A DNA stretch of 64,000 nucleotides from Minisyncoccota bacterium (GTDB taxonomy: Bacteria; Patescibacteriota; Minisyncoccia; Phycocordibacterales; UBA9973), in NCBI GenBank assembly GCA_031413715.1, contig JANOFO010000009.1, forward strand, positions 94,866-158,865. The letters are read 5' to 3'. The notes under the pieces were generated by a model that saw only the letters and a program-made list of their open reading frames with translations, had not been told where the DNA came from and did no database searches. Positions within the stretch are counted from its first letter, which is position 1. The number at the start of each line of letters is the position of its first letter. This document shows, piece after piece, positions 1 to 64,000 of this stretch. The position numbers and the translations under genes are program-made.

Positions 1-94
1 GAAGTGAATACTCATACTGGCAAGAAAATCTGCCAAGATTTGGGTATTCCAATAATAAAGAAAAAATAGTTATGAACTCCGAAACTAGAAATTG

Positions 95-137
95 CCCCGC
101 CTGATATCGCTTGATGCCGAAAGCTATGGCGGGCAGG
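95..137. repeat. GC-rich hairpin element, copy 1. Ends are CCCCGCCTG ... GGCGGGCAGG, which can pair as a CCCGCC/GGCGGG stem.
   Basis: The same terminal motifs recur at 63333..63400, where they are inserted into a tRNA-like sequence. The element is GC-rich in an AT-rich context and lies just upstream of the first Cys-rich gene. Confidence 0.45.
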
Positions 138-147
138 CAAAATTAAA

Positions 148-1845
148 ATGAATGACCTAACAGAAAAAAGAATATGTCAGAATTGTAAGGGTGACTTTAT
201 GATCGAACCAGATGATTTTGGGTTTTATGAGAAGTTAAACGTTACTCCGCCAACACATTGTCCAGATTGCAGACGACAGCGCCGACTATCTTGGCGGAAT
301 GATTATGTGTTTTATAATCGCGAATGTGATTTATGTAGGAGAAAAATAATTTCTATTTATTCTCCAGATAACCTTCAAGTTATTTATTGCAATAAATGCT
401 GGTGGAGCGATGCGTGGGATCCAAAAGAATATGCTCAAGATTTTGACTTTAATCGTCCATTCTTTGATCAATTTAGTGAATTCCGACAAAAGATACCTAC
501 TTTAGCGCTTGTTAATGATAACGGAAGTGGTAGTGAAAATTGCGAATATGTACAAAATGTTCAATACAGCCGTAATTGCTATATGGCAATGGTGGCGTGG
601 AAGATAGAAGATTGCATGTATTTCTCATATGGGGCTGATGCCAAAGGAGCTGTTGATTGTATGGGAATATTTGGCACAAGCGATGGGATTTATGAAGCAT
701 TATATAGTGAAAAATGCTTCGGTTCCCGCTATATCCAAAATTGCACATCCCTGATTAATTGTTCTCTTTGTTACGATTGTCACGGTTGTGATAGCTGTTT
801 TATGTCAGTTGGATTACGAAATAAAAAATATTATTTTAAAAATCAGGAATATTCAAAGGAAGAATATGAGAAAATTGTAAAAGAATATAAGCTCAACACT
901 TATTCTGGCACAGAAAAAGCCCTTCTAGAATTCAATGAATTTGCCCTGACTCAACCTCATAAATACAGTTTCTTGCTTAATTGCGCTACATCTACAGGCA
1001 ACAATCTTGTGAATAGTAAAAATGCATTCTCAGTATTCCATGTCCGTCGTGCTGAAGATTGTAAATATCTTGAAAACGGAGACACGGAAAAGGATAGTCA
1101 TGATCTATGCGTTGGGGGAGAGTTAGAACAATGTTATGAAGGCCTTACTCCTGATCACTCACGAAAAGCTCTCTTTACTAATTACACCTGGAAATCATCC
1201 GATGTGTTGTATACAGATTTTTGCATGTCTTGTGCTGATTGCTTTGGATGTGTTGGACTTAAGCATGCAAAATATTCTATTTTCAATAAAGAATACTCGA
1301 AGACAGAATACCAATCTCTCAAAGAGAATATTATTGAGCACATGAAAAAAACAGGTGAGTGGTGTGAATTTTTTCCAATGAAGTATTCGCCTTTTGCATA
1401 TAATGAGTCCATGGCTGAATTATCATTTCCTTTATTAGAAGAGGAAACCAAGAAAAAAGGTTTACGTTTTCAAGAAAATATCCAGCAAACTAGAGGGAAA
1501 ACAACATTAGTTGAAATTCCTGATGCAATTGAAGATGTATCTGACTTAATTACACAAGAGATACTTGGATGTGTGGAGTGTCATAGAAATTATAAAATAA
1601 TTGTTGATGAATTAAATTTCTATAAAAAATGGCGGATACCTGTGCCACACAAATGCTTTTTTTGTCGTCTCAAACGGCGTTTTGAGTTGCGAGGTCCCTC
1701 TACACTCTGGTACCGTTCATGTATGTGTAAGCAAGAAGGGCACGATCATACTGCAGATTGCGGAAATGAATTTGAGACTCCATATGCTCCTGGTAGACCT
1801 GAGATCATTTATTGTGAGTCTTGTTATCAAAAAGAGGTAATATAA
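148..1845 (+). CDS. Cysteine-rich multi-zinc-ribbon protein of unknown function (paralog 1 of a tandem pair).
   Basis: 565-aa ORF. The N-terminal ribbon is CQNCKGDF-IEPDDFGFYEK...CPDCRRQRR and the C-terminal ribbons are C-ECHRNYKII-EL-FY-K...C-FCR and CGNEFETPYAPGRPEIIYCESC. Internal units of the form C-x2-C-x2-C-FG-VGL-x-KY-x-NK-YSK-EY are repeated. It is about 45 percent identical to the downstream ORF by eye. Confidence 0.6.
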   Translation: MNDLTEKRICQNCKGDFMIEPDDFGFYEKLNVTPPTHCPDCRRQRRLSWRNDYVFYNRECDLCRRKIISIYSPDNLQVIYCNKCWWSDAWDPKEYAQDFDFNRPFFDQFSEFRQKIPTLALVNDNGSGSENCEYVQNVQYSRNCYMAMVAWKIEDCMYFSYGADAKGAVDCMGIFGTSDGIYEALYSEKCFGSRYIQNCTSLINCSLCYDCHGCDSCFMSVGLRNKKYYFKNQEYSKEEYEKIVKEYKLNTYSGTEKALLEFNEFALTQPHKYSFLLNCATSTGNNLVNSKNAFSVFHVRRAEDCKYLENGDTEKDSHDLCVGGELEQCYEGLTPDHSRKALFTNYTWKSSDVLYTDFCMSCADCFGCVGLKHAKYSIFNKEYSKTEYQSLKENIIEHMKKTGEWCEFFPMKYSPFAYNESMAELSFPLLEEETKKKGLRFQENIQQTRGKTTLVEIPDAIEDVSDLITQEILGCVECHRNYKIIVDELNFYKKWRIPVPHKCFFCRLKRRFELRGPSTLWYRSCMCKQEGHDHTADCGNEFETPYAPGRPEIIYCESCYQKEVI

Positions 1846-1849
1846 ATAT

Positions 1850-3577
1850 ATGGAAACCCGAAACTGCCAAAATTGTAAAAAAGATTTCAACATAGAACCA
1901 GATGATTTTGGGTTTTATGAGAAAATCAGCGTACCTGCGCCGACTTTTTGCCCAGATTGTCGAAGGCAAAGACGCTGGGCATGGCGCAACAATATGTCTC
2001 TCTATTCCCGAAAGTGCGAGCAATGTGATAAATCAGTTGTTTCTCTATATTCTCCAGAATCTGATTTTACTGTCTATTGCAATAAATGTTGGTGGAAAGA
2101 TACGTGGAGTCCAATTGATGATGGAGTAGACTATGATTTTTCTAGGCCATTCTTTTCGCAATTTAGGGATTTGCTACAAAAAGTACCTCAAATAGCTGTA
2201 GTCAACGATGATGGAATCGCAAGTATCAATTGTGAGTACACTCATGACTGGTGGTTTTCAAAAGATTGCTATATGTGCTTTGTAGGTTGGCGTGCAGAAA
2301 ATGTCATGTACAGCTTCTTTGTCCTTGCTGGTAAGAATATGATGGACTGCATGAATATTCGCTCCACAAACGAATGGATGTATGAGTGTATAATGTCGAG
2401 CCAATCCTATCAGCTTAAATATTCAGAATTCTCAAAATCATGCTTGAATTCACAATTCCTGTACAATTGCGTAGGTTGCTCCGATTGCTTCATGTGCTTT
2501 GGTCTTCATAATAAGAAATATAATTTCAAGAACGAGCAGTACTCTAAAGAGGAATATGAAAAAATACTTGAGAGTTATAGACTCGATACATTTTCAGGAG
2601 TAGAGAAAGCAAATAAAGAGTTTAATTCTTTGCTTACTAAATTCCATAGAAGATTTGCTCAGATATATCATAGTACAAATTGTACTGGTGATATTATTTC
2701 TTTTTCAAAAAATGTAAAGAATTCTTTTATCATTAAAAATGGTGAAAATATTAAATATTCTGATTTTGCAGGAGGTAGTGCTGGATCGAAAGATTCTTAC
2801 GACATAACTACTTCAGGAGAAATGTCAGAATGTTATGAAACGATAGTCGCGGATCATTCGCAGCTAAATCTGTTTGGAATCTTCTCAGTCAAAAGTCAGG
2901 ATATACGTTATTCTCAACATTGCCACAATTGTAAACATGTTTTTGGTTGTGTTGGGCTTCGTAACTCTAGTTACTGCATTTTAAATAAACAGTATACAAA
3001 AGAAGAATACGAAGCATTACTTCCTAAGGTAATCGAGCATATGAATACTATGCCGTATATCGACAAAATGGGTATAGTCTATAAGTACGGAGAATTTTAT
3101 CCTATTGAGCTGTCTGTGTTTGGATATAATGAATCCCACGCACCTGAGCTAGTGCCATTTTCAAAAGAAGAAGCACAGATTCGAGGATACAATTGGCAGG
3201 ACAATGTTCAAAGAACAACAGGAAAGGAAACCATAACACCCGAAAATATCCCTGAATCTATTCACGATATCTCTGATACAATCACTGATGAAGTACTTTC
3301 TTGTATAGAGTGTAAGAGGAATTACAAAATAATTCCAAATGAACTAACTTTCTATCGCAAGATGCTGATACCTATTCCACGAAGATGCTTCTATTGTCGT
3401 CATCAGGCTCGTATTAACAAAAGGAATCCTTTCAAACTCTGGCATAGAGCTTGTATGTGTGATATGAAAGGACATGAACACGAAGGGAAGTGTGCTATTG
3501 AATTTGAGACAACTTATTCACCCGAGAGACCCGAAGCCATATACTGCGAAAAGTGCTTTCAAATAGAATTTAATTAG
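1850..3577 (+). CDS. Cysteine-rich multi-zinc-ribbon protein of unknown function (paralog 2).
   Basis: 575-aa ORF starting 5 nt after paralog 1. It has the same N-terminal CxNCKKDF-IEPDDFGFYEK...CPDCRRQRR motif, the same C-terminal CIECKRNYKII...CFYCR and GKCAIEFETTYSPERPEAIYCEKC motifs, and the same internal Cys-rich repeat units. Confidence 0.6.
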   Translation: METRNCQNCKKDFNIEPDDFGFYEKISVPAPTFCPDCRRQRRWAWRNNMSLYSRKCEQCDKSVVSLYSPESDFTVYCNKCWWKDTWSPIDDGVDYDFSRPFFSQFRDLLQKVPQIAVVNDDGIASINCEYTHDWWFSKDCYMCFVGWRAENVMYSFFVLAGKNMMDCMNIRSTNEWMYECIMSSQSYQLKYSEFSKSCLNSQFLYNCVGCSDCFMCFGLHNKKYNFKNEQYSKEEYEKILESYRLDTFSGVEKANKEFNSLLTKFHRRFAQIYHSTNCTGDIISFSKNVKNSFIIKNGENIKYSDFAGGSAGSKDSYDITTSGEMSECYETIVADHSQLNLFGIFSVKSQDIRYSQHCHNCKHVFGCVGLRNSSYCILNKQYTKEEYEALLPKVIEHMNTMPYIDKMGIVYKYGEFYPIELSVFGYNESHAPELVPFSKEEAQIRGYNWQDNVQRTTGKETITPENIPESIHDISDTITDEVLSCIECKRNYKIIPNELTFYRKMLIPIPRRCFYCRHQARINKRNPFKLWHRACMCDMKGHEHEGKCAIEFETTYSPERPEAIYCEKCFQIEFN

Positions 3578-3605
3578 TCTATCTAATCGTGTATAATATC
3601 CCTGT

Positions 3606-4187
3606 ATGACTGAAACAATAGAATTTTTCGCAAACTATAAACATATATCTGTGATTATTCACGTCTTGTCTGTGGTTGCTGGCATGGGGGCGGCACTTAT
3701 TTCGGATGTGCTATTTAATATTTATATCAAGGACAGGAAAATCCAAGCGAATGAAGATCGGACACTCGCTACGCTTTCCAATATTATATGGATTAGTCTT
3801 TTCTTTATAATTCTCAGTGGACTCGCGCTTTTTCTTTCGGAACCTCTCAAGTACGCTTATTCAGTGAAATTTTTAGTGAAAATGACGATTGTTGCGGTGA
3901 TTATCGTAAATGGCTACGCTTTCTGGAGATTGATTCACCCTGCGCTACGCAAAATGAATTTCACCGATACGAACATGCATCATAAATACGTGAAGCTTCG
4001 CAAAGTATCATTTGCCATGGGAGCGATATCGCTTGCCTCATGGCTCTCTGCATTCATACTCGGCATGCTCGGGCATATTCCGCTCACATATCTTGAAGCG
4101 ATTGCCGGCTACATGGCTATATGTTTCGGCGGCATTCTTGTCAGTCAGATCATTGAATATCGAATGACACATGGAAGAGCGGATTAA
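3606..4187 (+). CDS. Hypothetical integral membrane protein (about 4-5 TM helices).
   Basis: 193-aa ORF dominated by hydrophobic helical segments. I recognise no family. Confidence 0.5.
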   Translation: MTETIEFFANYKHISVIIHVLSVVAGMGAALISDVLFNIYIKDRKIQANEDRTLATLSNIIWISLFFIILSGLALFLSEPLKYAYSVKFLVKMTIVAVIIVNGYAFWRLIHPALRKMNFTDTNMHHKYVKLRKVSFAMGAISLASWLSAFILGMLGHIPLTYLEAIAGYMAICFGGILVSQIIEYRMTHGRAD

Positions 4188-4236
4188 CTTATACTCAATT
4201 TATACGATCGTTAGAAATGAGTATAAAGTAGTGTAG

Positions 4237-4830
4237 CTACTTGTTAGTAAACAGTCCAGATAGATATTTTTTCTTTATTCCTATAATTATAATCGTGTTG
4301 GCTATAAGCAAATAAAGCGGAAAAGCGAAATTTAAAAAATAAAAATCAGTAATAATCAAAAAAGTAACAAGCGAACTAAGGTTGCCATAAAGATATGGCC
4401 CAATGCTCTCTGTCTCACTATGCTTCCAAGCTTTTAGAATGGTTGGAAGTCCTGCAAAAAGATCGGCAAGGATTGCAAATAGTACAGAAAGATTCGCATT
4501 CTTTGTTGTGACCCAGATAATAATCGCGCTGAGAGAAAGAGCGCCACATATAATATCAAACATTGTTACTTTCCAATATGAATGTTTATTGAAAAAAGAA
4601 GCGAGGACTACGAGCAGAGGTCCAAACCCCGCCATAAACGTACTTACTAAAAGGGGAGTAGAAACTCCAGATCTGTAAAGAACATATACTCCCACGAACG
4701 GAGCAATCGTCCAAAAGATCCATGAGACGCGATTTGGCTTTGTCTTCCCTAGGAAAGTATCCTTGATGTAGAAGAAAATTCCGAGAAGACTAATAACAAT
4801 CGTAAAATAGGCGAAATATTCAGGAAGCAT
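4237..4830 (-). CDS. Hypothetical integral membrane protein.
   Basis: 197-aa ORF with multiple hydrophobic helices. I recognise no family. Confidence 0.5.
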   Translation of the reverse strand: MLPEYFAYFTIVISLLGIFFYIKDTFLGKTKPNRVSWIFWTIAPFVGVYVLYRSGVSTPLLVSTFMAGFGPLLVVLASFFNKHSYWKVTMFDIICGALSLSAIIIWVTTKNANLSVLFAILADLFAGLPTILKAWKHSETESIGPYLYGNLSSLVTFLIITDFYFLNFAFPLYLLIANTIIIIGIKKKYLSGLFTNK

Positions 4831-4940
4831 AATGTGGGAATTATAATACTTTTTTAGATATGTGTAAATGTGTCTTTTGATGAATTTACTTTATACTGAT
4901 ATAATTAGTCATTACAAGGTAACGTTTCTCATAAATAGAT

Positions 4941-5939
4941 ATGAAAACAAAACTAGAGTACGTATGGCTTGATGGTTATACTCCAGAGGCAAGTTTGCGA
5001 AGCAAGACGAAAGTTGTCGACGGTAAAATTAAAGATTTAAAAGATGTACCCGAATGGTCTTTTGACGGAAGTTCGACAAAGCAGGCTGCCGGTCACTATT
5101 CAGATTGCCTGCTTCGTCCTGTGGCAATGATCCCAGATCCAGGCCGAGCTGATGCGATGCTTGTCATGTGCGAAGTGCTTAATCCCGACGGTACTCCACA
5201 CGAGACAAATGCCCGAGCTCTTGTAAAGGACGTAGCTGATTTGTGGTTCGGTTTTGAGCAGGAGTATGTGATTATGAAAAATGGAAGGCCGGTCGGCTTT
5301 CCAGAAGATGCAGAAAAGTTTCCTGCTCCGCAAGGGCCATACTACTGCGCTATCGGGACAGAAAATATAGCTGGGCGCGATATAGTAGAGAAACACCTTG
5401 ATCTCTGCCTCTCTGCAGGCCTAGGCGTCACAGGCATCAATGCTGAAGTTCTTCTTGGGCAGTGGGAATATCAACTTTTTACAAAAGGAGCATTACTTTC
5501 TGCCGATCTGCTGTGGCTTTCCCGGTATCTACTTATTCGGACAGCCGAGGCGCATAACGTATCGATTACATTTCATCCGAAACCTCTCACTGGGGATTGG
5601 AACGGTTCCGGCATGCACACAAATTTCTCGAACGAACGCATGCGCACATCTGGCGGCAAGGACTATTTCGAATCTATTTTCAAGGCATTTGAACGCAATC
5701 ATAAGAAGCATATAGATGTCTATGGCTCGCAGAACGACAAGCGTTTGACCGGCAGCCATGAGACGCAGAGCATCAATGCGTTCAGCGTCGGAATCAGCGA
5801 CAGAGGCGCGAGCATTCGCATTCCTCAGACGACGGTTGGCCATGATTATAAAGGATATCTCGAAGACCGCCGTCCCTCAGCCCATGCCGATCCCTATAAG
5901 ATTGTCAAAGTCATAAGCGAAACCCTGGCTGAAGCTTAA
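4941..5939 (+). CDS. glnII: Glutamine synthetase type II (eukaryote-like GS-II).
   Basis: It is nearly collinear with eukaryotic/GS-II sequences. The N-terminus has EYVWLDGY and EWSFDGSSTKQAAGHYSDCLLRPVAM-PDP. The middle has GPYYCAIG and GINAEVLLGQWEYQ. The catalytic region has NWNGSGMHTNFS. The C-terminus has RIPQTTVGHDYKGYLEDRRPSAHADPY. GC is visibly higher than in flanking genes. Confidence 0.9.
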   Translation: MKTKLEYVWLDGYTPEASLRSKTKVVDGKIKDLKDVPEWSFDGSSTKQAAGHYSDCLLRPVAMIPDPGRADAMLVMCEVLNPDGTPHETNARALVKDVADLWFGFEQEYVIMKNGRPVGFPEDAEKFPAPQGPYYCAIGTENIAGRDIVEKHLDLCLSAGLGVTGINAEVLLGQWEYQLFTKGALLSADLLWLSRYLLIRTAEAHNVSITFHPKPLTGDWNGSGMHTNFSNERMRTSGGKDYFESIFKAFERNHKKHIDVYGSQNDKRLTGSHETQSINAFSVGISDRGASIRIPQTTVGHDYKGYLEDRRPSAHADPYKIVKVISETLAEA

Positions 5940-6003
5940 ATAATAATTCTCCTTTAAATTTCATTCCATAAACAAGGTTTTTGTTGTATAATAAAGCTAA
6001 TCT

Positions 6004-8124
6004 ATGGACAACAACATTCCACAAAACCGCGATATAACCTACTTTGGTCGGACCAATTTTCGCAGCACGAACAATATCTTCGGCATAAAGCGTAAAGATA
6101 GGCGTCAGCACATGTACGTCCTTGGTAAATCTGGTACTGGTAAATCTGTCCTCCTCTCAAACCTCATTGTCCAAAATATCAATAATGGCGAAGGTGTCTG
6201 TGTTGTTGATCCGCACGGCGAACTCGTCGAAGAAATCCTTCACCTCATTCCCGATCATCGTGCTAAAGATGTAATCTATTTCAATCCGGCAGATATCGAT
6301 TTCAATGTCGGGTTCAATGTTATCGCCCTCGAAGATCCAAAGTACAAACACTTGGTTGCCTCGGGGCTGATGGGAATATTTACCAAGATCTGGGCTAATG
6401 CTTGGAGCTCTCGTATGGAATATATTCTCAATAACGCTATCTTAGCGCTTCTCGATACTCCCGGCACAACCCTTCTTGGTATCCCAAGACTTCTCGTCGA
6501 CAAAGATTATCGTCAGATGATCATCGGCAATTTAAAAGATCCAGTTGTGAAAGCCTTCTGGGTGCATGAATATGAACAATGGCGTGAACAGTTTCGTAAC
6601 GAAGCCATCGCTCCGATTCAGAACAAAGTCGGACAATTCCTCTCTACCTCTATCATCCGTAATGTCGTCGGGCAATCAAAGTCTACAATCGATATCTTCA
6701 AGATCATGAACGAAGGAAAGATATTCTTGGTCAACGTGTCCAAAGGTCGTGTTGGTGAAGACAACTCAGCACTTCTTGGAGGCATGATTATTACAAAGAT
6801 TCAGCTTGCTGCTATGGAGCGTGTCCGTATCCCCGAGGATGAACGCAAGGACTTCTACTTGTATGTGGATGAGTTCCAAAACTTCGCGACTGATTCATTT
6901 GCAAATATTCTTTCAGAAGCTCGAAAATATCGTCTTAATCTTATCATTGCTCACCAATACACTGCACAACTTTCCAATGAAAATGGCACGGCTGTCCGCG
7001 ATGCAGTTTTCGGCAACGTTGGTACGATGATCATCTTTCGTGTTGGCGCTGATGATGCTGAATTCATAGAGAAAGAATTTGAACCAGAATTTACGGCTCA
7101 AGATCTGGTGAATTTGCCGAACTACCACATATATTTAAAACTCATGATTGATGGAGTTACGAGCAGGCCATTCTCGGCGAGTACGCTTCCACCAATGAAA
7201 ATTGACCTGTCTGCTGGTGTGAAAGAGAAGATTATCGAAACATCTCGCAGATTGTATGCCCGACCGCGCGAAGAAGTAGAAATGGAGATTTCCAAGTGGA
7301 GTGGTATGCTCCAAGTTGGTGATGAAGCAGCAAAATTTAAAGCTGACTGTTCGAACTGTGGCAAAGTCACTATGGTGCCTTTCGAGCCAAAAGAAGGCCG
7401 ACCCGTATATTGCAAGGACTGTATGTTCAAGATCAAAAGCGGGGAACTCAAGCCTCAAACGGGATTTGTGGCTTCGCGTTCCGCTCGCCAAGATGAGAGG
7501 ACCTCAACCCAACCCCTTGCCCTCCTTGGTATCGAATTCCAAAGTACTGGTACTAAACCGCCTGAGATAAAGCCTCGAGTATCTACTCCATCAAACTTCT
7601 CAAAATCATCTCCAAATTCAAATACAAGAGCTCCTTTTATTCCAGGGCAACGAACTGATAATAAACCGCCCGAAAGAAAGCATTCTGGCCCATCACCTCT
7701 ACTCCGAGGTTTGCTTGAAAAGATAGGTATGGAAAATAATAAACCCGTGCCACCAAAGGTAGCGTCCCAAGTGACTGAAGTTAAAACGATTCCAGTACCT
7801 CCGCCAATGTCTCTTTCGAGTTTGAAGAAACCTACCCCGAATGAAGTGGGAAAATCTTCTTCTCAAGCTACACCCCCTCTACCAATAAAGGAAGCATCAG
7901 AAGAAAAAAAAGCAACCCTCAAGGATTTGCTCGCTCGCGCCACCGCTTCAAAGCCAGAAGAGAAAAAAGAAGAAACTAGGCCAAGCCACGAATTTACTAA
8001 TTCGCCTATACCAGTTCCTCCTATTCCACAAGCCAAACAGGAAGATACAAAAACAGATACATGGCAGAAACGTACTGCTGAGAAAGAAGTTCCAGAAGAA
8101 GTTTTAAGAAAAGTATTAGAGTAA
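6004..8124 (+). CDS. VirD4/TraD-like (T4CP, FtsK-HerA superfamily) P-loop ATPase with a C-terminal zinc ribbon and a long disordered P/S/K/E-rich tail. It has no N-terminal TM segment.
   Basis: The Walker A motif is VLGKSGTGKS, followed by VCVVDPHGE and IYFNPADIDF-VGFNVI, which look like T4CP motifs. The Walker B motif is FYLYVDEFQNF, followed by LIIAHQYTAQL. The C-terminus has CSNCGKVTMVPFEPKEGRPVYCKDC and then about 250 residues of low-complexity sequence. GC is higher than the window average. Confidence 0.6.
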   Translation: MDNNIPQNRDITYFGRTNFRSTNNIFGIKRKDRRQHMYVLGKSGTGKSVLLSNLIVQNINNGEGVCVVDPHGELVEEILHLIPDHRAKDVIYFNPADIDFNVGFNVIALEDPKYKHLVASGLMGIFTKIWANAWSSRMEYILNNAILALLDTPGTTLLGIPRLLVDKDYRQMIIGNLKDPVVKAFWVHEYEQWREQFRNEAIAPIQNKVGQFLSTSIIRNVVGQSKSTIDIFKIMNEGKIFLVNVSKGRVGEDNSALLGGMIITKIQLAAMERVRIPEDERKDFYLYVDEFQNFATDSFANILSEARKYRLNLIIAHQYTAQLSNENGTAVRDAVFGNVGTMIIFRVGADDAEFIEKEFEPEFTAQDLVNLPNYHIYLKLMIDGVTSRPFSASTLPPMKIDLSAGVKEKIIETSRRLYARPREEVEMEISKWSGMLQVGDEAAKFKADCSNCGKVTMVPFEPKEGRPVYCKDCMFKIKSGELKPQTGFVASRSARQDERTSTQPLALLGIEFQSTGTKPPEIKPRVSTPSNFSKSSPNSNTRAPFIPGQRTDNKPPERKHSGPSPLLRGLLEKIGMENNKPVPPKVASQVTEVKTIPVPPPMSLSSLKKPTPNEVGKSSSQATPPLPIKEASEEKKATLKDLLARATASKPEEKKEETRPSHEFTNSPIPVPPIPQAKQEDTKTDTWQKRTAEKEVPEEVLRKVLE

Positions 8125-8164
8125 ATTTAAGATAAATTTATCAGCGTTTGTTTACGATAGATTT

Positions 8165-9565
8165 ATGATGACGAATAGAATATTTTATTTTTGCGCCACT
8201 TTTATTGTAGTGTTTTTTGCGTTTGGTCGTCTAGCTCATGCAGGATTTGAAATCAGCGAAATTATGTACGATCTCGATGGTACTGATACCAATCGTGAAT
8301 GGGTTGAAGTGGAGAATACTGGAACTGAATCGGCTGATCTTTCGAAATGGTTCTTCTTTTCTGATAATTCCAAGCATGTCCTTGTCTCACAAGGAGAGTC
8401 TATGGTACCACCTGGCGGATTTGCGGTTGTTGCTCAGAATGTAGGCCGTTTTAGGAGTGATTGGCCAAATTTCTTAGGACTTCTATTTGATAGCAGTTGG
8501 ACTGGTTTCAATAATGAAGGGGAAACGATTGCACTCAAAGATCCTGATCTAAATCTTTTGAGCAATGTAGCCTTTACCGCGACTCAAGGCGCATCCGGTG
8601 ACGGTAATTCACTTCAGAAAGTTACCAACACTTGGTTTGCCGCAGTTCCTACACCAGGTGCGACCAATCAGTCAGGCTCTTTCGATGAAGGCGTAGATAA
8701 AACGTCAAATCCTACTTCTCCATCACCTGTCAAAAAGAAAGAAATTGAAGTACCGAAAATTACTACGAATATAATTACAAAAAGCACTGTTTTTTCCGGC
8801 ATACCATTTGAAGTTGATGCGACTACGTTTGGCTATAGCAAAGAGCCTATTAAGATGGGTCGCTTTGTATGGAATTTTGGTGATGGAACAATGAAGACTG
8901 AATATGAACATGCAAAATTTGAGCATGAATACCACTATCCAGGAGAGTATGTCATCATGCTTTCTTATTATCGTGCTTGGACTGGTCCAGTCCTAGAGGC
9001 GACTGACCGTGTCGCTATCACTGTTATTCCACCCCTGTTATCTATCAGTTCGGTAGGCAAGGCCAGTGATCCATATGTGGAGATTAGTAATAAATCTACT
9101 TTAGAAGTTGATCTCTCGAGATGGATAATCCAAGGATCAATACATCCTTTCGTAATACCTGAAGGCACTATTATTTTGCCAAATCAGAAGCTCCGTTTTG
9201 GAAGCCGAGCTACAAATTTTAGCATCTATGACATGCAGTCTATAATCTTGCTCAATACCAACAAGGAATCCTTAGCCACTTATCCAGTAGGTTATAAAGG
9301 GGCATCATCTTCCCCAAAAAGTGGGTCGACTGCAGATGTTGTTTCGAATTCTAGTTCACCGTCGGTCATCAATCTAAATGATCTAGGCGCAAGTGCAAAT
9401 GATGCAAAGAGTATAAAAAGTTTACCAGGCAATATCTTTGCTTGGATGGGATCGATTGGGATAATTATCATTGGACTCGTCAGCATCATTCTTATTCATC
9501 GAAAGGGTTCAAAAGAGGCTCCTAACAAAGAATTAGAAGTTGAAGACATGAAGATCATAGAGTAG
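8165..9565 (+). CDS. Secreted or cell-surface protein with a lamin-tail domain (LTD), a PKD-like domain, a second LTD-like domain, and a C-terminal TM anchor.
   Basis: An N-terminal signal peptide is followed by an LTD signature (FEISEIMYDLDGTDTNREWVEVENTG-DLS-W...GETIALKDPD). The PKD-like motif is FVWNFGDGT...EYHYPGEYVIM. A C-terminal hydrophobic helix (IGIIIIGLVSIILI) gives the membrane anchor. Confidence 0.7.
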   Translation: MMTNRIFYFCATFIVVFFAFGRLAHAGFEISEIMYDLDGTDTNREWVEVENTGTESADLSKWFFFSDNSKHVLVSQGESMVPPGGFAVVAQNVGRFRSDWPNFLGLLFDSSWTGFNNEGETIALKDPDLNLLSNVAFTATQGASGDGNSLQKVTNTWFAAVPTPGATNQSGSFDEGVDKTSNPTSPSPVKKKEIEVPKITTNIITKSTVFSGIPFEVDATTFGYSKEPIKMGRFVWNFGDGTMKTEYEHAKFEHEYHYPGEYVIMLSYYRAWTGPVLEATDRVAITVIPPLLSISSVGKASDPYVEISNKSTLEVDLSRWIIQGSIHPFVIPEGTIILPNQKLRFGSRATNFSIYDMQSIILLNTNKESLATYPVGYKGASSSPKSGSTADVVSNSSSPSVINLNDLGASANDAKSIKSLPGNIFAWMGSIGIIIIGLVSIILIHRKGSKEAPNKELEVEDMKIIE

Positions 9566-9601
9566 CTTCGCTCCGAACTCTTTTTTTGCTAGAATGGGCA
9601 T

Positions 9602-10384
9602 ATGAAAAATACTCCGAATAAGAAGCAAGGCGATACCTCATGGAATAAAGTAGCTTCTTGGTATGATGAATTACTCAAAACAGATACCGATAGCTACCAA
9701 GCGAAAGTTATCGCTCCAAATTTGCTGCGTTTCCTAGATATTAAAAAAGGGGAACAGATATATGATTTGGCATGCGGGCAAGGGTACTTTTCAAATATCT
9801 TTCTCGAGCATGGTGCAAGCGTCGTAGGATCTGATATATCCAAAAGATTGATTGATTCTGCTATTAAAAATTCACAAAAGGGTATCAAATTCTATATATC
9901 TCCGGCTCACAAAGCAGCCTTTATTAAAAGTAACTCCCTAGATACGGTAGTTATAGTTCTTGCAATACAGAATATTGAGAATGTGGCTGAAGTCTTGGTA
10001 GAATGCAAGCGAGTATTAAAAAAGAGCGGCCACATTGTGATTGTAATCAATCATCCAAGCTTCCGTGTTCCTCAGGGAAGTGATTGGTACTTTAATGATG
10101 GCGTGCAATATCGCGCTGTAGGAAAATATCTGTCTGAATCCAAAGTCTATATTGATATGACTCCCGGAGAGAAAAACCTAAAAAAGAAAATCAAAACCGT
10201 TTCTTTCCACAGGTCTCTCCAGTACTATATGAAATTGTTCGCAAAGAATGGCTTTGCAATTACAAAACTCGAAGAGTGGATATCACACAAGCAGAGCCAG
10301 ATGGGTCCTCGACAAAAAGCCGAAGACATCGCCCGCAAGGAAATCCCTATGTTTATGTGTATTGAGGTGAAGAAATTGAGTTAA
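9602..10384 (+). CDS. Class I SAM-dependent methyltransferase.
   Basis: Motif I is IYDLACGQGYFS, and an acidic motif II region follows (VGSDIS). The protein is 260 aa. Confidence 0.75.
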   Translation: MKNTPNKKQGDTSWNKVASWYDELLKTDTDSYQAKVIAPNLLRFLDIKKGEQIYDLACGQGYFSNIFLEHGASVVGSDISKRLIDSAIKNSQKGIKFYISPAHKAAFIKSNSLDTVVIVLAIQNIENVAEVLVECKRVLKKSGHIVIVINHPSFRVPQGSDWYFNDGVQYRAVGKYLSESKVYIDMTPGEKNLKKKIKTVSFHRSLQYYMKLFAKNGFAITKLEEWISHKQSQMGPRQKAEDIARKEIPMFMCIEVKKLS

Positions 10385-10476
10385 TTCCTTCCCTCCTTAC
10401 TAAGGAGGGAATTGAAGGGAGGTTCTTAATTAGGAACCCCTCCTCAATCCTCCCCTTATCAAGGAGAGGAGGAACT
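10385..10476. repeat. Intergenic triple-hairpin repeat element, copy A.
   Basis: It starts directly after a stop codon: TTCCTTCCCTCCTTACTAAGGAGGGAATTGAAGGGAGGTTCTTAATTAGGAACCCCTCC...CCTCCCCTTATCAAGGAGAGG. A near-identical copy (B) lies at 16994..17084. The three stem-loops could act as a bidirectional terminator between convergent genes. Confidence 0.7.
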
Positions 10477-10481
10477 CAAAT

Positions 10482-11063
10482 TCAAGAATTCAGCTTCTTC
10501 AAGGCCTTTGGAATTTTCTTGAAGTCTTTCATGAGCGTCTCGCGCATCCCGCCATTGTAAAGTGCTGCGGCGGGGTGGTAGAGTGGGAGGAAGGCCTGCT
10601 TTTTTCCAAGCTCGGGAATATTTTTTATAAGAAGCTTGCCGTGGATATCAGAGATCTTTTCAGTAGGGAAGAATCGAGTCATAGAGTGTCTGCCTAGGAA
10701 AATTATGAGTTTTGGTTCTATTATTTTAAGCTCGCTTATGAGCCAATCGTTACAGGCTGCTTTCTCTTCAGGCTCTGGATCCCGATTATTTGGCGGGCGA
10801 TACTTTACAATATTTGTAATATAAATATTTTCTCGCTTCATCTTTATGCTCTCTAGCATTTCTGCCAAGAACTTGCCTCCAGCACCGACGAATGGTCGGC
10901 CCTCAATGTCCTCATTTTTCCCTGGAGCCTCGCCTATGAACACAACTTCCGCTTCAGCGTTGCCATCGCCAAATACCGCCTGAGTGGCGGTCTTCTTCAA
11001 TGGACATGTACAATGCTCTTTCCAATAAGCATTTAGTTCATCAAGCTGTTCTCGTTTTGTCAT
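10482..11063 (-). CDS. Uracil-DNA glycosylase, family 4.
   Basis: Motif A is [21 protein letters not shown] and motif B is HPAAALYN. The protein is 193 aa. Its start overlaps the murA stop by 1 nt. Confidence 0.85.
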
Positions 11064-12583
11064 TACTTTAGTATTTTAATATTTGCACCGATAGAATTCA
11101 ATCGCTCGGCTATTTCTTCATATCCACGGTTGATCATGTATACATTACGAAGTATCGATGTGCCTTCGGCTGCAAGCATGCAGATGAGTATGACCATCGA
11201 TGGGCGTAGCGCCGGCGGGCAGACCACTTGGGCTGCTGTGAGGGGTGTGCCTCCTGTGATATAAGCACGGTGAGGGTCGGCAAGGGTTACATTGGCGCCG
11301 AGGCGGTTGAGTTCTGTGAAGTAGATTGCGCGATTCTCATACACCCAGTCGTGGATCATCGTTTGACCCTTGGCCACGATAGCTGCAGGTACAAAGAAGG
11401 GAAGATTGTCCATGTTTATGCCTGGATACGGATTCGCATGGATCTTATCTGGCGGAGCAGTAAGTGTACTTTCCATGATTTCGATATCAACTAGTTTTGT
11501 GCGATTATTATACGATTCATATTTTTTTAATATTTTATACTTGAGTCCCATCTTCGCAAGCTTGTAGAGCTCAAGAGCAAGGAAGTCTATCGGAGCGCGC
11601 GTGATGGTGAGGTTTGAATTTGTGACAATTGCTGCCGAGATGAACATCATAGATTCTATCGGATCCTCGCTATTGTGATATTCGATATTCTTATTTATAT
11701 TTTTCACCCCATGTATTTTTAGAGTCGTTGTGCCAATACCGGTAATTTTTACTCCGAGCTTGCTGAGGAAAAAGCAGATCTCCTGCACCATATAGTTTGC
11801 ACTTGCAAATTGCATTGTGGTAACTTTGTCGATGCCAGCTGCCGCAGTCAATATATTCTCACAAGCAGTATCGCCAGCTTCGTACATAATAATGTTCGCA
11901 GATTTGAGCTTTCCAACTGTGATATCATATTTATCACGACTTATCTTAATTCTTACTCCTAGTTCATGAAGGGCATATCTGTGTGCAGCGATCGTACGCT
12001 TGCCTAAGTTGCATCCTTCAGCGTTAGGAAGAGAGAAGGCATCAAGGTGATGAATAAGCGGACCGATAAGCATAAGGACGGAGCGAGTTCGGATTGCAGA
12101 TTTTACGTTTATATTTTTTAAATTGAATTTCTTCGGTGGTGTAATATGGACCGAATTCTGACCTATCCATTTTACTTTCACGCCGATACTCTCGAGTATT
12201 TCAATAACGCGATACACTTCTTCTATCCGAGCAATACCGTGGAGTGTTGTGATGCCACGATTGAGAAGAGAAGCGCACAAAAGGCCGACCGATCCATTCT
12301 TGGAATAATTTGTTGTAATACTACCCTTGAGTTTACGTCCTCCCTCAATTTGAAAGTCTGGGGAATCATTGACTGATACAATTTCATGCTCAAGAACCTT
12401 GCTTATCTTTGCCAAGAGCTCAGTTGTAAAATTCTGCTCGCCTTTCTCCATGCGAGGGATTGAGCTCTGCGAAGTACCGAGTGCCTTGGCAAGGGCGCCT
12501 TGAGTCATACCCCGACGTTCGCGGAGCTTCTTGATAAAGAAGCCTATTTTTTGAGTCTCTGTTAATTTCTTCATATTTCGCAT
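11063..12583 (-). CDS. murA: UDP-N-acetylglucosamine 1-carboxyvinyltransferase (MurA) with a fused N-terminal XRE-family helix-turn-helix domain.
   Basis: Residues about 14-70 are a Cro/C1-type HTH (RGMTQGALAKALGTSQSSIPRMEKGEQNFTTELLAKISKVL). The remainder is collinear with MurA: it has GSVGLLCASLLN and the catalytic-Cys loop NAEGCNLGKRTIAAHR, and it ends RGYEEIAERLNSIGANIKILK. The protein is 506 aa, against about 420 for a canonical MurA. Confidence 0.85.
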   Translation of the reverse strand: MRNMKKLTETQKIGFFIKKLRERRGMTQGALAKALGTSQSSIPRMEKGEQNFTTELLAKISKVLEHEIVSVNDSPDFQIEGGRKLKGSITTNYSKNGSVGLLCASLLNRGITTLHGIARIEEVYRVIEILESIGVKVKWIGQNSVHITPPKKFNLKNINVKSAIRTRSVLMLIGPLIHHLDAFSLPNAEGCNLGKRTIAAHRYALHELGVRIKISRDKYDITVGKLKSANIIMYEAGDTACENILTAAAGIDKVTTMQFASANYMVQEICFFLSKLGVKITGIGTTTLKIHGVKNINKNIEYHNSEDPIESMMFISAAIVTNSNLTITRAPIDFLALELYKLAKMGLKYKILKKYESYNNRTKLVDIEIMESTLTAPPDKIHANPYPGINMDNLPFFVPAAIVAKGQTMIHDWVYENRAIYFTELNRLGANVTLADPHRAYITGGTPLTAAQVVCPPALRPSMVILICMLAAEGTSILRNVYMINRGYEEIAERLNSIGANIKILK

Positions 12584-12584
12584 T

Positions 12585-12604
12585 TTATATCATATATGAT
12601 ATAA
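12585..12604. promoter_or_regulatory. 20-bp perfect palindrome TTATATCATATATGATATAA in the 28-bp murA/murB divergent intergenic region. It is a candidate operator for the HTH of the MurA fusion and overlaps candidate -10 elements.
   Basis: I checked the reverse complement by eye and the dyad is perfect. It is centred between the divergent start codons at 12583 and 12612, and TATAAT-like hexamers lie on both strands within it. Confidence 0.55.
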
Positions 12605-12611
12605 TTGCAAG

Positions 12612-13634
12612 ATGTTAGAGATTAAAGAAAATGTGGATATCAAAGAATACTGTACACTCCGAGTTGGAGGGCAGTTCCGCTATTTTGTAGAGCTAAATGA
12701 TCCACAGGATCTACCCTTGCTTTACGAATTTGCGAAAGAGAAAAATCTGCCAGTCTTTATATTGGGTGGCGGATCCAATCTAGTCTTTCCTGACGGTATT
12801 TTAAATACTGTGGCTGCCCGCATACAGTTTTGCGGACTTGAAATTTTATCTGATACGGATACACACGTAGATCTCAGGGTTGGAGCAGGAGAATCTTGGG
12901 ACTATATTGTCGAAAATACAGTAGAAGCAAATCTCTGTGGTATTGAGGCTATGTCGGCTATCCCCGGTACTATCGGCGCTACTCCAGTGCAGAATGTGGG
13001 TGCGTACGGCCAGGAAATAAAAGATGTCCTCCAGTCTGTAGATGTATTTGATACAAGCGATAGGGCTTTTAAAACTCTTACAAATGAAGAATGTCATTTT
13101 TCATATAGAAATAGCATATTTAAAAGTGATGCAAAGGGGAGATATGTGATAGTGGCAGTTACTATCAGGCTCGAGAAGCGGGCACCCTACATACCAAACT
13201 ATCCAGGCGTTAAAAAGTATTTCCTCGAGCAAAATATCAACAATCCTACGATACAGGAAATACGTCAAGCTATTATCGAGATCCGAAAGAATAAATTGCC
13301 TGATCCAAAAGATATACCAAGCGTAGGATCATTTTTCAAGAATAGTATCGTTTCAAATGACATAGCCAAGAATTTGAAAAATGAATATCCTGAGATGGTC
13401 TTGTTCCCACTCAATGAAAAAGAAACAAAAGTCCCATCAGGATTCCTTATTGAAAAAGCTGGGCTAAAAGGGCACAATTTTGGGACTATTTCTTCCTATC
13501 CTCATAACGCCATGGTTCTCGTCAATAATGGCGGGGCGACACGGGCAGATGTAGAGAGCACTCGAGATGAAATCGTAAAGATTATCTATGAAAAATTCGG
13601 CATCACCCTCGAGACTGAACCTGAGTTTGTGTAA
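12612..13634 (+). CDS. murB: UDP-N-acetylenolpyruvoylglucosamine reductase (MurB).
   Basis: The FAD-binding PCMH domain start is YCTLRVGGQFRYFVE...LPVFILGGGSNLVF. The protein is 340 aa and is divergent from murA. Confidence 0.85.
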   Translation: MLEIKENVDIKEYCTLRVGGQFRYFVELNDPQDLPLLYEFAKEKNLPVFILGGGSNLVFPDGILNTVAARIQFCGLEILSDTDTHVDLRVGAGESWDYIVENTVEANLCGIEAMSAIPGTIGATPVQNVGAYGQEIKDVLQSVDVFDTSDRAFKTLTNEECHFSYRNSIFKSDAKGRYVIVAVTIRLEKRAPYIPNYPGVKKYFLEQNINNPTIQEIRQAIIEIRKNKLPDPKDIPSVGSFFKNSIVSNDIAKNLKNEYPEMVLFPLNEKETKVPSGFLIEKAGLKGHNFGTISSYPHNAMVLVNNGGATRADVESTRDEIVKIIYEKFGITLETEPEFV

Positions 13635-13635
13635 G

Positions 13636-14199
13636 CTATTCTTTCCAAAGATTTATTTCTTTGATAAAATTAATAACATTTTTTGATAGTCTAACAACAT
13701 ATTTTGTTTTTTCCTTATGAATGACCTTTCTTATTTGAGGTTTGTATCCTAATTTATGCAAACTTTCAAAATAGATGAATGCTAGTTTTTCAATAATCGT
13801 TGTAAAATTTATCATTAGATACCCTCGATCTTTATAAATCGAGCCGTCTGTCTGAGTTAATCCTCGAAGACATTCTTTTGTATATATCTTGTTGTTTAAA
13901 ATCCATAAAGGTATTGAAACATTCTGCCTAAATTTTGATCCACCTTTTGCTTTCCACCCAAGAAGTTCTTCAAGCATATTTGAATGAACATACACATCAA
14001 CACAGCCCTTTCTTTTTATTTCTGAAACTTTATTTTTCGGTAATAGGAGTTGCAATGATTTCTTAATGTGATCTTTCAAAATAGGATATTTATTATCACA
14101 GCTAATGCGAAGTTTAACCGCACGACCATTCGAATTCGATAGATTACCATCTCCAATTGCTACACCTACTATATATGCTAAAAGCTTCTTATTTTTCAA
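13636..14199 (-). CDS. LAGLIDADG-family homing endonuclease-like protein (two motifs, monomeric type). It may use a TTG start.
   Basis: Motif 1 is LLAYIVGVAIGDGNL and motif 2 is LRGLTQTDGSIY. The protein is 187 aa and basic or K-rich. Its 5' end lies 2 nt from the 3' end of tRNA-Leu on the same strand. Confidence 0.7.
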   Translation of the reverse strand: MKNKKLLAYIVGVAIGDGNLSNSNGRAVKLRISCDNKYPILKDHIKKSLQLLLPKNKVSEIKRKGCVDVYVHSNMLEELLGWKAKGGSKFRQNVSIPLWILNNKIYTKECLRGLTQTDGSIYKDRGYLMINFTTIIEKLAFIYFESLHKLGYKPQIRKVIHKEKTKYVVRLSKNVINFIKEINLWKE

Positions 14200-14200
14200 G

Positions 14201-14282
14201 TGCCAGGGGAGGGACTCGAACCCTCAAGTCTTGCGACGATCGATTTTGAGTCGATTACGGTTACCAATTTCGCCACCCTGGC
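14201..14282 (-). tRNA. tRNA-Leu (anticodon CAA).
   Basis: The reverse-complement is GCCAGGGTGGCGAAATTGGTAACCGTAATCGACTCAAAATCGATCGTCGCAAGACTTGAGGGTTCGAGTCCCTCCCCTGGCA. It has a 7-bp acceptor stem, anticodon loop CTCAAAA, a long variable arm and a GTTCGAGTC T-loop. Confidence 0.9.
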
Positions 14283-14334
14283 ATTTACAGGGCTAGTATA
14301 CCAAAATATACTTAAAATGCTAGAATAAGCCCGT

Positions 14335-15810
14335 ATGCCAGAACGAAAGCCAAATTTCACTCCACAACAAGACCAAACCTTTCAAAGTAAAGAAGCTATT
14401 TCCGAGAAACAGTTAGAAAATATAAAAGAAGTATTTGAATTAAATCCTGAATTAGCTGAAATCACTGAAAAAGCGTCTCGTTTATTTCTAGTAAATTCGA
14501 TTCAAAAAGAGAAATCAGAAAAGGAATTATCGTCAGATTTAAAAGAATACTACAAAAAACATTCTGAGAATAAAGAATGGTTAAATATCATATCAGTATA
14601 TCCTCAAGAATTACAAAGAAAAATTATAGAAAAAAGACCAGAGGGCACAGTAGAGAATGTTATAGAACTTCGTGAAAGGTTAAATGAAGAATGGAATCGA
14701 ATTTCTGAGTTATTCCTTAAAGGTTTTTATGAAGGACAAGGTAAGGAGCTTGAAAATGTTCTTACAGCAGGAAGATTTGGTCGTGAAAAGTTAAATTATG
14801 ATGATGAAAGAAAGATTGATGAAATAATTTCAAATATATACACTTGGTTTGACCGTTTTGCGAGTGTTTATTTGCATAAGTTTGAAATTTATCCAGATGA
14901 GAATGTTCGTCAGACTTTCGGTATGAGAAATGTTAGTCTAGATGAAGTGTCACTCAATGATGTTAGAAAAGATAAAGATTGGTACACGAAAGTTGACCTT
15001 TTTATCGAGCAATATTTTAGATTCCTTGCAGCCGGCACCAACGAAAACAAACTAGAGCTAGCAGTACATCTTTTAGATTTTGCTGAGTATTTTGGGAAAA
15101 AAAGTTCAACTGAAGAATATTTTAAGAATTTCCAATTATTACAAAATAACCTTGATCCATCAAAAACAAAAGATAAATCAAGAACATTCTCACCTTTAAA
15201 CAGAGTGGAATCAAATAATAAGACAAATATACTATGGTATTACGGAAACCAAAAAAATCTAAAGTATATGAGAATATTGCCAGACGGGTATGAAATACAG
15301 AACCATTTAAAATCTTATACGAAACCAGGCTTAGAAACATCAAACCATGCGAAAGAATTATATAAAGAGTATCTAGAATCTATTTTCCCTGAAAGTAAGG
15401 TTAAAGATGTTCTTTGGCATGGCAGTAAAGATGTAAAAAAGATTGAGGTGTTTAATAACAGATACTTCAACACAGACCTGAATACTTATGTGAATGGGGT
15501 CTATTTTTCGTTCGGTGTAGATTATGCAGATGATTATAAAAAAGGTAGAAGAGAAGGAGAAGATCTGACTCATTCGGGGACAGTTGCCGCTGTTCTTAAT
15601 GTTAGAAATCCAAAAGAAGCAATAGATGGCGCACGCATGGCTTTAATTAATGATGATGAGCTTAAGCAGCTGAAGGCTGATGGTGCGGATGCTCTTATGT
15701 ATATGAACGAAGAAATTGCAGTTTTTGATAATCAACAAATACATATACTTGGCACAGATAATGATATAGAAGAATTTAAAAAATGGGCAGAAAATCAAAA
15801 TGAAAAATAA
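14335..15810 (+). CDS. Protein with a C-terminal PARP-like (H-Y-E class) ADP-ribosyltransferase catalytic domain. The first roughly 350 N-terminal residues are K/E-rich and helical, with unknown function.
   Basis: The C-terminal region aligns to PARP catalytic signatures. VLWHGS (H362-G-S) matches PARP1 LLWHGS. NGVYFSFGVDYADDY matches the PARP/diphtheria-toxin-class GIYFA...Y. YMNEEIAVFD matches PARP1 LYNEYIVYD, with the catalytic Glu at about residue 459. The spacing between His, Tyr and Glu fits the fold. Confidence 0.6.
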   Translation: MPERKPNFTPQQDQTFQSKEAISEKQLENIKEVFELNPELAEITEKASRLFLVNSIQKEKSEKELSSDLKEYYKKHSENKEWLNIISVYPQELQRKIIEKRPEGTVENVIELRERLNEEWNRISELFLKGFYEGQGKELENVLTAGRFGREKLNYDDERKIDEIISNIYTWFDRFASVYLHKFEIYPDENVRQTFGMRNVSLDEVSLNDVRKDKDWYTKVDLFIEQYFRFLAAGTNENKLELAVHLLDFAEYFGKKSSTEEYFKNFQLLQNNLDPSKTKDKSRTFSPLNRVESNNKTNILWYYGNQKNLKYMRILPDGYEIQNHLKSYTKPGLETSNHAKELYKEYLESIFPESKVKDVLWHGSKDVKKIEVFNNRYFNTDLNTYVNGVYFSFGVDYADDYKKGRREGEDLTHSGTVAAVLNVRNPKEAIDGARMALINDDELKQLKADGADALMYMNEEIAVFDNQQIHILGTDNDIEEFKKWAENQNEK

Positions 15811-16993
15811 ATTACCTTTATCATACATTGAACTCTCAAAAAAGAACTTGATTCACAATATCAAGCAGTTTCGACGTATCGTAAAACGAGGGACAAAGAT
15901 TGCAGGAGTTGTAAAAGCCAATGCGTATGGTCATGGAGATGTAGATGTGGTGAAAATTCTGAATCCCTATGTCGATTATTTCCAAATCAATAGCGTTGAA
16001 GAACTCGAGAAGATCCGTCCTGTTACAAAAAAACCAATCCTTTTACTTGGATATGTCGGTAAAAATGATATCACTCGCGCAATAAAGCTCGGATGCATAC
16101 TCCCAGTATTTGATCTACATCACGCTCTTCTTGTAAACGAATCTGCTCGTAAACTCGGAGTAAAGCCCACCAGACCGAACGGTCATTCGGGCAGGCAGAA
16201 AGTTCATATTGCGATTGATTCACATTTAGGAAGGGAAGGCATATTGCCATCACAAGTCCCAGGGTTTCTTACTGAGATTAAGAAAATGAAACATCTTGCT
16301 GTTGATGGTATATATGCGCACTTTGCAAATATTGAGGATATCAGCCTGGATGAATCGTTCGGACGGGCAACTAACTTTTCTCATGCAAATAAACAAATAA
16401 AAGATTTTGAAGAGGCAGTAAAGCTTTTTAAGGAAGGAGAATATAAAAACATTAAAACCCATATCTCTGCAACATCAGGAGTCCTCGCCTATGAAAAGTG
16501 GCGGGGTTTGCATTCTATCGTACGCGTAGGCGTAGGTCTCTATGGTATGTGGCCAAGCGTGGAATTACAAAAAGTTTGGCAAAAGAAAATTGAGCTTAAG
16601 CCTGTGATGCGCTTCATCACGCATGTTGCCCAAGTAAAAGTTTTACCAATTGGCGAGTCTATCGGCTATGGTCTCTCGTACATTACAAAAAAGAAGACCC
16701 TGATCGCTGTCATACCCCAAGGCTATTCGAACGGCATTAGTCGCTTATCATCAGGGAATGGCGAGGTTCTTATTAGAGGCGAGAGAGCACCTATTTTAGG
16801 CCGTATAGCTATGAATATGTTTGTCGTTGATATTAGCAATATCAAAGGAGTGAAGCCTGAAGATGAGGTTATTATTCTCGGAAGCCAAAAAGGGGAGACA
16901 ATATCGGCTGAAGATCTAGCCTCTCAAACCAAGACCATTAATTACGAGGTCACGACCCGAATCAGCCCCCTTTTGCCTAGAATCTCGGTGTAA
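15800..16993 (+). CDS. alr: Alanine racemase.
   Basis: The PLP-binding signature is VVKANAYGHG. The protein is 397 aa with a conserved C-terminal beta-domain. The start overlaps the upstream gene by 11 nt. Confidence 0.85.
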   Translation: MKNKLPLSYIELSKKNLIHNIKQFRRIVKRGTKIAGVVKANAYGHGDVDVVKILNPYVDYFQINSVEELEKIRPVTKKPILLLGYVGKNDITRAIKLGCILPVFDLHHALLVNESARKLGVKPTRPNGHSGRQKVHIAIDSHLGREGILPSQVPGFLTEIKKMKHLAVDGIYAHFANIEDISLDESFGRATNFSHANKQIKDFEEAVKLFKEGEYKNIKTHISATSGVLAYEKWRGLHSIVRVGVGLYGMWPSVELQKVWQKKIELKPVMRFITHVAQVKVLPIGESIGYGLSYITKKKTLIAVIPQGYSNGISRLSSGNGEVLIRGERAPILGRIAMNMFVVDISNIKGVKPEDEVIILGSQKGETISAEDLASQTKTINYEVTTRISPLLPRISV

Positions 16994-17084
16994 TTCCTTC
17001 CCTCCTTACTAAGGAGGGAACTGAAGGGAGGTTCCTAATTAAGAACCTCTCCCAACCCTCTCCTTGTAAAGGAGAGGGAAACCC
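16994..17084. repeat. Intergenic triple-hairpin repeat element, copy B.
   Basis: It is near-identical to copy A (10385..10476) and again begins at a stop codon. Stem 3 carries a compensatory substitution (CCTCTCCTT/AAGGAGAGG). Confidence 0.7.
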
Positions 17085-17123
17085 ATTGCATTTTCTGATG
17101 TTCTATAGTATCCTATACCCACT

Positions 17124-17288
17124 ATGTCACAAGATAGACTTTTAAAGCTTAAATGCACTGTCTGCAAGAACGGCAATTACTTTACTAGCAAGAACAAAAA
17201 GCTTGTCACAAAAAAGCTTGAATTAAAGAAATTCTGCAAAACTTGCAAGAAAAATACAAAGCACAAAGAAGCTAAACTAACTGGATAA
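17124..17288 (+). CDS. rpmG: 50S ribosomal protein L33.
   Basis: The 54-aa ORF is [54 protein letters not shown]. Its C4 zinc ribbon and length match L33. It is absent from the supplied ORF track (below 60 aa). Confidence 0.8.
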
Positions 17289-17370
17289 ATTAGCCTTATT
17301 TTGCTACAATCTATCCGCATCTGCGGATTTTGTTGTGCTATATGTATCGGCTTGCCGGTTTCTATAATTA

Positions 17371-17441
17371 GGGCGATTAGTTTAGTGGTAGAACAACGGT
17401 CTCCAAAACCGTTGGCGGAAGTTCGATTCTTCCATCGCCCG
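17371..17441 (+). tRNA. tRNA-Trp (anticodon CCA).
   Basis: The sequence is GGGCGATTAGTTTAGTGGTAGAACAACGGTCTCCAAAACCGTTGGCGGAAGTTCGATTCTTCCATCGCCCG. The anticodon stem is ACGGT/ACCGT and the loop is CTCCAAA. Confidence 0.9.
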
Positions 17442-17579
17442 CATCTTTTTTGAGCTATAATTTATAATACTAAATTTTTCCTCCTCAATGGAGGAATGGA
17501 ACTCTATAATTGTAATGTATTAAAAAAAGAGGCAAGTTAAATGAATAACTTCCTCTTCGCGTAATTTTTTTAAGCACAC

Positions 17580-18008
17580 CTAACTTTTTTGAAGCCAATA
17601 GACTCCCGCAACAATTATAATTATACTCATAATTTTCTGTGAATTAATTTGCTCACCTAAAATCATCCAAGCAAATAATGTTGTTCCTACTGGCATTAAA
17701 CAGCTAATCATAACTACATACTTGGATATATCAAACCCAGAGTTTGAAGCTAATAATGAGCTGTATGCAATCATACCTACACCATTTATTATTCCAGCCA
17801 GTACAATAATAGCTACTCCTTTTGTAGTCGAGCCATTAGATAACTGAATATCATTCTTTAGATACATATATATTACTGCTGTTAAGGCTGTAACAACACA
17901 TACAAAGAAAGTAATGGTTGAGGTAGGTAATTTGCTTACTTTCGCAAGAGAAGGCCATAAAGACCAAACTATTACGCATATCAATGTTAAACCGAGTGGA
18001 TTTTGCAT
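17580..18008 (-). CDS. Small multi-TM membrane protein (EamA/SMR-like, 4 TM).
   Basis: 142-aa ORF with four hydrophobic helices. A hairpin plus T-tract lies downstream at about 17527..17575. Confidence 0.5.
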   Translation of the reverse strand: MQNPLGLTLICVIVWSLWPSLAKVSKLPTSTITFFVCVVTALTAVIYMYLKNDIQLSNGSTTKGVAIIVLAGIINGVGMIAYSSLLASNSGFDISKYVVMISCLMPVGTTLFAWMILGEQINSQKIMSIIIIVAGVYWLQKS

Positions 18009-18237
18009 ATCTTTAATTTTTTTGGTTCAAGAAATTGCATTCAATCTACATCTATTTTTATGTTTTGTCAAATCATTGTAGTAATTTCGCGTGTCTATTG
18101 ACTTATATATATTTTATGTTACCATAAAGGTAAATTTAAACTTTGTAATAATGGAGGTTGTTGGATGATCTAAGTTTCTTATTTTTTTTGAGATATTTAG
18201 ACCATCCAATTTAATCACCAATAGTAAACTTGAAAAA

Positions 18238-18510
18238 ATGAAGAAATTAACTCAATTTACAGAAGAAAATGCAATGTATATTGCAAAGTTATTAAACGAA
18301 GAATATGACAGATTCTATGTCTGGGAAGATAAAGTAATGATAGGTTTGAAGGAAAAAAATGGCAAAGAACAAAGTGTTTATATCTATCCAACTGGTCAGG
18401 TTTCTTTTCTTTATAATGACGGTGAACCAGGTGGTTCAGGTTATAAAGATATAAATACACTTCCTATTACTGATTATCTGCGCAAACAGGGTTTTGAATT
18501 TAAATACTAA
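18238..18510 (+). CDS. Hypothetical small protein.
   Basis: 90-aa ORF followed by a 10-bp stem terminator (CACCCTGCAA...TTGCAGGGTG plus a T-run) at about 18550..18586. Confidence 0.45.
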   Translation: MKKLTQFTEENAMYIAKLLNEEYDRFYVWEDKVMIGLKEKNGKEQSVYIYPTGQVSFLYNDGEPGGSGYKDINTLPITDYLRKQGFEFKY

Positions 18511-18817
18511 AGGATACCCGCTTCTACAAAGAATTAGAGATTATATCCCCACCCTGCAAGTAAAATTGCAGGGTGTCTTTTATTTTCTCATTATACATCA
18601 TTAGATGTTGACATTAGTTTTAATAAATATAATATAAAAAGTAATGAACGGGTACTTGGTCTGTATCTGCCTCCGTTTACGGAACATTTAAGGACTAGTA
18701 AGTGCTCATGCGGATTGGCATTTATTTAAGTTAATACATCGCAGCCAATAAGACACTTTAAGCCTGGGTTCTATAACCTGGGCTACTTTTTATTGTATTT
18801 TGAAAGCCCGTACTTTC

Positions 18818-19030
18818 TCATGATATTGAAACAAGCTTTGAAGGCGAGTGATGGCCATTTATTATGCGGATATTTTGGGTTTTGAAATGCATTCGCAATA
18901 TCTCAACAATACGATTGTTTGCTGCATTATGCTCGGCTTTCTCTCTTACCGATATAGCAAAGTACCCTGGTTTTATTTCCTCGATTGATTCTTGCTTTGC
19001 TCCCGGAATTGCTTTTACATGTATGTACAT
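18818..19030 (-). CDS. DUF167 / YggU-family protein.
   Basis: The match is IHVKAIPGAKQ-IEEI...NAANNRIVEILRMHF...IRIINGHHSPSKLVSI, which fits the DUF167 consensus (VKP-AK...A-NG-AN-L...I-I-G-S-K-V-I). It lies downstream of miaA. Confidence 0.6.
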   Translation of the reverse strand: MYIHVKAIPGAKQESIEEIKPGYFAISVREKAEHNAANNRIVEILRMHFKTQNIRIINGHHSPSKLVSIS

Positions 19031-19046
19031 ATACTAGGACATTATA

Positions 19047-19955
19047 CTATGCGAGGAATTTTTCTATCGTCTTTAAGATTTTCCTCCCCTCGTTTCCATT
19101 CGTTGGATCAATCCACATAATTTTTTTATCTCTTTTAAACCATGTCTTTTGTCGTTTGGCATAGTGCCAGATCTCGATATTTAATTTCTCGATCATTTCT
19201 TGTTTTGTAAGTTTGCCTTGTAGATATAGGGCACCATATCGATATTCAAGACCCAGATCATTCATCCGCTTCCATGACATACCTTGTTCATGTAACTTTT
19301 GTATTTCACGGAGCATGCCCTTCTTGACCCGAGCAAGAAGGCGAGCGTGGATCCTTTCTTTCAGTATCTGATCTGGAAAAACAAGGCCTATTTTTAAGGG
19401 ATACCACACAGAATGATCCTGTGTGGTAAGTTTTGGTACAGAGCCAAGGGCTTTTGCAATTTCAATCGCACGGACAAGTCGAACTTTATTATTCTTATCT
19501 ATAGTTTTGGCTCTTTTCGGGTCTAGTTTTTTCATATACTCAAATAACACGATCGTAGAAAATGAGTATAACTTTTTCCTTAATTTTAAATTGGGTGGAA
19601 CTTCAGGAAGAATTATTCCGTTTACTACAGAGTCAATATAAAATCCTGTACCACCACAAAGTATCGGGACTTTACCTCGAGCAATAATTTCTTTTATTTT
19701 TATATCAGCGAGTTTTTTGAAATCACTAACCGAAAATACTTTCTTGGGATTGGCTACATCGAGCAAATGGTGGGGGACACCCCCCATCTCCTTCTTTGTA
19801 ATTTTGCCTGTACCTAGGTCCATACCCTTATAAACTTGCCGTGAATCAGCGGAAATAATTTCCCCGCCTATTTTCTTTGCAATATCCACTGCGAAATCAC
19901 TCTTGCCGGTGGCAGTTTGACCGAGGATTACAATGATTTTAGGTTTGTTTTTCAT
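19047..19955 (-). CDS. miaA: tRNA dimethylallyltransferase.
   Basis: The P-loop is IVILGQTATGKS and the SADSRQVYKGMDLGTGK motif is present. The protein is 302 aa. Confidence 0.9.
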   Translation of the reverse strand: MKNKPKIIVILGQTATGKSDFAVDIAKKIGGEIISADSRQVYKGMDLGTGKITKKEMGGVPHHLLDVANPKKVFSVSDFKKLADIKIKEIIARGKVPILCGGTGFYIDSVVNGIILPEVPPNLKLRKKLYSFSTIVLFEYMKKLDPKRAKTIDKNNKVRLVRAIEIAKALGSVPKLTTQDHSVWYPLKIGLVFPDQILKERIHARLLARVKKGMLREIQKLHEQGMSWKRMNDLGLEYRYGALYLQGKLTKQEMIEKLNIEIWHYAKRQKTWFKRDKKIMWIDPTNGNEGRKILKTIEKFLA

Positions 19956-20004
19956 CCTACTGCATATACTCGCATATAAAAGGGTTTTTTGCTATAATTC
20001 ACTC

Positions 20005-20235
20005 ATGTCAATCAAAAGTTTTATAACTGAAAAGCTTATTCGAGCGAAAATGAAGCACTTGCCTAAAGTTCAACAGGATATGTTCATCAAGCTTATAAAT
20101 GAAAATCCAGAGCTCTTCAAGCAGATCGCCGATGATACAAAAGTACTTACAAAGGGTGGTATGAGCGAAATGGCTGCGACCATGCAGGTCATGCGCAAGC
20201 ATCAGGCTGAAATCCAGAAGGCAATGATGGGATAA
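20005..20235 (+). CDS. Hypothetical small helical protein. The start is chosen at MSIKSF because the longer frame overlaps the miaA start.
   Basis: The ORF is 100 aa from 19933. The internal Met at 20005 avoids overlap with the divergent miaA. Confidence 0.4.
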   Translation: MSIKSFITEKLIRAKMKHLPKVQQDMFIKLINENPELFKQIADDTKVLTKGGMSEMAATMQVMRKHQAEIQKAMMG

Positions 20236-20446
20236 CTAATCCATATTATTAAATTAAACACTCCAGACTACAAAAATACTGCGAAATTATACATTGACTA
20301 GCAGTTTTTTTGTGTTAGTATATTGGCAATAATGGATCTTTGAAAATACTGTTTTAGTCTTGTATTTATTGGGTTATCTTTGCCCCTCTTTTAAAGAAGT
20401 GGGGTTAAGATAACCCAATAAAATCAAAAACCTAAAACAATTAACC

Positions 20447-23400
20447 ATGGAAGTAAAAAACATCGAAGCATTCACAGTGGATCATATGACCCACATGTGC
20501 AATCTCATCCATGGTTCACAGAACTATGGATACCAAACACCCAAAGAAGGCAATGTTCAGGATCTTGTAAGAGAACTTTTGAATGATACTTTGCCGATTG
20601 AGCATGCCATTCATGCTCCATTACTAAAATACAATAATGTGAGAGTAGCTTTTGTTGAAAATTTAAAAAAAGCGCTCAAACCTTACTTGCTTGGTATGGG
20701 TATCAAATGGAGAAAGAGCCAAGATGAATGTATCGAAGCGATTCTTAAATCAATGGATCGAGGATATGTCAGACTTGTAAATGAATTACCAACAGGCGTT
20801 GGTAAATCATTAATCGAAGGTGCTCTTGTAAAAGCAGCGCTTAACACAATGAAACAGTTTGGCCTTGATTACGAAATTCACATTATCACTTCCCGAGTTG
20901 CAATTGCCGGGCAGTTAATCTATGAAGAACTGCCTGATGATGAAAAGGATGATGAACCTCTCGAAATGGGAAAACCAGGCGATGTGAGAATCTGGTGCCC
21001 AGAACTTCACGATGATCAGATCCGTATCCTTGCTGGAAAAAGCGGTAGTAGTAAAAAGGAACTCCAAAAGGATTCTGTCCTTACTGTTAGCACTTATCAA
21101 GGATTGCGTGTCGGTAGAATTGTTGAGCATTTCCGAAAACCAGTGTTTATGATTATCTGTGATGAATCTCACCATACAACTGAGAGAGTCACAATGCATC
21201 TTGAGCAGATGAAATCGTCTTTTGCTTTTGCCTTTAGTGCAACAGTGCTTGGGCCAAATAGGGATCCGTTTATATACTTTGAGCGTGTCGAAAGACCCGA
21301 AATTATCAAAGAAAAGAAAACCTACATGGACTACTTGTGCTATTACAAAAGTATGGGCGAATCTGTTTATGACAAGGAGCTAAAACCAATACGTTGGATT
21401 GATGGAAAAGTTAAGATTAACGTTTCAGACGTCAAAACTCGTCCAGGAATGGGAGTCTATGATATTTTCAACAATGAGTCTGTGGCGCAAGCCATCGCTC
21501 AAAATGCCGATCTCGCTGTGCAGATAATTGAAGAAGCTTTTTTGACAGAGCATGTAGGATTAGAGCTCTCTAATTCAATGCCTATTTGGAGACGAAGTGG
21601 TCTTGTAGCTGTTGAAAGAGTGAACTTCGCAATTGACTGCGTAGAACTTTGCAATAAAATTCTGCCAGAAAAGCTAAAGAAAAAGTACGGTGAAGATGCT
21701 TATTTCAGAGCGGGGTATGTAGATGGAAAAATGACAAAAGATGAGTATAAAAAGGCTATCAAAGACTTTAAGGCAGGACGGATAACACTTCTATTCTCTG
21801 TAAAAAAAATAGGGGAGGGTGTTAATCTACTCTGTGCAAATTTACTCATCTTACTCAAAGCTTTCGGACTTGGATCAATGTGGGAACTCAAGCAATGGCT
21901 TGGACGTCCTGCTAGGGTAGATCCTGATAACCCTCTAGGAGATATGGTTGTGCTTGACTCGGTCTATCAAAGTGACAAACACTTGCTTGCAAGCATCTTT
22001 GGTATTTTTGGTCAATCAACATCACTCTCTGGAGGATTAGTGGCTGGTTGGGGTAACTCTTATGAACTTGAAAAAAAGATCATCGGGCTACTTCGTACCT
22101 GTAAAACCATTACAGAGCTTTGGAATATGTTGTCAGTTCAAGAGCAAGACCTTTTTCCTTTTTTACGGGACAAGGTGATTGAAGATCAGTTGAAGTCCGA
22201 GCGAAGTGAAGAATCTCATCCTCACCTGTACAAAAGTGGACGGGTGTTTGATCTTAAAAGTGTCCATTTTGTAGAACGTGACGATATCCAATTTTCGATG
22301 TCATTGGGCAATCCTGAAGCAATGGCTAAATATGCACTTGAAACATTAATTGATCAGGGATTTAACACAGCCGAGAGGTTGAGAGCGGTGAGAGATCACT
22401 CACTTCTTTTATGGTCTCGCCGACGTTTAGGAGCATTCCGTGACGGTCTTACGATGGTCAATTTAGTGCTAGGGATGAATGAAAAGGCTTTAATAGTTCC
22501 TCACATGACATCATTTATCGAACTCATGAAGAAAATTGGTCTTCCAATAGGGAGGATACTTGTCAGAAGAGAAATTGAACCCGTTGTGGAAAATAGGGCA
22601 AAAACCACTACTACTAATGGGGTGTCTGGTCGCCAAAAAGCTGAACACCTTAATACCAAAAAAAAGGAAATACGATCAGGTGTATTTACCAAGTTGCTCA
22701 AAGTACAGGGAAAAGATGGTTCTGTTGAATCGCTCTATGAACTATGTCGGGATCTATTTGGCATAGAGCCAGTAATCACAGTTATTACAAAAGATTTCTA
22801 TACTAAAACTAATCTACATCGAGCCCAGGCGGTAATTATATTACCTGACGGGCATAAGTATTCTAGTACAGTAAGGGAGTCACATAATGAAGAAACTGCG
22901 AAGCATTCCTGTGCAGCAGAACTCGAACAATCGATACATGATCTTTTTAGGAAGAAAGAGATAAAATTATACAAGGGAAGTCCTTTGTTCATGACCTATC
23001 TTAAACTTCTAAGGATTATTATATGTGAGTATGGATTTGGAGAAATTGATTACACGCCTATTATAGAAGCGAATGGAGTGAAATCAATACAGGCAAGCGT
23101 GGCAAATAAGAAGGGAAGAATACCAGGAGGTATTGTATCCCATCGTGAGATTGAAATTGCAAAACAACACGCCGATATAACGCTGTGCTTCGAGTTATTA
23201 AAATTGTTCCCTGGTTTTTATCAGGATGAACCTTTCATGGAAACTCATCATAAGAATGATTTAGATATCTTGTGTCGAAAAATGAATCTAACTTTTAAAA
23301 AAGAGTATGTCAAAATTAGATCAAATGGTTATGATCTCCATAAGGCAACTATTACTTGTACGATCTATAAGAAAGTTGGTTTTGGCATTAATCAAATAGG

Positions 23401-23458
23401 AGCGATGGAAAAAGCATCGGCCGGAATGATTTATGAATTAAAAAAGTTCGATAACTAA
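20447..23458 (+). CDS. Large DExH-box SF2 helicase with an unknown central region and three C-terminal dsRBD-like modules.
   Basis: Motif I is LPTGVGKS, motif II is ICDESHH, motif III is FSAT, motif V is LLFSVKKIGEGVNL and motif VI is QWLGRPAR. C-terminal modules carry dsRBD-like alpha-2 signatures: EETAKHSCAAELEQ, REIEIAKQHADITLCFELL and GAMEKASAGMIYEL. The protein is 1003 aa. A structured 5' leader lies upstream (see finding at 20367..20420). Confidence 0.65.
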   Translation: MEVKNIEAFTVDHMTHMCNLIHGSQNYGYQTPKEGNVQDLVRELLNDTLPIEHAIHAPLLKYNNVRVAFVENLKKALKPYLLGMGIKWRKSQDECIEAILKSMDRGYVRLVNELPTGVGKSLIEGALVKAALNTMKQFGLDYEIHIITSRVAIAGQLIYEELPDDEKDDEPLEMGKPGDVRIWCPELHDDQIRILAGKSGSSKKELQKDSVLTVSTYQGLRVGRIVEHFRKPVFMIICDESHHTTERVTMHLEQMKSSFAFAFSATVLGPNRDPFIYFERVERPEIIKEKKTYMDYLCYYKSMGESVYDKELKPIRWIDGKVKINVSDVKTRPGMGVYDIFNNESVAQAIAQNADLAVQIIEEAFLTEHVGLELSNSMPIWRRSGLVAVERVNFAIDCVELCNKILPEKLKKKYGEDAYFRAGYVDGKMTKDEYKKAIKDFKAGRITLLFSVKKIGEGVNLLCANLLILLKAFGLGSMWELKQWLGRPARVDPDNPLGDMVVLDSVYQSDKHLLASIFGIFGQSTSLSGGLVAGWGNSYELEKKIIGLLRTCKTITELWNMLSVQEQDLFPFLRDKVIEDQLKSERSEESHPHLYKSGRVFDLKSVHFVERDDIQFSMSLGNPEAMAKYALETLIDQGFNTAERLRAVRDHSLLLWSRRRLGAFRDGLTMVNLVLGMNEKALIVPHMTSFIELMKKIGLPIGRILVRREIEPVVENRAKTTTTNGVSGRQKAEHLNTKKKEIRSGVFTKLLKVQGKDGSVESLYELCRDLFGIEPVITVITKDFYTKTNLHRAQAVIILPDGHKYSSTVRESHNEETAKHSCAAELEQSIHDLFRKKEIKLYKGSPLFMTYLKLLRIIICEYGFGEIDYTPIIEANGVKSIQASVANKKGRIPGGIVSHREIEIAKQHADITLCFELLKLFPGFYQDEPFMETHHKNDLDILCRKMNLTFKKEYVKIRSNGYDLHKATITCTIYKKVGFGINQIGAMEKASAGMIYELKKFDN

Positions 23459-23584
23459 TTGGCAAAAGTGCTAGTCATTCAAAATTCATAGACCTTGCTG
23501 TTCTCAGCAAGGTCTATTTTTATATATAAAAAAGCCGATGAGTTAACATCGGCTTTTCGAGCATACAATATAATATTTCTATGC

Positions 23585-25075
23585 TTATTTTGATAACAAC
23601 AATGCCTGCATCAAGGATCCTGCAAAAACTGGCCCTCGCTCCTTTACTATTTCTGTAAGCAGAGCATCTGAAATTTCAAGCTTCAGCCCCCTCTTTTTGA
23701 ATTCAATAAGGATTTCATCATCAGAGGTGGGCTTTTTCAGATTACGTTTAGTGAATTCATCGGTAATAACATCATTTGAAATCAGGGTAATCAAACCTCT
23801 GTTTTCAAATGCCGTTATTAAATGATTATCGGGGATCTGACTCAATACAGACAATAATGGCATTTGGGTAGCGATAGTGACAAGCTGTTCTTTTTTATCA
23901 ATCACTTGTTCTTCCGTTTTTTCTGCCTTGATCTTTTTTTCTATTACAATTACAGGCGCAGTGCTTACTTTACCGATGAGTGAAAATTTTAGCCATTTAC
24001 TATCATCTCGGCTTTTTTCTACTAACCATTCTGGTTTTAATTCCCTTGCTTTAGTAATTAAGGCATCACGATCTCCAGAAATACCAACACGGTACACATA
24101 AGGGACTTTCTCATTCAAACCGTCTGTTTCATCGCCTATTTTTCTTATGAAATCCCGGACTTGTTTGTAGAAGGTTCCCTTTGAAACATCCTCTTGGGTT
24201 GGTTGAGACGATCCTGTTGTTTCGGTAGATATCTTTTTGTAGCAGGATTTGATGTCCTCGAATGTGAATGGGTAATCTTGTGTGCGCTTGAATATTAGGG
24301 TTTGATTATTTTGAGTACAATCAAGCCCGTATTCAACACAAAGCAAGCCGGCCCTCTCTGCTATTTCTTTTGATTCAAAACCGATGATGAGTTCGTGTGT
24401 TTCACTATAGCCGCTCGTATGAATCATAATACCGAAGGCTTCGGTGATTACTTTTCTGAGATAGTCTTCGTTCGGATCAGGTTGATTTTGCAAATCATCA
24501 TTAGCGCTTGGTGAACCATGCGCCTGTCCGTTCGTCGGTGTTATTACTGAAGAAAGACGTATAAAGATATCTTCGCCATGACGTTCAAATTTGAACTGTT
24601 TAAGGTTTAGATGGGTGCTTAGGAATGTAGTTACTGTCCCAGCCATTTGAGTGGTTTGAACTCTGATAAAGTCAGGACCTTGGCAAATTCTATTACTAAG
24701 GTTTCTACCTTGTAAAAACTTTTTAATTTCAAGAAAGATCAAGCCGACGGCATCTTTTTCTGGTTTTTTACCTGGAACTTCTGTTTTTAGATTTGTCACA
24801 GGGGTTAAATTGTTTACATCATCAAAAATAATGAATGTTGTCCTCTCATCTTTTATTACTGGAAAATTGAAGAGGCTTAATCTCTTCATCCAGTCAGCTC
24901 TTTCATTAGGATGATAGAAATCAATAACTGGGCATAAGAACTTACCCATGTTCCTGTTCGTGAATTTGTGGCTATTTTTTCCTTCAAGAGCTAAAAAAGC
25001 TTTGAGTTCAGTAATGGTGATTTCAGAAATGCGGTTATAGTCATCTATGGACTGTAAGGGTTTGAGTTGTGGCAT
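23585..25075 (-). CDS. Hypothetical 496-aa protein, convergent with the helicase.
   Basis: It is a long ORF with a good coding look. I recognise no motifs. Confidence 0.55.
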   Translation of the reverse strand: MPQLKPLQSIDDYNRISEITITELKAFLALEGKNSHKFTNRNMGKFLCPVIDFYHPNERADWMKRLSLFNFPVIKDERTTFIIFDDVNNLTPVTNLKTEVPGKKPEKDAVGLIFLEIKKFLQGRNLSNRICQGPDFIRVQTTQMAGTVTTFLSTHLNLKQFKFERHGEDIFIRLSSVITPTNGQAHGSPSANDDLQNQPDPNEDYLRKVITEAFGIMIHTSGYSETHELIIGFESKEIAERAGLLCVEYGLDCTQNNQTLIFKRTQDYPFTFEDIKSCYKKISTETTGSSQPTQEDVSKGTFYKQVRDFIRKIGDETDGLNEKVPYVYRVGISGDRDALITKARELKPEWLVEKSRDDSKWLKFSLIGKVSTAPVIVIEKKIKAEKTEEQVIDKKEQLVTIATQMPLLSVLSQIPDNHLITAFENRGLITLISNDVITDEFTKRNLKKPTSDDEILIEFKKRGLKLEISDALLTEIVKERGPVFAGSLMQALLLSK

Positions 25076-25284
25076 GTTTTTTATTTTAATGGATTAATTG
25101 GTTTGTTGTTTATTTTAAAATCCTGATAGATCCTAAAATAAACAACAAACCAAGTCCGACAGAATTTATTACATTATATAACATTTCCTCAATAAGTCAA
25201 TCTATTCTTACTAGCTAAAATTTTTTGAAAATTATTTCATATAAGTTTGAAAATAAGCATATTTCTGGTATATTCATTCTATAT

Positions 25285-26400
25285 ATGAGTCTTTCAATTG
25301 GAATTGTAGGTTTGCCGAACGTGGGTAAGTCCACGCTTTTTAATGCGCTGACTAAAAAGGGTGTACCTGCCGAGAATTATCCATTCTGCACTATTGATCC
25401 ATCGGTAGGTATTGTGCCTGTGCCTGATGACCGGCTCTGGAAGCTATCAGAATTCTCTAAGTCTGCGAAGACCATTCCTGCTGTAATTGAGTTCGTAGAT
25501 ATCGCTGGCCTTGTAAAAGGGGCCTCGAAAGGTGAAGGTTTGGGGAATAAATTTCTAGCCAACATTCGCGAGGTTGATGCGATTTTTGAAATGGTACGTA
25601 TCTTTCCGCTCAAGAATGAAAAAGGTGGCAATGAAATTATCCACGTGTACGGTGATATTGATCCGCTTCGCGATATTGAAGTTATAAATCTTGAGCTTAT
25701 ATTGGCTGACTTTGAAACAGTTTCTAAGCGAAGAAATAATCTTGTTCGTGAAATTAAAAAAGGGGACAAAGAAGCAGTTATAGAAGATGGCGCACTGCTT
25801 AAACTCGAGCAGGCTTTCGAGAAAGGCCAGCTCGCCAATACTGTCTCGTTTGATGAGAAAGAAAAGGAAAAAATAAAAATGCTGAATCTCTTGACCCTGA
25901 AGCCATTTATTTACGGACTGAATAAAAAAGGTGGAGCGAAAAATCTAGATGAAACAAATCCAGAGATATTCAAGGAACTCACAGACTATATAGAAAAATC
26001 TGGTTCTAGATATGTAGTCCTCGATGCTAAAATTGAAGAAGAACTCAAAGATTTTGAAGGTGATGAGAAAGAAACTTTCCGTAGGGAATTAGGCGGAGAA
26101 AACGATGGGATTAATAATTTGATAAGCGAAGGTTACAAACTGCTTGGTCTCGATACCTACTTTACAACGGGCGAAGATGAAACTCGTGCCTGGACTATCG
26201 CCCATGGTTCTACTGCTCCGATTGCGGGTACGGCGATCCATACTGACTTTAAGGATAAATTTATCCGTGCAGAGGTTGTCTTTTGGAAAGACCTCCTTGA
26301 TGCAGGAAGTTACGGTGAAGCCCGTTCTAAGGGCAAAGTGCGAACAGAAGGGAAGGAGTATATTGTAAAGGATGGAGATGTAGTAGAGTTTAGAATATAA
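25285..26400 (+). CDS. ychF: Ribosome-binding ATPase YchF (Obg-family GTPase/ATPase).
   Basis: The G1 motif is MSLSIGIVGLPNVGKSTLFNALT, and a C-terminal TGS domain is present. The true start is probably the Met at 25285, not the track start at 25225. Confidence 0.9.
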   Translation: MSLSIGIVGLPNVGKSTLFNALTKKGVPAENYPFCTIDPSVGIVPVPDDRLWKLSEFSKSAKTIPAVIEFVDIAGLVKGASKGEGLGNKFLANIREVDAIFEMVRIFPLKNEKGGNEIIHVYGDIDPLRDIEVINLELILADFETVSKRRNNLVREIKKGDKEAVIEDGALLKLEQAFEKGQLANTVSFDEKEKEKIKMLNLLTLKPFIYGLNKKGGAKNLDETNPEIFKELTDYIEKSGSRYVVLDAKIEEELKDFEGDEKETFRRELGGENDGINNLISEGYKLLGLDTYFTTGEDETRAWTIAHGSTAPIAGTAIHTDFKDKFIRAEVVFWKDLLDAGSYGEARSKGKVRTEGKEYIVKDGDVVEFRI

Positions 26401-26403
26401 AAA

Positions 26404-26427
26404 GGTGATCCCTTGGATCACCTTTTT
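26404..26427. terminator. Bidirectional rho-independent terminator.
   Basis: The sequence is AAA GGTGATCC CTT GGATCACC TTTTT, a perfect 8-bp stem flanked by an A-run and a T-run. Confidence 0.7.
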
Positions 26428-26686
26428 AGAGGATTGATTTTACAGACTCGCATTAAGCCATATTGCGAGTCCAAGGACAAGCGTTGCCAAAGCAAGAAAA
26501 CGCATGTCAATAAGTCTCCTCCACTCTCCCCATGTCATTTTCGTAAACGAAGCCTTGTTTTTCATACACGAACAATTTAGGTTTTATAATTTCACATTCT
26601 CACTTTTACCATACTCTTCTGTATCCGTCTAGTCAAGCAAGATTTAGAATTGAAAAATATGTATCAGAAAATGCTATAATAGCAGT

Positions 26687-27016
26687 ATGGATCTAACGCA
26701 ACAAAAATGCATAGCGTGTGAAGGGGGTGATATTGTTCCATATGATAAAGAAGAGGCAGAAGTATTGTTAAAGCAAATACCTGACTGGGAACTTTCTGAT
26801 GATGTAAAAACTATTAGTAAAAAATATGTATTTGCTGATTTTAAAGAAGCACTTTCCTTTGTTGACAAGATAGGTAAAATTGCCGAGAGTGAAGGACATC
26901 ATCCGGATATCCATCTTACCGGCTTTAAAAATGTAGAAATCGATCTTTCTACGCATGCCATCGATGGTCTTTCCCAGAACGATTTTATTGTTGCAGCTAA
27001 GATTGATGAGAAATAA
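26687..27016 (+). CDS. Pterin-4-alpha-carbinolamine dehydratase (PCD/DCoH).
   Basis: The signature is EGHHPDI. The protein is 109 aa. A TGcTATAAT extended -10 lies at 26672..26680. Confidence 0.8.
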   Translation: MDLTQQKCIACEGGDIVPYDKEEAEVLLKQIPDWELSDDVKTISKKYVFADFKEALSFVDKIGKIAESEGHHPDIHLTGFKNVEIDLSTHAIDGLSQNDFIVAAKIDEK

Positions 27017-27589
27017 ATGAGCAATAATTGGAATCAGGTTGCAAGTATTATAAAGAAAAGTGGGGTGACAATTATTCCGACCGATACACTCTATGGTATT
27101 GTCGCTAGTGCATTTTCTAAAAAAGCAGTTGCAAGAATCTATATGCTCAAAGGCAGAGACAAAAGCAAGCCATGCATTGTTCTCATATCTTCCATAAGTG
27201 ATTTAAATAAATTTGGTGTTGCTGTCACTCAAGAGCAAAAAAAATTTCTCGCGAGTGTCTGGCCTGGTAAGGTGAGCGTTATCTTGCCATGTCCGAGTAA
27301 TAGATTTAAATATTTACATCGAGGAACCAAGACGATCGCGTTCCGGATGATCGGATCTCGAAATGGAAATTTATACGGTCTCTTGAAGAAAGTTGGCCCT
27401 TTGGTTGCACCAAGTGCCAACCCACAAGGACGTCTACCTACAAAGAGTATGTGGGAAGCCAAGGAATATTTCGGTGACAAAGTAGACATATACGCATGCG
27501 GGCACACAAAAGCTTCCAAGCCGTCAACCCTTATAGAATATAAAAAGGGAAAGTGGAATGTTCTCAGGCAAGGTGTCGTCCAGATTTAG
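27017..27589 (+). CDS. tsaC: L-threonylcarbamoyladenylate synthase (TsaC / YrdC family).
   Basis: The motif is IIPTDTLYGIVAS. The protein is 190 aa and abuts the PCD stop. Confidence 0.8.
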   Translation: MSNNWNQVASIIKKSGVTIIPTDTLYGIVASAFSKKAVARIYMLKGRDKSKPCIVLISSISDLNKFGVAVTQEQKKFLASVWPGKVSVILPCPSNRFKYLHRGTKTIAFRMIGSRNGNLYGLLKKVGPLVAPSANPQGRLPTKSMWEAKEYFGDKVDIYACGHTKASKPSTLIEYKKGKWNVLRQGVVQI

Positions 27590-27622
27590 ATTTATCGGGC
27601 ATTTTTGATATACTCTATATAT

Positions 27623-28180
27623 ATGGATACACTAACACAAACATCTCATGTGCCTGAAAAAAGACCTTTTAAATTTGTCCACATCGCGATCATTGTAGCG
27701 ATTGTCATTGTCCTTAATTTGTTCTCTAACTACGCAGTTTCGCTCATTTACAAAGAACCGACATATGATACGTATGTAAAGCCTGCCCAAGTAGTAGAAG
27801 AGATCACTACTAAAGACAAATGCCTTTCCGTAGGCGGCCAATGGAGCGAGAATGCCTACCCAGTGGTAAAAGGCCAGCCGAAAGTCGAAGGGTACTGCAA
27901 TCCAAATTATACGAAGGATCAAAACTACCAGGATGCTCGGGCTTCGTATGAGAAAAAAGTTTTCATTACTCTTATTGTTTTCGGAGTACTTCTTTTGGTC
28001 CTTGCTGGATTTGTAGCGGTTCAAATCCTCTCAATCTCTTTCGCTTGGGGCGGAGTCCTGTCTCTTATCATTGCTTCGATCTGGTATTGGTCTTTAGCAG
28101 ATCGTGTTTCAAAAGTAGTAATCCTGGCTCTTGCCTTGGCGCTTCTTATCTGGCTTGCAGTGAAAAAGTTTAATAAATAA
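27623..28180 (+). CDS. Hypothetical membrane protein with 2-3 TM helices and a Cys-containing exposed loop.
   Basis: The ORF runs from 27605, and the likely start is MDTLTQ. I recognise no family. Confidence 0.45.
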   Translation: MDTLTQTSHVPEKRPFKFVHIAIIVAIVIVLNLFSNYAVSLIYKEPTYDTYVKPAQVVEEITTKDKCLSVGGQWSENAYPVVKGQPKVEGYCNPNYTKDQNYQDARASYEKKVFITLIVFGVLLLVLAGFVAVQILSISFAWGGVLSLIIASIWYWSLADRVSKVVILALALALLIWLAVKKFNK

Positions 28181-28200
28181 TTTAAGAGTAAAATTGGGTA

Positions 28201-31200
28201 ATGGGAATGAAAAAATACGATCATACAAAAATCGAAAAGAAGTGGCAAAAGGAATGGGACAAAGAAAAGCTTTACAAAGTTGAAGATAGTGTTACAGGCA
28301 AAGAGAATTTCTATCAGCTTGTTGAATTCACGTATCCATCTGGCAATCTCCACGTAGGGCACTGGTACGCTTTTGCAGTTCCAGATATTTTTGCTCGTTA
28401 TAAACGCATGCAAGGGTTCAACGTACTTTACCCGATGGGCTTTGACGCATTTGGATTACCTGCTGAAAATGCAGCTATTAAAGAGAACGCAGATCCGAAA
28501 GTTTGGACTTATGAAAAAATGAATGCGATGCGGATCCAGCTTAAATCAATGGGTGCGATATTTGATTGGGATCGTGAGATCGTGTCATGCGATCCACAAT
28601 ACTACAAATGGACGCAATGGATGTTCAATAAATTTTTAGAGCATGATTTAGTTTACCGTGATATTACAAAAGTAAACTGGTGTCCCAAAGACCAGACTAT
28701 TCTTGCCAACGAACAAGTTGTCGATGGGCATTGTGAACGCTGCGGTGCGGAAGTAGAGCAAAGGAATCAAGAGCAATGGATGCTCCGCATTACCAAATAT
28801 GCCGACCGGCTTATCGATGACCTCGATGCACTAAATTGGCCAGAAGAAATCAAAGCGGCTCAAAAAAACTGGATTGGCAGAAGCGAAGGAAGCGAAATTG
28901 AATTTCATATACGACAGAGCCCATCCCCGACCCTTCCCAAAGGGAAGGGAGAAATACCTGGTTATATGACTTCAAATGATGAAATTTATGAAACTGTTCA
29001 AGAGAGAGCAGTAGAAATGCGAAAAGCTCCGACTAAAGCAGAGGAAATTTTGTGGGATTCATTAAGAGGGAACAAAATTGGTTATCACATAAGGAGACAG
29101 CATGTAATCGATAGATTTGTTGTGGACTTTGCTTGCTTAAAAGAAAATCTTGTTATTGAGATAGATGGTGATATTCACGACTTACAGAAAGAAAAAGACG
29201 AGGAAAGAACAAATATTCTTAAAAACCTAGGGTTTAGGGTTATTCGGTTTAAAAATGACGAAGTAATAAAAAATTTAGATGGAGTAATAAATAAAATCTT
29301 AAATGAGTTAAAGAACCCTTCCCTTGGGGAAGGGCAGGGATGGGCTTCATCTGAAATAATAAAAGTATTTACGACGCGAGCGGATACTCTATTTGGTGTG
29401 ACATATATTGTCCTTGCTCCAGAACATGAGCTAGTAGAAAGTTTAAAATCTAAAGTCGAAAGTGAAGAAAATAGAAAACAAATTGAAAAATATATTTCAG
29501 ATACGAAGAAAAAATCCGAACTTGACCGCAAGCAGCAGAAAGAAAAAACTGGGGTAGAACTCAAAGGAGTAAAGGCGGTAAATCCTGCAAATGGTGAAGA
29601 AGTGCCGATCTGGGTGGCGGACTACGTGCTTGCAGGTTACGGAACAGGAGCGATCATGGCTGTACCGGCTCATGACGAGCGGGATTTTGAATTTGCTAAG
29701 AAATACAATTTGCCGATCAAGAGAGTTGTGGAGCAAAAATTCATAGCGACTGATAGTCCTATGCATTCTGAACTTGAAATTCCCGCTACATATAGAAATG
29801 CCATTTGTGCAATAATTCGTAATCCCAAAGATGATACATATCTCTGCAGCGTCTGGAAAGATATTCATTGCCACGGATTGATAACAGGCGGAGTGGAAGA
29901 GGATGAAGATATTGTTGAAGGAGCCTTGCGTGAGATATATGAAGAAACTGGATATAAAAATTTAAAATTTATAAGGAATCCTGATATAGCAATTCATACT
30001 TTTTTTTATCATCGTAAAAAAGAAGTAAATAGATGGGCCCGATTTCAATATCTCTTTTTTGATCTGATAGACGAAGTTCAGGACTCTATCGACGAGAATG
30101 AATTCGCAATACATGATGTTGTATGGAAATCTAAAGACGAACTCAATGATTTCTTTTCTGTTGTAGAAGGAGAGTTTTCTCTTACATTAATAGAAAATAA
30201 TGGAGACTATGTATATACAGGTGAAGGTATTCTCGGGAATTCTGGGAGATTTAATGGCATGGATTCAGAAGAAGCCCGCACAAAGATTACCGAAGCAGTC
30301 GGAGGGAAAATGGTAAAAACATATAGATTGCGCGATTGGGGGATTTCGCGCCAGCGGTATTGGGGTACGCCGATCCCTATCGTCTATGATCCCCAAGGGA
30401 AAGCCCATCCTGTGCCGGACGAGCATTTGCCGTGGATTTTACCTGATGATGTTGATCACAAGCCGTCAGGTGTGGCACCGCTTGCTAAAAGCAAGGAACT
30501 CTTTATGCGAACCGAGAAAATTTTTGGTGAAGGTTGGAAGCCAGAAGTGGAGACGATGGATACGTTTGTGGATTCTTCATGGTATTTCTACAGATATCTT
30601 GATAATAAAAATAGTAAAACATTTGCTGATAAAAAACACCGAGACGCATGGATGCCGATTGATCTTTATATGGGTGGTGCTGAGCATACTACTATGCATT
30701 TACTGTATTCACGTTTTTGGGTGAAAGCCATGCATGATCTAGAAATGGTGAAAGAAATAGAAAGCTATAAAGTGCGTCGCAATCGTGGGCTTATCTTGGG
30801 ACCTGACGGCAATAAAATGTCGAAATCCAAAGGCAATGTTGTTAATCCAGATGAGATTGTCGAGAGGTTAGGCGCTGACACTGTGCGTATGTATCTGGCT
30901 TTCATGGGGCCATACGGAGTTACGGTCAATTATCCATGGGATCCAAATGGAGTGGTGGGCGTACGACGGTTTCTTGAGCGGGTCTGGAAGTTGAAAGACA
31001 AGTTGAAAGAGAATAAAGAAGGCACTTCTTTCTTTATTGAGAAATCCACTCATCTGGCAATAAAAAATATAACTGAATATATGGAAAGTTATAAGTTTAA
31101 TACAGCAGTCTCGCAAATGATGATTCTTTTAAATTATTTAGAAAAACAAGATGTTACTATCGAGATTTATAAAACATTGTTGCAGCTTCTTTCGCCATTT

Positions 31201-31488
31201 GCTCCGCACATGACCGAAGAGCTCTGGCGAGATCTTGGTGAAAAGAAATCTATACACCTAACACCATGGCCGACATGGGATAAAGATAAGATTATTGATA
31301 CTGTGTTTAAAATCGTAGTCCAAGTGAATGGTAAGGTCCGCACCCAATTTGAAGTAGAAAGCAGTATGAGCGAAGAAGATATCAAGATTAAAGTCTTGGC
31401 AGATCAAGCCATACGATCATGGACAGAAGGCAAGGAAATAAAACGCGTCATATATGTAAAAGATAGACTTGTTAACATTGTCGTCTAG
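28201..31488 (+). CDS. leuS: Leucyl-tRNA synthetase carrying two inserted accessory domains, DUF559 (Vsr-like endonuclease fold) and NUDIX.
   Basis: The HIGH motif is HVGH and the KMSKS motif is KMSKSKGN. LeuS-specific segments include YPMGFDAFGLPAEN, AVPAHDERDFEFAKKYNLPI and YRLRDWGISRQRYWGTPIP. The protein is 1095 aa against about 860 typical. Insert 1 (about residues 243-380) matches DUF559 (T-AEEILWDSLRG...RRQ...DFAC...IEIDGDIH...DEERT..L...GFRVIRF-NDEV). Insert 2 (about residues 520-665) has a full Nudix box, GGVEEDEDIVEGALREIYEETGY. Confidence 0.9.
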   Translation: MGMKKYDHTKIEKKWQKEWDKEKLYKVEDSVTGKENFYQLVEFTYPSGNLHVGHWYAFAVPDIFARYKRMQGFNVLYPMGFDAFGLPAENAAIKENADPKVWTYEKMNAMRIQLKSMGAIFDWDREIVSCDPQYYKWTQWMFNKFLEHDLVYRDITKVNWCPKDQTILANEQVVDGHCERCGAEVEQRNQEQWMLRITKYADRLIDDLDALNWPEEIKAAQKNWIGRSEGSEIEFHIRQSPSPTLPKGKGEIPGYMTSNDEIYETVQERAVEMRKAPTKAEEILWDSLRGNKIGYHIRRQHVIDRFVVDFACLKENLVIEIDGDIHDLQKEKDEERTNILKNLGFRVIRFKNDEVIKNLDGVINKILNELKNPSLGEGQGWASSEIIKVFTTRADTLFGVTYIVLAPEHELVESLKSKVESEENRKQIEKYISDTKKKSELDRKQQKEKTGVELKGVKAVNPANGEEVPIWVADYVLAGYGTGAIMAVPAHDERDFEFAKKYNLPIKRVVEQKFIATDSPMHSELEIPATYRNAICAIIRNPKDDTYLCSVWKDIHCHGLITGGVEEDEDIVEGALREIYEETGYKNLKFIRNPDIAIHTFFYHRKKEVNRWARFQYLFFDLIDEVQDSIDENEFAIHDVVWKSKDELNDFFSVVEGEFSLTLIENNGDYVYTGEGILGNSGRFNGMDSEEARTKITEAVGGKMVKTYRLRDWGISRQRYWGTPIPIVYDPQGKAHPVPDEHLPWILPDDVDHKPSGVAPLAKSKELFMRTEKIFGEGWKPEVETMDTFVDSSWYFYRYLDNKNSKTFADKKHRDAWMPIDLYMGGAEHTTMHLLYSRFWVKAMHDLEMVKEIESYKVRRNRGLILGPDGNKMSKSKGNVVNPDEIVERLGADTVRMYLAFMGPYGVTVNYPWDPNGVVGVRRFLERVWKLKDKLKENKEGTSFFIEKSTHLAIKNITEYMESYKFNTAVSQMMILLNYLEKQDVTIEIYKTLLQLLSPFAPHMTEELWRDLGEKKSIHLTPWPTWDKDKIIDTVFKIVVQVNGKVRTQFEVESSMSEEDIKIKVLADQAIRSWTEGKEIKRVIYVKDRLVNIVV

Positions 31489-31546
31489 TATTATCTGCTT
31501 TTATTAGGTATAATTAAGCATTATTATTCGTCTAAACTCAAAAACG

Positions 31547-33898
31547 ATGGAATCAAAAAGAGTTGAATTTTTTAATAAGTTATCTTTTATTACTCTCTTA
31601 GTTACTCTGTTCCTTTCTCTATTCTTCTTCATACCGTATGTACCAGTAACTCTTGAAGCAAGCAAGGGCTTTTTGCTGTCGATAGGCATGACCCTAGCGC
31701 TTTTCTTCTGGCTGATTGCGCGGCTCGGCGAGGGTAAGTTCTCAATTCCAAAAGATCGGCTCATACTTTATGCTGGCGCTATACCGGTTATCTTTTTGAT
31801 TTCATCGTTTTTCTCATCATCAAAATATATTTCATTCTTTGGCGGCGGATTTGAGATGGGAACATTTGGTTCCATGCTTATTCTCTTTATTCTATTTTTC
31901 TTATCGTCAATTTACTTTCAAACAGAAAGAAGACTTTGGTATTTCTACCGTGCGCTATTCATAGGCGCGAGCATACTTGCTGTTTTTGAGTTTGTCCATA
32001 TTTTCGTAGGTGTTGGCCGCTTTGCGCCAAACCTTTTGAAAGGGATTTCATCGGGTAATCTAGTGGGTACATGGAACGATTTTGCCTTGCTTTTTGGTCT
32101 CGTTGTTATTCTCGTACTCTTTACCATCGAATTTCTAAGAATAAAGGGCCTTTTCTTGGTCATGCAATACTTTTTGCTTGCTAGCGGTCTATTTTTTCTG
32201 ATCATCATCAATCTTCCACTGGTCTGGATTCTTGTTGGAATCTTTTCCATAATCCTCTTTGTTTATAGTATATCTATTCAACAAGCCGGAGTAAGAATTA
32301 TCCATGGAGGGGGTGATAAGAAGAAGTTCCCATTCACGACTCTTGTCGTTGTCTTTATATGTTTGATTTTTGTGGTAGGAAGTAATTCACTTGGTGGTCT
32401 AGTTGCCAAATATGTTAATGTGCCTAACACAACTGTCCGGCCGCTCATTACCACAACAGGTCAGATCGCTCTTAAAGCAATAAAACACAATCCGCTTTTT
32501 GGCACTGGTCCTAATACCTTCGCACTTGATTGGGCTCTTTGGCAACCAAAGCAAATTGCACAGTCTATATTCTGGAATGTAGATTTTACCAATGGATATA
32601 GCTCTCTCGCTACGTTCGTCGTTACAACGGGCCTGCTTGGTCTGGTAGCATGGTTGCTTTTCCTTGTTACATTCTTTGCTCGGTGTGTTCGATCATTGCG
32701 TAAAATTTTACGGAATCCACTTTCAAATTACTTTACAATGACCACATTGGCCGTATCTATATACTCGTGGGTTACATTACTCTTCTATACTCCAAATGTT
32801 ATTATGTTTGCCATGGCCTTTGTTTCAAGCGGAATGCTTGTCGGCATACTTGTCTACAACGAAGGTTTACCGGTAAATCATTTTTCCTTCCTAAAAGATC
32901 CTCGACATAGCTTTTTCTCAATTCTCGGATTGATGGCTCTTATGATTCTTACTCTCTCTATGACGTATATATACGCTGAGAAATTCGCATCCATCATTTA
33001 CTTTTCCAAGGGTTCTACTACAAGCGCAAATACGCTAGAAGCTCTTTCTAAATCAGAGAAGATGATCGCAAATGCACTTATGCTCGACCATAATGACATC
33101 TATTATCGAACACAATCTCAGATTTATATAAGTGAAATTAGTGTCTTGCTTAACGACAAGACCATCTCAACGGATGCCCTCAAGTCTGATATACAAAAGC
33201 TCGTAAATCTTGCTGAGACTTCTGCTCAGGCAGCGGTGAGTCAAAATCCAAAGCAATATCAGAATTATATAAACCTTGCCAATGTCTATGGCTCCCTGGT
33301 TCCGCTTGTAGTTTCCAATAGTTATGAAAGTGCTGTTGGTGCCTATGACAGGGCTCTTGTTCTTGCTCCGAATAACCCTTCTATTCCACTTGGCCGTGCA
33401 TCTCTTGAGATGGTCAATAAGAACAATGCAAATGCACGTAAATATATCAACCAAGCTTTGGCAATCAAAGCTGACTATACCGATGCAATATTTCTCTTGG
33501 CGCAGATCGAAACCAACGAAGGTAACTTGAGTGAAGCTATCAAACAGGCCGAGCGGGCTGCCCAGGTTTCTCCAAATGACCCAACAGTATTCTTCAGGTT
33601 AGGGCTTCTCCGTTATAATAATTCCGACTACTCTGGCGCAGTCGGTGCATTCGAACAAGCTGTCATACTTGACCGCAATTATTTAAATGCTCGCTTCTTC
33701 CTTGGTCGATCATATCAAAAGGTAGGACGTAAAGATGATGCCCTTGTGCAGTTTGATTTACTATTAGAAGCGTTGCCAAATAATCAGGATGTCAAAGATG
33801 CGATAAGTTCACTATCGGGTAATGCTCCATCTGTGCCGGATGTTAAAACAGCCGCTCCAACAACAACTTCTAAGCCACCATTACCAGGACAACGCTAA
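31547..33898 (+). CDS. Polytopic membrane protein of the O-antigen ligase (Wzy_C)-like family with C-terminal TPR repeats.
   Basis: About 10 or more TM helices are followed by a soluble C-terminal domain with TPR-like repeats (AYDRALVLAPNNP..., AIKADYTDAIFLLAQIE..., AAQVSPNDP...). The protein is 783 aa. Confidence 0.55.
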   Translation: MESKRVEFFNKLSFITLLVTLFLSLFFFIPYVPVTLEASKGFLLSIGMTLALFFWLIARLGEGKFSIPKDRLILYAGAIPVIFLISSFFSSSKYISFFGGGFEMGTFGSMLILFILFFLSSIYFQTERRLWYFYRALFIGASILAVFEFVHIFVGVGRFAPNLLKGISSGNLVGTWNDFALLFGLVVILVLFTIEFLRIKGLFLVMQYFLLASGLFFLIIINLPLVWILVGIFSIILFVYSISIQQAGVRIIHGGGDKKKFPFTTLVVVFICLIFVVGSNSLGGLVAKYVNVPNTTVRPLITTTGQIALKAIKHNPLFGTGPNTFALDWALWQPKQIAQSIFWNVDFTNGYSSLATFVVTTGLLGLVAWLLFLVTFFARCVRSLRKILRNPLSNYFTMTTLAVSIYSWVTLLFYTPNVIMFAMAFVSSGMLVGILVYNEGLPVNHFSFLKDPRHSFFSILGLMALMILTLSMTYIYAEKFASIIYFSKGSTTSANTLEALSKSEKMIANALMLDHNDIYYRTQSQIYISEISVLLNDKTISTDALKSDIQKLVNLAETSAQAAVSQNPKQYQNYINLANVYGSLVPLVVSNSYESAVGAYDRALVLAPNNPSIPLGRASLEMVNKNNANARKYINQALAIKADYTDAIFLLAQIETNEGNLSEAIKQAERAAQVSPNDPTVFFRLGLLRYNNSDYSGAVGAFEQAVILDRNYLNARFFLGRSYQKVGRKDDALVQFDLLLEALPNNQDVKDAISSLSGNAPSVPDVKTAAPTTTSKPPLPGQR

Positions 33899-33909
33899 GA
33901 GAATAAGCT

Positions 33910-35598
33910 ATGGTTAAGCGTATTCTCACATTTCTCAATAAAGAGTTCCATGGAGTAAACGAAGCCGCCTTATTGCTTGGCGGATTTGCTTTTCTTTCTC
34001 AGTTGTTAGGCCTTGTTCGGGATAGAATGCTCGCTTATATGGTAGGAGCGGGACCGACACTCGATGTATATTATGCTGCTTTTCGTATTCCGGATTTTCT
34101 ATACATATCTATCGCTTCACTTGCATCGATTACCGTTCTTTTGCCTTTTCTAATTGAGAAGTTAAATGGAGATACGAATGGCAGAGAACGAGCCAGCAAG
34201 TTCCTCAACAATGTCTTTAGTGCATATATGCTCTTTATGGTCGGTATCAGTATTGTGGTCGCTATTCTTATGCCTTATATTGCGCACTCCATCGCTCCAG
34301 GCTTTACAGAAGAGCAGATCCGTTCGCTTGTTATGACAAGTCGCATTATGCTCTTCTCTCCGATCTTCATAGGGCTGTCGAATCTCATTGGTACTATCAC
34401 ACAGCTCTTCAAGAATTTCTTCGTATTTTCTTTGTCGCCAATATTTTACAACATTGGTATTTTAATGGGAATATTTTTCTTCTATCCGTTGTTTGGGGTC
34501 TATGGCCTTGCAATCGGTGTCGTTATTGGCGCAATGATGCATCTTCTCGTGCAAGTTCCTACAGTCATACGGCATGGATTTTTCCCGAAATTTATTTCTC
34601 AAATCTCATGGAAAGAAATTTTTCAGGTTGTAAAGCTCTCAGCACCGAGAACCTTTACGCTCTCCTGTAATAGCCTAGCTTTTGTGGTGCTTATTGCCAT
34701 GGCTTCTACTCTTGCGCCCGGATCTATATCACTCTTTACCTTTTCATACAATTTACAGTCTGTGCCTGTAGGCATCATCGGAATATCCTATTCCGTCGCC
34801 GCATTTCCAATCCTCGTTAAATCATTCTCCATGAAAGATATGGAAAGCTTTATTAATCAAATCACAGGAGCGGCGCGCCAGATTATATTTTGGTCACTGC
34901 CGGTCATTACCCTTATGATTGTGCTTCGAGCACAAATTGTGCGTGTTGTCTTGGGGTCAGATACATTCTCATGGTCTGATACTCGTCTGACCGCCGCCGC
35001 CGCCGCGCTCTTTGTTGTTTCCCTCGCATCTCAGAGCCTTGTGCTATTATTTGTCCGTGGCTATTATGCTGCTTCAAATACTCGGAAGCCCCTATTCATC
35101 AATGTATTCTCTTCTGTAATGATGATCGTTCTTGCATATACATTCATACATGTGTTTCGTTCGTACCCGCATATATTATCAAATCTGGAATCTCTTTTGC
35201 GTGTCAAGGGTGTACCTGGGACTATTATGCTCGCATTGCCACTCGCATACGCTACCGGCTCACTCCTGAACTTTTTTCTTATATGGATTTTATTCAAGAA
35301 AGAATTTTTGAAAGGGCGTTCTTCGAAACTTTGGACAACATTTATTCAAAGTGTCGTCGGATCACTTGTGATGGGTGTTATGGCGTACATCGCTCTCTCA
35401 ATATTTGACGACATCTTTGGTCTTACTACTGGCCGAGGAATTTTTCTGCAAGGATTTGTTTCCGGTATTGTCGGTATTAGCTTTGGAGTTTGCGCGCTCG
35501 CGCTTATGAAGAATAGGGAACTTGCCGATCTTGCTCGCGCCCTTAGTCATAAATTCTGGCGCGGCCGCGTCGTCGCTCCTGAACAAGGAGAACTATAA
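33910..35598 (+). CDS. murJ: Lipid II flippase MurJ (MviN).
   Basis: The N-terminal motif is LLGLVRDRMLAYMVGAGPTLDVYYAAFRIPDFLY. There are about 14 TM helices in 562 aa. Confidence 0.85.
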   Translation: MVKRILTFLNKEFHGVNEAALLLGGFAFLSQLLGLVRDRMLAYMVGAGPTLDVYYAAFRIPDFLYISIASLASITVLLPFLIEKLNGDTNGRERASKFLNNVFSAYMLFMVGISIVVAILMPYIAHSIAPGFTEEQIRSLVMTSRIMLFSPIFIGLSNLIGTITQLFKNFFVFSLSPIFYNIGILMGIFFFYPLFGVYGLAIGVVIGAMMHLLVQVPTVIRHGFFPKFISQISWKEIFQVVKLSAPRTFTLSCNSLAFVVLIAMASTLAPGSISLFTFSYNLQSVPVGIIGISYSVAAFPILVKSFSMKDMESFINQITGAARQIIFWSLPVITLMIVLRAQIVRVVLGSDTFSWSDTRLTAAAAALFVVSLASQSLVLLFVRGYYAASNTRKPLFINVFSSVMMIVLAYTFIHVFRSYPHILSNLESLLRVKGVPGTIMLALPLAYATGSLLNFFLIWILFKKEFLKGRSSKLWTTFIQSVVGSLVMGVMAYIALSIFDDIFGLTTGRGIFLQGFVSGIVGISFGVCALALMKNRELADLARALSHKFWRGRVVAPEQGEL

Positions 35599-35652
35599 TA
35601 ACCTTTGATTTTCAATGCTTTTCTGGTAATATAGGATAATACCTATATTACT

Positions 35653-37437
35653 ATGCCTAATAAAAAGCCATCTACATTGAAACGCATAGCATTCTATCTA
35701 AAGGAATATAAAAAAACTCTTGTTTTTTTACTTATTCTTATTATATTTTCTCAGGCAGCTAGTATTGTGGTACCTTTCATCTCCAAGACGCTGATCGATT
35801 CTTTAACAGGATTTATTAAAAATGGAGGGGTCTTACCGTGGATTACTTTGATTTATTGTGCAATAGGAATTCTTGTAATGACCCTCATTAGCAGTATTTT
35901 ACAATCTTTTTATAATTACAATCTTTTCCAGATGGTAACAAAAGCAGAAGATAAAATTAGGAATTTAGCCTTCAAAAAATATCTACAGTTACACTCACTT
36001 TTTCATCATGGGGCTTCTAGTGGACAGATTATCGGTCGTATTGACCGAGGTGCAACGTCTTTTTATACTATCGTCAATGATATAGTAGGACAAAAAATTG
36101 TTCCACCCCTAATAATATTTTTAGGAGCTTTTAGTGCTCTTTTGTATGAAAATATCTGGATTGCATTAGTCGTCCTTGTACCATTTCCTATATATATATT
36201 TGCTACTCGGAAAATTGCAAACAAGATTTATCTCATTGAACAAGAATCAAATGATGCTTTTGAAGGAGTGTCAAAGGAAATGTATGACGTAGCGGGAAAT
36301 GTGCTTACTGTTAAAAAATTCTCTCAAGAAGAAATAGAAACATCTAACAATAGAAAGTTTCTTGCAGATGCACGCAAGATTCAATATAGTGCAGAGCGTT
36401 TATGGCAACGTATTGAAAACATCCAAGCCATTATATCTACAATGGGGCGAATCCTCGTGCTTGCTCTCTCGGCCTTTTTTGTTTTAAAAGGTATGGCAAG
36501 TATTGGTCAGTTTGTTCTCTATATCACCCTTCAAGATATGGCATATAAACCTTTAGCAGAATTAGGATCTCTCTTTACTCGTATTAGGAGAAATGTAACG
36601 AGAGTGGAAAGGTTATTTAGTATTTTAGATGAGCCACTCCATGTAACTGATGTCCATAATGCTGTTTCGTTACCTCTTCTTACAAAAGAAATAGAATTTA
36701 AAAATATTTCTTTTTCGTATCACAATGACAATCAATGGGCAATTAAAGACTTAAACATTATTATTCCTGCAGGAACCACGTGTGCTCTTGTAGGAAGATC
36801 TGGAAGCGGAAAGACTACATTCATTAATTTATTGCTTAGGTCATATGATCCCCAACAAGGAGAAATATTGATTGATGGAATAGATATTAAGATAGCGACC
36901 CAAGCTAGTTTGCGTAACCAAATTGCAGTTGTGCCTCAAGAAGTGGATCTGTTCTCACGATCGGTATTTGAAAATATTGCATATGGGAAAGGAGAAATTC
37001 CACAAGAACAAGTTGAAAATGCTGCCAAAACTGCGCTGGCTCATGATTTTATTCTAAAATTAGATGATGGATACAATACTATTGTAGGTGAAAGAGGTAT
37101 TAAGCTCTCTGGCGGTGAGCGTCAAAGAGTGGGTATCGCTCGCGCAGTATTACGTGATCCAAAAATTTTGATTCTCGATGAAGCTACAAGCCATCTTGAT
37201 ACAGAAAGTGAACAGTTGATAACTCGTGCTACCGATGCATTGGTTAAAAATCGAACTTCACTTATAATAGCCCATAGACTTTCAACCGTTATTCATGCCG
37301 ATAAAATTTTAGTATTCAAGGATGGGGAAATAGAAGCAAGCGGTACACATGCAGAGTTGCTAAATTCTAGTTCGACATATGCGAAACTCCACTCACTTCA
37401 ATTTGAAGATGAAGGCGAAGAAGATGACGATCAATAA
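35653..37437 (+). CDS. ABC transporter with fused permease and ATPase (MsbA-like exporter).
   Basis: Six N-terminal TM helices are followed by Walker A GRSGSGKTT, the ABC signature LSGGERQRVGIARAVL, and Walker B ILILDEATS. Confidence 0.9.
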   Translation: MPNKKPSTLKRIAFYLKEYKKTLVFLLILIIFSQAASIVVPFISKTLIDSLTGFIKNGGVLPWITLIYCAIGILVMTLISSILQSFYNYNLFQMVTKAEDKIRNLAFKKYLQLHSLFHHGASSGQIIGRIDRGATSFYTIVNDIVGQKIVPPLIIFLGAFSALLYENIWIALVVLVPFPIYIFATRKIANKIYLIEQESNDAFEGVSKEMYDVAGNVLTVKKFSQEEIETSNNRKFLADARKIQYSAERLWQRIENIQAIISTMGRILVLALSAFFVLKGMASIGQFVLYITLQDMAYKPLAELGSLFTRIRRNVTRVERLFSILDEPLHVTDVHNAVSLPLLTKEIEFKNISFSYHNDNQWAIKDLNIIIPAGTTCALVGRSGSGKTTFINLLLRSYDPQQGEILIDGIDIKIATQASLRNQIAVVPQEVDLFSRSVFENIAYGKGEIPQEQVENAAKTALAHDFILKLDDGYNTIVGERGIKLSGGERQRVGIARAVLRDPKILILDEATSHLDTESEQLITRATDALVKNRTSLIIAHRLSTVIHADKILVFKDGEIEASGTHAELLNSSSTYAKLHSLQFEDEGEEDDDQ

Positions 37438-39262
37438 TTATATGGATATAAAACAAATTAGAAATTTCTCAATAATTGCACACATTGACCACGGTAAGAG
37501 CACCTTGGCTGATCGGATGCTTGAGGTCACAGGTACGATCGAGAAACGCAAGATGAAAGAACAGGTTCTTGATTCTATGGAGCTTGAACGTGAGCGCGGT
37601 ATTACCATCAAAATGCAGCCAGTCCGAATGCGATATATATTGCCATCCGATGAATATAACCTAGAACCTAAAACCTATACCCTAAATTTGATCGATACGC
37701 CCGGGCATATAGATTTCTCTTACGAAGTATCCCGAGCACTCAAGGCTGTAGAAGGATCAATACTACTCGTAGACTGCACGCAGGGCGTACAAGCACAAAC
37801 CCTTACTACCCTCGGCATGGCGCGTGAGAGTGGCCTCGTCATAATTCCTGTGTTATCAAAAGTAGATTCACCTCTAGCTCGCGTGGACGAAGTAAAAATG
37901 GAGCTCGCACTGCTACTAAATATTGATCCAGATACAATTCTAGAGGTCTCGGGTAAAACAGGCCAAGGAGTAGATCAACTTCTTACAGAAATAGTAAAAA
38001 GAGTCCCACCTCCGAAGATAGAAGGGCAAACTTCATCTGGAAGAGCACTTGTATTTGACTTCAAATACGATAACCACCGTGGAGTTATAGTCTATGTACG
38101 TGTCATAGGTGGGAGTTTCAAAAAAGGCGAGTCACTCCTGTTTGCTATTTCTGATGAGAAGTTCATATCACTTGAAGTTGGTACTTTTTCTCCAGAAGAA
38201 TTTCCAAGAGATACTATAAGTGCTGGAGAGATCGGGTATATTGTCACAGGTATCAAGAAGCCCGGCATTGCTTCTGTAGGAGACACTATTACTTATGCCA
38301 AGCGTCCATTGCCTGCACTACCTGGCTATATGAACCCACGGCCTGTCGTATGGGCATCAGTATATCCTGAATCAGCAGATGAATTTCCAGAACTCAAAGC
38401 AGCGCTCTCTAGACTAAAGCTTTCTGACTCCTCCTTTTCATACGAAGAAGAATCTTCTGGTAGTTTGGGGAGGGGATTTAGGTGTGGATTCTTGGGAATG
38501 CTTCATTTGGAAATTGTTACTGAGAGGCTTAATCGTGAGTTTGATCTAGATCTTGTTGTGACTATGCCTTCTATTACTTACAAAGTATTGTTGCGCAACG
38601 GCAAAGAAGAAATCATCTATTCACCGCACCTTTTCCCTGATGATGGTAATGTACAGAAAGTTTTTGAACCATGGGTCGATGTAAAGATCATAATCCCTTC
38701 TAAGTATATTAGTGTATTGATGCCATTCCTATATGACCATGAAGGAAATGTAAAGATGACTGACAACTTTGGTGACAACCGCTCATCAATAGATCTAGAG
38801 ATGCCACTTCGTGAGCTAATGCGTGATTTCTTTGATGAACTCAAAAGTTTAACTTCTGGCTATGCTTCAATCTCATACGAAATCGGCGAATATAAAGAGG
38901 CAGATGTCGTCCGCTTGGATATCCTAGTAGCAGATGAGCCTATGGTTGCTTTTACAAGAGTAGTTTCTCGTAGAAGGGTAGAAGAAGACGCAAAGAGTCA
39001 AGTTGAAAAACTCAAGAAGGTTATACCTCGTCAGCAGTTTGCCTTCAAAATCCAAGGCAAAGCACTTGGCAGGATAATCTCCTCTGAGTCCGTCAGTGCA
39101 TTTATGAAGGATGTTACTCAGCACATGTACGGAGGGGACATTACTCGTAAAATGAAGCTCAGAGAAAAGCAGAAGAAAGGCAAGAAAAAGATGGCTGGCC
39201 GAGGCAAAATAAACATCTCACACGAGGTGTTCTTGAAGATGATGAGAAGTGGCGATAATTAG
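37424..39262 (+). CDS. lepA: Translation elongation factor 4 (LepA).
   Basis: The G1 motif is IRNFSIIAHIDHGKSTLADR, and the remainder is collinear with EF4. Possible starts are 37424 or 37442. The track start at 37379 would overlap the ABC gene by 59 nt. Confidence 0.9.
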   Translation: MTINNYMDIKQIRNFSIIAHIDHGKSTLADRMLEVTGTIEKRKMKEQVLDSMELERERGITIKMQPVRMRYILPSDEYNLEPKTYTLNLIDTPGHIDFSYEVSRALKAVEGSILLVDCTQGVQAQTLTTLGMARESGLVIIPVLSKVDSPLARVDEVKMELALLLNIDPDTILEVSGKTGQGVDQLLTEIVKRVPPPKIEGQTSSGRALVFDFKYDNHRGVIVYVRVIGGSFKKGESLLFAISDEKFISLEVGTFSPEEFPRDTISAGEIGYIVTGIKKPGIASVGDTITYAKRPLPALPGYMNPRPVVWASVYPESADEFPELKAALSRLKLSDSSFSYEEESSGSLGRGFRCGFLGMLHLEIVTERLNREFDLDLVVTMPSITYKVLLRNGKEEIIYSPHLFPDDGNVQKVFEPWVDVKIIIPSKYISVLMPFLYDHEGNVKMTDNFGDNRSSIDLEMPLRELMRDFFDELKSLTSGYASISYEIGEYKEADVVRLDILVADEPMVAFTRVVSRRRVEEDAKSQVEKLKKVIPRQQFAFKIQGKALGRIISSESVSAFMKDVTQHMYGGDITRKMKLREKQKKGKKKMAGRGKINISHEVFLKMMRSGDN

Positions 39263-39402
39263 TTGCTGCTATTGAAAGAGAGCCGGCACGGAGTAGAGCA
39301 GGATCATACTGAGAATGACAATAATAGAGATCACCGCGAACATTTTCTCTACTCTTCGTCTCTTTTTGGGATGTAAAACCATGCTATAATTATACATATT
39401 TT

Positions 39403-39801
39403 ATGGCAGAATTCAACACAAAGTTCAATAGGAAAAAGAAATATAATTTCTGGCATTCGCCTCTTGTCCTCCTCATTCTTTTTGGTATTGTGGTTCTTTT
39501 TGCCTATAATATGGTTGGACTTGTAAAAAAACAGAGAGAAACTAGTAAAAATAAAACCTCAGAGCAGAGTAAGATAGATGATCTGCGTAAACGTGATGGG
39601 GAACTAACACAAGAAATCGAGAAGTTAAATACTGACAAGGGAGTCGAGGAGTCCATTCGCGACAAGTTTCAAGTTGTCAAACCAGGCGAGAAAATGGTGG
39701 TTATCGTCGATAGTGAAGATAAACAAGCCCTCTCTGATGAAGCTCCTCGAGATCATAGTTTTTTGGGTTTTATAAAAAGGATGTTTAAATCCAGTAAGTA
39801 A
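39403..39801 (+). CDS. Septum formation initiator family protein (FtsB/DivIC-like).
   Basis: An N-terminal TM helix is followed by a coiled coil and the conserved VVKPGEKMVVIV. The protein is 132 aa. A TATAAT sits 11 nt upstream. Confidence 0.6.
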   Translation: MAEFNTKFNRKKKYNFWHSPLVLLILFGIVVLFAYNMVGLVKKQRETSKNKTSEQSKIDDLRKRDGELTQEIEKLNTDKGVEESIRDKFQVVKPGEKMVVIVDSEDKQALSDEAPRDHSFLGFIKRMFKSSK

Positions 39802-39804
39802 TTT

Positions 39805-39875
39805 GCGGAATTAGTTTAGTGGCAGAACTGGTGCTTCCCAAGCATCAGGCGGGAGTTCGATTCTCCCATTCCGCA
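39805..39875 (+). tRNA. tRNA-Gly (anticodon CCC).
   Basis: The sequence is GCGGAATTAGTTTAGTGGCAGAACTGGTGCTTCCCAAGCATCAGGCGGGAGTTCGATTCTCCCATTCCGCA. The anticodon loop is TTCCCAA. Confidence 0.9.
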
Positions 39876-39885
39876 CAAATGAAAA

Positions 39886-39925
39886 CAATCCCGACTTTTA
39901 AAATCGGGATTGCGAATGTTTTTTC
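39886..39925. terminator. Bidirectional rho-independent terminator.
   Basis: The stem is AATCCCGA...TCGGGATT, followed by a T-run. It lies between tRNA-Gly and a convergent gene. Confidence 0.65.
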
Positions 39926-39932
39926 TTCTTGG

Positions 39933-40298
39933 TTACGAAGCAATAAGTTCATTTATTTCCTTGAAGTCTTCGATATGACCAGCTACAAACTGATAGGTAC
40001 GGTAGGGCTTTTTTCTATAAGTGTAGATTTTACACGGCATATCTAATTCCCCAATTGTTTTGAATGCTACTTCAATAACACTGTTCATTTTTTCTGGCCA
40101 ATTGTCTATCTCGCCATTTACACATATCAATACGGGGCGATTTTCCCGAATGCTTTTAACAAGGTGCTCATGGTTTGGATTTTGACTTAAAAGGAAACCA
40201 TACGATGCAATGTTTTCTACATTAACATTGGCAGATGCTAATTCGTTACTTATTTTGTTGTCACTACTGCCAAAGGTGATAAAAAGAAGTGTATTCAT
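39933..40298 (-). CDS. Hypothetical protein.
   Basis: 121-aa ORF. I recognise no family. Confidence 0.45.
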   Translation of the reverse strand: MNTLLFITFGSSDNKISNELASANVNVENIASYGFLLSQNPNHEHLVKSIRENRPVLICVNGEIDNWPEKMNSVIEVAFKTIGELDMPCKIYTYRKKPYRTYQFVAGHIEDFKEINELIAS

Positions 40299-40441
40299 AT
40301 TAATTGATTTTGATTTTACATTAACATTTTTTACTTTATTGTCAATATACGTATTTTATAATAAAAATATTTCTCATATTTTTATTTATGTTATAATGAG
40401 TATACATTATTATATATTCGCCTTAATACGGCTCAAACATC

Positions 40442-40681
40442 ATGAACAAAGTTACTATTTACAGCACTCCATCCTGTCACTTCTGCCATATGGCCAAGGA
40501 ATTCTTTACCGAGAAGAATGTTGCATTTGAAGATTTTAATGTAGCAGGGGATCAGGAAAAACGCAAAGAAATGATCACTAAAAGCGGCCAAATGGGGGTA
40601 CCGGTCATCGTCATCGGCAATACCATAGTTGTTGGCTTTAACAAGCCAAAAATCGTGGAACTCTTAGGTATTACAGAGTAG
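40442..40681 (+). CDS. Glutaredoxin-like protein (NrdH/YruB-like).
   Basis: The active-site CxxC is TPSCHFCHMAK. The protein has a thioredoxin-fold length of 79 aa, and the conserved GVP is present. Confidence 0.75.
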   Translation: MNKVTIYSTPSCHFCHMAKEFFTEKNVAFEDFNVAGDQEKRKEMITKSGQMGVPVIVIGNTIVVGFNKPKIVELLGITE

Positions 40682-40688
40682 CTATTTG

Positions 40689-40760
40689 TGTCCTTGGCAG
40701 GAATCGAACCTGCATCTATTCCTTAGGACGGAACTGTTCTATCCATTGAACTACAAGGAC
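40689..40760 (-). tRNA. tRNA-Arg (anticodon CCT).
   Basis: The reverse-complement is GTCCTTGTAGTTCAATGGATAGAACAGTTCCGTCCTAAGGAATAGATGCAGGTTCGATTCCTGCCAAGGACA. I checked the acceptor, D, anticodon and T stems by hand. Confidence 0.85.
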
Positions 40761-40841
40761 ATATTTGCATATTTATAATACGTCATAATTGGGTATAATG
40801 CCATCTTTTATTTTTAATCCATATATGCTATTGTTTCATCA

Positions 40842-41120
40842 ATGGATGATGAAACAAAGGAGCTTTTGAAGCAAAATCTGGAGTTATCTCAAAAAAATAA
40901 CGAGATGCTTTCAAAGCTTATCAGAGTTCAAAAGTTTACGACGATTTATCGTATTGTCTATTGGGCGATCATTATCTTTTCAACTTTGGGACTCTTTTAT
41001 TTTATAAAGCCACTCATAGGAAATTTATTCAATGCCTATGGAGTGTCGGATGTAGATAGCTTCGGTAGTTTTGGTAGCAACAAGCAACAGATTCAGGATT
41101 TCATAGATTCAATGAAATAA
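40842..41120 (+). CDS. Hypothetical small protein with a coiled-coil N-terminus and one TM helix.
   Basis: 92-aa ORF. Confidence 0.4.
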   Translation: MDDETKELLKQNLELSQKNNEMLSKLIRVQKFTTIYRIVYWAIIIFSTLGLFYFIKPLIGNLFNAYGVSDVDSFGSFGSNKQQIQDFIDSMK

Positions 41121-41168
41121 TTTTTTTTTGCAAAAATCTTTATTTTTAGTATTATAGGGAAGTAAATT

Positions 41169-41241
41169 GCTTGGGTAGCTCAGTTGGTAGAGCGCTCCCC
41201 TGAAGAGGGAGATGTCACCAGTTCAACTCTGGTCCCAAGCA
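41169..41241 (+). tRNA. tRNA-Phe (anticodon GAA).
   Basis: The sequence is GCTTGGGTAGCTCAGTTGGTAGAGCGCTCCCCTGAAGAGGGAGATGTCACCAGTTCAACTCTGGTCCCAAGCA. Confidence 0.9.
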
Positions 41242-41364
41242 CTGTTATATGTCGTGTTATGTCTATATGATTAAAAGTCTTATTGGTAAACATTATTATG
41301 TTGGTATTTCTGAAAACGTAGCTTGTCGCCTCGAACGACATAATATTGAATATAAAAATAAAGA

Positions 41365-42264
41365 TTAGCCTGCTACTAAAAGTATTCCCATAGCAAGAGT
41401 GGTGAAAAATACGAACTTCTTGATTGTGTACTTTCTCTCTTTTCTTTCATTGAATGTATTCTTAAATCTTTTTCCTAAAAGTTTTGCGTAAAAAAGTACA
41501 AAAAATGGAGTAAAAATCGTGATACTTTTTACCAAGCTTACCGGTGCAATTTTTAGAGCATAGCTTTCTGATAAAAATGCGAGGAATGTAGCAAGTTCTT
41601 CAACGAAGAAGAGATGGATCTTGTTCCAAAAGAGTGGCACTCCATCTCGAATCTCTCTTCGAAGCGGTCGGAATAGGGGAAGGAGCATGGCTAAAATAAA
41701 TGCAACGATCAACTCTCCGCTGACTGCGGTTGTAACCGATATTCCTTTAGTATAGAGATATTTGAATAAGACCCCTTCAAATGATGTTATGAATGCAGCA
41801 AGGGCGATAAATTTAAGAGCTTTGCTAAATCTGACTCCACCTGGAATTTTCTCTACACTTAAAAAAATAACACTCGAGACTACAAGAACAATCCCGACAT
41901 ATTTGTAAAAAGAAAGAGTTTCGCCCACAATGATGAAAGCGAGTATCGGGATGATAATTCTTCCTAATCCAAAAAATGAAACTACGGTAGAAGTGTCGTC
42001 GCTCTGAAGGCCTTTATAATATGGGTAGAGATATGATACGTTTATGAGTCCCAAAAGGAGAAAGATCGGCCATGCTATTGATATCTCAGAAAGAGTCGGT
42101 AGTGTCCCGATAATCCAGAGGAAGGGAATGAAAATAAGATTAAATAAAGACGTGAAAAAGACCAGAACGAACGGATTCTTAAAATTCTTGGTAACAAGAA
42201 TAGTGTCAAAAATATTCGATACGCCATAAAACGCTGGAGCAAGGAGGGCAATAAATATCCACAT
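41365..42264 (-). CDS. EamA/DMT-family transporter (10 TM).
   Basis: 299-aa ORF with two 5-TM halves. Confidence 0.6.
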   Translation of the reverse strand: MWIFIALLAPAFYGVSNIFDTILVTKNFKNPFVLVFFTSLFNLIFIPFLWIIGTLPTLSEISIAWPIFLLLGLINVSYLYPYYKGLQSDDTSTVVSFFGLGRIIIPILAFIIVGETLSFYKYVGIVLVVSSVIFLSVEKIPGGVRFSKALKFIALAAFITSFEGVLFKYLYTKGISVTTAVSGELIVAFILAMLLPLFRPLRREIRDGVPLFWNKIHLFFVEELATFLAFLSESYALKIAPVSLVKSITIFTPFFVLFYAKLLGKRFKNTFNERKERKYTIKKFVFFTTLAMGILLVAG

Positions 42265-42268
42265 GGAT

Positions 42269-42769
42269 TTAGATCGACTTTACCTTCAGTGTCGTCTTCT
42301 TTTCTTTATTTATTTTTGGAAGCTTGATGATGAGGAGTCCATGTTTTTCTACAGCCTCAGCTTCTTCAGGATCCACTTCTTCTGGTAGGGAAATTGTTCT
42401 AGAAAATGCTCCCCAATATAGTTCTTGGACAAAATAGTTTTCATTATTGATTGAGTGGTTCTCTTCACGCTTGCCGTGAATCGTGATCATGTCGCGTGTG
42501 ATAGTTATGGAGAGATTGTCAGGTACGACACCAGCGATCATAGTCTGTACTATGATGTCAGTTGCTGTTTGATAAAGGTCGACAGTGAGCTGAGCTTCTT
42601 CCTCTTCTTCCCATTTTGATTCTTTCTTTCCATTTTTATCCTTTAATTCAGATCCACCTTTATCTCCAAAAGTAAGTTTTTTACTCTCTAAAGATATTTC
42701 TTCTTCAGCTTCATCTTCAAACCGCATACCACCTGTGATTCTTTGTAAAAATGTTCGTTTTTTTAGCAT
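42269..42769 (-). CDS. Hsp20/alpha-crystallin family small heat-shock protein.
   Basis: The alpha-crystallin domain region is VDLYQTATDIIVQTMIAGVVPDNLSITITRDMITIHGKR...AFSRTISLPEEVDPEEAEAVEKHGLLIIKLPK. Confidence 0.75.
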   Translation of the reverse strand: MLKKRTFLQRITGGMRFEDEAEEEISLESKKLTFGDKGGSELKDKNGKKESKWEEEEEAQLTVDLYQTATDIIVQTMIAGVVPDNLSITITRDMITIHGKREENHSINNENYFVQELYWGAFSRTISLPEEVDPEEAEAVEKHGLLIIKLPKINKEKKTTLKVKSI

Positions 42770-42785
42770 ATATAATTCTCAAGCA

Positions 42786-43496
42786 TTAGATCTTTTGAAT
42801 ATAATTCCCCATACGCTTCAACTTTTCAAAAATAAGTATATTAATAATTGTGACGACCCACAATGATCCAAAGACACTCAAAAAGTTCGCACCGCCTTCC
42901 TTCATTATAAAAAAATTAAAGATACTATGCAACACTATTGCAGAGAGTATTCCGATAAAAAGGTAGGTCGCCCTGTATTCCTTTATATAAAATGATAAAC
43001 CGAGAGCGCTGCCGATCATGCCGCTTGCAACAGCGTGAAGGAGCGTAGATCCGAGAAAGCGCAGATTACCCGTAAGCAGACCAACTACTGTTCCGCTTGC
43101 ATCGAGCGGATGCAAGAGGTACAGGATATTTTCAAGCGCAGCGAACCCAAGAGCCGTAGCTATGAAATACATAGGGTAATCAATCGGCTTTCGTATGATG
43201 CGGCTACTCAAAAGGATAATAGCTACTCCTGCAACCTTGAGTAACTCCTCAATCGTTGCCCAAGCGATCACTTGCAGTTCTGCATTCTTTATAAAATTGA
43301 GCGAATATTTCTCCATCCAAATGGCGATTATAACCATGATCCCTCCAAGGATGAACGAAAGTACTATTAATCCTTTTGGTTCCGGTTCTTCGGAATCTTC
43401 CTCATGAAGCCAGAACCAGAGCCATAGTATGGCTGGAAGCGCTCCGCCCAAAATAGCAAAGAGAAGAGTTTTAGGATTTTGGAACAATTCAGTCAT
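42786..43496 (-). CDS. PrsW-family intramembrane metalloprotease-like protein.
   Basis: The ordered motifs are EELLK, FAALEN and HAVASG/HSIFN, on a protein with about 7 TM helices. Confidence 0.5.
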   Translation of the reverse strand: MTELFQNPKTLLFAILGGALPAILWLWFWLHEEDSEEPEPKGLIVLSFILGGIMVIIAIWMEKYSLNFIKNAELQVIAWATIEELLKVAGVAIILLSSRIIRKPIDYPMYFIATALGFAALENILYLLHPLDASGTVVGLLTGNLRFLGSTLLHAVASGMIGSALGLSFYIKEYRATYLFIGILSAIVLHSIFNFFIMKEGGANFLSVFGSLWVVTIINILIFEKLKRMGNYIQKI

Positions 43497-43497
43497 A

Positions 43498-45690
43498 CTA
43501 TAAATTTTTTATGGGCCATGGTGCGACCATTAATAAATTTTTATCCTGATCTTTATTTTTGGCAGAAAGCAATGACCAGATCTCTTCGGTTACAAATGGC
43601 ATGAATGGATGGAGGATTTTTACGATTTTTTCTAATGTAGAAAGCAAGAATTGTTTTCTAGAAATCTTTTCGGTATTACTTCCTTCTAGGAATATTGCCT
43701 TACTTTCTTCCAAGATTATATCAGCAAAAGAGTGCCAACTATAGTGATATGCTTTCTCTGCTACTATATAAAATTTAAACTCATCCATTTCTTTTGTAAT
43801 TTCACTAATAAAATCACCCCGCTCTTTTATCAGTGCTAAATCTCTTTCGGTATATTTAGTAAACTTGCTATCATATTGTTCACCTTCACAAACAGATAAA
43901 ACAAATCTAGTTATATTCCAGAGTTTGTTAGCAAAATTTTTATATGAGCGAATTTTATCTTCTGAGAGTGCAAGTGATGTGCCTGGCGTGTTACCAACAA
44001 TAAGTCCTATTCTAAATGCATCCGTTCCGTATTTGCTTGTAAGATCTAGTGGATTTATAACATTTCCCTTACTTTTGCTCATTTTTTGGCCCTTTGCGTC
44101 AAGTACGAGTCCGTGCAAGTAGACTGTTTTGAACGGTACTTCTCCTGTAACATAAAGTCCGAGCATAATCATTCGAGATACCCAGAAGAATATTATCTCT
44201 CCTGCAGTTTCCATGACATCCGTTGGGTAGTAATTCTTAAAATCAGGATTAGCTGGGAAGCCTAATGTTGCAAATGGCCACTGACTTGAAGAGAACCATG
44301 TATCAAATGTATCCATATCTTGTCTTAGTTTTTGATCACATTTTTTGCAATTGTTTATTTGATTTTCCAAATCTACATATCCTTCATCGCAAGAATCGCA
44401 TATTTTTGCTGGTATAGGTATACCCCAAACAATTTGCCGAGAGATATTCCAGTCCCTTATGTTTTCTAACCAGTAGGTACTTATTTTTTTATAATGTTCT
44501 GGAATATACTCGATGCTACTGTTTTCTATTTTCTCAAGGGCTTTCAGTGCTAAAGGTTTCATTTTTATGAACCACTGGCTCTTTATTTGTGGCTCAATAA
44601 TAGTTCCACATTTATAACATGTATGCACTACATGTTTGTAATTTTCTTCAATTTTATCTACTAAACCTTTTTTCTGCATTTTTTCGATTATTAATGGTCT
44701 TGCTTTGCTGATATGCAGTCCTGCGAATTCACCTGCGATGGGGAGGAGTTTACCTTGCTCGTTTATAATCTGTTCTTTGTCTAGATTGTGCCTCTCTGCA
44801 ATTTCAAAGTCAGTCATATCATGCCAAGGGGTTATCGTCATGACACCTGTTCCAAATTCCATGTCAACACTCTCATCCTTTATGATTGTTGCAGTGATGG
44901 GTCCATTAATCCACTCCAAATCTATTTTCTGGCCGTTTTCATATTCTTTATATCTGTCATCATTAGGATGCATAACCACATATTTATCGCCAAACTTTGT
45001 TTCGGGTCTTGCGGTACCTATGACAAATGGACCATATTTTAAATAATAGAATTTATCTGTACGTTCTTCGTCAGCTATCTCAAGATCAGAAAATGAAGTT
45101 TGGTGCTTAGAACACCAACTTACAATTCTTTTACCGCGGTATAGTAGGCGATCTTTTTCAAGTTTCGCGAAAGTTTTATAAACAACATTTACAATATCAG
45201 GATCGAGTGTAAACTTTTCTCGTGACCAATCACATGACGAACCCATACTTCTAACCTGAGATTTTATACTCGAAGAATTTGTTAGAGTAAAATCAAGAAT
45301 TTCTTTATATAATTCTTCTCTGTTCATTCCGAATCGGGAACGGCCTTCTTTTTCTAGTTTTTTCTCATACACAACTTGAGTTTCAAATCCTGCATGGTCT
45401 AGTCCGGGTAGCCATAATGTTTTGTATCCACGCATTCTCTTGTAACGAGTCATTATATCTTCTATTGTCATTACAAGTCCGTGACCTGCGTGTAATGATC
45501 CATTTGCGTTTGTAGGAGGCATCATTATCGTAAAAGGCTCTGCATCAGGCTTTGTTATTCCTTTTTCGATACATATATCAGGGTTAAAAAAACCACTCTC
45601 TTCCCAGAGCTTGTAGATACGATCTTCAGTTTGAGCCGGATCATAAGGCGCAAGTAGCTTAGGGTCAATGTCAGGGAAGTCTTTATCCAT
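43498..45690 (-). CDS. valS: Valyl-tRNA synthetase (compact form).
   Basis: The HIGH region is PPTNANGSLHAGHG. WLPGLDHAG and DTFDTWFSSSQWP are present. The KMSKS motif is KMSKSKGN. The protein is 730 aa. Confidence 0.8.
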   Translation of the reverse strand: MDKDFPDIDPKLLAPYDPAQTEDRIYKLWEESGFFNPDICIEKGITKPDAEPFTIMMPPTNANGSLHAGHGLVMTIEDIMTRYKRMRGYKTLWLPGLDHAGFETQVVYEKKLEKEGRSRFGMNREELYKEILDFTLTNSSSIKSQVRSMGSSCDWSREKFTLDPDIVNVVYKTFAKLEKDRLLYRGKRIVSWCSKHQTSFSDLEIADEERTDKFYYLKYGPFVIGTARPETKFGDKYVVMHPNDDRYKEYENGQKIDLEWINGPITATIIKDESVDMEFGTGVMTITPWHDMTDFEIAERHNLDKEQIINEQGKLLPIAGEFAGLHISKARPLIIEKMQKKGLVDKIEENYKHVVHTCYKCGTIIEPQIKSQWFIKMKPLALKALEKIENSSIEYIPEHYKKISTYWLENIRDWNISRQIVWGIPIPAKICDSCDEGYVDLENQINNCKKCDQKLRQDMDTFDTWFSSSQWPFATLGFPANPDFKNYYPTDVMETAGEIIFFWVSRMIMLGLYVTGEVPFKTVYLHGLVLDAKGQKMSKSKGNVINPLDLTSKYGTDAFRIGLIVGNTPGTSLALSEDKIRSYKNFANKLWNITRFVLSVCEGEQYDSKFTKYTERDLALIKERGDFISEITKEMDEFKFYIVAEKAYHYSWHSFADIILEESKAIFLEGSNTEKISRKQFLLSTLEKIVKILHPFMPFVTEEIWSLLSAKNKDQDKNLLMVAPWPIKNL

Positions 45691-45727
45691 ATATAAAATA
45701 TAGCATTTTGAGGCTATTTTTCCAATA

Positions 45728-46867
45728 TTATAACGCTAGATTGCCTGCGGCCTTTAACTTTTTTGGTGGTTTCTTTTTTTGATATTGGAAATATCCAGCA
45801 ATTGCGATCATGAGAGCATTATCGGTACTCAATTCTTTGGCAGGGAAGTGAATAGACGTTTTTAGGGATTTTGTAAGAGTTTTCTTTAAGTGAGCATTGG
45901 CTGATACACCACCTCCGATAATAAGCATTTTTATTTTATATTCTAGAACAGCTCGCAGAGTTTTTGCTACAAGTACATCAACTACTGCATCTTCAAATTC
46001 TTTTGCGATTTTCGGCTTCATCTCTTCTGTCAGTGGTCCGTTATCGCGAATATAATATAGAACTGCAGTTTTTAATCCTGAGAATGAGAAGTCATAATCT
46101 TTGGAGTAAATCATTGGACGAGGGAGAGCTACGCTGCCGACTTCGCTTGAAATAGTGCTTCCGGAGGTGCGGATATTTTTCTGCTGAAAAATTCCTCGAG
46201 ATCGCGCCGTCGCGCTCTCTAGTCTTCCAATCTTACCATTTCTTCGCTCCTTATTCGCCAACCTTGAAATCTCTGGTCCGCCTGGATATGGTAGCCCGAG
46301 CATGCGGGCGACTTTATCAAACGCTTCACCGGCGGCATCATCGCGAGTAGATCCTATAACTATGTATTTGCCAAATTCTTTCACAAGCACAAGCTCTGTG
46401 TGTCCGCCGGAAACTAAAAGGGAAAGCATTGGGAACTTGAGCGTATCTTTTTTAAACGTAAATGTTTTGCTCTTCTGTACTAGTACAGATAGAAGGTGCC
46501 CCTCCATATGATTGACTGGGATTATCGGTACGCCAAGCTTTTTGGATAATTCTTCAGCAAATGTAATTCCTACCCATAATGCTGGCTCAAGCCCGGGTCC
46601 GACAGTTACAGCAATAGCATCAATTTTAGGATTCTTTGCTGTCTTCATTGCAAGCTCAAATAATGGTCCAATGTTTTTCGCATGCTCACGCTTTGCCATC
46701 ATAGGGAAAATACCCCCATACTCTGTATGTATACCTATCTGCGAATGAACTTTATTTGCCAGTATTTTGAATTTAGTAGAGCTCTTGCCTTTTGTTGCCT
46801 CTAGTATAGCTATACCTGTGTCGTCGGCAGAAGTTTCTATTGCCAAGAGTGTCAGTCTTTTTTGCAT
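45728..46867 (-). CDS. tsaD: tRNA N6-adenosine threonylcarbamoyltransferase TsaD (Kae1/Gcp family).
   Basis: The N-terminus has LLAIETSADDTGIAIL and the LVSGGHTEL motif is present. The protein is 379 aa and has a low-complexity insertion. Confidence 0.85.
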   Translation of the reverse strand: MQKRLTLLAIETSADDTGIAILEATKGKSSTKFKILANKVHSQIGIHTEYGGIFPMMAKREHAKNIGPLFELAMKTAKNPKIDAIAVTVGPGLEPALWVGITFAEELSKKLGVPIIPVNHMEGHLLSVLVQKSKTFTFKKDTLKFPMLSLLVSGGHTELVLVKEFGKYIVIGSTRDDAAGEAFDKVARMLGLPYPGGPEISRLANKERRNGKIGRLESATARSRGIFQQKNIRTSGSTISSEVGSVALPRPMIYSKDYDFSFSGLKTAVLYYIRDNGPLTEEMKPKIAKEFEDAVVDVLVAKTLRAVLEYKIKMLIIGGGVSANAHLKKTLTKSLKTSIHFPAKELSTDNALMIAIAGYFQYQKKKPPKKLKAAGNLAL

Positions 46868-46923
46868 AAAAGCACTATAGCATAAGGGTTTTTATTTGAC
46901 CATTTTTATGATAGATTGGATAG

Positions 46924-47535
46924 ATGAAGAAAAAACGACTTGGATTCAATCTTGCACTTATGGGCATGATAGCTTCTGGCAAAGAAACTCAAATGGAAAT
47001 TCTAAAGAAGAAGTACTCACTTCAGCCTGTTGAAACAGGTGTTTTCACAAGAAAGTTATTGAAAGCAAAAACAAAGGATGGTGAATGGGCAAGGCGTACT
47101 GCAGGAAAAGGCCAACCCCTTCCTACTTTATTAATGCAGAGATTTCTTCTTTCGCAGATAAATAAAAAACCAAAAAGCAAAGATTTAATTTTTAATGGTG
47201 GTCCACGTCTTAAACCTGAAGCTCAATTAACAAAAAAAATACTTCATCAGAAAGGTCAAAATCTTTTTGTTATTTATATATCTCTTCCTGACAAAGAAGT
47301 GTACAAAAGATCACTTAAACGTAAAACAGGAGATATGAAAGATCTTTATAAAGTTTTTGATACAAAAAAAATAATAGAAAAACGAATTAAATGGCATAAG
47401 GATCAAGTATCAAAAACTGTAGCCTATTTTGATAGTCTCGGTAAACTCAAAAAGATCAAGGGCAATCAATCTATAGAGAAAGTACGCCAAGATATAGAAA
47501 AAGCTATAGAAAGTTTTCAGAAGAGAGCCAAGTAA
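46924..47535 (+). CDS. Adenylate/NMP kinase-family protein with a divergent P-loop.
   Basis: LALMGMIASGKETQ is adk-like (GAPGAGKGTQ) with the glycine after the lysine replaced by glutamate. The NMP-binding region is LIFNGGPRLKPEAQ. Confidence 0.55.
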   Translation: MKKKRLGFNLALMGMIASGKETQMEILKKKYSLQPVETGVFTRKLLKAKTKDGEWARRTAGKGQPLPTLLMQRFLLSQINKKPKSKDLIFNGGPRLKPEAQLTKKILHQKGQNLFVIYISLPDKEVYKRSLKRKTGDMKDLYKVFDTKKIIEKRIKWHKDQVSKTVAYFDSLGKLKKIKGNQSIEKVRQDIEKAIESFQKRAK

Positions 47536-47536
47536 A

Positions 47537-48721
47537 ATGAATAAATTTTTACAAAAGATAAAACTAAGAAGAAGATGGACTGCTTTTATGGCGGCTAATC
47601 ATTTTTACGGCAATCCGTCTAAAAAAATAAAAATTATCGGAGTCACTGGCACCAATGGCAAAACTACTACTGCGACACTTCTCCATCAGCTTTTCCGAAA
47701 TCTCGGATACAAAGCAGGTCTTATCGGCACAGTGGTCAATAAAATCAACGATGAATCTATTGAAACAAAGAATACAACACCAGGACCAATAGTACTCCAT
47801 GATCTACTGAATGAAATGATAAAAGCAGGGTGCGAGTATTGCTTCATGGAAGTTTCTTCTCATGCCATGGATCAAGCGAGAGTTGCAGGCATTACATTTG
47901 CTGGAGGAATCTTTACAAATCTGACACACGACCATCTAGACTATCATAAAAATTTCGAGAATTATTTTCGAGCAAAGAAGAAATTCTTCCAGATGTTACC
48001 AAGCAATGCTTTCGTGCTCTCAAATATTGACGATCCGTATGGTCACAAAATAATAGAAGGAATAAAAGCAAAGAAGTATTCGTATTCACTTAAAAGTGTG
48101 GCCGATTTCACTGAGCGGTTGGAAACCAAACTTATAGGAGAGTTTAATTCATACAATGTGCTTGCTATTTATGCTACTGCAGTACTACTCGACCAAGATA
48201 AAGAGAAAATCAAAGAGGAAATCAAAAAGCTCGACCCAGCACCAGGGCGATTTGTTTCACTCACTGGCCGGACTGGTGTGGTGGGAATCGTGGACTATGC
48301 ACATACACCCGATGCGCTTGAGAATGTTTTGAAAACGGTAAATGGAATGAAAAAAAGTGGCAAAATTATATCTCTATTTGGTTGCGGAGGAGATCGCGAT
48401 AGAACCAAGCGTCCTATCATGGCAAAAATCGGCTATGATATGAGCGATATAATAATCCTTACTTCTGATAACCCAAGGACTGAGAAGCCAGAAGATATTT
48501 TGAATGATATGAAAAAAGGCCTGCCCCGTGAAGCTTTTAGCGAAGTGGGGAAAATACATATCATTCTTGACCGACATCTCGCAATTGAAAAAGCATGTGC
48601 CCTTGCCAAAGCAGGTGACTATATACTAATTGCCGGCAAGGGGCATGAGAACTACCAAGAAATGAATGGAATCAAAAATCATTTTGATGATATGGAGGAA
48701 TTAAATAAATATTTAAAATAA
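47537..48721 (+). CDS. murE: UDP-N-acetylmuramoyl-tripeptide synthetase MurE (short form lacking the N-terminal domain).
   Basis: The P-loop is IGVTGTNGKTTT, and the Mur-ligase C-terminal motif DYAHTPDALENVL is present. Confidence 0.8.
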   Translation: MNKFLQKIKLRRRWTAFMAANHFYGNPSKKIKIIGVTGTNGKTTTATLLHQLFRNLGYKAGLIGTVVNKINDESIETKNTTPGPIVLHDLLNEMIKAGCEYCFMEVSSHAMDQARVAGITFAGGIFTNLTHDHLDYHKNFENYFRAKKKFFQMLPSNAFVLSNIDDPYGHKIIEGIKAKKYSYSLKSVADFTERLETKLIGEFNSYNVLAIYATAVLLDQDKEKIKEEIKKLDPAPGRFVSLTGRTGVVGIVDYAHTPDALENVLKTVNGMKKSGKIISLFGCGGDRDRTKRPIMAKIGYDMSDIIILTSDNPRTEKPEDILNDMKKGLPREAFSEVGKIHIILDRHLAIEKACALAKAGDYILIAGKGHENYQEMNGIKNHFDDMEELNKYLK

Positions 48722-50056
48722 ATGACTGATCACAAAAAACATTTTAAAAATAAGAGAATCACTGTCATCGGCCTCGGGTTGCTTGGAGGTGCGTTAAATG
48801 ATGTTATATATCTGGCAAAACAAGGTGCAGATATTGTTGTAACTGATCTCAAAACTACCAGAGAATTAAAATCATCTCTCGATAAACTCGAAAAATATAA
48901 AAATATTACATTTGTACTGGGAGGCCATAATCTAAAAGATTTTAAAAATCGAGATATGATCCTACAGCCTGGCAATGTGCCGATTGATTCAATATATCTA
49001 AAAGAAGCAAAGAAGAACAATATTCCTATCTTTGTAAGTGAATCTCTTTTTGCTAAATACGCACCCGAAGTAACTATTGTCGGAGTGACAGGGACTCGTG
49101 GTAAATCTATGACGATAGCACTTATCTATGAAATTCTCTTGCAAAACATAAAAGGTAAAAAAGTTTATCTAGGAGGAAATGTCAGAAGTGTCTCAACTTT
49201 GGCTCTTCTTAGTAAAGTTAAACCTGGCGATATTGTAGTGATGGAGCTTGATTCATGGGCACTTCATGGGATGGGAGATATAAGAGTGAGCCCGCATATA
49301 GCAGTGTTTACTACATTTATGCCAGACCACATGAATTACTATAAGAACAGTATGGAAAAGTACTTTGCCGACAAGGCGAATATCTTCAAGTATCAGAAGA
49401 AGAATGATGTGCTTGTGATTCGACCACCAATGAAGAAGCTCATTCCGAAAAATATAAAGAGCACACTAGTCATTGCTGACAAAAAGAATGTTGCGAGCTG
49501 GCCGTTCATTGTCCCTGGCGATCATCAGCGCGAAAATCTTGCTTGTGCGGTAGAAGTAGGGAAACAATTCAATATTCCTATTTCTAGAATAAAGACAGTC
49601 GTAAAAAATTTTAAAGGCATAGAAGGAAGACTTGAGCATGTAAAAACAGTAAGCAATGTGAAGATATATAATGATAACAATGCGACTACAATCCATGCAA
49701 CCATGGCAGGGCTCGAAGCTCTTGGTAGTAAAAAGAAGAATATTATTTTGATAGCTGGAGGTACAGATAAGATTGAGAGTATGGATCTTAAGCCATTTGT
49801 AAATGTTATCGATAAATACTGTAAAGATGTTGTTTTCTTAGATGGATCAGGCACGCAAAGGCTAGTCAGGGACTACAAACTAAAGACTCCATATCGCGTA
49901 GTATATAGCTTGAAGGAAGCAGCGGAGCTTGCTTCGGGACTCTCAAAGAGGGGAGACATCGTACTATTTTCTCCAGCATTTGCTTCATTCGGGATGTTTA
50001 CTAATGAATATCATAGAAATGATGAGTTTATGAAGATAGTAAAAAAACTAAAATAA
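48722..50056 (+). CDS. murD: UDP-N-acetylmuramoylalanine--D-glutamate ligase MurD.
   Basis: The N-terminal Rossmann motif is ITVIGLGLLGGA and the central P-loop is VGVTGTRGKSMT. Confidence 0.8.
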   Translation: MTDHKKHFKNKRITVIGLGLLGGALNDVIYLAKQGADIVVTDLKTTRELKSSLDKLEKYKNITFVLGGHNLKDFKNRDMILQPGNVPIDSIYLKEAKKNNIPIFVSESLFAKYAPEVTIVGVTGTRGKSMTIALIYEILLQNIKGKKVYLGGNVRSVSTLALLSKVKPGDIVVMELDSWALHGMGDIRVSPHIAVFTTFMPDHMNYYKNSMEKYFADKANIFKYQKKNDVLVIRPPMKKLIPKNIKSTLVIADKKNVASWPFIVPGDHQRENLACAVEVGKQFNIPISRIKTVVKNFKGIEGRLEHVKTVSNVKIYNDNNATTIHATMAGLEALGSKKKNIILIAGGTDKIESMDLKPFVNVIDKYCKDVVFLDGSGTQRLVRDYKLKTPYRVVYSLKEAAELASGLSKRGDIVLFSPAFASFGMFTNEYHRNDEFMKIVKKLK

Positions 50057-50752
50057 ATGGAAAAAGAACAGATCACAGTTGAATTTAGAGGACACAATCT
50101 TATCGGAGATATCATTCCAAAGAGCTCGCAGCCCGATATGCTTTTTCTCCATGGGGCTGGGATGTCAAATAGAAATATTTTTGATACATTTCGAGAGTTA
50201 TTAGCTGAGAGAGGAATTGCTTCGTGCGCTTTTGATTTTATTGGCTATGGTGAGACTATTGGTTTAGTCGAAGAATCAAACTTAGAGGATCGGACCAATC
50301 AAGCACAAAAAATAATAGAGGTTTCAAATATTAAAAAACCTCTTATTATAGTAGCTGGTAGTATGGCAGGGTACAGTGCTATCAAATTGACGGAGATCTT
50401 TCCTGTTCAAACACTCATACTTTCTGCTCCAGCAGTCTATGATAAAGATGCTTACAAAGTAAATTTTGGTAATGCTTTTTCTGAAATTATAAGAAAGCCA
50501 GAAAGCTGGCGCAATACTGATGCCTGGGATATATTGAAAGAATACAAAGGGAATTTATTGATACTTTCAGCTGGGAAGGATACGATTATACCTCCGGAAA
50601 TCATAGATATGATATATCAGAGTAGTGTGAACGCTTCCTCTCGGGAGATTATGCATATTATCAATGCTCCCCATAAGCTCGCGAGTTATTTGCAAGAAAA
50701 TCCAGACAAACTTGAATTAGTTGTTGATAAAGTAGTTAGTTTATTGAAATGA
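50057..50752 (+). CDS. Alpha/beta-hydrolase-fold protein.
   Basis: The oxyanion region is LFLHGAGMS and the nucleophile-elbow-like region is VAGSMAGYSA. The protein is 231 aa. Confidence 0.5.
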   Translation: MEKEQITVEFRGHNLIGDIIPKSSQPDMLFLHGAGMSNRNIFDTFRELLAERGIASCAFDFIGYGETIGLVEESNLEDRTNQAQKIIEVSNIKKPLIIVAGSMAGYSAIKLTEIFPVQTLILSAPAVYDKDAYKVNFGNAFSEIIRKPESWRNTDAWDILKEYKGNLLILSAGKDTIIPPEIIDMIYQSSVNASSREIMHIINAPHKLASYLQENPDKLELVVDKVVSLLK

Positions 50753-50755
50753 AAT

Positions 50756-52099
50756 ATGAATCTAGACTTATCAAAAATCAAACATGTTCATTTTATCGGG
50801 ATCGGCGGGATCGGGATTTCGGCGATTGCACGAATGATGCTTGAGGCCAGCCCGAATGCCGAAGGTGGGCAGGGGAAGTCGGTGAGCGGGCAGGATATGC
50901 AGGACTCGGAAATCATAGAAGAGCTTAGGAAAGCTGGCGCGCAAATTTCTATCGGTCAATCAATTGAAGCTATCCCGCCTGATACGGACTTGATAATCTA
51001 CACTATCGCTATCATCACTCATGCGCCGGAGCTGTATGCAAAGATTGCTGAGCAAGACATACCATTTTATTCGTATCCAGAAATGCTCTCAGTTGTAACA
51101 GAAGATAAATACACTATTGCTATAGCAGGCACACATGGCAAGACGACGACGACAGGCATGATAACCCAGATTCTTCGTGATGCAAAAAAAGATCCGACAG
51201 TTATCATTGGCAGTTTACTGGTAGGAGAGAAGACGAATTTTATTGCGGGGAAGAGTAATATCTTTGTAGTAGAAGCGTGTGAATACCGAAGATCATTTCT
51301 AAATATTAGTCCTAAGATTCTTGTCATTACGAATATCGATGAAGACCATCTTGATTACTATAAAGATATCGAAGATATAAAAAGTGCCTTTCGAGAGCTT
51401 GCGATTAAGGTACCTAGTGATGGTTTTGTAGTTTGCAGCAGGGAAGATGACAATATTTCCGACGTTATAGAAGGTATCAAAGCAAAAATTATAAATTATA
51501 ATGAATTTTTTAATCCTGATATAAAACTAAAAGTTCCAGGACTTCACAATAAGAAAAATGCCGCAGCCGCGTTCGCTGTTGCTTCGATTCTTTCTGTTTC
51601 ATACACAGAGGCAAATACTTCATTATCGGAGTTTCCTGGAACATGGCGTAGGTTTGAATGGAAAAGCAAACTCAAAAATGACGCACTTTTATACGATGAC
51701 TACGCGCATCATCCAAAAGAGATAGTAGCGACTCTACAAGGATTCCGAGAGTTATATCCGCGAGAGGATGACTGGCAGATAACAATTGTGTTTCAACCAC
51801 ATCTATTTAGTCGGACAAAATTATTACTCGATGATTTTGCAAAAAGCTTTGCTGACGCTGACAGCGTGATCGTCCTGCCTATTTACTCAGCGCGTGAAGA
51901 AGATGATGGTACTATCTCCTCGGCTATATTAGCAGAGAAAATAAGTAAGAATAATACACAAGCGCAGGCCTTTAATGACTTTGAAAGTGCAGAAGATTAT
52001 TTGAAAGTAAAATTATCTGGCATGACTGGTAAAGATATAATTGTAACCATGGGTGCTGGCGAGGCTTTCAAAGTAGGGGATAATTTATTAAAAGAATAA
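50756..52099 (+). CDS. murC: UDP-N-acetylmuramate--L-alanine ligase MurC.
   Basis: The N-terminus has HVHFIGIGGIGISAIARMMLE and the P-loop is IAGTHGKTTTT. A GC-rich 11-aa insertion (ASPNAEGGQGK) lies in the N-terminal domain. Confidence 0.85.
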   Translation: MNLDLSKIKHVHFIGIGGIGISAIARMMLEASPNAEGGQGKSVSGQDMQDSEIIEELRKAGAQISIGQSIEAIPPDTDLIIYTIAIITHAPELYAKIAEQDIPFYSYPEMLSVVTEDKYTIAIAGTHGKTTTTGMITQILRDAKKDPTVIIGSLLVGEKTNFIAGKSNIFVVEACEYRRSFLNISPKILVITNIDEDHLDYYKDIEDIKSAFRELAIKVPSDGFVVCSREDDNISDVIEGIKAKIINYNEFFNPDIKLKVPGLHNKKNAAAAFAVASILSVSYTEANTSLSEFPGTWRRFEWKSKLKNDALLYDDYAHHPKEIVATLQGFRELYPREDDWQITIVFQPHLFSRTKLLLDDFAKSFADADSVIVLPIYSAREEDDGTISSAILAEKISKNNTQAQAFNDFESAEDYLKVKLSGMTGKDIIVTMGAGEAFKVGDNLLKE

Positions 52100-52122
52100 T
52101 CGATATGTGATAGAATGTTTAT

Positions 52123-52851
52123 ATGGAAAATAATAATAAATCTAATTGGGGGAATGCTGGGCTTTTAGTGGGAATAGCGCTTATTCTTAGTACTCTTATT
52201 GGGGCATATACTTTCTATCAAATAAGATCTTTTGATAATACTTTGACCGTTACAGGCTCGGCTAGCAAGGCTGTTACTGCTGATCATGTAAAATGGGTAG
52301 GCTCTATAAACCGCGTAGTTAAAGTGACGGGATTAAAAGCTGGATATGCAGAGCTTGCAAGTGATCTTGTAAGCGTAAAGACTTTCTTAAAAAATAACCA
52401 GATCACAGATAACCAGATAGTTATATCTCCAGTATTTATGGATCAGAATTATGATCAGCCTCAAGGAGCAGAACGAAGTTATACGCTCAGGCAAACTATA
52501 GAAATCAATTCTGACAATGTGAATGCTATTGCAGAAGTTGCAAAGAATATCAATCCACTTATAGAAAAGGGAGTAATATTCTCGACTCAATCAGTTGAAT
52601 ACACTTACTCCAAGCTTCCAGAAGAGCGAGTAGCCCTTCTTACCGATGCCATTATTGATGCGAAAGCTCGAGCATCAAAGCTTGCACAATCAAGTGGCAA
52701 GAAAGTTGGCCAACTCAAGAGCGCCTCATCAGGTGTAGTTCAGGTTCTATCTGCAAATTCTCTTGATGTTTCTGATTACGGCTCATACGATACATCTAAA
52801 GTTGAAAAGAATATAATGCTGACAGTCAAAGCTTCGTTTACTCTCAAATAA
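52123..52851 (+). CDS. SIMPL/DUF541-like secreted protein.
   Basis: An N-terminal TM/signal anchor is followed by composition typical of SIMPL-domain proteins. The protein is 242 aa. Confidence 0.45.
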   Translation: MENNNKSNWGNAGLLVGIALILSTLIGAYTFYQIRSFDNTLTVTGSASKAVTADHVKWVGSINRVVKVTGLKAGYAELASDLVSVKTFLKNNQITDNQIVISPVFMDQNYDQPQGAERSYTLRQTIEINSDNVNAIAEVAKNINPLIEKGVIFSTQSVEYTYSKLPEERVALLTDAIIDAKARASKLAQSSGKKVGQLKSASSGVVQVLSANSLDVSDYGSYDTSKVEKNIMLTVKASFTLK

Positions 52852-52854
52852 TAT

Positions 52855-53244
52855 ATGATCAAGTATTTTCTATTCTCACTAATTCTAACTGGTGCTGTTT
52901 TTGCGCCTAGAGTCTTTGGAGCTACTGATACTATACTCTCTAGCGTAGATAAATCGGCGTCCAATATTTTTGCAGTCATTGAGAAGTTCCGAATAGACAC
53001 TCATGAACAAATTACAACCGCGAGGCAAGACACAAAAAAATATCTTGATACATTAGAAAAATCCTCAAATTCTGCAGACGGCAAACCTCTCGATGCAACT
53101 GAAAAGCCTATAACCTATATTAAATTTTTCCTGCTTGCTTTGGCTCTCTTTATCTTTAGTACCCAGATAGTTTTTTACGCAGCCCTACTGCTTCTCTTGT
53201 TTCTAATCCTCCGCTTCATCTATCGTAAAATACGCAATAGATAA
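52855..53244 (+). CDS. Hypothetical secreted/membrane protein.
   Basis: 129-aa ORF with a signal peptide and a C-terminal TM helix. Confidence 0.4.
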   Translation: MIKYFLFSLILTGAVFAPRVFGATDTILSSVDKSASNIFAVIEKFRIDTHEQITTARQDTKKYLDTLEKSSNSADGKPLDATEKPITYIKFFLLALALFIFSTQIVFYAALLLLLFLILRFIYRKIRNR

Positions 53245-53286
53245 AATAGTTTGTCAAACAGACAGCTCTTTTAGTATAATACTCTC

Positions 53287-53556
53287 ATGAAGAGAGTTAT
53301 TTTTGATATTATCCTGATCCTTTCTGTATTTATTATGCCTTGGTGGGTAAGCGCTCTCTTGGCATTGGGAGGGATATTTGTATTCAAACAGTTCTATGAA
53401 TTCATAATCGCAGGAATTATAATGTATTCTCTCTATGCAATACCAGAGGGAAATCGGATGTCATCGCCATTTTGGTTTTCGCTATCGATAAGCTTAATAT
53501 ATATAATAGTTCAATTTTCAAAACGTCACATAATATTATATAAAAATGAAATTTAA
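53287..53556 (+). CDS. Hypothetical small membrane protein.
   Basis: 89-aa ORF with 2-3 TM helices, immediately upstream of the PBP2 gene. Confidence 0.4.
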   Translation: MKRVIFDIILILSVFIMPWWVSALLALGGIFVFKQFYEFIIAGIIMYSLYAIPEGNRMSSPFWFSLSISLIYIIVQFSKRHIILYKNEI

Positions 53557-55243
53557 CTTACGTAAAAAATATAGAATAGATATTGCTCCGGATGAGATAT
53601 TCCTCGATTCAAAGAATTTGCCGAATTTTAATACTCAGCAATTCGAAGGTCGTTTAGAAAGACCGATTCCGAAGCGCTCCATCTTTTTCTTGGGACTATT
53701 TTTTATTTTCACTGCATGTGTATTTACCTGGCAGCTTGGAAGTCTTCAAATTGTCAAAGGTGAAGCATATTATCAGAAAAGCGAAAACAATACGCTCAAC
53801 AAGCAGCCAATATTCGCTGACCGTGGCCTTGTCTATGATCGCAATGATACGTTGCTTGTCTGGAATACGTGGGATAAAAGCGATACCAATAGATTCTCAT
53901 CACCAGAGAGATCATATACGACTCTGCCAGGATTCGGCCTTCTTTTAGGATATGTAAGTCCTCCGACAAAAGATTCATCGGGTAACTATTGGCAAGATAC
54001 GTTTATTGGCAAGGACGGAGTAGAGAAAACTTACAATGATGTGCTTACTGGAGAAAACGGAGTTCGTATTACCGAAACTGATGTTAAGGGCGCAATCCAA
54101 TCCGAGAATACTGTATCTCTACCGAAGGCTGGAGATAATCTCAAGCTTTCTGTCGATGCACGCATCCAGAAAAAAATGTACGAGTCCATATCAAACATGG
54201 CTAAATCTGTATCATTTACTGGTGGGGCTGGAGTGATCATGGATATCAAGACAGGAGAACTCCTTGCTTTGGCAAATTACCCAGAATACAATCCGAACAT
54301 ACTATCGAAAGGAGATGATAAAGAAACCATCAATGGCTATCTCTCCGACAAGCGTAAGGTATTTCTCAATAGGGCCGTTTCCGGCCTCTATACGCCTGGC
54401 TCGATTGTGAAGCCGTTCATCGCGTATGCGGCATTAGTAGAAAATGTAATTTCTCCACTTAAACAAATTCTTGCAAACGGCTCAATCTCTATTCCAAATC
54501 CGTATTTCCCAGATAAGAAATCCATTTTCAAAGATCACGGTTCATTTGGCTATGTAGATATGCGGAAAGCGATCGCTGTCTCATCCGATGTCTATTTTTA
54601 TGAAATCAGTGGAGGTTTCCAGGATCAGAAAGGGCTTGGGATAGTAAATATTGATAAATATTCGAAGCTTTTTGGTATCGCACAAAAGACTGGGATCGAC
54701 CTAGGGGGCGAGAAAGTAGGAACAATTCCGACTCCAGAATGGAAAGCAAAAACATTCAACGGTGATATTTGGCGCGTGGGTGATACTTATAACACGTCTA
54801 TCGGCCAATACGGCTTTCAAACTACACCACTTCAGATGGCTCGTGCTATTGCCGGTATTGCAAATAACGGTTCGCTTCCGACTCCGCATGTGAAACTCGC
54901 TGACAAAGTATTTGCTACTAAAGTGACAACTATTCCTGGTATTAATACAGAGAACATGAATGTTGTCCGTGGTGGTATGCGAGCTGCGGTAACAGAAGGA
55001 ACAGCAACTGCACTTAATTTGCCGCAAGTTGCAGTGGCTGCCAAATCCGGTACTGCGCAAGTGGGAGTCGGGAATACGAATACAAACTCTTGGATTATCG
55101 GTTTCTTTCCTTATGAGAATCCTAAGTACTCATTCGCAGTTCTTATGGAGCGCGGACCGAAAGCTGCCTCTGGTAACGCTACGCAGGTCATGAGTGAAGT
55201 AGTGGACTACATGAGCGTCTATACACCAGAATATCTAAAATAG
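53546..55243 (+). CDS. mrdA: Penicillin-binding protein 2-like D,D-transpeptidase.
   Basis: The SxxK motif is GSIVKP, the SxN motif is SSD and the KTG-like motif is KSGTA. An N-terminal TM anchor and a dimerisation domain are present. Confidence 0.8.
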   Translation: MKFNLRKKYRIDIAPDEIFLDSKNLPNFNTQQFEGRLERPIPKRSIFFLGLFFIFTACVFTWQLGSLQIVKGEAYYQKSENNTLNKQPIFADRGLVYDRNDTLLVWNTWDKSDTNRFSSPERSYTTLPGFGLLLGYVSPPTKDSSGNYWQDTFIGKDGVEKTYNDVLTGENGVRITETDVKGAIQSENTVSLPKAGDNLKLSVDARIQKKMYESISNMAKSVSFTGGAGVIMDIKTGELLALANYPEYNPNILSKGDDKETINGYLSDKRKVFLNRAVSGLYTPGSIVKPFIAYAALVENVISPLKQILANGSISIPNPYFPDKKSIFKDHGSFGYVDMRKAIAVSSDVYFYEISGGFQDQKGLGIVNIDKYSKLFGIAQKTGIDLGGEKVGTIPTPEWKAKTFNGDIWRVGDTYNTSIGQYGFQTTPLQMARAIAGIANNGSLPTPHVKLADKVFATKVTTIPGINTENMNVVRGGMRAAVTEGTATALNLPQVAVAAKSGTAQVGVGNTNTNSWIIGFFPYENPKYSFAVLMERGPKAASGNATQVMSEVVDYMSVYTPEYLK

Positions 55244-55299
55244 TTCTCCTTGATTTTAATTTTTTATGTGTTATGGTTCATATATAAAGCTCTTTATAT

Positions 55300-55875
55300 A
55301 TGAAGATAATCGATCATTACATTTTGAAGAAATTTCAAAAAGTATCGGATTGGTTCCAGTTAACTTTCGGAATAAACAATTTTACCATTGTACGGATTTT
55401 TGTTGTTTTGTTTGCTGCAAGCGGAGTCATTGCTACTGTAATAAAATATGAAGTTAGTTCTCTAAAGGGCATAGATCCTAGCTTTATTTTATTTTTGGTA
55501 GCATATTCATCTGTATTTTTTATTGCATCAGTAATTTTTGAGAAAGTATGTTTAAAAAACCCACAATTTGCTAATCCGCTTAAAGGAATTATGGAGGATT
55601 TAAGATTGTTGAGTTTGGGAATAACATTGTTTGGCCTTGTTGTTACAATAGTATTTTCTATCTTAGTGCCTACAAATGAGGCAAAAACTACGAATGAAAA
55701 CACTACTAACTTTCCAAGTGCTTACAATTTTTATTTCTGGCTCATTATTATTTCTTGGTTTGTAATAATATACTTGATCTCATGCACGCCTAAGCCTCCG
55801 TCCAAAAGTAAATTTAAAAAGTTGTTAGAGGGTCTTCAAGATCTTTCTACGAAAAAGGAATTAGTAAAAATTTAG
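55300..55875 (+). CDS. Hypothetical membrane protein (4 TM).
   Basis: 191-aa ORF. Confidence 0.45.
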   Translation: MKIIDHYILKKFQKVSDWFQLTFGINNFTIVRIFVVLFAASGVIATVIKYEVSSLKGIDPSFILFLVAYSSVFFIASVIFEKVCLKNPQFANPLKGIMEDLRLLSLGITLFGLVVTIVFSILVPTNEAKTTNENTTNFPSAYNFYFWLIIISWFVIIYLISCTPKPPSKSKFKKLLEGLQDLSTKKELVKI

Positions 55876-55957
55876 CTGGAATCTCACGCCCTGCAACAGC
55901 GGGGCGTTTGTTTTTCTCTAAATAGGCTTTGACAAATAGGTTAAAAATCTATATACT

Positions 55958-56431
55958 ATGCCGATTATGGATGAAATACATTATATTACAGAAGAGAAAA
56001 AGCAGTCTTTAATCGAGGAATTGAATAATTTAAAGAATATAAAGCGCAAGGAAATTCTTGAAGCCCTAGATGCTGCAAAAGCTCTTGGCGACCTTTCAGA
56101 GAACGCAGAATACCACCAAGCCCGCGAGGATCAGGGCAAAACCGAGGATCGCATTAATCAGATTGAATACATGCTTCAAGCTGCTGTCGTTGTAAAGAAA
56201 CATCACAGTACAAAAGTAGAAATAGGAACAACTGTAAACGTAAAGAAAGAAGACGGCAAGGAAGTCATCACATACAGCATTGTAGGATCTGAAGAAGCTG
56301 ATATGGCCGTCGGTAAAATTTCCAATAAATCACCACTCGGGGAAGCTCTATTTGGTAAATCAAAAGGAGACAGCGTATCAATAACTACTCCAAAGGGTCT
56401 AGTCAAATACACCATAGTTGAGATACAATAA
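55958..56431 (+). CDS. greA: Transcription elongation factor GreA.
   Basis: An N-terminal coiled coil with the acidic tip (SENAEYHQAREDQ) is followed by a C-terminal FKBP-like domain. The protein is 157 aa. Confidence 0.85.
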   Translation: MPIMDEIHYITEEKKQSLIEELNNLKNIKRKEILEALDAAKALGDLSENAEYHQAREDQGKTEDRINQIEYMLQAAVVVKKHHSTKVEIGTTVNVKKEDGKEVITYSIVGSEEADMAVGKISNKSPLGEALFGKSKGDSVSITTPKGLVKYTIVEIQ

Positions 56432-56436
56432 GGTCT

Positions 56437-57924
56437 ATGGCTTCAATTGAAGAACTCAGATCTGCTCGGATTGCAAAAATAGAAAAGTTGGAAGCATCTG
56501 GTATGAATCCATATCCGGCTTCTTTGTCGCGTACTCATTCAATCGAACAGGTGAAAGACTTGTTTGGTATACTTGCTTCTACTTCTGATATCGAACCTAT
56601 CTCTATAGTCGGTCGTGTCATGATTGTACGTGGCCAAGGCAAGATCTTATTCATCGTTATCCAAGACGGCAAGGATCGCTTGCAGGCAGTGCTCAAGAAA
56701 GACGTACTTTCCGATGAGGTTTTTTCTCTTTTTGTTGATACGGTAGATAATGGAGATTTCATTTCTGTTACTGGATCGCTCTTTGTCACTGACCGCGGAG
56801 AACAAAGCATATTGATCAAAGAATGGCAGATGGGAACCAAAGCACTTCTTCCACTTCCTGACAAATGGCATGGCCTTCAAGATATAGAGGAAACATATCG
56901 AAAAAGGTATTTGGACATAGTCATGGATCACGAGGTTTATGATAGGTTTAGAGTTCGCTCCAATGTCATTAAAGGCATCCGTGCTTTTCTCGACACTAAA
57001 AACTTTTTAGAAATAGAAACACCAATGCTTCAGAATCAGGCTGGGGGCGCGATGGCGAAAGTTTTTGAAACATACCACAACGATTATGATATGCCAATGG
57101 TGCTCCGTATTGCTGTAGAGCTTGACCACAAAATGATTATGGTAGGCGGCTATGAGCGTATTTATGAAATAGGTAAAATGTTCCGTAATGAAGGCTCTGA
57201 TCCGACTCATATACAAGAGTTTACGATGATAGAGTGGTATGCAGCGTACCAGACACTCGAGACCAATATGGCCTGGACAGAAGATATGCTCAAACACATT
57301 GCCCGCGATATAGTCGGTAAAATGACTTTTACAGTTTATGACAAAGAAGGTCAAAGCCAAGATGTCGATTTCGACGGTGTATGGCCGCATGTTTCTTTCG
57401 GACAATTGCTTTCCCAAGATGCTGGCATAGATATAGCTACGATAACTCTTGAGGATGCACGGACACATGCAATAAAGTGGGGGATGCTTGAAGAAGAAGC
57501 AAAAATTACCGGCCGCGGCAATCTTCTTGATTATATATACAAAAAGTCTTCTCGCTCAAAAATTATCGACCCTACATTCGTGACAAACTTCCCAGGTGAT
57601 TTGAAGCCTCTTGCCCAACAAAATCCTGATGGTACTGCACAAGTTGCTCAGCTTATCATTGCCGGAGCAGAAATTACGAATCAGTATGCGGAACTAGTAG
57701 ACCCGACTGTTCAGCGAGCACTTCTTTCTGCTCAATCGAAAGCAAAAGAAGGTGGAGATATTGAGGCGATGGAAATCGACGAGCGTTTTTTAACTGCAAT
57801 GGAACACGGAATGCCACCGATGACAGGATTTGGTATGGGAATTGATCGACTCGTAGCAATACTTACGAATCAAAAAAATTGCAGAGATGTAATCTTCTTC
57901 CCGATAATGAAGCCAAGAGAATAA
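56437..57924 (+). CDS. lysS: Lysyl-tRNA synthetase (class II).
   Basis: The N-terminus is an OB-fold. Class II motif 2 is FRNEGSDPTHIQEFTMIEWY and motif 3 is GFGMGIDRLVAILT. Confidence 0.9.
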   Translation: MASIEELRSARIAKIEKLEASGMNPYPASLSRTHSIEQVKDLFGILASTSDIEPISIVGRVMIVRGQGKILFIVIQDGKDRLQAVLKKDVLSDEVFSLFVDTVDNGDFISVTGSLFVTDRGEQSILIKEWQMGTKALLPLPDKWHGLQDIEETYRKRYLDIVMDHEVYDRFRVRSNVIKGIRAFLDTKNFLEIETPMLQNQAGGAMAKVFETYHNDYDMPMVLRIAVELDHKMIMVGGYERIYEIGKMFRNEGSDPTHIQEFTMIEWYAAYQTLETNMAWTEDMLKHIARDIVGKMTFTVYDKEGQSQDVDFDGVWPHVSFGQLLSQDAGIDIATITLEDARTHAIKWGMLEEEAKITGRGNLLDYIYKKSSRSKIIDPTFVTNFPGDLKPLAQQNPDGTAQVAQLIIAGAEITNQYAELVDPTVQRALLSAQSKAKEGGDIEAMEIDERFLTAMEHGMPPMTGFGMGIDRLVAILTNQKNCRDVIFFPIMKPRE

Positions 57925-57939
57925 TCTTGTAAATAAAAA

Positions 57940-57975
57940 ACCGCCAACATTGAAAAGATCGTATGGCGGTTTTGC
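57940..57975 (+). terminator. Rho-independent terminator after lysS.
   Basis: The sequence is AAAAAACCGCCA...TGGCGGTTTTG. Confidence 0.7.
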
Positions 57976-58102
57976 TCTTCCTAAAAGGGTCCCATAGGTA
58001 TCCTTTTTCTCACTTAATTCTAAAGAGCACTCATTGTTTAAAATTATATAATATTTTATTAAAAAGTCAAATATCTCTATTTTTTTGTTATCCACAGTTT
58101 GG

Positions 58103-58168
58103 GTGGGGAAGGGTGTTTGTGTTGTGGGATAAAGTGGTTTATAATTAACTGAAGTGGGATGAAGTGGG
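58103..58168 (+). promoter_or_regulatory. MraZ operator-like array of GTGGG direct repeats at 10-bp periodicity, upstream of mraZ. A TATAAT-like hexamer is embedded.
   Basis: GTGGG begins at 58103, 58124, 58134 (GTGG), 58154 and 58164, each with a 5-nt spacer. This matches the described MraZ binding-site architecture (TGGGN repeats). Confidence 0.6.
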
Positions 58169-58272
58169 TGGCATATTTTTAAGGAGAAAACGACTATAAA
58201 AATAGCCAGGCAGATGTATTCATCTGCAGCCAAGAAGATATTAATTTCTCTCACTAAAATAAGAAATAATTT

Positions 58273-58707
58273 ATGTTGATCGGAGAATATACACATACAC
58301 TCGACGACAAGAATCGCATGTCACTGCCAGTAAAATTCCGAAAAGAAATGGGGAAGAGTGTTGTTGTTGCTCCGGGGTTGGATAAGTGTCTTTCTATATT
58401 CACCGTAAAAGAATGGGAGAAGATATCAAGCAAGCTTTCTGACTCATCCATGATCGCAAGTGACAACAGAAGTTTCTCGAGATTTATATTTGGTCAGGCT
58501 GTCGCACTCGATGTGGACACCCAAGGCCGAATACTGATCCCGGAGAATTTGAAAAATCGTTCAGGATTATCTACAAAAGTGATAGTCATCGGAGTGCAGA
58601 ACAGAGCAGAAATCTGGAACGAGAAAACATGGAATGACTACAAGAAGATGGTAGACACACAGGCAGACGCCCTCGCAGATAAATTGGGGCAGATAGGAGT
58701 TCTTTAA
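58273..58707 (+). CDS. mraZ: Transcriptional regulator MraZ.
   Basis: The N-terminus is MLIGEYTHTLDDKNRMSLPVKFR. A second DxxxR module is present. Confidence 0.9.
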   Translation: MLIGEYTHTLDDKNRMSLPVKFRKEMGKSVVVAPGLDKCLSIFTVKEWEKISSKLSDSSMIASDNRSFSRFIFGQAVALDVDTQGRILIPENLKNRSGLSTKVIVIGVQNRAEIWNEKTWNDYKKMVDTQADALADKLGQIGVL

Positions 58708-58715
58708 TAAATAAT

Positions 58716-59606
58716 ATGCATATTTCTGTATTACGCGATGAATCAATAGACGGACTTATGATCCGATCAGGCGATATCATCGTCGACGGTACGCTCGGTG
58801 GCGGAGGTCACACATTTGAGATATTGAGACGTTTTGGTTCGGGCGTGAAGCTCATCTGTCTTGATCTTGATAAAGATGCTATTGATCGCGCAAAAGTTTT
58901 GATTGGGGAACTTCCTCATGATGCAAGCTTTCACACGATCGGCTTCCAAGATTTAGACAAAGTCTTGGCCGAGCTCAATATTCCTCATGTTGATCGGATA
59001 CTGCTTGATCTTGGAATAAGTTCATTCCAACTTGAAGAAGCAGGTAGAGGATTCTCATTCTTAAAAGATGAACCGCTTCTGATGACGATGAAAAAGAACC
59101 CGAGTGCAAGCGATCTGACAGCAGTCGACATTGTGAATACTTGGGATGAGAAGACACTCGCCGATATAATCTACGGTTTTGGTGAAGAGAAATACTCTCG
59201 CAAGATCGCCAAAGCAATCATCTTGGCACGAAAAGAAAAAAAGATAGAGACTACATTCGACTTGGTGAGCATTATCGATAACGCAGTAGGGAAGTCTTAC
59301 CGAGGAATGAAAATTCACCCCAGCACTCGCACCTTCCAAGCTCTTCGTATAGCGACTAACAGTGAACTTACTAATCTAGAGGCTGTTATAGAAAAGGGTT
59401 TTAGTAAACTTTCAATAAACGGCAGGATGGCCATCATCACATTCCATAGTCTAGAAGACCGGATAGTCAAAAGAGCCTTTGTTGCTCTTAAACAAAAAGG
59501 ATATGCAAAAATTATTACCAAAAAACCAATAATACCCGCGAGTGACGAAATCCGATCCAATCCACGAGCTCGCTCAAGCAAATTGAGAATAATAGAAAAA
59601 ATATAA
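58716..59606 (+). CDS. rsmH: 16S rRNA (cytosine1402-N4)-methyltransferase RsmH.
   Basis: The SAM-binding motif is IVDGTLGGGGHT. The protein is 296 aa. Confidence 0.9.
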   Translation: MHISVLRDESIDGLMIRSGDIIVDGTLGGGGHTFEILRRFGSGVKLICLDLDKDAIDRAKVLIGELPHDASFHTIGFQDLDKVLAELNIPHVDRILLDLGISSFQLEEAGRGFSFLKDEPLLMTMKKNPSASDLTAVDIVNTWDEKTLADIIYGFGEEKYSRKIAKAIILARKEKKIETTFDLVSIIDNAVGKSYRGMKIHPSTRTFQALRIATNSELTNLEAVIEKGFSKLSINGRMAIITFHSLEDRIVKRAFVALKQKGYAKIITKKPIIPASDEIRSNPRARSSKLRIIEKI

Positions 59607-59608
59607 AT

Positions 59609-59935
59609 ATGACCAAAGCAAAAGCAATAACCAAAGATATAGTAGAAAACCAAAATACCCAGCGTATTATATTTCGAGTGCTTATCGGCTCGCTTATTAT
59701 GCTCTCTGTGGCGTATGTATATTTAATAGGCTCTATTACATTTAATGTGCTTGCTCGCAAATCCCTAGAAACAAATGCTCGTGAGCTTGGCAGCCGCATC
59801 GGTACCCTCGAGCTTACCTATCTTGCTCGAGCTAACCAAATTGATAAAAACCACGCTACTTTCCTCGGATTTGTCGAGATACATAATAATATCTTTGCTA
59901 CACGAGGTGATTCTACTCGTGTCGCTATCAGATAA
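59609..59935 (+). CDS. ftsL: FtsL-like small bitopic membrane protein (cell division).
   Basis: It is 108 aa with a single TM helix plus a coiled coil, positioned between rsmH and ftsI. Confidence 0.5.
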   Translation: MTKAKAITKDIVENQNTQRIIFRVLIGSLIMLSVAYVYLIGSITFNVLARKSLETNARELGSRIGTLELTYLARANQIDKNHATFLGFVEIHNNIFATRGDSTRVAIR

Positions 59936-61647
59936 TGAAGTCCGGAGCGTTTACATCACGCATTCGAGTCGTCTACACCCTCGTCTCATTTCTTGCCCTC
60001 ATTCTTATCGCGAAGCTTTTTTACGTCCAGGTCTTACATAAAAATCTCTATCTAGAAAGAGCAGACAAGCAGTATGCCACACCCGCTGGTGATATTTTTA
60101 AGCGTGGCTCTATTTTCTTTACAAAGAAAGATGGCTCTTTAGTCGCAGCCGGTACTGTCTCAACAGGATTTAAAGTTGCCCTTAATACTAAAAATATTAC
60201 CGATGCTGAAGCTACGTATCTAGCTCTCAAGCCGTATATCAGTATGGATCACGATACATTCATAACTCATGCTTCTAAGAAAAATGACCCGTACGAAGAA
60301 ATACAACTCCATCTTTCCAAACAACAAGCGGATAAAATCAATACTCTCGATATTGCAGGAGTTGCTATATACAAAGACAATTGGCGTTTCTATCCTGGAG
60401 GTTCACTTGCATCGCAAACACTCGGGTTCCTAGCTTACAAGAACAACGATAGAGTGGGTCAATATGGACTTGAGCGTTTTTATAACGCAACACTTTCTAA
60501 ATCGAAAGATGAAGCCTATGTTAATTTCTTTGCCGAAGTTTTTTCTAATATTCGCGATTCGGTTTCTGGAGCAGGCAGCCAAGGAGATATTGTCACGACG
60601 ATAGAGCCTTCAACTCAACATACACTCGAAGGGGAGCTGTCCTCCGCCTTCACCACTTGGCATGCTGATCAGGCTGGCGGTCTAATCATCAATCCACAGA
60701 CTGGCGAGATATATGCCATCGCAGGATTTCCAAATTTTGATGTGAATGATTTTGGCAGTGTGTCCAATATCGATGTATACCGGAATCCAATCGTAGAGAA
60801 TGTATTTGAATTCGGGTCTGTTATCAAGCCGCTCGTTATGGCCGCAGCGCTTGACATAGGAGCGGTGACTCCTGAGACGACATACGTTGACCATGGATCG
60901 ATAACAGTAAACAAGCACGATATTTACAACTTTGATAAAAAAGCCCGAGGACTTTCTACGATGCAGACAGTTCTCGACCAGTCGCTTAACACAGGTATGG
61001 TCTTCGTCGAAAATAAAATGGGACATGACAATATGCGATCATACATGAAAGCTTACGGCATCGGCGAGAAGACCGGCATAGATCTGCCAAATGAAACTTC
61101 TGGCCTCATAAAGAACCTAGAGAGTCCGCGCGATATAGAATACGCCAACGCTGCTTTCGGACAAGGTATAGCGATGACACCGATCGAAGCAGCGCGCGCA
61201 TTTTCAGCTATTGCAAACGGTGGCAAGCTCATCACCCCGTACTTGGTCAAGCAGATCAGATATGATGATGGACTTTCGAAGGTGGTTAAAGAACCGGTGA
61301 TAACTCGAGAAGACATTATAAAGCCAGAGACATCTAACACAATTTCTCGCATGCTCGTGCATGTATTTGAGGCATATGATAATGGAAAGCATAAATTTGA
61401 GCATTATAGCGTAGCTTCAAAAACGGGAACGGCACAGGTGGCAATGGATAATGGAAAAGGGTATTATGAAGATCGGCACATGCATTCATTCTTTGGATAC
61501 TTCCCGGCATATGATCCAAAGTTTTTGGTTTTCCTTTTTATTAAAAACCCAAAAGGAGCTCAGTATGCTTCTCAAACTTTGATACCTCCGTTTATGAATA
61601 TAACGAAGTTTCTTATGAATTATTATGATGTTCCACCTGATCGCTAG
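59935..61647 (+). CDS. ftsI: Peptidoglycan D,D-transpeptidase FtsI (PBP3-like).
   Basis: The SxxK motif is GSVIKP, the SxN motif is SLNTG and the KTG motif is KTGTAQ. It sits in the dcw position. Confidence 0.85.
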   Translation: MKSGAFTSRIRVVYTLVSFLALILIAKLFYVQVLHKNLYLERADKQYATPAGDIFKRGSIFFTKKDGSLVAAGTVSTGFKVALNTKNITDAEATYLALKPYISMDHDTFITHASKKNDPYEEIQLHLSKQQADKINTLDIAGVAIYKDNWRFYPGGSLASQTLGFLAYKNNDRVGQYGLERFYNATLSKSKDEAYVNFFAEVFSNIRDSVSGAGSQGDIVTTIEPSTQHTLEGELSSAFTTWHADQAGGLIINPQTGEIYAIAGFPNFDVNDFGSVSNIDVYRNPIVENVFEFGSVIKPLVMAAALDIGAVTPETTYVDHGSITVNKHDIYNFDKKARGLSTMQTVLDQSLNTGMVFVENKMGHDNMRSYMKAYGIGEKTGIDLPNETSGLIKNLESPRDIEYANAAFGQGIAMTPIEAARAFSAIANGGKLITPYLVKQIRYDDGLSKVVKEPVITREDIIKPETSNTISRMLVHVFEAYDNGKHKFEHYSVASKTGTAQVAMDNGKGYYEDRHMHSFFGYFPAYDPKFLVFLFIKNPKGAQYASQTLIPPFMNITKFLMNYYDVPPDR

Positions 61648-61650
61648 TCT

Positions 61651-62952
61651 ATGAATAGAAAAAAAATAATTAAAAAAATAATCTACAGCATTCTCATATG
61701 GGAATCAAGGATGGTTCTCTTGCGTCATAAACCAAAGATCATAGCTATTACTGGGTCGGTCGGGAAAACATCTACCAAGGATGCTATCTTTACTGTCCTT
61801 TCTAAATTTAAAAAAGTTCGTAAAAGCGACAAGAGCTATAACAGCATACCTGGTATTCCACTTACCATCCTAGGCATTCCAAATGCTTGGAGTAACAATT
61901 GGCTCTGGATTGAAAATATTATACGCGGATTTATTCTTATGTTTTGGGCAAAAGAATATCCAGAATGGCTTATACTTGAAGTAGGAGCGGGTAAACCAAA
62001 CGACATCAAGGGTATAACTTCGTGGCTATCTCCAGATATTGTCGTTATAACTCGTTTTCCAGACAAGCCAGTACATATCGAATTCTTTGATAATGTGGAT
62101 AGTATTATAGAAGAGAAAAGCGCTCTTGCGCTTGCACTCAAAGCAAACGGTGTCCTTATTCTAAACCACGACGATGAGAAAGTTTATGCTCTACATGGTA
62201 AAGCCAATAGACGCACTGTGTCATATGGCTTCCATGAAAATTCTACATATCACGCTACATACCCATCATATTTGTATGAGAGTAGTCATGACAGCGTGCC
62301 AGTAGGAATCAGTTTTAAGCTTGAACATAGTGGAAACACTTTCCCAGTCATGCTTTCTAATGTTATCGGCATGCATTATGTCGGTTCTTCTCTAGCAGCT
62401 CTTGCAGTTGCTCACGAAGTTGGCTGTGATTTACTTCAATCCATAAATGCAATTGCAGAGTATACGACACCGCCCGGCAGGCTCTCATTGATCGAAGGCA
62501 TCAATAGCTCAATTCTTATAGATGATACTTACAATGCCTCACCAGTAGCAATGGAAGCTGCAATAGTAGTACTCTCTGAAATAAAAGCAAAGCGTAAGAT
62601 TGCAGTTCTTGGCGATATGCTAGAGCTTGGTAGAATGACAGAGGAAACCCATCGTGAAATAGGTGAGAAAGTAACTACGGTTACTGATATTCTTGTGACT
62701 GTGGGGCCTCGCGCGAAATTCATTGCAGATGGGGCCATAGATCAAGGATTCTCCAAAAGTAAAATTCAAATGTTTGACACTGCAGTTCAAGCGTCAGAAT
62801 ATTTGAAGGGAATAGTAAAGAAAGGGGATCTGGTGCTACTTAAAGGTTCTCAAGGTATAAGGCTAGAGCGTGCTGTAGAAGCGATAATGGCGCACCCTGA
62901 GCTCCGCACTAAGATCCTCGCCCGTCAGGAAAAAGAGTGGAAAAATAGGTAG
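61651..62952 (+). CDS. murF: UDP-N-acetylmuramoyl-tripeptide--D-alanyl-D-alanine ligase MurF.
   Basis: The P-loop is IIAITGSVGKTSTK. The DDTYNASP motif is present. Confidence 0.85.
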   Translation: MNRKKIIKKIIYSILIWESRMVLLRHKPKIIAITGSVGKTSTKDAIFTVLSKFKKVRKSDKSYNSIPGIPLTILGIPNAWSNNWLWIENIIRGFILMFWAKEYPEWLILEVGAGKPNDIKGITSWLSPDIVVITRFPDKPVHIEFFDNVDSIIEEKSALALALKANGVLILNHDDEKVYALHGKANRRTVSYGFHENSTYHATYPSYLYESSHDSVPVGISFKLEHSGNTFPVMLSNVIGMHYVGSSLAALAVAHEVGCDLLQSINAIAEYTTPPGRLSLIEGINSSILIDDTYNASPVAMEAAIVVLSEIKAKRKIAVLGDMLELGRMTEETHREIGEKVTTVTDILVTVGPRAKFIADGAIDQGFSKSKIQMFDTAVQASEYLKGIVKKGDLVLLKGSQGIRLERAVEAIMAHPELRTKILARQEKEWKNR

Positions 62953-62963
62953 GAATTGATTGA

Positions 62964-62991
62964 TTGACATATTCTACTGATTCTATATAAT
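62964..62991 (+). promoter_or_regulatory. Sigma-70-like promoter (TTGACA, 16-nt spacer, TATAAT) upstream of a small ORF.
   Basis: The sequence is TTGACATATTCTACTGATTCTATATAAT, with consensus hexamers. Confidence 0.5.
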
Positions 62992-63045
62992 ATCAAAATA
63001 TTTGACCTTTTTATTTCATTCATCTTTTAATTAAAAGCAACAATT

Positions 63046-63225
63046 ATGAGAAGTGATCCCACACAAACAGGTACAAGGAAACTAAATCCTAAAACCGTGC
63101 TCAAAATTTTAAAAGGTAAGAATTTTGATGAGCAATCCGATCTCCTTTATGAAAATGGAGCTCATCTTAATCCTTACCAATTAGAAAAAGCACAAGCAAT
63201 GCTTTCGAAAAAGAATCGAACCTAA
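63046..63225 (+). CDS. Hypothetical small protein (59 aa).
   Basis: It has a consensus promoter upstream and a hairpin terminator (GGCGCC...GGCGC) downstream. Confidence 0.35.
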   Translation: MRSDPTQTGTRKLNPKTVLKILKGKNFDEQSDLLYENGAHLNPYQLEKAQAMLSKKNRT

Positions 63226-63320
63226 AACCCAAAAAAAGATTACAGGCGCCCTACAAGGCGCTTTCGTTTTTGATTTTTTACCCAAAAATGCTATATTTCC
63301 ATTGTTAATTTAATAAACTT

Positions 63321-63421
63321 GGCCCCATCGTCCCCGCCTGCTCCCGACCTTGCCAGCTAACTCAGAATGAGGGCAGGCTGGGTACGCGAGGGCGGGCAGG
63401 TAACGGTTAGGACATCGCCTT
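63321..63421 (+). pseudogene. Disrupted duplicate of the tRNA-Glu 5' portion, with a 68-nt GC-rich hairpin element inserted in the D-arm.
   Basis: 63321..63332 equals tRNA-Glu nt 1-12 and 63401..63421 equals tRNA-Glu nt 13-33. The sequence then diverges, and no T-arm or acceptor 3' strand follows. The insert at 63333..63400 has the same termini (CCCCGCCTG...GGCGGGCAGG) as the element at 95..137. Confidence 0.6.
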
Positions 63422-63521
63422 TGAGAGGTTGAAATTTGGGAAGGTGAAGTTGGGGAGGGTCCCAACTGCAAGGCCGGAGTGCGACGGCACGAATCGAACT
63501 TTTAAATTTAATAGGCAACTT

Positions 63522-63593
63522 GGCCCCATCGTCTAACGGTTAGGACATCGCCTTCTCAAGGCGGTAATCAGAGTTCGATTCTCTGTGGGGTCA
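63522..63593 (+). tRNA. tRNA-Glu (anticodon CTC).
   Basis: The sequence is GGCCCCATCGTCTAACGGTTAGGACATCGCCTTCTCAAGGCGGTAATCAGAGTTCGATTCTCTGTGGGGTCA. Confidence 0.85.
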
Positions 63594-63642
63594 CACATAC
63601 TTAAAAAGACTAGACTGCTCTAGTCTTTTTAAGTATGTGTGA
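63591..63642. repeat. 24-bp perfect inverted repeat with a 4-nt loop, overlapping the last 3 nt of tRNA-Glu.
   Basis: The sequence is TCACACATACTTAAAAAGACTAGA CTGC TCTAGTCTTTTTAAGTATGTGTGA. Confidence 0.7.
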
Positions 63643-64000
63643 AAGCGCAGGTATAGTGCAAAGCACTACCGAGCTGGGGTCGCGAGTACTTATGTAGAAT
63701 TTGAGCGTAGCGATAAATTATACTTAGTAACTTGTGATCACTTAAAATTAGAATGCGAAGCATACAACAATTAGTTTATCAAATCCATGCTATCTATTTG
63801 CATCTTATGGATTAATTCTTCTTATAGGGCAAGTTATTTCTTAGTATCAAAAAAATTAATTTATACATCAGTATAGCGATGGACTTATAGACAGGCTTAT
63901 CGCAAACTTTAAAAAAGAGCATGACCTAGATATATCTAGGGAGACTGCGAATGAATATTTAGATTCCTTTGCAGGACTCTTCTTAGCTTTTGCAACGAAC

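What the first reader, a model, noticed from the sequence alone, without database searches (positions are those of the whole stretch)
20447..25075. 1003-aa DExH helicase with three C-terminal dsRBD-like modules, convergent with a 496-aa orphan protein
The helicase core has all SF2 motifs (GVGKS, DESHH, SAT, QWLGRPAR), and the DESHH form of motif II is DExH-type. The final 260 residues contain three repeats. Each ends in a helix carrying the dsRBD alpha-2 signature: K/E-x-x-A-K-x-x-A-A-x-x-x-L (EETAKHSCAAELEQ), IAKQHADITLCFELL, and EKASAGMIYEL. Each is preceded by beta-rich segments of the right length for a dsRBD. A helicase plus tandem dsRBDs is the domain grammar of eukaryotic RHA/DHX9 and Dicer/RIG-I-like proteins and is unusual in bacteria. 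The gene has a structured leader, and a large uncharacterised protein is convergently encoded downstream. Together they may be a two-gene nucleic-acid sensing or defence module.
Basis: inference. Interest (0 to 1): 0.7.

Follow-up and report, generated by a model that had tools for sequence, protein, structure and literature searches.

The report
Bacterial helicase with three dsRBD domains
A small group of Saccharibacteria carries a conserved gene pair, a helicase ending in three double-stranded-RNA-binding-type domains plus a fast-evolving unknown protein, and both genes are preceded by related RNA hairpins of about 22 base pairs, which suggests a self-regulated RNA-handling module not described in bacteria.

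Summary
ORFs 20447-23458(+) and 23585-25075(-) exist. The first is an SF2 DExH helicase (Pfam ResIII + Helicase_C; motifs I, II, III and VI invariant in 11 orthologues).

The 496-aa "orphan" is a true partner. A homologue (24-52% identity) lies next to the helicase in all 9 testable loci, in four different genomic contexts and two orientations. More distant helicase relatives lack it.

New finding: both genes carry related ~22-bp hairpins in their 5' leaders. The hairpins sit 19-31 nt before the ATG, downstream of conserved promoters. They show strong covariation and a conserved G.U wobble. A third copy precedes a 90-aa ORF at 18238.

No known defence system, phage relative or partner domain was found.

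Best reading: a Saccharibacteria-specific dsRNA-handling helicase/partner module with hairpin-mediated feedback. A defence role remains possible but is unsupported.

The parts
20294..20321 (+). Sigma-70-like promoter of the helicase gene (TTGACT, 16 nt, TAGTAT, TG-extended)
   Evidence: Pattern scan. The same TTGAC(A/T) ... TGTTA(G/A)T(A/T)T arrangement is visible upstream of the helicase gene in the loci shown. Function inferred.
20363..20424 (+). Helicase leader hairpin (about 22 bp plus an apical stem), ending 22 nt before the ATG
   Evidence: MFE -42.5 kcal/mol, z -7.4. Conserved in 9 of 10 loci; 12 of 22 pairs show compensatory double changes; 93.9% of cells paired; 0 of 500 shuffles reach the observed values. 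G.U wobble in 8 of 9 sequences. Model R1 scores 57.5 bits on the sense strand and 42.8 on the antisense strand.
20447..23458 (+). Helicase gene, 1003 aa
   Evidence: ORF. 11 full-length orthologues at 41-58% identity.
20447..20701 (+). N-terminal helical region (residues 1-85), no known family
   Evidence: Conserved in orthologues; helices in the model; no Pfam hit.
20702..21256 (+). RecA-like domain 1 (residues 86-270) with motifs I (GVGKS), II (DESH) and III (SAT)
   Evidence: Pfam ResIII E 1.1e-11; invariant motif residues.
21257..21601 (+). Family-specific insertion between the two RecA-like domains (residues 271-385)
   Evidence: Conserved through most of the wider family. Fold unresolved because pLDDT is low.
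21602..21946 (+). RecA-like domain 2 (residues 386-500) with motif VI (QxxGRxxR)
   Evidence: Pfam Helicase_C E 8.4e-10. Profile hits to RadD, eIF4A-III, RecG, Mfd and UvrB.
21947..22561 (+). Helical middle region (residues 501-705), no known family
   Evidence: Conserved. No PDB or Pfam match with profile A7.
22562..22711 (+). Variable linker rich in K, R, S and T (residues 706-755)
   Evidence: Poorly aligned, length-variable columns; pLDDT below 50.
22721..22951 (+). dsRBD-fold module 1 (residues 759-835), net acidic
22982..23206 (+). dsRBD-fold module 2 (residues 846-920)
   Evidence: The beta1-beta2 loop is only 2 residues; one conserved K in the AK..A motif.
23246..23443 (+). dsRBD-fold module 3 (residues 934-999), with GFGI..HA.EKAA..L..EL
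   Evidence: Weak in-register profile hits to PKR and DHX9 dsRBDs, E about 0.3.
23488..23517 (+). Intrinsic terminator of the helicase gene
   Evidence: 13-bp stem followed by a T-run.
23529..23558 (-). Intrinsic terminator of the partner gene
   Evidence: 12-bp stem followed by a U-run on the minus strand; -22.6 kcal/mol, z -5.8.
23585..25075 (-). Partner gene, 496 aa, no known domain. The C-terminus holds copies of an SD..L..E...RG motif.
   Evidence: ORF. Homologues lie next to the helicase in 9 of 9 testable loci. No Pfam, PADLOC, PHROG, NCBIfam or PDB hit.
25100..25151 (-). Partner leader hairpin (26-bp stem), ending 24 nt before the ATG
   Evidence: MFE -32.9 kcal/mol, z -8.5. Conserved in 8 of 9 loci; 13 of 21 pairs with double changes; 0 of 500 shuffles; G.U invariant in 8 of 8. 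R1 scores 45.2 bits.
25173..25200 (-). Sigma-70-like promoter of the partner gene (TTGACT, 16 nt, TATAAT; 11 of 12 matches)
   Evidence: Pattern scan. A TTGAC(T/A) box upstream of the partner gene is visible in all 9 loci, mostly followed by a TGTTATATAA-like element.
18155..18215 (+). Third, weaker copy of the same hairpin type, 22 nt before the ATG of a 90-aa ORF (18238-18510). Possible extra regulon member.
   Evidence: R1 scores 27.4 bits, E 5e-4. It is the only extra hit in 194 kb. Fold -26.1 kcal/mol, z -3.9. G.U at the equivalent position.

Best explanation
This is a lineage-specific (Candidatus Saccharibacteria) two-protein RNA-handling module.

Shown:
- The helicase is an SF2 DExH ATPase. 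Its C-terminus is a compact array of three dsRBD-fold domains.
- It is always encoded next to a fast-evolving partner protein of unknown fold.
- Each gene has its own promoter and terminator.
- Each mRNA leader carries a related, covarying hairpin of about 22 bp with a conserved G.U wobble, ending 19-31 nt upstream of the start codon.

Inferred:
- The dsRBD array docks the enzyme on about two turns of A-form duplex. The DExH core then unwinds or remodels that RNA.
- The partner is an accessory or adaptor subunit. It keeps few conserved polar residues and has a SAP/HeH-like C-terminal motif, so it does not look like an enzyme.
- The leader hairpins mimic the substrate. The module, or RNase III competing with it, could therefore feed back on translation or stability of both mRNAs, and in this genome of a third small ORF.
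- The physiological substrates would be long RNA duplexes, such as processing stems, antisense pairs or foreign dsRNA.
For: Helicase core.

Homology to true dsRBDs: family relatives P0018 and P0022 pass the Pfam dsrm cut-off, and P0018 keeps a KKIAK motif.

Gene linkage: the partner is adjacent in 9 of 9 loci. The contexts are miaA/ychF, RmuC/GIY-YIG, rpsS-DAGK/rplB, and murE. It is convergent in 8 loci and tandem in 1. Pairwise identities of the two proteins correlate, r = 0.62.

Hairpins: stability; covariation with 0 of 500 shuffles reaching the observed values. Only 4 hairpins with stems of 18 bp or more occur in the 64-kb window, and 3 belong to this family. The model finds them only at module leaders plus one extra leader in 194 kb. 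Sense-strand scores exceed antisense scores and the G.U wobble is conserved, which points to RNA rather than a DNA operator. Spacing to the ATG is 19-31 nt (coordinates).
Against: - No binding or unwinding data exist.
- The canonical dsRNA-contact residues (GPxH loop, KKxAK) are not conserved in the three modules, and module 1 is acidic.
- The core's best sequence matches are ResIII-type enzymes, many of which act on DNA (RadD, XPB, RecG, Mfd; phrog_16 'DNA helicase').
- The start-codon region is not consistently sequestered by structure, so the regulatory logic is unclear.
- Locus L009 keeps both genes but lacks both hairpins, so the hairpins are dispensable.
- Nothing shows that the module's own proteins, rather than RNase III or another factor, read the hairpins.
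Confidence: 0.4

Rival explanations
1. Anti-phage or anti-mobile-element defence module. The helicase-dsRBD protein senses foreign dsRNA, in the manner of RIG-I or Dicer. The fast-evolving partner is the effector or specificity subunit. The leader hairpins keep expression low.
For: The family is rare and patchy: 11 orthologue clusters and 34 representatives with E below 1e-30 among 1.8 billion. The self-contained cassette sits in four different contexts. The partner evolves much faster than the helicase, 28% versus 47% mean identity, and 35% versus 71% in the closest pair after window/L005. Helicase plus unknown partner is a common defence layout (general knowledge).
Against: PADLOC gives only weak generic helicase hits and nothing for the partner. 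The partner has no nuclease- or toxin-like conserved residues; its polar invariants are E31, R138, Q140, E168 and R480. Neighbours are housekeeping genes, not defence islands, and in five loci the pair sits inside the S10 ribosomal operon. No integrase or other mobility gene was seen nearby.
Confidence: 0.2
2. Housekeeping RNA-maturation factor, for example for ribosome biogenesis or rRNA and tRNA precursor stem processing. This would be a clade-specific addition to the translation apparatus, with the dsRBDs recognising processing stems.
For: In L003, L008, L010, L011 and L013 the pair lies between rpsS and rplB or next to them. Elsewhere it lies beside miaA and ychF or near Obg. dsRBD proteins in bacteria are classically tied to rRNA processing through RNase III (general knowledge).
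Against: Reduced CPR genomes are dense in translation genes, so adjacency carries little weight. The pair is absent from most Saccharibacteria, with only 11 clusters, which is odd for a core ribosome factor. Both genes have their own promoters and terminators and are not co-transcribed with ribosomal genes.
Confidence: 0.15
3. DNA repair or recombination helicase of the ResIII, RadD or XPB type. Its dsRBD-fold modules would be protein-protein or DNA-binding adaptors. The leader hairpins would be ordinary mRNA stability or RNase III elements unrelated to the proteins' activity.
Against: More canonical dsrm domains occur in family relatives. The same unusual hairpin type is found specifically on both genes of the pair, which is hard to explain as coincidence.
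Confidence: 0.15
4. Mobile cassette whose two outer hairpins are transposition or recombination ends.
For: Because the genes converge, the two related hairpins sit at the outer edges of the pair. The pair occupies different genomic sites.
Against: Conserved promoters lie outside the hairpins, so conservation extends past them. No transposase, HUH or integrase domain was found. The G.U wobble and the strand bias of scores indicate RNA. L009 has the genes without the hairpins. GC content is not anomalous.
Confidence: 0.03

Closest known systems
DHX9 / RNA helicase A / Drosophila MLE
   Same: A DExH-type SF2 helicase is fused to tandem dsRBDs. MLE dsRBDs recognise specific roX stem-loops that the helicase remodels. 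MLE and DHX9 dsRBDs are among the structural matches.
   Different: DHX9 has two N-terminal dsRBDs and a DEAH/RHA core with HA2 and OB domains. Here there are three C-terminal dsRBD-fold modules on a ResIII-type core with an inter-RecA insertion and an unknown helical middle region. There are no HA2 or OB hits. The host is bacterial.
TRBP/PACT/Loquacious/R2D2 three-dsRBD cofactors with Dicer, and RIG-I-like helicases
   Different: The array is fused to the helicase rather than being a separate cofactor. There is no RNase III, PAZ or RIG-I C-terminal domain. The helicase subfamily could not be resolved (full-length model pLDDT 63.5).
Bacterial RNase III (rnc)
   Same: RNase III is the usual bacterial host of a dsRBD. 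RNase III dsRBDs match structurally. E. coli rnc is autoregulated through a leader hairpin (general knowledge), which parallels the leader hairpins seen here.
   Different: There is no RNase III catalytic domain. There are three dsRBD folds instead of one. The Saccharibacteria RNase III dsRBD in L014 keeps the canonical H and K residues that these modules lack.
Two-gene helicase-containing anti-phage systems (for example Hachiman HamAB, Gabija)
   Same: A large SF2 helicase is paired with a rapidly diverging second protein, as a self-contained cassette in variable locations.
   Different: There is no HMM match beyond generic helicase motifs. The partner has no DUF1837 or nuclease signature. 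The pair is not in defence islands.
ResIII-type DNA helicases (RadD, XPB, UvsW)
   Same: These are among the closest sequence and fold matches for the RecA core.
   Different: None carries dsRBDs. The N-terminal, insertion and middle regions here have no counterpart.

Membership tests
SF2 helicase superfamily | Two RecA-like domains with motifs I (GxGKS/T), II (DExx), III (SAT) and VI (QxxGRxxR) | tested here: met
   ResIII and Helicase_C pass the Pfam cut-offs. Motif residues are invariant in 11 orthologues.
dsRBD (dsrm) fold | Alpha-beta-beta-beta-alpha topology with structural similarity to solved dsRBDs | tested here: met
dsRBD (dsrm) fold | Sequence match to Pfam PF00035 above the gathering score | tested here: not met
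   No hit for the window protein or its 10 orthologues. Met only in the distant family members P0018 (24.1 bits) and P0022 (25.2 bits) against a cut-off of 23.
dsRBD (dsrm) fold | Canonical dsRNA-contact residues: alpha-1 E/Q, GPxH in the beta1-beta2 loop, KKxAK at the start of alpha-2 | tested here: not met
   The loops of modules 2 and 3 are 2 residues long. KKxAK is reduced to at most one K/R. Module 1 is acidic.
dsRBD (dsrm) fold | Binding of A-form dsRNA | not testable with these tools
   Needs EMSA or ITC with the purified C-terminal array.
DEAH/RHA helicases (DHX9/MLE) | HA2/ratchet and OB-fold domains C-terminal to the core; N-terminal dsRBDs | tested here: not met
   No HA2 or OB_NTP_bind Pfam hits. 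The middle region has no PDB or Pfam match. The dsRBDs are C-terminal.
RIG-I-like / Dicer helicases | Hel2i insertion with pincer, plus a RIG-I CTD or RNase III/PAZ modules | tested here: inconclusive
   A conserved insertion of about 115 aa lies between the RecA domains, but its fold is unresolved (pLDDT below 50). No CTD, RNase III or PAZ hits. MDA5 and LGP2 hits come from a low-confidence model.
Known anti-phage defence systems (PADLOC-DB 2.0) | Significant match of both components to models of one system | tested here: not met
   The helicase gives only weak partial hits (type IV DinG 2.5e-9 over about 80 residues; PbeA). The partner gives none.
Known RNA families (Rfam 15) | Leader hairpins reach a family gathering score | tested here: not met
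   Only sub-threshold matches to miRNA and sRNA models that reflect hairpin shape.
Conserved gene pair (operational definition) | Homologues adjacent in several unrelated genomic contexts | tested here: met
   9 of 9 testable loci, four contexts, two orientations. Not met for the more distant helicase relatives in L014 and L015.

The most novel reading that the evidence does not exclude
The pair is a self-limiting dsRNA-surveillance system of Saccharibacteria and a functional analogue of eukaryotic dsRBD-helicase sensors (Dicer/TRBP, RIG-I-like, DHX9). The triple-dsRBD helicase measures and engages RNA duplexes of about 22 bp. The fast-evolving partner couples this to an output. The shared leader hairpins with their conserved G.U act as built-in decoy or feedback sites. 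This would define a small hairpin-marked regulon and a new class of cis-regulatory RNA.
Probability: 0.15. Interest if true: 0.85.

Novelty: new variant of a known kind. Interest (0 to 1): 0.62.

Why it matters
As far as I know, dsRBDs in bacteria are essentially confined to RNase III. Helicase-dsRBD fusions are regarded as a eukaryotic feature (DHX9/MLE, Dicer with TRBP).

This is a bacterial family with the same domain grammar. It comes with a dedicated partner and a matched RNA element on its own mRNAs. That gives a compact, testable system for three questions:
- how dsRBD arrays target helicases to defined duplexes;
- whether such pairings arose independently in bacteria;
- how ultra-small symbiotic bacteria (CPR) control or police double-stranded RNA.

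The leader hairpin is also a candidate new cis-regulatory RNA family with clear covariation support.

Tried and rejected
1. Partner homologues. The word-index searches with the single sequence and with the 9-sequence profile returned only the window protein itself and P0013. Homologues had to be found from helicase neighbourhoods instead.

2. Partner structure. The partner's fold therefore remains unknown.

3. Full-length helicase model. It was poor (pLDDT 63.5, pTM 0.34). Its Foldseek hits are generic SF2 enzymes such as Mot1, Brr2, MDA5, UvsW, XPB, Mfd and RadD, so no subfamily was assigned.

4. The afdb50 library was unavailable.

5. Metagenome scan with TTGGGTTATYTYAG-N-ATAACCCAA. It found 11 loci, none encoding the helicase or partner. 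They are unrelated palindromes, including a repeated element in GC-rich contigs, so the pattern is not specific enough.

6. No viral relatives were found by a pattern scan or by tblastn against phage records. A3 was too variable for a pattern scan.

7. Partner versus the dsRBD array by hhalign: no relation.

8. Rfam: only sub-threshold hairpin-shaped hits.

9. RBS sequestration by the leader structure: not consistent across loci, so a simple occlusion model was dropped.

10. Mobile-element ends: rejected. The promoters lie outside the hairpins, no transposase is present, and the signature is RNA-specific.

11. Literature searches found no description of this family.

Full report
**1. Observation**

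GC content is unremarkable across the region.

The first ORF hits Pfam ResIII (residues 86-267, E 1.1e-11) and Helicase_C (409-491, E 8.4e-10), and nothing else. NCBIfam, PADLOC and PHROGs add only generic helicase similarity: RecG, DinG and Mfd fragments, type IV DinG, PbeA, and phrog_16 'DNA helicase' at 1.3e-20. The second ORF hits nothing in any library.

**2. The helicase family**

A search of 5.8 billion clusters returned only 11 proteins. All are about 1000 aa, full-length and 41-58% identical. In their alignment the motif residues are invariant: I (G117, G119, K120, S121), II (D239-E240-S241-H242), III (S264-A265-T266) and VI (Q483, R487, R490). The N-terminal region, an insertion between the RecA domains, a helical middle region and the C-terminal 250 residues are all conserved.

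Record titles of two genomes name 'Candidatus Saccharibacteria'.

An exhaustive profile search of 1.84 billion representatives found 34 proteins with E below 1e-30. A domain map shows that these wider relatives share RecA1, the insertion, RecA2 and the first middle segment. Several also retain recognisable copies of the C-terminal modules.

The core subfamily could not be resolved. Profile hits to PDB cover only RecA2 (RadD 4e-7, eIF4A-III, RecG, Mfd, UvrB, XPB). The full-length AlphaFold2 model is poor (pLDDT 63.5, pTM 0.34), and its Foldseek hits span Mot1, Brr2, MDA5/LGP2, UvsW, XPB, Mfd and RadD. The middle region has no PDB or Pfam match.

**3. The C-terminal repeats are dsRBD folds**

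Residues 752-1003, modelled with the 11-sequence alignment, gave a confident model (pLDDT 88.7, pTM 0.82). It has three alpha-beta-beta-beta-alpha units. In protein numbering these are roughly 759-835, 846-920 and 934-999.

Sequence-level support is weak for this clade. There is no Pfam dsrm hit, and there are only E of about 0.3 in-register profile hits of module 3 to PKR and DHX9 dsRBDs. However, two more distant members of the same helicase family pass the Pfam dsrm gathering score: P0018 at 24.1 bits and P0022 at 25.2 bits, against a cut-off of 23. P0018 retains a KKIAK motif. The modules are therefore genuine, diverged dsRBDs. Modules 1 and 2 still detect each other weakly (hhalign E 7e-5).

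**4. The partner and the gene pair**

Neighbourhoods were fetched for the helicase orthologues. In every locus where the flank is available, an ORF of 437-604 aa without Pfam hits lies next to the helicase. All these ORFs are homologous to the window's 496-aa protein. BLASTP E-values range from 1e-32 to 4e-72 at 25-34% identity. A profile built from them finds exactly one copy per locus and none elsewhere.

| Genomic context | Loci | Arrangement |
|---|---|---|
| miaA-orf100 / pair / ychF | window, L005 | convergent |
| RmuC / pair / GIY-YIG genes | L001 | convergent |
| rpsS-DAGK / pair / rplB, inside the S10 ribosomal operon | L003, L010, L011; L008 and L013 consistent | convergent |
| murE / pair | L009 | tandem, partner then helicase |

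Pairwise identities of the two proteins correlate (r = 0.62). The partner evolves much faster: mean 28% versus 47%, and 35% versus 71% for L011 against L013.

Two more distant helicase relatives have no partner in their flanks: L014 and L015, the latter with only 221 nt held upstream of the gene.

The partner alignment has few invariant polar residues (E31, R138, Q140, E168, R480). Its C-terminal motif, roughly SDxxLxxExxxRG, occurs in one to three copies and resembles the first helix of SAP/HeH motifs. That resemblance is my inference and was not tested.

No PDB, Pfam or dsRBD-profile similarity was found for the partner. Its structure could not be predicted because of input restrictions.

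**5. Leader hairpins (new)**

The 'structured leader' is a hairpin of about 27 bp at 20363-20424 (-42.5 kcal/mol, z -7.4). It lies downstream of a TTGACT-16-TAGTAT promoter-like site.

The partner has its own promoter-like site (TTGACT-16-TATAAT, 11 of 12 matches). Its leader holds a 26-bp hairpin at 25100-25151 on the minus strand (-32.9 kcal/mol, z -8.5).

The homologous loci show the same layout. The helicase hairpin is present in 9 of 10 loci and the partner hairpin in 8 of 9. L009, the rearranged locus, has neither.

| Measure | Helicase leader | Partner leader |
|---|---|---|
| Pairs with compensatory double changes | 12 of 22 | 13 of 21 |
| Cells paired | 93.9% | 92.8% |
| Shuffles reaching the observed values | 0 of 500 | 0 of 500 |
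| Pairing when the partner strand is slid by 1-3 columns | 36-54% | 38-55% |
| G.U wobble at the equivalent position | 8 of 9 | 8 of 8 |

The two hairpin classes align with each other; the shared 5' arm reads roughly TTG.TT...CTYAG.

A covariance model built from all 17 hairpins finds, in 194 kb of window plus loci, only these sites and one new one. Sense-strand scores are about 6-29 bits above antisense scores. The new site is 18155-18215 (+), 27.4 bits, E 5e-4. It ends 22 nt before the ATG of a 90-aa ORF with no known domain, and it again has the G.U at the same place.

A direct scan finds only four hairpins with stems of 18 bp or more in the whole 64-kb window. Three of them are these.

The hairpins end 19-31 nt before the start codons (coordinates). 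The start region itself is A-rich and not consistently paired.

The conserved wobble, the tolerated G-C to G-U changes and the strand bias argue for an RNA element rather than a DNA operator. Neither hairpin is followed by a U-tract, so they are not intrinsic terminators. Each gene has a separate terminator in the 126-nt convergent spacer.

Rfam has no matching family.

**6. Interpretation**

Shown:
- an SF2 DExH helicase with three dsRBD-fold domains;
- obligate adjacency to a fast-evolving partner within one Saccharibacteria clade;
- related covarying leader hairpins on both mRNAs.

Inferred: the array targets the helicase to RNA duplexes of about two turns. The partner is a non-enzymatic accessory subunit. 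The leader hairpins provide feedback, either directly through the module or through competition with RNase III. I put this at about 0.4.

Rivals:
- a defence or sensor module (0.2). It is supported by patchy distribution and partner divergence, but there is no match to known systems, no effector signature and no defence-island context;
- a clade-specific RNA-maturation or ribosome factor (0.15);
- a DNA helicase that uses dsRBD folds as adaptors (0.15);
- a mobile cassette (0.03).

**7. Comparison with known systems**

The domain grammar matches DHX9/MLE and the Dicer-TRBP pairing, but membership fails. There is no HA2/OB, no RNase III or PAZ, and no RIG-I CTD, and the dsRBDs are C-terminal. 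The protein is an SF2 helicase (member) carrying dsRBD-fold domains. The fold is met. The Pfam dsrm model is met only in relatives. The RNA-contact motifs are not met.

Literature searches found no description of such a bacterial family. No phage relatives exist in the collections searched.

**8. Verdict**

I rate it a new variant of a known kind: a helicase-dsRBD fusion, here bacterial, with a dedicated partner and a shared leader RNA element. Function is unproven. Interest 0.62.

Noticed in passing
window 18155-18215 (+) and ORF 18238-18510 (+): A third, weaker copy of the module's leader hairpin (R1 27.4 bits, E 5e-4; G.U at the same position) ends 22 nt before the start codon of a 90-aa ORF with no Pfam hit. 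No homologue of this ORF was found in the fetched loci. It may be an extra member of a hairpin-marked regulon.
   Followed up: partly
window 28201-31488 (+): The leucyl-tRNA synthetase (1095 aa) carries two inserted domains, DUF559 (Vsr-like endonuclease fold; residues 266-370, E 6e-33) and NUDIX (residues 531-648, E 7e-13).
   Followed up: partly
L003 7402-13933; L010 1518-8370; L011 387-7201; also L008 and L013: In five related genomes the helicase/partner pair, together with a diacylglycerol-kinase gene, sits between rpsS and rplB inside the otherwise conserved S10 ribosomal-protein operon.
   Followed up: partly
P0041 (1162 aa); L014 10525-12612: A distant member of the helicase family is fused, or was called as fused, to sigma-70 regions 2 and 4 at its N-terminus. 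In L014 a 695-aa sigma-70 gene lies two genes from the helicase relative and RNase III lies nearby. This may hint at a link to transcription.
   Followed up: no
L009 6084-11003: In this one locus the pair is rearranged to tandem order, partner then helicase. Each gene has its own promoter-like site, and both leader hairpins are missing.
   Followed up: partly
window 63591-63642: This is the only other long hairpin (24-bp stem) in the window. It overlaps the last few bases of tRNA-Glu (63522-63594) and extends downstream, and it is unrelated in sequence to the leader hairpins.
   Followed up: no
L016-L020, L024 (metagenome contigs): A near-perfect palindrome, GAATTTTTGGGTTATTTCAGGCGG...CCGCCTGAAATAACCCAAAAATTC, recurs in intergenic regions of several GC-rich contigs unrelated to the helicase. 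It shares 14 nt with the helicase leader hairpin, probably by chance.
   Followed up: partly
window 19933-20235 (+): The 100-aa ORF between miaA and the helicase is conserved only in the closest relative (L005, 35% identity). It has its own terminator-like hairpin overlapping the helicase promoter region. It is not part of the module elsewhere.
   Followed up: partly
window 25225-26400 (+): The mechanical TTG start of ychF (391 aa) probably overcalls the gene, since the L005 orthologue is 370 aa. The real start is likely the internal Met before GIVGLPNVGKST. That would leave a longer divergent promoter region shared with the partner gene.
   Followed up: no

What the first reader, a model, noticed from the sequence alone, without database searches (positions are those of the whole stretch)
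28918..30196. LeuS carries two in-frame accessory domain insertions: a DUF559/Vsr-like endonuclease module flanked by palindromic near-repeats, and a NUDIX hydrolase
Insert 1 (about nt 28927..29340) matches the DUF559 consensus almost residue for residue (AEEILWDSLRG, RRQ, DFAC, IEIDGDIH, DEERT, GFRVIRFKNDEV). It interrupts LeuS exactly between the NWIGRSEG segment and the start of the editing (CP1) domain. Both of its boundaries are marked by 19-nt hairpin-capable near-repeats, CCCTTCCCAAAGGGAAGGG (28931..28949) and CCCTTCCCTTGGGGAAGGG (29316..29334). These encode similar peptides, PTLPKGKGE and NPSLGEGQG. That is the signature expected of a mobile module that inserted in-frame with terminal repeats, comparable to Rickettsia palindromic elements but carrying a nuclease-fold domain. 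It is not an intein: there is no Cys/Ser at position +1 and no terminal HN. Insert 2 (about nt 29758..30196) is a complete NUDIX domain with a canonical Nudix box (GGVEEDEDIVEGALREIYEETGY). It sits between the conserved [20 protein letters not shown] segment and YRLRDWGISRQRYWG. Aminoacyl-tRNA synthetases make Ap4A and related dinucleotides as side products, and a built-in Nudix (Ap4A hydrolase-like) domain would be a novel coupling.
Basis: partly seen in the sequence, partly recalled or inferred. Interest (0 to 1): 0.72.

Follow-up and report, generated by a model that had tools for sequence, protein, structure and literature searches.

The report
Nuclease-carrying selfish insert inside LeuS
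A leucyl-tRNA synthetase gene of a tiny "candidate phyla" bacterium carries, in frame, a hairpin-ended selfish DNA element encoding a DUF559 nuclease plus a separate Nudix hydrolase domain; the nuclease element belongs to a widespread family, absent from the papers searched, that sits inside many unrelated essential proteins.

Summary
ORF 28201-31488 is a bacterial LeuS of 1095 aa with two extra, well-folded domains.

Insert 1 (28918-29346, exactly 143 codons) is a DUF559 (Vsr-like) nuclease. It is bracketed by 31-nt GC-rich inverted repeats, and each repeat holds its own 8-bp hairpin. The closest syntenic relative has a clean empty site.

The same module, with the same kind of ends, lies in frame inside many unrelated host proteins (LeuS, IleS, AlaS, Tgt, MetH, Acs, RecJ, PaaZ, SpoIIE phosphatases and others) in Patescibacteria, Bacteroidota and Ignavibacteriota. 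Element similarity does not track host similarity. The nuclease residues are conserved. The repeat-encoded Pro/Gly peptides are predicted to be disordered linkers. Short nuclease-less pairs and solo hairpins also exist.

Best reading: a selfish, non-splicing, in-frame mobile element. It is not an intein.

Insert 2 (about 29767-30210) is a Nudix domain with an intact catalytic box, common but patchy in this LeuS clade. Related Nudix domains sit at three different positions in other LeuS. Its substrate, including the Ap4A idea, is unresolved.

The same LeuS hinge is a hot spot for other inserted domains. I found no literature describing either feature.

The parts
28201..31488 (+). leuS, 1095 aa, bacterial-type leucyl-tRNA synthetase. 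HIGH motif (HVGH) at 28351-28362, KMSKS at 30814-30828.
   Evidence: ORF. TIGR00396 at 914 bits, cutoff 548. Aligned to LeuRS structures 1h3n and 3zgz. AF2 full-length model mean pLDDT 86.
28918..29346 (+). Whole in-frame DUF559 element: 429 nt, 143 codons, aa 240-382. It has no start or stop codon of its own.
   Evidence: Delimited by the inverted repeats. Empty site in the syntenic relative L124: EIDFKIKDTSESIKVFTTR versus EIEFHIRQ[143 aa]SSEIIKVFTTR, same host length.
28918..28950 (.). Left terminal inverted repeat AGCCCATCCCCGACCCTTCCCAAAGGGAAGGG, with its own hairpin at 28931-28949. It encodes SPSPTLPKGKG.
   Evidence: The first 33-34 nt are identical in an unrelated host gene (PaaZ-like, L002). 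aa 242-255 have pLDDT below 50, a predicted disordered linker.
28996..29310 (+). DUF559 (Vsr-like PD-(D/E)xK) nuclease domain, aa 266-370.
   Evidence: PF04480 at 113 bits, cutoff 20.6. Best solved relative is 3hrl. All family-invariant residues are present: E42, W46, R59, Q61, H62, D70, E81, D83, G84, H87, D94, R97, R110 in element numbering. Folded in the AF2 model.
29316..29346 (.). Right terminal inverted repeat CCCTTCCCTTGGGGAAGGGCAGGGATGGGCT, with its own hairpin at 29316-29334. It encodes PSLGEGQGWA.
   Evidence: As a single strand the two ends pair into a terminal duplex of about 29 bp (MFE z-score -5.8). aa 374-382 have pLDDT below 50.
29350..29742 (+). LeuS CP1 editing domain core, aa 384-514.
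   Evidence: PF13603, E 3e-60. Aligns to T. thermophilus LeuRS residues 243-374.
29767..30210 (+). Nudix insertion in the distal part of CP1, aa ~523-670. Pfam domain at 29791-30144.
   Evidence: Gap against T. thermophilus LeuRS between residues 374 and 376. PF00293 at 49 bits, cutoff 21. AF2 model of the segment has pLDDT 95. Foldseek hits to Nudix hydrolases with TM 0.6-0.7.
29887..29955 (+). Nudix box GGVEEDEDIVEGALREIYEETGY.
   Evidence: Read from the sequence. G, E, E and G are invariant and R and E nearly invariant across 31 LeuS-borne Nudix domains.

Best explanation
The gene is a working LeuS of a Patescibacteria (Paceibacteria/Nomurabacteria-like) organism. Two foreign domains have been inserted into surface regions around its CP1 editing domain.

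Insert 1 is a selfish DNA element.
- Two ~31-nt GC-rich inverted repeats, each holding its own hairpin, bracket a DUF559 nuclease reading frame with no start or stop codon. The nuclease is made only as part of the host protein.
- The repeats, read in frame, encode flexible Pro/Gly linkers (xPxPxLPxGxG ... LPxGEGxG). The nuclease domain therefore hangs off a tolerant loop and LeuS keeps working.
- Shown: the anatomy, the empty site, occurrence in many unrelated hosts across phyla, the lack of correlation between element and host relatedness, conservation of the nuclease residues, and conservation of hairpin potential through compensatory changes.
- Inferred: the nuclease drives spread. It could cut empty alleles (homing-like copying, which would explain recurrence at the same site of orthologous genes). 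It could also act on the hairpin or cruciform ends (which would explain jumps to new genes and the short nuclease-less derivatives).

Insert 2 is a Nudix pyrophosphohydrolase domain, probably catalytically competent, and a frequent but dispensable accessory of this LeuS clade. Relatives of the same Nudix lineage sit at three different positions in different LeuS, which argues that physical linkage to LeuS is selected. The substrate is unknown; dinucleoside polyphosphates or other nucleotide by-products are candidates.
For: Anatomy
-.

Empty site
- The nearest, syntenic relative has a clean empty site with no target duplication and the same host length.

Other LeuS
- Only 8 of the 120 closest LeuS carry the module.

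Unrelated hosts
- Of the 150 best representatives, 52 have at least 40 aa of host on both sides. 74 Pfam families co-occur in 93 hosts.
- In-frame copies occur in MetH, PaaZ, IleS and Bacteroidota LeuS, including the isolate Nonlabens antarcticus.
- 56 of the 80 best metagenomic relatives are embedded in frame at both junctions, including 49 of the best 50. The more distant ones are free-standing DUF559 genes.

Decoupling from host
- The window's element is 65% identical to one in a LeuS that is 55% identical over its N-terminal part, and 60% identical to one in a SpoIIE phosphatase. It is only 57% identical to the one in a 75%-identical LeuS.
- Cross-host pairs reach 70-75% identity, against a same-host median of 54%.

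Ends
- The left end is identical over 33-34 nt in a PaaZ gene whose element is only 52% identical in protein.
- About 50 of 55 elements have GC-rich hairpins at each end, with 21 distinct stems and changes on both sides in 6 of 8 pairs.
- The same motif occurs as solo hairpins and as short repeat-spacer-repeat pairs in at least 120 genome loci, only about 12 of them next to DUF559.

Nuclease residues
- Invariant.

Linkers
- The only LeuS segments with pLDDT below 50 are aa 242-255 and 374-382.

Nudix
- for identity and fold. Three positions. Distribution.
Against: - No activity was or could be tested. That the DUF559 nuclease mobilises the element is inference.
- No target-site duplication and no recognisable transposase chemistry. 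A PD-(D/E)xK nuclease alone cannot perform strand transfer.
- No nearly identical copies in different genes were found; the best cross-host pair is 75% in protein. Recent jumps are therefore not demonstrated.
- Only one copy lies in the 64-kb window.
- The covariation count is partly circular, because I selected the best hairpin at each end.
- Element identities span a narrow range (45-65%), so decoupling from host phylogeny is suggestive rather than a formal reconciliation.
- Some DUF559 fusions, for example to Type ISP and N6-methylase proteins, could be functional fusions rather than parasites.
- For the Nudix domain, presence is patchy even between LeuS genes 97% identical in core. It is therefore not essential to LeuS function.
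Confidence: 0.68

Rival explanations
1. The hairpin repeats are the real mobile unit, a REP/MITE-like family moved in trans by some other enzyme or by recombination between repeats. DUF559 is only passenger cargo that was captured between two repeats and does not drive mobility.
For: About 110 of 120 genome loci with the repeat motif have no DUF559 nearby. Many are solo hairpins behind stop codons or short repeat-spacer-repeat pairs. A solo end is nested inside another element. An a/b-hydrolase sits between the left linker and the DUF559 domain in P0207, so other cargo can lie inside the repeats. Repeated right ends occur in tandem.
Against: Nuclease residues are invariant in embedded copies, which implies selection on the nuclease itself. 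The embedded type forms a subfamily distinct from free-standing DUF559 genes. In the best 80 metagenomic relatives the module with both linkers is nearly always intragenic. That pattern fits an element that depends on host expression of its own protein.
Confidence: 0.2
2. The DUF559 domain is a domesticated, functional accessory domain of LeuS, for example for nucleic-acid binding or tRNA processing, rather than a parasite.
For: It is folded, in frame and under purifying selection. Within one LeuS subclade the element and the host co-diverge: P0179, P0187, P0218 and P0239 show 69-84% element identity against 65-87% host identity. The same LeuS site hosts other enzymatic domains.
Against: The same module with the same DNA ends sits in PaaZ, MetH, Tgt, Acs, RecJ, iPGM, AlaS, IleS and SpoIIE proteins. 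It is absent from the four closest LeuS relatives. The ends are conserved at the nucleotide level and also occur in non-coding DNA.
Confidence: 0.07
3. The insert is removed before the mature enzyme is made, either by protein splicing (an intein-like element) or at the RNA level. In the RNA version the long terminal duplex would be cut and the ends religated, or the insert would be an unknown intron.
For: The first residue of the element is Ser in several copies. As a single strand the two ends form a duplex of about 29 bp that brings the two junctions together (z = -5.8).
Against: Pfam finds no Hint or intein domain, and the element ends in GWA rather than HN (sequence). The 143 aa are almost filled by the 105-aa nuclease domain. 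No Rfam intron or other family matches, even at E <= 1. All 56 embedded copies keep the frame open across both junctions; under RNA excision only about one third would.
Confidence: 0.04
4. One reading: the Nudix domain is an Ap4A (dinucleoside polyphosphate) hydrolase that clears the side product of the synthetase.
For: The Nudix box is intact. Ap4A hydrolases (human NUDT2, Chlamydia CT771, Aquifex aq_158, T. thermophilus Ndx1) and RppH are among the top structural matches. Related Nudix domains recur at three LeuS positions, which suggests selected linkage. Another LeuS combines Ham1, Nudix and HAD domains, all enzymes that act on nucleotides.
Against: NTP pyrophosphatases (NudI) and generic MutT proteins score equally well or better, and sequence hits to any characterised Nudix protein are weak (E about 0.005). 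LeuS alleles without the domain are common among close relatives. No free-standing Nudix gene lies next to leuS in two Nudix-less relatives.
Confidence: 0.2

Closest known systems
Rickettsia palindromic elements (RPEs; Ogata et al. 2000, as summarised in PMC10969869)
   Same: Palindromic selfish DNA inserted in frame into unrelated, often essential, protein-coding genes. The insert is translated and tolerated at surface positions and is not removed.
   Different: RPEs are about 100-150 bp, encode only a short peptide and no enzyme, and are confined to Rickettsia. This element is 390-500 bp, encodes a complete conserved nuclease domain, has GC-rich hairpin ends that double as linker codons, and is spread over at least three phyla. 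Sequence homology to RPEs was not tested.
Inteins carrying homing endonucleases
   Same: A nuclease gene living in frame inside conserved host proteins, without its own expression signals. It recurs at the same site of orthologous genes, and empty alleles exist in close relatives.
   Different: There is no Hint splicing domain and no terminal His-Asn. The insert appears to stay in the mature protein, tethered by flexible linkers. It has terminal inverted repeats at the DNA level, which inteins lack.
Vsr-like (EDxHD) homing endonucleases such as I-Bth0305I (PMC3239194; PMC2677866); grouped with Vsr and DUF559 in PMC3424549
   Same: The same PD-(D/E)xK/Vsr-like nuclease clade is used by a mobile element that targets conserved genes.
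   Different: Those enzymes sit in group I introns or next to split inteins, so the host protein is restored by splicing. Here there is no splicing element. Direct sequence similarity to I-Bth0305I was not detected in the PDB search; only 3hrl matched.
MITEs and REP elements, and palindromic coding repeats (PARCELs, PMC2996958)
   Same: Short inverted-repeat or hairpin DNA found in many copies, including nuclease-less repeat-spacer-repeat pairs and solo hairpins that look like terminators.
   Different: No target-site duplication, no DDE or HUH/RAYT transposase partner, and the protein-coding form is translated as part of the host protein.
Accessory domains in aminoacyl-tRNA synthetases (for example NCBIfam NF040702, IleS with a GNAT domain, seen); stand-alone Ap4A hydrolases (Nudix NUDT2/RppH, YqeK: PMC13627108)
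   Same: A catalytic add-on domain fused to a class Ia synthetase. The Nudix fold and box are the same as in Np4N and NTP pyrophosphatases.
   Different: The domain is inserted inside the CP1 editing domain rather than appended. It is patchy among close relatives, occurs at three alternative positions, and its substrate is unknown. I found no paper describing a Nudix-bearing LeuS.

Membership tests
Bacterial leucyl-tRNA synthetase (TIGR00396) | Equivalog HMM above its cutoff; HIGH and KMSKS motifs; CP1 editing domain | tested here: met
   914 bits against a cutoff of 548. HVGH at aa 51-54 and KMSKS at aa 872-876, read from the sequence. PF13603, E 3e-60.
DUF559 (PF04480) | Pfam HMM above the gathering score | tested here: met
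   113.3 bits against 20.6, covering profile positions 3-108 of 109.
DUF559 (PF04480) | Conserved putative catalytic and structural residues (RRQH, DF, ExDG..H, D..R, RF.N) | tested here: met
   All columns that are invariant in 93 hosts and in 18 modules are present in the window's copy.
DUF559 (PF04480) | Nuclease activity | not testable with these tools
   Needs biochemistry.
Vsr very-short-patch repair endonuclease proper (PF03852) | Match to the Vsr family model | tested here: not met
   At E <= 0.01 only PF04480 and a sub-threshold PF18741 match; there is no PF03852 hit.
Intein | Hint domain with splicing blocks | tested here: not met
   No Hint or intein family in the Pfam scan. The 143 aa are almost filled by the 105-aa nuclease domain.
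Intein | C-terminal His-Asn followed by Cys, Ser or Thr | tested here: not met
   The element ends in ...GQGWA. Other copies end in GGA, GGV or GWA.
Self-splicing intron or other known RNA element | Match to an Rfam covariance model | tested here: not met
   Only tRNAs at gathering threshold in the window. Nothing credible at E <= 1 in 28700-30400.
Transposon / MITE | Terminal inverted repeats | tested here: met
   31-nt inverted repeats. The same architecture recurs in other copies with co-varying outer and inner segments.
Transposon / MITE | Target-site duplication | tested here: not met
   Occupied and empty sites differ by exactly the 429 nt, with no duplicated flank. None is seen in other copies.
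Transposon / MITE | Known transposase (DDE, HUH/Y1, serine or tyrosine recombinase) | tested here: not met
   The only domain between the repeats is DUF559.
Homing-endonuclease element | Same insertion site in orthologous genes of different lineages, with empty alleles in close relatives | tested here: met
   The LeuS hinge site is occupied in Patescibacteria and in other phyla, and the nearest relative has it empty. Recurrent sites are also seen in Tgt, MetH, IleS, Acs and SpoIIE proteins.
Homing-endonuclease element | Nuclease cleaves the empty target site | not testable with these tools
   Needs biochemistry.
Rickettsia palindromic elements | Short (~100-150 bp) palindromic in-frame insert with no enzyme | tested here: not met
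   In-frame and palindromic, but 429 nt and carrying a complete nuclease domain.
Nudix hydrolase (PF00293) | Pfam HMM above cutoff, Nudix box GX5EX7REUXEEXGU, Nudix fold | tested here: met
   49.2 bits against 21.1. The box residues are invariant or nearly so in 31 homologues. AF2 pLDDT 95, and Foldseek TM 0.6-0.7 to many Nudix structures.
Ap4A / Np4N hydrolase subfamily of Nudix | Specific similarity to characterised Ap4A hydrolases beyond the generic fold | tested here: inconclusive
   Ap4A hydrolases, RppH, NudI and MutT-type proteins all match at similar scores. An aromatic residue lies about 17 positions after the box, and a Tyr near there is said to mark ApnA hydrolases (own recollection, not checked).

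The most novel reading that the evidence does not exclude
The DUF559 module defines a class of bacterial mobile element absent from the papers searched: a nuclease gene without expression signals that lives permanently in frame inside essential host proteins. It would be an 'intein lifestyle without splicing'. Its GC-rich hairpin inverted repeats would serve twice: as the DNA-level ends recognised or cut by its own Vsr-like nuclease, and, when translated, as the flexible linkers that make the insertion harmless. The recurrent single T.G wobble in the end hairpins could be relevant to recognition, given that Vsr enzymes cut at T:G mismatches. This would give the large orphan family DUF559 a biological role. 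It would also point to a natural mechanism that delivers whole folded domains into proteins, possibly related to the hot spot of inserted enzymes in Patescibacteria LeuS.
Probability: 0.4. Interest if true: 0.9.

Novelty: new variant of a known kind. Interest (0 to 1): 0.8.

Why it matters
**A role for DUF559.** DUF559 is a very large family with no assigned function: 22,424 cluster representatives match this module at E <= 1e-3. Part of the family behaves as the cargo, and perhaps the engine, of an in-frame selfish element. That gives a concrete, testable role.

**A third way to live inside an essential gene.** Introns are spliced from RNA and inteins from protein. This element would instead stay in the protein on flexible linkers encoded by its own terminal repeats.

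**Annotation.** Synthetases and other core enzymes with these inserts are currently labelled generically, for example 'class I tRNA ligase family protein'.

**Protein evolution and engineering.** The elements mark naturally validated permissive insertion sites in LeuS, IleS, AlaS, Tgt, MetH, Acs and RecJ, together with a natural linker design.

**Translation and nucleotide housekeeping.** The Nudix, Ham1, HAD, ASCH and hydrolase insertions in Patescibacteria LeuS hint at an unexplored link between the two in organisms with minimal genomes.

Tried and rejected
- **Intein or intron.** Rejected: no Hint domain, no terminal HN, no Rfam match, and the frame is open across both junctions in 56 of 56 embedded copies.
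- **Assembly artefact.** Rejected: the identical protein comes from two independent sources and there are dozens of independent occurrences.
- **Hairpins merely as linker-coding sequence.** Rejected: the same nucleotides occur in non-coding DNA, and compensatory changes include synonymous Leu codon changes (CTT to CTC) paired with AAG to GAG.
- **Viral vector.** A scan of IMG/VR with the module alignment found no relative.
- **Locus search with the 18-sequence alignment.** It failed for lack of a conserved stretch. A 5-sequence alignment worked.
- **Neighbour-joining tree of 120 LeuS cores.** It was star-like and could not time the gains and losses of Nudix or DUF559. Nearest-neighbour identities were used instead.
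- **Automatic detection of the outermost repeat boundary.** It often locked onto the inner hairpins, so no target-site logo could be derived. Upstream flanks look A/T-rich, but this is not established.
- **GC content.** Both inserts have lower GC3 (0.24-0.25) than the LeuS core (0.40). No inference about recent foreign origin of either insert was drawn from this.
- **Neighbourhood of Nudix-less LeuS.** There is no adjacent free-standing Nudix gene.
- **Literature.** Eight searches found nothing on in-frame DUF559 elements or on Nudix-bearing LeuS.
Full report
**1. What is in the window**

ORF 28201-31488 (+) encodes a 1095-aa protein. It scores 914 bits on the bacterial LeuS equivalog TIGR00396, cutoff 548. 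Pfam finds the class I catalytic core, the LeuS editing domain (aa 384-514) and the anticodon-binding domain. It also finds two extra domains: DUF559 at aa 266-370 (E 6e-33) and NUDIX at aa 531-648 (E 7e-13).

Against T. thermophilus LeuRS (1h3n), query residues 3-237, 387-522 and 671-882 align to residues 1-236, 243-374 and 376-594. Both extra segments are therefore true insertions. One lies at the start of the linker into CP1, the other in the distal part of CP1. The HIGH (HVGH) and KMSKS motifs are intact.

The identical protein is recorded from an NCBI genome and from an independent Logan assembly.

A full-length AlphaFold2 model built on 65 homologues has mean pLDDT 86. Both extra domains are confidently folded. 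The only segments below pLDDT 50 are aa 242-255 and 374-382, the two edges of insert 1.

**2. Insert 1 is a discrete element with inverted-repeat ends**

The pattern occurs twice in the window against 0 in 100 shuffles.
- They are the inner parts of 31-nt inverted repeats, 28918-28948 and 29316-29346: AGCCCATCCC-CGA-CCCTTCCC... and ...GGGAAGGG-CA-GGGATGGGCT.
- These repeats delimit 429 nt, exactly 143 codons, starting on a codon boundary (aa 240-382).
- Folded as a single strand, the two ends pair into a terminal duplex of about 29 bp (MFE -123.9 kcal/mol, z = -5.8).
- The nearest relative is P0122, in a syntenic contig (YchF, pterin dehydratase, Sua5, LeuS, TPR protein). It reads EIDFKIKDTSESIKVFTTR where the window reads EIEFHIRQ[143 aa]SSEIIKVFTTR. 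This is a clean empty site of the same host length with no target duplication.
- Among the 120 closest LeuS, only eight carry the module.

**3. The same element sits in many unrelated proteins**

An exhaustive profile-free search of 1.84 billion cluster representatives with the 143-aa element gave 22,424 hits at E <= 1e-3. Among the best 150:
- 52 have the module embedded with at least 40 aa of host protein on both sides.
- 44 have host sequence on one side.
- 53 are short.

Across 93 host-bearing proteins, 74 different Pfam families co-occur. They include LeuS, Type ISP restriction enzymes, SpoIIE phosphatases, MetH, glycosyltransferases and Tgt.

The boundary peptides recur: xPxPxLPxGxG(E) followed by PGY.T.D on the left, and LPxGEGxGG(A/V) on the right.

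At the DNA level, the left end in a PaaZ-like gene from a lake metagenome is identical to the window's over the first 33-34 nt. The encoded nuclease there is only 52% identical.

They are mostly Flavobacteriales, Chitinophagaceae and Ignavibacteriota, plus two Patescibacteria and one Burkholderiales MAG. Where DUF559 adjoins the motif, it is in frame inside:
- MetH;
- PaaZ;
- IleS;
- Bacteroidota LeuS at a different site, including the cultured Nonlabens antarcticus JCM 14068;
- LeuS at the window's own site.

Among the 80 best metagenomic relatives, 56 are embedded in frame across both junctions, including 49 of the best 50. Their hosts are about 30 LeuS, plus Acs, Tgt, SpoIIE, iPGM, RecJ, HsdM and AlaS. 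The more distant hits are ordinary free-standing DUF559 genes that lack the right linker.

**4. Evidence that it moves**

Element similarity does not follow host similarity:

| Locus | Host protein | Host N-terminal identity | Element identity to window |
|---|---|---|---|
| L126 | LeuS | 55% | 65% |
| L133 | SpoIIE phosphatase | unrelated | 60% |
| L138, L141 | Tgt | unrelated | 56% |
| L130 | LeuS | 75% | 57% |

Cross-host pairs reach 70-75% identity (Tgt versus LeuS, Acs versus RecJ). The median for elements in the same host family is 54%.

Within one LeuS subclade the element and host do co-diverge. Vertical inheritance after insertion therefore also occurs.

Elements are themselves targets of insertion. 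A solo left end is nested in the DUF559 of L003. An a/b-hydrolase lies between the left linker and the nuclease in P0207. Right ends are tandemly repeated in L166 and L127.

**5. The ends act as nucleic-acid signals**

- About 50 of 55 elements have a GC-rich 7-8-bp hairpin with a 3-nt loop at each end, inside otherwise AT-rich genes.
- There are 21 different stems, for example CCCTTCCC/GGGAAGGG, CCCTCCCC/GGGGAGGG, CCCCTTCC/GGAAGGGG, CCCTTTCC/GGAAAGGG and CCCTCTCC/GGAGAGGG.
- On 44 distinct hairpins, 6 of 8 pairs show changes on both sides. There are 34 such cells against 6.6 +/- 2.4 in shuffles.
- This count is inflated, because I picked the best hairpin at each end. The presence of a hairpin at nearly every end is the non-circular evidence.
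- Some compensations pair a synonymous Leu codon change (CTT to CTC) with Lys to Glu (AAG to GAG). That is hard to explain by protein selection.
- The outer repeat segments co-vary too: CCCATCCC/GGGATGGG, CCCCACCC/GGGTGGGG, CCCCTCCC/GGGAGGGG.
- The same motif is abundant without any nuclease. It occurs as solo hairpins directly after stop codons and followed by T runs (terminator-like), and as repeat-spacer-repeat pairs of about 95-110 nt that look like deletion derivatives.

**6. The nuclease**

The domain matches DUF559 end to end. Its best solved relative is the Neisseria 'endonuclease-like protein' 3hrl. A survey of the PD-(D/E)xK superfamily groups DUF559 with Vsr and with the group I intron homing endonuclease I-Bth0305I (PMC3424549; PMC3239194).

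The residues invariant over 93 hosts (E, W, R.Q, D, E.DG..H, R, R) are all present in the window's copy. That implies selection on the nuclease.

Activity and target cannot be tested here. Right-end hairpins usually contain one T.G wobble on the coding strand. Vsr enzymes act at T:G mismatches (my own knowledge), so this is a lead, not a result.

**7. Why the insert is not spliced out**

- Pfam finds no Hint domain, and the element ends in GWA rather than HN.
- Rfam finds nothing, even at E <= 1.
- Every embedded copy keeps the frame open into the downstream host sequence.
- The repeat-encoded peptides are the only disordered parts of the LeuS model.

The simplest reading is that the domain remains in the mature enzyme, looped out on Pro/Gly linkers.

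**8. Insert 2, the Nudix domain**

A model of aa 512-675 built on 31 homologues has pLDDT 95 and a Nudix fold. Foldseek finds hundreds of Nudix hydrolases at TM 0.6-0.7. NudI-type NTPases, RppH and Ap4A hydrolases all rank near the top. Sequence similarity to any characterised member is weak.

The box residues G, E, E and G are invariant, and R and E nearly so.

Roughly 70-80 of the 120 closest LeuS carry a Nudix domain at this site, but carriers and non-carriers are interleaved.

P0169 comes from a complete 808-kb genome and lacks the domain. P0133 has it. The two are 97% identical over core columns. At the DNA level the two genes are mosaic: 0-2 differences per 100 nt at the gene ends, and 25-46 per 100 nt around the site. 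This indicates replacement of the central segment by recombination rather than a precise cassette insertion or deletion.

Nudix domains of the same lineage also sit at two other positions:
- at the hinge site in P0151, P0157 and P0203 (60-64% identical to the CP1-site Nudix of P0142) and in P0182;
- before the WPExIK motif in P0053.

Repeated relocation suggests that linkage to LeuS is selected. The substrate is open, and the Ap4A idea remains a reasonable but untested candidate.

**9. A hot spot**

The hinge site that holds the DUF559 element in the window holds other domains in other Patescibacteria LeuS:
- an ASCH domain (P0150);
- an a/b-hydrolase (P0129);
- a Ham1-type domain (P0204, which also carries Nudix and HAD domains);
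- a nucleotidyltransferase-like segment (P0227);
- a second Nudix domain.

These other inserts do not show the Pro/Gly linker signature.

**10. Comparison with known systems and novelty**

The closest analogues are:
- Rickettsia palindromic elements, which are in-frame palindromic selfish DNA but short and enzyme-less (PMC10969869);
- inteins with homing endonucleases, which share the lifestyle but splice;
- Vsr-like homing endonucleases in introns and fractured genes (PMC3239194, PMC2677866);
- MITE and REP repeats.

None of these combines terminal inverted hairpins, an in-frame nuclease domain and permanent residence in the host protein.

Eight literature searches found no description of such DUF559 elements or of Nudix-bearing LeuS. 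The library does not cover subscription journals, so prior description cannot be excluded.

I rate it a new variant of a known kind (in-frame selfish DNA, homing-type nuclease elements). There is a substantial chance that it deserves to be treated as a class of its own.

Noticed in passing
P0150, P0129, P0204, P0227, P0157, P0182 (LeuS relatives); corresponds to window ~28915: The LeuS hinge between WIGRSEGxEIxF and VFTTRADT is a hot spot for inserted domains. Different Patescibacteria LeuS carry an ASCH domain, an a/b-hydrolase, a Ham1-type domain, an NTase-like segment or a second Nudix there. P0204 combines Ham1, Nudix and HAD domains in one LeuS.
   Followed up: partly
P0053, P0151, P0157, P0203, P0182 versus P0142, P0150, P0166: Nudix domains of the same lineage occupy three different positions in LeuS, with 52-64% identity across positions. 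Some LeuS have two Nudix domains.
   Followed up: partly
L206 6001-8451 versus L208 1001-3835: Two leuS genes that are 97% identical in core protein differ by presence or absence of the Nudix domain. They are mosaic at the DNA level: nearly identical at the gene ends and 25-46% divergent around the site. This points to allele replacement by recombination.
   Followed up: yes
L003 5221-5258, 6356-6400, 6963-7000: Another Patescibacteria leuS, in a long-read assembly with many frameshifts, carries the element at the same site with a solo left-end copy nested inside the nuclease. It also has two further small GC-rich palindromes within the coding sequence.
   Followed up: no
L005-L123 (for example L019, L024, L036, L043, L048; and L021, L028, L033, L052, L066): The end motif is widespread in Bacteroidota and Ignavibacteriota without any nuclease. 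It occurs as solo hairpins right after stop codons followed by T runs (terminator-like), and as repeat-spacer-repeat pairs of about 95-110 nt (MITE-like).
   Followed up: partly
L126-L205 right ends; window 29316-29334: Right-end hairpins typically contain exactly one T.G wobble on the coding strand, and left ends contain the mirrored C.A mismatch. The ends are therefore inverted copies of an asymmetric palindrome. The window's own hairpins are perfect.
   Followed up: partly
window 13636-14199 (-) and 14201-14282 (-): A 187-aa LAGLIDADG-type ORF (PF14528, E 8e-9) directly abuts an 82-nt tRNA gene on the same strand.
   Followed up: no
window 10390-10410, 16999-17019, 17056-17078: GC-rich palindromes lie a few bases after the stop codons of two genes: TCCCTCCTTACTAAGGAGGGA (twice) and CCCTCTCCTTGTAAAGGAGAGGG. 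They are of the same flavour as the element's hairpins and are probably terminators.
   Followed up: no
window 28918-29346 and 29767-30210 versus the rest of leuS: Both inserts have much lower third-position GC (0.25 and 0.24) than the LeuS core (0.40). The cause is unclear.
   Followed up: no
L166, L127, L126 (downstream of the right end): Extra copies of the right-end linker or hairpin occur in tandem (for example VLPFGEDLGEVEVLPFGEDLGEVNSLPFGEGMG). Additional small palindrome-coded peptides lie beside the element.
   Followed up: no

What the first reader, a model, noticed from the sequence alone, without database searches (positions are those of the whole stretch)
63318..63642. tRNA-Glu locus: an upstream disrupted duplicate carrying a GC-rich hairpin element, and a 24-bp perfect palindrome fused to the tRNA 3' end
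A partial direct duplication precedes the intact tRNA-Glu (63522..63593), and it includes a few upstream nucleotides. In the upstream copy, tRNA nt 1-12 and 13-33 are separated by a 68-nt GC-rich insert (63333..63400) and the 3' half is missing. The insert ends (CCCCGCCTG...GGCGGGCAGG) are the same as those of a 43-nt element at 95..137 in front of the Cys-rich gene pair, so this looks like a small mobile hairpin element family. Immediately after the intact tRNA there is a 24-bp perfect inverted repeat (63591..63642) whose left arm begins inside the tRNA acceptor 3' strand. That is far longer and more perfect than a normal terminator, and it could be a recombination or attachment site. The window ends about 350 nt later, so an integrated element may lie just beyond it.
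Basis: seen in the sequence. Interest (0 to 1): 0.55.

Follow-up and report, generated by a model that had tools for sequence, protein, structure and literature searches.

The report
Invaded tRNA-Glu gene with hairpin repeats
The odd half-copy of tRNA-Glu, its GC-rich hairpin and the long palindrome recur at tRNA-Glu genes in many Patescibacteria, where small selfish DNA insertions, often carrying a tiny GIY-YIG nuclease gene, split the gene and supply a replacement copy.

Summary
None is peculiar to this genome. Among 94 related tRNA-Glu loci with enough upstream sequence, 30 carry a promoter-proximal partial 5' copy of the tRNA. A GC-rich hairpin with the conserved basal stem CCYGCCWG/CRGGCWGG sits between tRNA nt 12 and 13 in at least 12 loci. 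Twelve related loci have an ~80-aa GIY-YIG nuclease ORF between the hairpin-bearing fragment and the intact tRNA. This window is an ORF-less relative. Its 68-nt insert is two nested hairpins of that family. Locus L034 has the same leader with an empty site.

The 24-bp palindrome is the extreme case of a conserved helix that pairs the tRNA 3' end (UCAC) with GUGA. That helix is at least 8 bp in 26 of 94 loci, with 20 different arm sequences. It encloses a terminator-like hairpin and abuts a covariation-supported structured RNA of about 100 nt that is absent from Rfam.

Best reading: a nest of selfish DNA insertions that regenerate the tRNA, most like endonuclease-ORF insertions and hairpin repeats in fungal mitochondria. 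The mobile-hairpin idea is supported. The attachment-site idea is not supported, and what lies beyond base 64000 could not be checked. Function at the RNA level remains open.

The parts
63244..63273 (+). Terminator-like hairpin ending the preceding small ORF (63046-63225). It marks the start of the tRNA-Glu transcription unit.
   Evidence: 7-bp stem, 5 GC pairs, T-run
63270..63297 (+). Promoter-like site TTGATT-16-(TG)cTATATT.
   Evidence: The same TTG...TGnTATAnT motif lies just before the tRNA in loci without an upstream fragment, and just before the fragment in loci that have one.
63302..63320 (+). AT-rich leader, copy 1. It is repeated at 63500-63521.
   Evidence: repeat families D2 and D3
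63321..63332 (+). Displaced copy of tRNA-Glu nt 1-12 (GGCCCCATCGTC).
   Evidence: Not recognised as a tRNA by ARAGORN or Rfam.
63333..63400 (+). 68-nt GC-rich composite hairpin inserted between tRNA nt 12 and 13. The core hairpin is 63333-63347 plus 63382-63400, with basal stem CCCGCCUG/CGGGCAGG (one C-A mismatch and one U-G pair). A second hairpin of the same family (CCTTGCCAGC...GCAGGCTGG, 63348-63381) is nested in its loop.
   Evidence: The same 34-nt core, uninterrupted, sits at the same site in L037, L106, L107 and L109. L034 has the site empty.
63401..63421 (+). Displaced copy of tRNA-Glu nt 13-33.
63422..63499 (+). GC-rich spacer, a mosaic of several pieces. It has a 45-nt insertion with hairpin 63449-63466, then a degenerate anticodon-stem 3' strand at 63467-63477. 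Positions 63473-63492 are identical to a hairpin of the downstream RNA unit of L056. GAATCGAAC at 63491-63499 is complementary to the tRNA T-loop.
   Evidence: (inverted repeat I6). Homologous longer leaders occur in L034, L101 and L016.
63500..63521 (+). AT-rich leader, copy 2, immediately before the intact tRNA.
63522..63594 (+). Intact tRNA-Glu(CTC). CCA is not encoded.
   Evidence: An identical tRNA is found in L034, L048, L068 and L084.
63591..63642 (+). 24-bp perfect palindrome. The outer helix pairs the tRNA 3' end and trailer (UCAC+ACAUAC) with GUAUGU+GUGA. The inner part (63603-63630) is a terminator-like hairpin with an A-tract, a 7-bp stem and a T-tract.
63639..63741 (+). Conserved structured RNA domain (GUGAA...GUGAUCAC) with two long arms. 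No Rfam family matches it.
   Evidence: On 7 sequences, 37 pairs are 96.9% paired against 82.8% in shuffles, and 18 pairs change on both sides. G-U pairs fall on the + strand.
63751..63765 (+). Small conserved hairpin GAAUGCGAAGCAUAC that follows the domain in many relatives.
96..137 (+). Second copy of the hairpin family in this window (same basal stem, different apical part). It ends 10 nt before the ATG of gene 148-1845.

Best explanation
The locus is an ORF-less member of a widespread family of insertions that invade tRNA-Glu genes of Patescibacteria and keep the tRNA working by supplying a replacement copy.

Shown:
- The promoter-proximal segment 63321-63421 sits where the 5' part of a tRNA-Glu gene normally lies relative to the promoter. 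It is followed, after inserted DNA, by a complete tRNA-Glu(CTC).
- The displaced copy carries two nested members of a GC-rich hairpin repeat family, inserted precisely between nt 12 and 13 with no target duplication.
- In at least 12 related loci the same position holds the same kind of hairpin, and the inserted DNA encodes an ~80-aa GIY-YIG nuclease. That ORF runs into the tRNA and stops at the TAG of the tRNA D-loop.

Inferred:
- The cassettes spread as homing-endonuclease-type or gene-conversion insertions that carry a duplicated part of their target.
- The disruption in the displaced D-arm keeps the two repeats from being re-cut or recombined.
- The long leader is transcribed from the old promoter and removed by RNase P.
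- The 24-bp palindrome is not part of that insertion. It is the local version of a conserved helix that pairs the tRNA 3' end with the start of a conserved structured trailing RNA and encloses a terminator-like hairpin. It most likely acts in termination or processing of the tRNA-Glu transcript.
For: - 5' fragments occur upstream of 30 of 94 related tRNA-Glu loci, split evenly between the two anticodons (CTC 16/49, TTC 14/45).
- The promoter motif lies directly before the fragment where one exists, and directly before the tRNA where none does.
- The hairpin family has about 22 copies in 842 kb against about 0.2 expected. Twelve are at nt 12|13. Others are at 5|6, 10|11, 22|23 and 34|35 of tRNA-Glu sequence, or nested, tandem, or outside tRNA sequence.
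- L034 has the window's leader without the insert.
- A GIY-YIG ORF (Pfam PF01541, E 9e-17) lies between the hairpin-bearing fragment and the intact tRNA in L014, L037, L045, L071, L072, L106, L107, L109 and L110-L113.
- 74-76 of the top 120 homologue clusters end in a tail (ALSSNG* or GPIV*) encoded by tRNA-Glu nt 1-22.
- In L109 the split outer tRNA (GGCTCTA.../...TAGAGTC) differs in sequence from the inner tRNA (GGCCTTA...). The inner copy was therefore brought in, not duplicated locally. Removing the two identical hairpins restores normal tRNA sequence.
- Palindrome: the UCAC/GUGA helix is at least 8 bp in 26 of 94 loci, with 20 distinct arms.
- Trailing RNA: covariation, and a fixed distance from the tRNA on the tRNA strand only.
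- Published analogues: endonuclease ORF insertions with duplicated gene termini (PMC3630166) and repetitive hairpin-forming elements in AT-rich mitochondrial genomes (PMC2800124).
Against: - The window has no nuclease ORF, and its spacer has no detectable ORF remnant. Its displaced fragment (nt 1-33 plus remnant) is longer than in the nuclease-bearing loci (nt 1-21/26), so it is not a simple ORF deletion.
- No cleavage activity or target site is known for these ~80-aa nucleases, which lack a DNA-binding domain.
- The hairpin core is 100% conserved where neighbouring third codon positions are 56-72% identical. A common hairpin-free upstream variant (GGCCCTATCGTCTAACCAAGTTAGAATATAGCGGACATCGCC, 17 loci) is also conserved while its spacers are not. 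Both facts fit selection on a functional RNA or protein-binding site at least as well as selfish spread.
- Equilibrium folding predicts that the leader competes with the tRNA's own 5' strand, which could mean regulation rather than inert scar.
Confidence: 0.55

Rival explanations
1. The tRNA-like leader and its GC hairpin are a functional cis-acting RNA. Possible roles are a protein-binding or stabilising 5' element, or a competitor for the tRNA 3' half that tunes tRNA-Glu maturation and, in relatives, nuclease translation. This does not exclude a mobile origin.
For: - The 34-nt hairpin core is identical across loci whose adjacent ORFs have diverged.
- The basal stem, with its C-A mismatch and U-G pair, is conserved while apical parts vary.
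- The hairpin always lies near the 5' end of the transcript. The copy at 96-137 ends 10 nt before a start codon.
- A 42-nt hairpin-free upstream variant is conserved in 17 loci while its spacers are not.
- Folding of the whole precursor pairs the tRNA 3' acceptor strand with the upstream copy (P 0.97), and pairs the T-arm with GAATCGAAC at 63491-63499.
Against: - Two thirds of related tRNA-Glu loci lack any such leader.
- Acceptor-strand bases of the upstream copy drift in several loci (L051, L053, L060, L076).
- The loop of the anticodon-like hairpin does not covary with the tRNA anticodon.
- Deleting the 68-nt insert does not change the predicted competition.
- Equilibrium folding of tRNAs is unreliable.
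Confidence: 0.25
2. The partial tRNA copies and the palindrome are scars of integrase-mediated integration and excision at a tRNA attachment site, with an island lying beyond base 64000.
For: - Fragment boundaries fall in the anticodon loop and T-loop.
- Direct 3' fragments lie 150-190 nt after the tRNA in 11 relatives, and L056 has a 24-nt direct repeat.
- Genes downstream of tRNA-Glu vary between relatives and include defence-like ATPases, a TIR protein and a serine-recombinase remnant.
- The Logan contig breaks at 63681.
Against: - The window duplicates the 5' part, not the 3' part.
- The DNA between repeats is only about 100-250 nt.
- No integrase, transposase or reverse transcriptase recurs within 4 kb of 98 loci.
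- The tRNA core, the upstream variant and the trailing RNA have no match in 2.9 million viral contigs.
- The palindrome arms covary like a structural helix.
Confidence: 0.1
3. The hairpins are true tRNA introns removed at the RNA level, and the interrupted copy is, or recently was, a functional multi-intron tRNA-Glu gene.
For: - Precise removal of the hairpin restores tRNA sequence at nt 12|13 and at 34|35, giving anticodon CTC in L109.
- The position is the same in many species whatever lies further downstream.
Against: - Every hairpin-bearing copy seen is truncated or split and is followed by an intact tRNA-Glu. This includes all 4 hits of a metagenome scan that did not require an intact tRNA.
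- No bulge-helix-bulge motif is seen at the junctions (by inspection).
- No group I intron match in Rfam.
- The same hairpins occur outside tRNA sequence.
Confidence: 0.04

Closest known systems
Mobile endonuclease ORFs (mORFs, free-standing homing endonuclease genes) that insert into fungal mitochondrial genes and carry a duplicated gene terminus (Allomyces atp6; Glomus atp6, atp9, cox2, nad3; PMC3630166)
   Same: A GIY-YIG or LAGLIDADG ORF is inserted in a host gene. The insert brings a replacement copy of part of the gene, so function is kept. The native part is left as a nearby remnant. In L109 the inserted and native copies differ in sequence, as in those hybrid genes.
   Different: The host is a bacterial chromosome and the target is a tRNA gene. 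The 5' part (or a whole tRNA) is replaced rather than a protein C-terminus. The nuclease is only about 80 aa. The window itself has no ORF. No cleavage has been shown.
Repetitive hairpin-forming elements, GC clusters and double-hairpin elements of AT-rich mitochondrial genomes (PMC2800124). From my own knowledge also bacterial REP elements and Rickettsia palindromic elements.
   Same: Short GC-rich hairpins in an AT-rich compact genome. They are multi-copy, nested or tandem, present or absent at orthologous sites, and found inside RNA-gene sequence as well as between genes.
   Different: Here there is a strong preference for one position of one tRNA (nt 12|13 of tRNA-Glu) and a link to a nuclease cassette. 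Copy number per genome is unknown. No associated transposase was seen.
Phage T4 SegB, a free-standing GIY-YIG homing endonuclease in the tRNA gene cluster (titles and abstracts of PMC2988022 and PMC13096335; details from my own knowledge)
   Same: A GIY-YIG nuclease gene embedded among tRNA genes, whose spread is tied to tRNA gene DNA.
   Different: SegB is a larger phage protein with a DNA-binding part. No tRNA fragment duplication or hairpin is described. No phage match was found here.
Integrative elements that target tRNA genes and duplicate the attachment core (my own knowledge)
   Same: Partial tRNA copies in direct orientation, with boundaries in the anticodon loop and T-loop.
   Different: Those duplicate the 3' part, enclose kilobases of DNA and encode an integrase. 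None of this is seen in the window.
Archaeal tRNA genes with several introns, or split tRNA genes (my own knowledge)
   Same: Insertions at the D-arm, anticodon loop and T-loop of a tRNA gene. Clean restoration of tRNA sequence on removal.
   Different: No bulge-helix-bulge junctions. The interrupted copies are incomplete. The organism is a bacterium.

Membership tests
tRNA (Rfam RF00005 / ARAGORN) | Cloverleaf scoring above the family threshold | tested here: met
   The intact copy 63522-63593 scores 59.4 bits against a threshold of 29 and is called by ARAGORN.
tRNA (Rfam RF00005 / ARAGORN) | The upstream copy 63321-63499 is itself a tRNA gene | tested here: not met
   No tRNA match at E <= 10 and no ARAGORN call. 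It has no T-arm or acceptor 3' strand.
Free-standing homing-endonuclease cassette with duplicated target part | Endonuclease ORF inside the insertion | tested here: not met
   The window has no ORF and no remnant. The feature is met in 12 related loci.
Free-standing homing-endonuclease cassette with duplicated target part | A duplicated portion of the target gene flanks the insert, and an intact gene is regenerated | tested here: met
   The promoter position supports the upstream copy being the native one.
Free-standing homing-endonuclease cassette with duplicated target part | Site-specific cleavage of the empty allele, and presence/absence among strains | not testable with these tools
   About two thirds of related loci are empty, but no enzyme assay or strain-level comparison was possible.
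Repetitive hairpin-forming element (REP- or RHE-like) | Several copies sharing sequence, beyond chance | tested here: met
   2 loci in the window with 0.00 expected. About 22 copies in 842 kb against about 0.2 in shuffles.
Repetitive hairpin-forming element (REP- or RHE-like) | Stable hairpin fold | tested here: met
   -35.2 kcal/mol for the 68-mer, -18.0 for the 34-nt core, -14.8 for the copy at 96-137.
Repetitive hairpin-forming element (REP- or RHE-like) | Filled and empty orthologous sites, and insertion without target duplication | tested here: met
   L034 is empty where the window is filled. Precise restoration of tRNA sequence at 12|13 and 34|35.
Repetitive hairpin-forming element (REP- or RHE-like) | High copy number across the genome, or a cognate transposase | not testable with these tools
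   Only 64 kb of this genome is available. No transposase was seen near related loci.
Integrase attachment site at a tRNA gene | A direct repeat of the tRNA 3' part bounding an element that encodes an integrase | tested here: not met
   The window has no second 3' fragment and no integrase. None recurs in 98 loci. Sequence beyond 64000 was not available.
Intrinsic (Rho-independent) terminator | GC-rich stem followed by a T-run | tested here: inconclusive
   The inner hairpin 63603-63630 has an A5 tract, a 7-bp stem (3 GC pairs) and a T5 tract. The consensus scan did not list it. Relatives have the same A-tract, stem and T-tract layout.
Group I intron or archaeal-type tRNA intron | Match to the Rfam Intron_gpI model, or a bulge-helix-bulge motif at the junctions with complete exons | tested here: not met
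   No Intron_gpI match at permissive thresholds. The junctions are a plain helix base. The exon set is incomplete.
Any Rfam 15 family (for the trailing RNA 63639-63741 and for the leader) | Covariance-model match | tested here: not met
   There are only microRNA-like chance matches to the palindrome, all far below their gathering scores.

The most novel reading that the evidence does not exclude
The ~80-aa GIY-YIG nuclease and the GC hairpin together form an undescribed bacterial homing system specific for tRNA-Glu genes. It would insert at D-stem nt 12|13 and keep the essential tRNA alive by carrying a replacement 5' part or a whole tRNA. The hairpin would serve as the nuclease's recognition or immunity element. 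Nuclease translation would be tied to tRNA processing, because the ORF's only stop codon is the TAG inside the tRNA D-loop, so RNase P cleavage would leave a non-stop mRNA. The window would be a decayed, ORF-less copy of this system next to a new tRNA-linked structured RNA.
Probability: 0.25. Interest if true: 0.8.

Novelty: new variant of a known kind. Interest (0 to 1): 0.62.

Why it matters
Patescibacteria have tiny genomes with little spare DNA, yet an essential tRNA gene is repeatedly split and rebuilt by small insertions. If the mechanism holds, it extends a mode of selfish-gene spread known from fungal mitochondria and phages to bacterial chromosomal tRNA genes. In that mode, an endonuclease ORF carries a replacement piece of its target, accompanied by GC-rich hairpin repeats. 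It would also give a minimal ~80-aa nuclease with a presumably defined target.

There are practical consequences too. tRNA finders and gene callers mis-annotate these loci: ORFs are extended into the tRNA and pseudo-halves are ignored. The fixed hairpin and the trailing structured RNA are candidates for new RNA families.

Tried and rejected
1. Spacer 63422-63521 and the longer leaders of L034, L101 and L016 as decayed GIY-YIG genes. Profile scores were no better than shuffles and tblastn found nothing.
2. Group I intron, self-cleaving ribozymes, RNase P, SRP, tmRNA, 6S, Y RNA or 5S for the leader or the trailing RNA. No Rfam match at permissive thresholds in the window, L034 or L056. Resemblances to 5S and RNase P seen by eye were not borne out.
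3. A T-box-like or kissing-loop sensor. GAA/GAG in the upstream hairpin loops does not track the CTC or TTC anticodon of the adjacent tRNA.
4. The hairpin as an insulator that stops the leader mispairing with the tRNA. Deleting it in silico changes nothing.
5. Phage origin. The tRNA core, the upstream variant and the trailing-RNA core have no exact match in the viral contig collection.
6. A linked integrase, transposase or reverse transcriptase. Clustering of 933 neighbouring ORFs gave only housekeeping families.
7. The trailing RNA as a minus-strand gene sharing a bidirectional terminator. G-U pairs lie on the + strand and the core motif occurs only on the tRNA strand.
8. A primer-binding-site-like complement of mature tRNA-Glu-CCA in downstream units. 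The complement follows the genomic trailer, not CCA.
9. Similar features at the other five tRNAs of the window. None were found.
10. Reaching sequence beyond base 64000. The only contig retrieved ends at 63681, and this genome was not among the 98 loci found by the genome scan.
Full report
**Setting.** The window is about 38% GC. It encodes a cell-wall and division gene cluster: mraZ, rsmH, a penicillin-binding protein, and murF at 61651-62952. The closest MurF relatives (74-75% identity) come from Patescibacteria, labelled Paceibacterota or Nomurabacteria. After murF come a 59-aa ORF, a terminator-like hairpin (63244-63273) and a promoter-like site (63270-63297). The region of the finding follows.

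- ARAGORN and Rfam place one tRNA-Glu(CTC) at 63522-63593/4.
- Two exact direct repeats reproduce tRNA nt -5..12 and nt 13-33 upstream. They are separated by a 68-nt, 69% GC segment. The AT-rich leader is repeated as well.
- The 68-mer folds at -35.2 kcal/mol. Its termini recur at 96-137, where 0.00 matches are expected by chance.
- The inverted repeat 63591-63642 has 24-nt perfect arms with a 4-nt loop, and its folding z-score is -10.3.
- A Logan assembly from another read set is identical over 51651-63681.
- None of the other five tRNAs in the window shows such features.
- Rfam recognises nothing here except the tRNA.

**The architecture recurs.** A scan of one genome per species with the 44-nt tRNA core returned 98 loci, all Patescibacteria, with both CTC and TTC anticodons. 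In 30 of 94 loci with enough upstream sequence, a partial copy of the tRNA 5' part lies within about 320 nt upstream, always in direct orientation (CTC 16/49, TTC 14/45). Where there is no fragment, the local promoter motif (TTG...TGnTATAnT) lies 8-25 nt before the tRNA. Where there is a fragment, the motif lies before the fragment. The upstream copy therefore occupies the place of the original gene start, and the intact tRNA has been moved downstream by inserted DNA. The fragments fall into four forms.
- A common 42-nt variant with an enlarged D-loop and no GC hairpin, found in 17 loci.
- A longer leader like the window's (L034, L101, L016).
- Fragments followed by an ORF.
- Several one-off forms.

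L034 has the window's leader, including the same continuation TTTGARAGGTTGAA..., but nt 12 and 13 are contiguous there. It is an empty site for the 68-nt insert.

**The hairpin.**
- A 34-nt version of the window's insert (CCCGCCTGCTCCCGAGTACGCGAGGGCGGGCAGG) sits at the same nt 12|13 junction in L037, L106, L107 and L109. L108 has a 36-nt variant and L072 a 61-nt version.
- The window and L072 have a second hairpin (basal stem CCTGCCAGC/GCAGGCTGG) nested in the loop of the first, at slightly different points. That second type stands alone at nt 12|13 in L112 and L113, at 5|6 in L045 and at 22|23 in L111.
- All share the basal stem CCYGCCWG/CRGGCWGG. I counted about 22 distinct copies in 842 kb, against about 0.2 in composition-preserving shuffles.
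- Twelve copies are at nt 12|13 and four at other tRNA-Glu positions. Others are nested or tandem, and three or four lie outside tRNA sequence (window 96-137, L094, L084).
- Other GC hairpins of different sequence occupy the same 12|13 or 13|14 site in L014, L019, L071, L075, L101, L016 and L017. A double hairpin of L016 and L081 recurs elsewhere in L081, once inside another tRNA-Glu fragment at 35|36.
- In L037, L106 and L107 the 34-nt core is identical, although the adjacent ORFs are only 73-77% identical (third codon positions 58-67%).

**The nuclease cassette.**
- In L014, L037, L045, L071 and L072, an ORF of about 80 aa lies between the hairpin-bearing fragment (tRNA nt 1-21/26) and the intact tRNA. 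It is a GIY-YIG catalytic domain (PF01541, E 9e-17). Its reading frame continues into the tRNA and stops at the TAG of the D-loop.
- A metagenome scan for the hairpin/tRNA junction did not require an intact tRNA. It gave four contigs. Three have the same ORF. The fourth has a non-coding insert and an intact tRNA.
- A protein search found 154 homologues. 74-76 of the top 120 cluster representatives end in ALSSNG* or GPIV*, which are translations of tRNA-Glu nt 1-22.
- Four homologue contexts chosen for long contigs (L110-L113) all read promoter, tRNA nt 1-12, about 35-nt hairpin, nt 13-25, ORF, intact tRNA-Glu.
- In L109 the interrupted outer gene has acceptor strands GGCTCTA/TAGAGTC, while the inner tRNA has GGCCTTA/TAAGGTC. 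The inner gene was therefore imported. The outer gene carries the identical hairpin at 12|13 and between C34 and T35, and removing both restores normal sequence and the anticodon CTC.

**How the window fits.**
- The window has the promoter, nt 1-12, the composite hairpin and nt 13-33.
- These are followed by a 45-nt insertion and a degenerate anticodon-stem 3' strand.
- Next comes a stretch identical to a hairpin of the L056 downstream unit, then an anti-T-loop nonamer.
- A second copy of the leader and the intact tRNA complete the locus.

It has no ORF and no detectable ORF remnant. I therefore file it as an ORF-less relative of the nuclease cassettes, not as a proven derivative.

**The palindrome.**
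- In 26 of 94 loci, the four bases UCAC at the tRNA 3' end and the following bases pair contiguously (at least 8 bp) with a downstream segment ending in GUGA. There are 20 different arm sequences, so the helix is kept while its sequence changes.
- Inside the helix lies a hairpin with an A-tract, a short GC stem and a T-tract, the layout of a bidirectional intrinsic terminator. In most relatives an internal loop separates the two parts.
- In the window and in L082 the two parts merge into one perfect helix of 24 or 23 bp.
- The consensus terminator scan did not list this hairpin, so a termination role is an inference.

**The trailing RNA.**
- GUGA begins a conserved domain (window 63639-63741). 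Its core motif, GAG(C/U)(U/C)(C)GGGG(U/C)(C/U)G, lies 149-171 nt from the tRNA start in about 20 loci, only on the tRNA strand, and occurs once in the 64-kb window.
- For the window-type class (7 sequences), RNAalifold gives 37 pairs, 18 of them with changes on both sides. They are 96.9% paired, against 82.8% in column shuffles and about 40% when the pairing partner is shifted by 1-3 columns.
- A 3-bp helix at the junction appears as AGC/GCU, GAC/GUC and GGC/GCC in the aligned set, and by eye as ACC/GGU, GCC/GGC and GUC/GGC in L077, L056 and L016.
- In L015 and L085 another tRNA follows directly, so the domain is part of a tRNA operon.
- No Rfam family matches. Its function is unknown.
- A third class of these units starts with a complement of the tRNA T-arm and acceptor 3' strand and ends with a direct copy of the tRNA 3' end. 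This occurs in 11 loci, and L056 has a 24-nt direct repeat. It is the 3'-side counterpart of the 5' duplication.

**Mechanism.**
- Shown: the recurrence, the fixed hairpin position, filled and empty sites, the nuclease ORF and its overlap with the tRNA, the foreign inner tRNA of L109, and the covarying helix and trailing RNA.
- Inferred: that the cassettes spread by endonuclease-triggered gene conversion; that D-arm disruption of the displaced copy (by a hairpin, an enlarged D-loop or a small deletion) prevents re-cleavage or repeat recombination; and that RNase P frees the tRNA from the long leader.
- Published parallels exist. Endonuclease ORFs in fungal mitochondrial genes bring a replacement gene terminus and leave the native one as a remnant (PMC3630166). 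GC-rich hairpin repeats populate AT-rich mitochondrial genomes, including RNA genes (PMC2800124).
- The main rival is an RNA-level function. The strict conservation of the hairpin core and of the hairpin-free upstream variant supports it. So does a thermodynamic prediction that the upstream acceptor strand and the anti-T-loop segment capture the tRNA 3' half (P 0.97 against about 0 for the native acceptor). The two readings are compatible with each other.
- The integrase-scar and intron readings are weaker.

**Verdict.** The mobile-hairpin interpretation is supported and extended. The attachment-site interpretation is not supported. The finding is a new variant of known kinds of selfish insertion, in an unexpected host and target. 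It comes with an unexplained tRNA-linked structured RNA.

Noticed in passing
window 41249-41368 (+), immediately after tRNA-Phe 41169-41242: A 39-aa ORF (MSCYVYMIKSLIGKHYYVGISENVACRLERHNIEYKNKD) reads as the N-terminal part of a GIY-YIG domain. It looks like a truncated relative of the tRNA-linked nucleases, next to a different tRNA. No tRNA-Phe fragment duplication was seen.
   Followed up: partly
window 63639-63741 and 63751-63765: A conserved structured RNA domain and a small hairpin directly after the palindrome. Both are covariation-supported, absent from Rfam, and found after tRNA-Glu in about 20-26 related loci. Function unknown.
   Followed up: partly
window 96-137: A hairpin of the same family ends 10 nt before the ATG of a 565-aa protein with weak treble-clef zinc-finger matches. 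Its 3' arm (GGCAGG) lies where a ribosome-binding site would be. Whether orthologous genes in relatives have it was not checked.
   Followed up: no
L109 3839-4300 (ERZ1292629, Hainich groundwater) compared with L107: An outer tRNA-Glu is split by a GIY-YIG ORF plus a different inner tRNA-Glu and carries two identical hairpins. The sister contig L107 has the same upstream part, but a palindrome and a partly deleted trailing RNA downstream. This suggests strain-level variation within one aquifer.
   Followed up: partly
proteins P0121-P0240: Most database entries for this GIY-YIG family are called with a C-terminal tail (ALSSNG, ASSSNG or GPIV) that is really the first 22 nt of tRNA-Glu. A few others end in tails that look like other tRNAs (for example ...GSSVG).
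   Followed up: partly
L056 887-1093; also L022, L032, L050, L053, L054, L072, L077, L078, L101: Units of about 150-200 nt after tRNA-Glu begin with a complement of the tRNA T-arm and acceptor 3' strand and end with a direct copy of the tRNA 3' end. In L056 they are flanked by a 24-nt direct repeat. Some are tandem or chimeric.
   Followed up: partly
L081 +439 and +1838 relative to the tRNA; L016 -209: A double GC hairpin (TCCGCCNNNNGGCGGA TCCTCCTGCGGGAGGA) occurs at tRNA nt 13|14 in L016. It also occurs at other places in L081, once inside a further tRNA-Glu fragment at 35|36.
   Followed up: partly
L001 end = window 63681: The independent Logan contig stops inside the trailing RNA domain (…GAGCTGGGGTC). 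This may reflect strain variation or a repeat at that point.
   Followed up: no
L002-L004, L005, L006 (downstream of murF in relatives): The closest MurF relative (L002) has no tRNA-Glu after murF. Other relatives have it, followed by variable genes: an OLD-like ATPase-nuclease, a TIR-domain protein and a serine-recombinase remnant. The murF/tRNA-Glu flank appears to be a variable region.
   Followed up: partly
window 63212-63221 and 63491-63500: Two 10-nt stretches complementary to the tRNA-Glu T-loop region (AGAATCGAAC and GAATCGAACT). The first lies at the end of the small ORF 63046-63225. In folding predictions the second captures the T-arm.
   Followed up: partly
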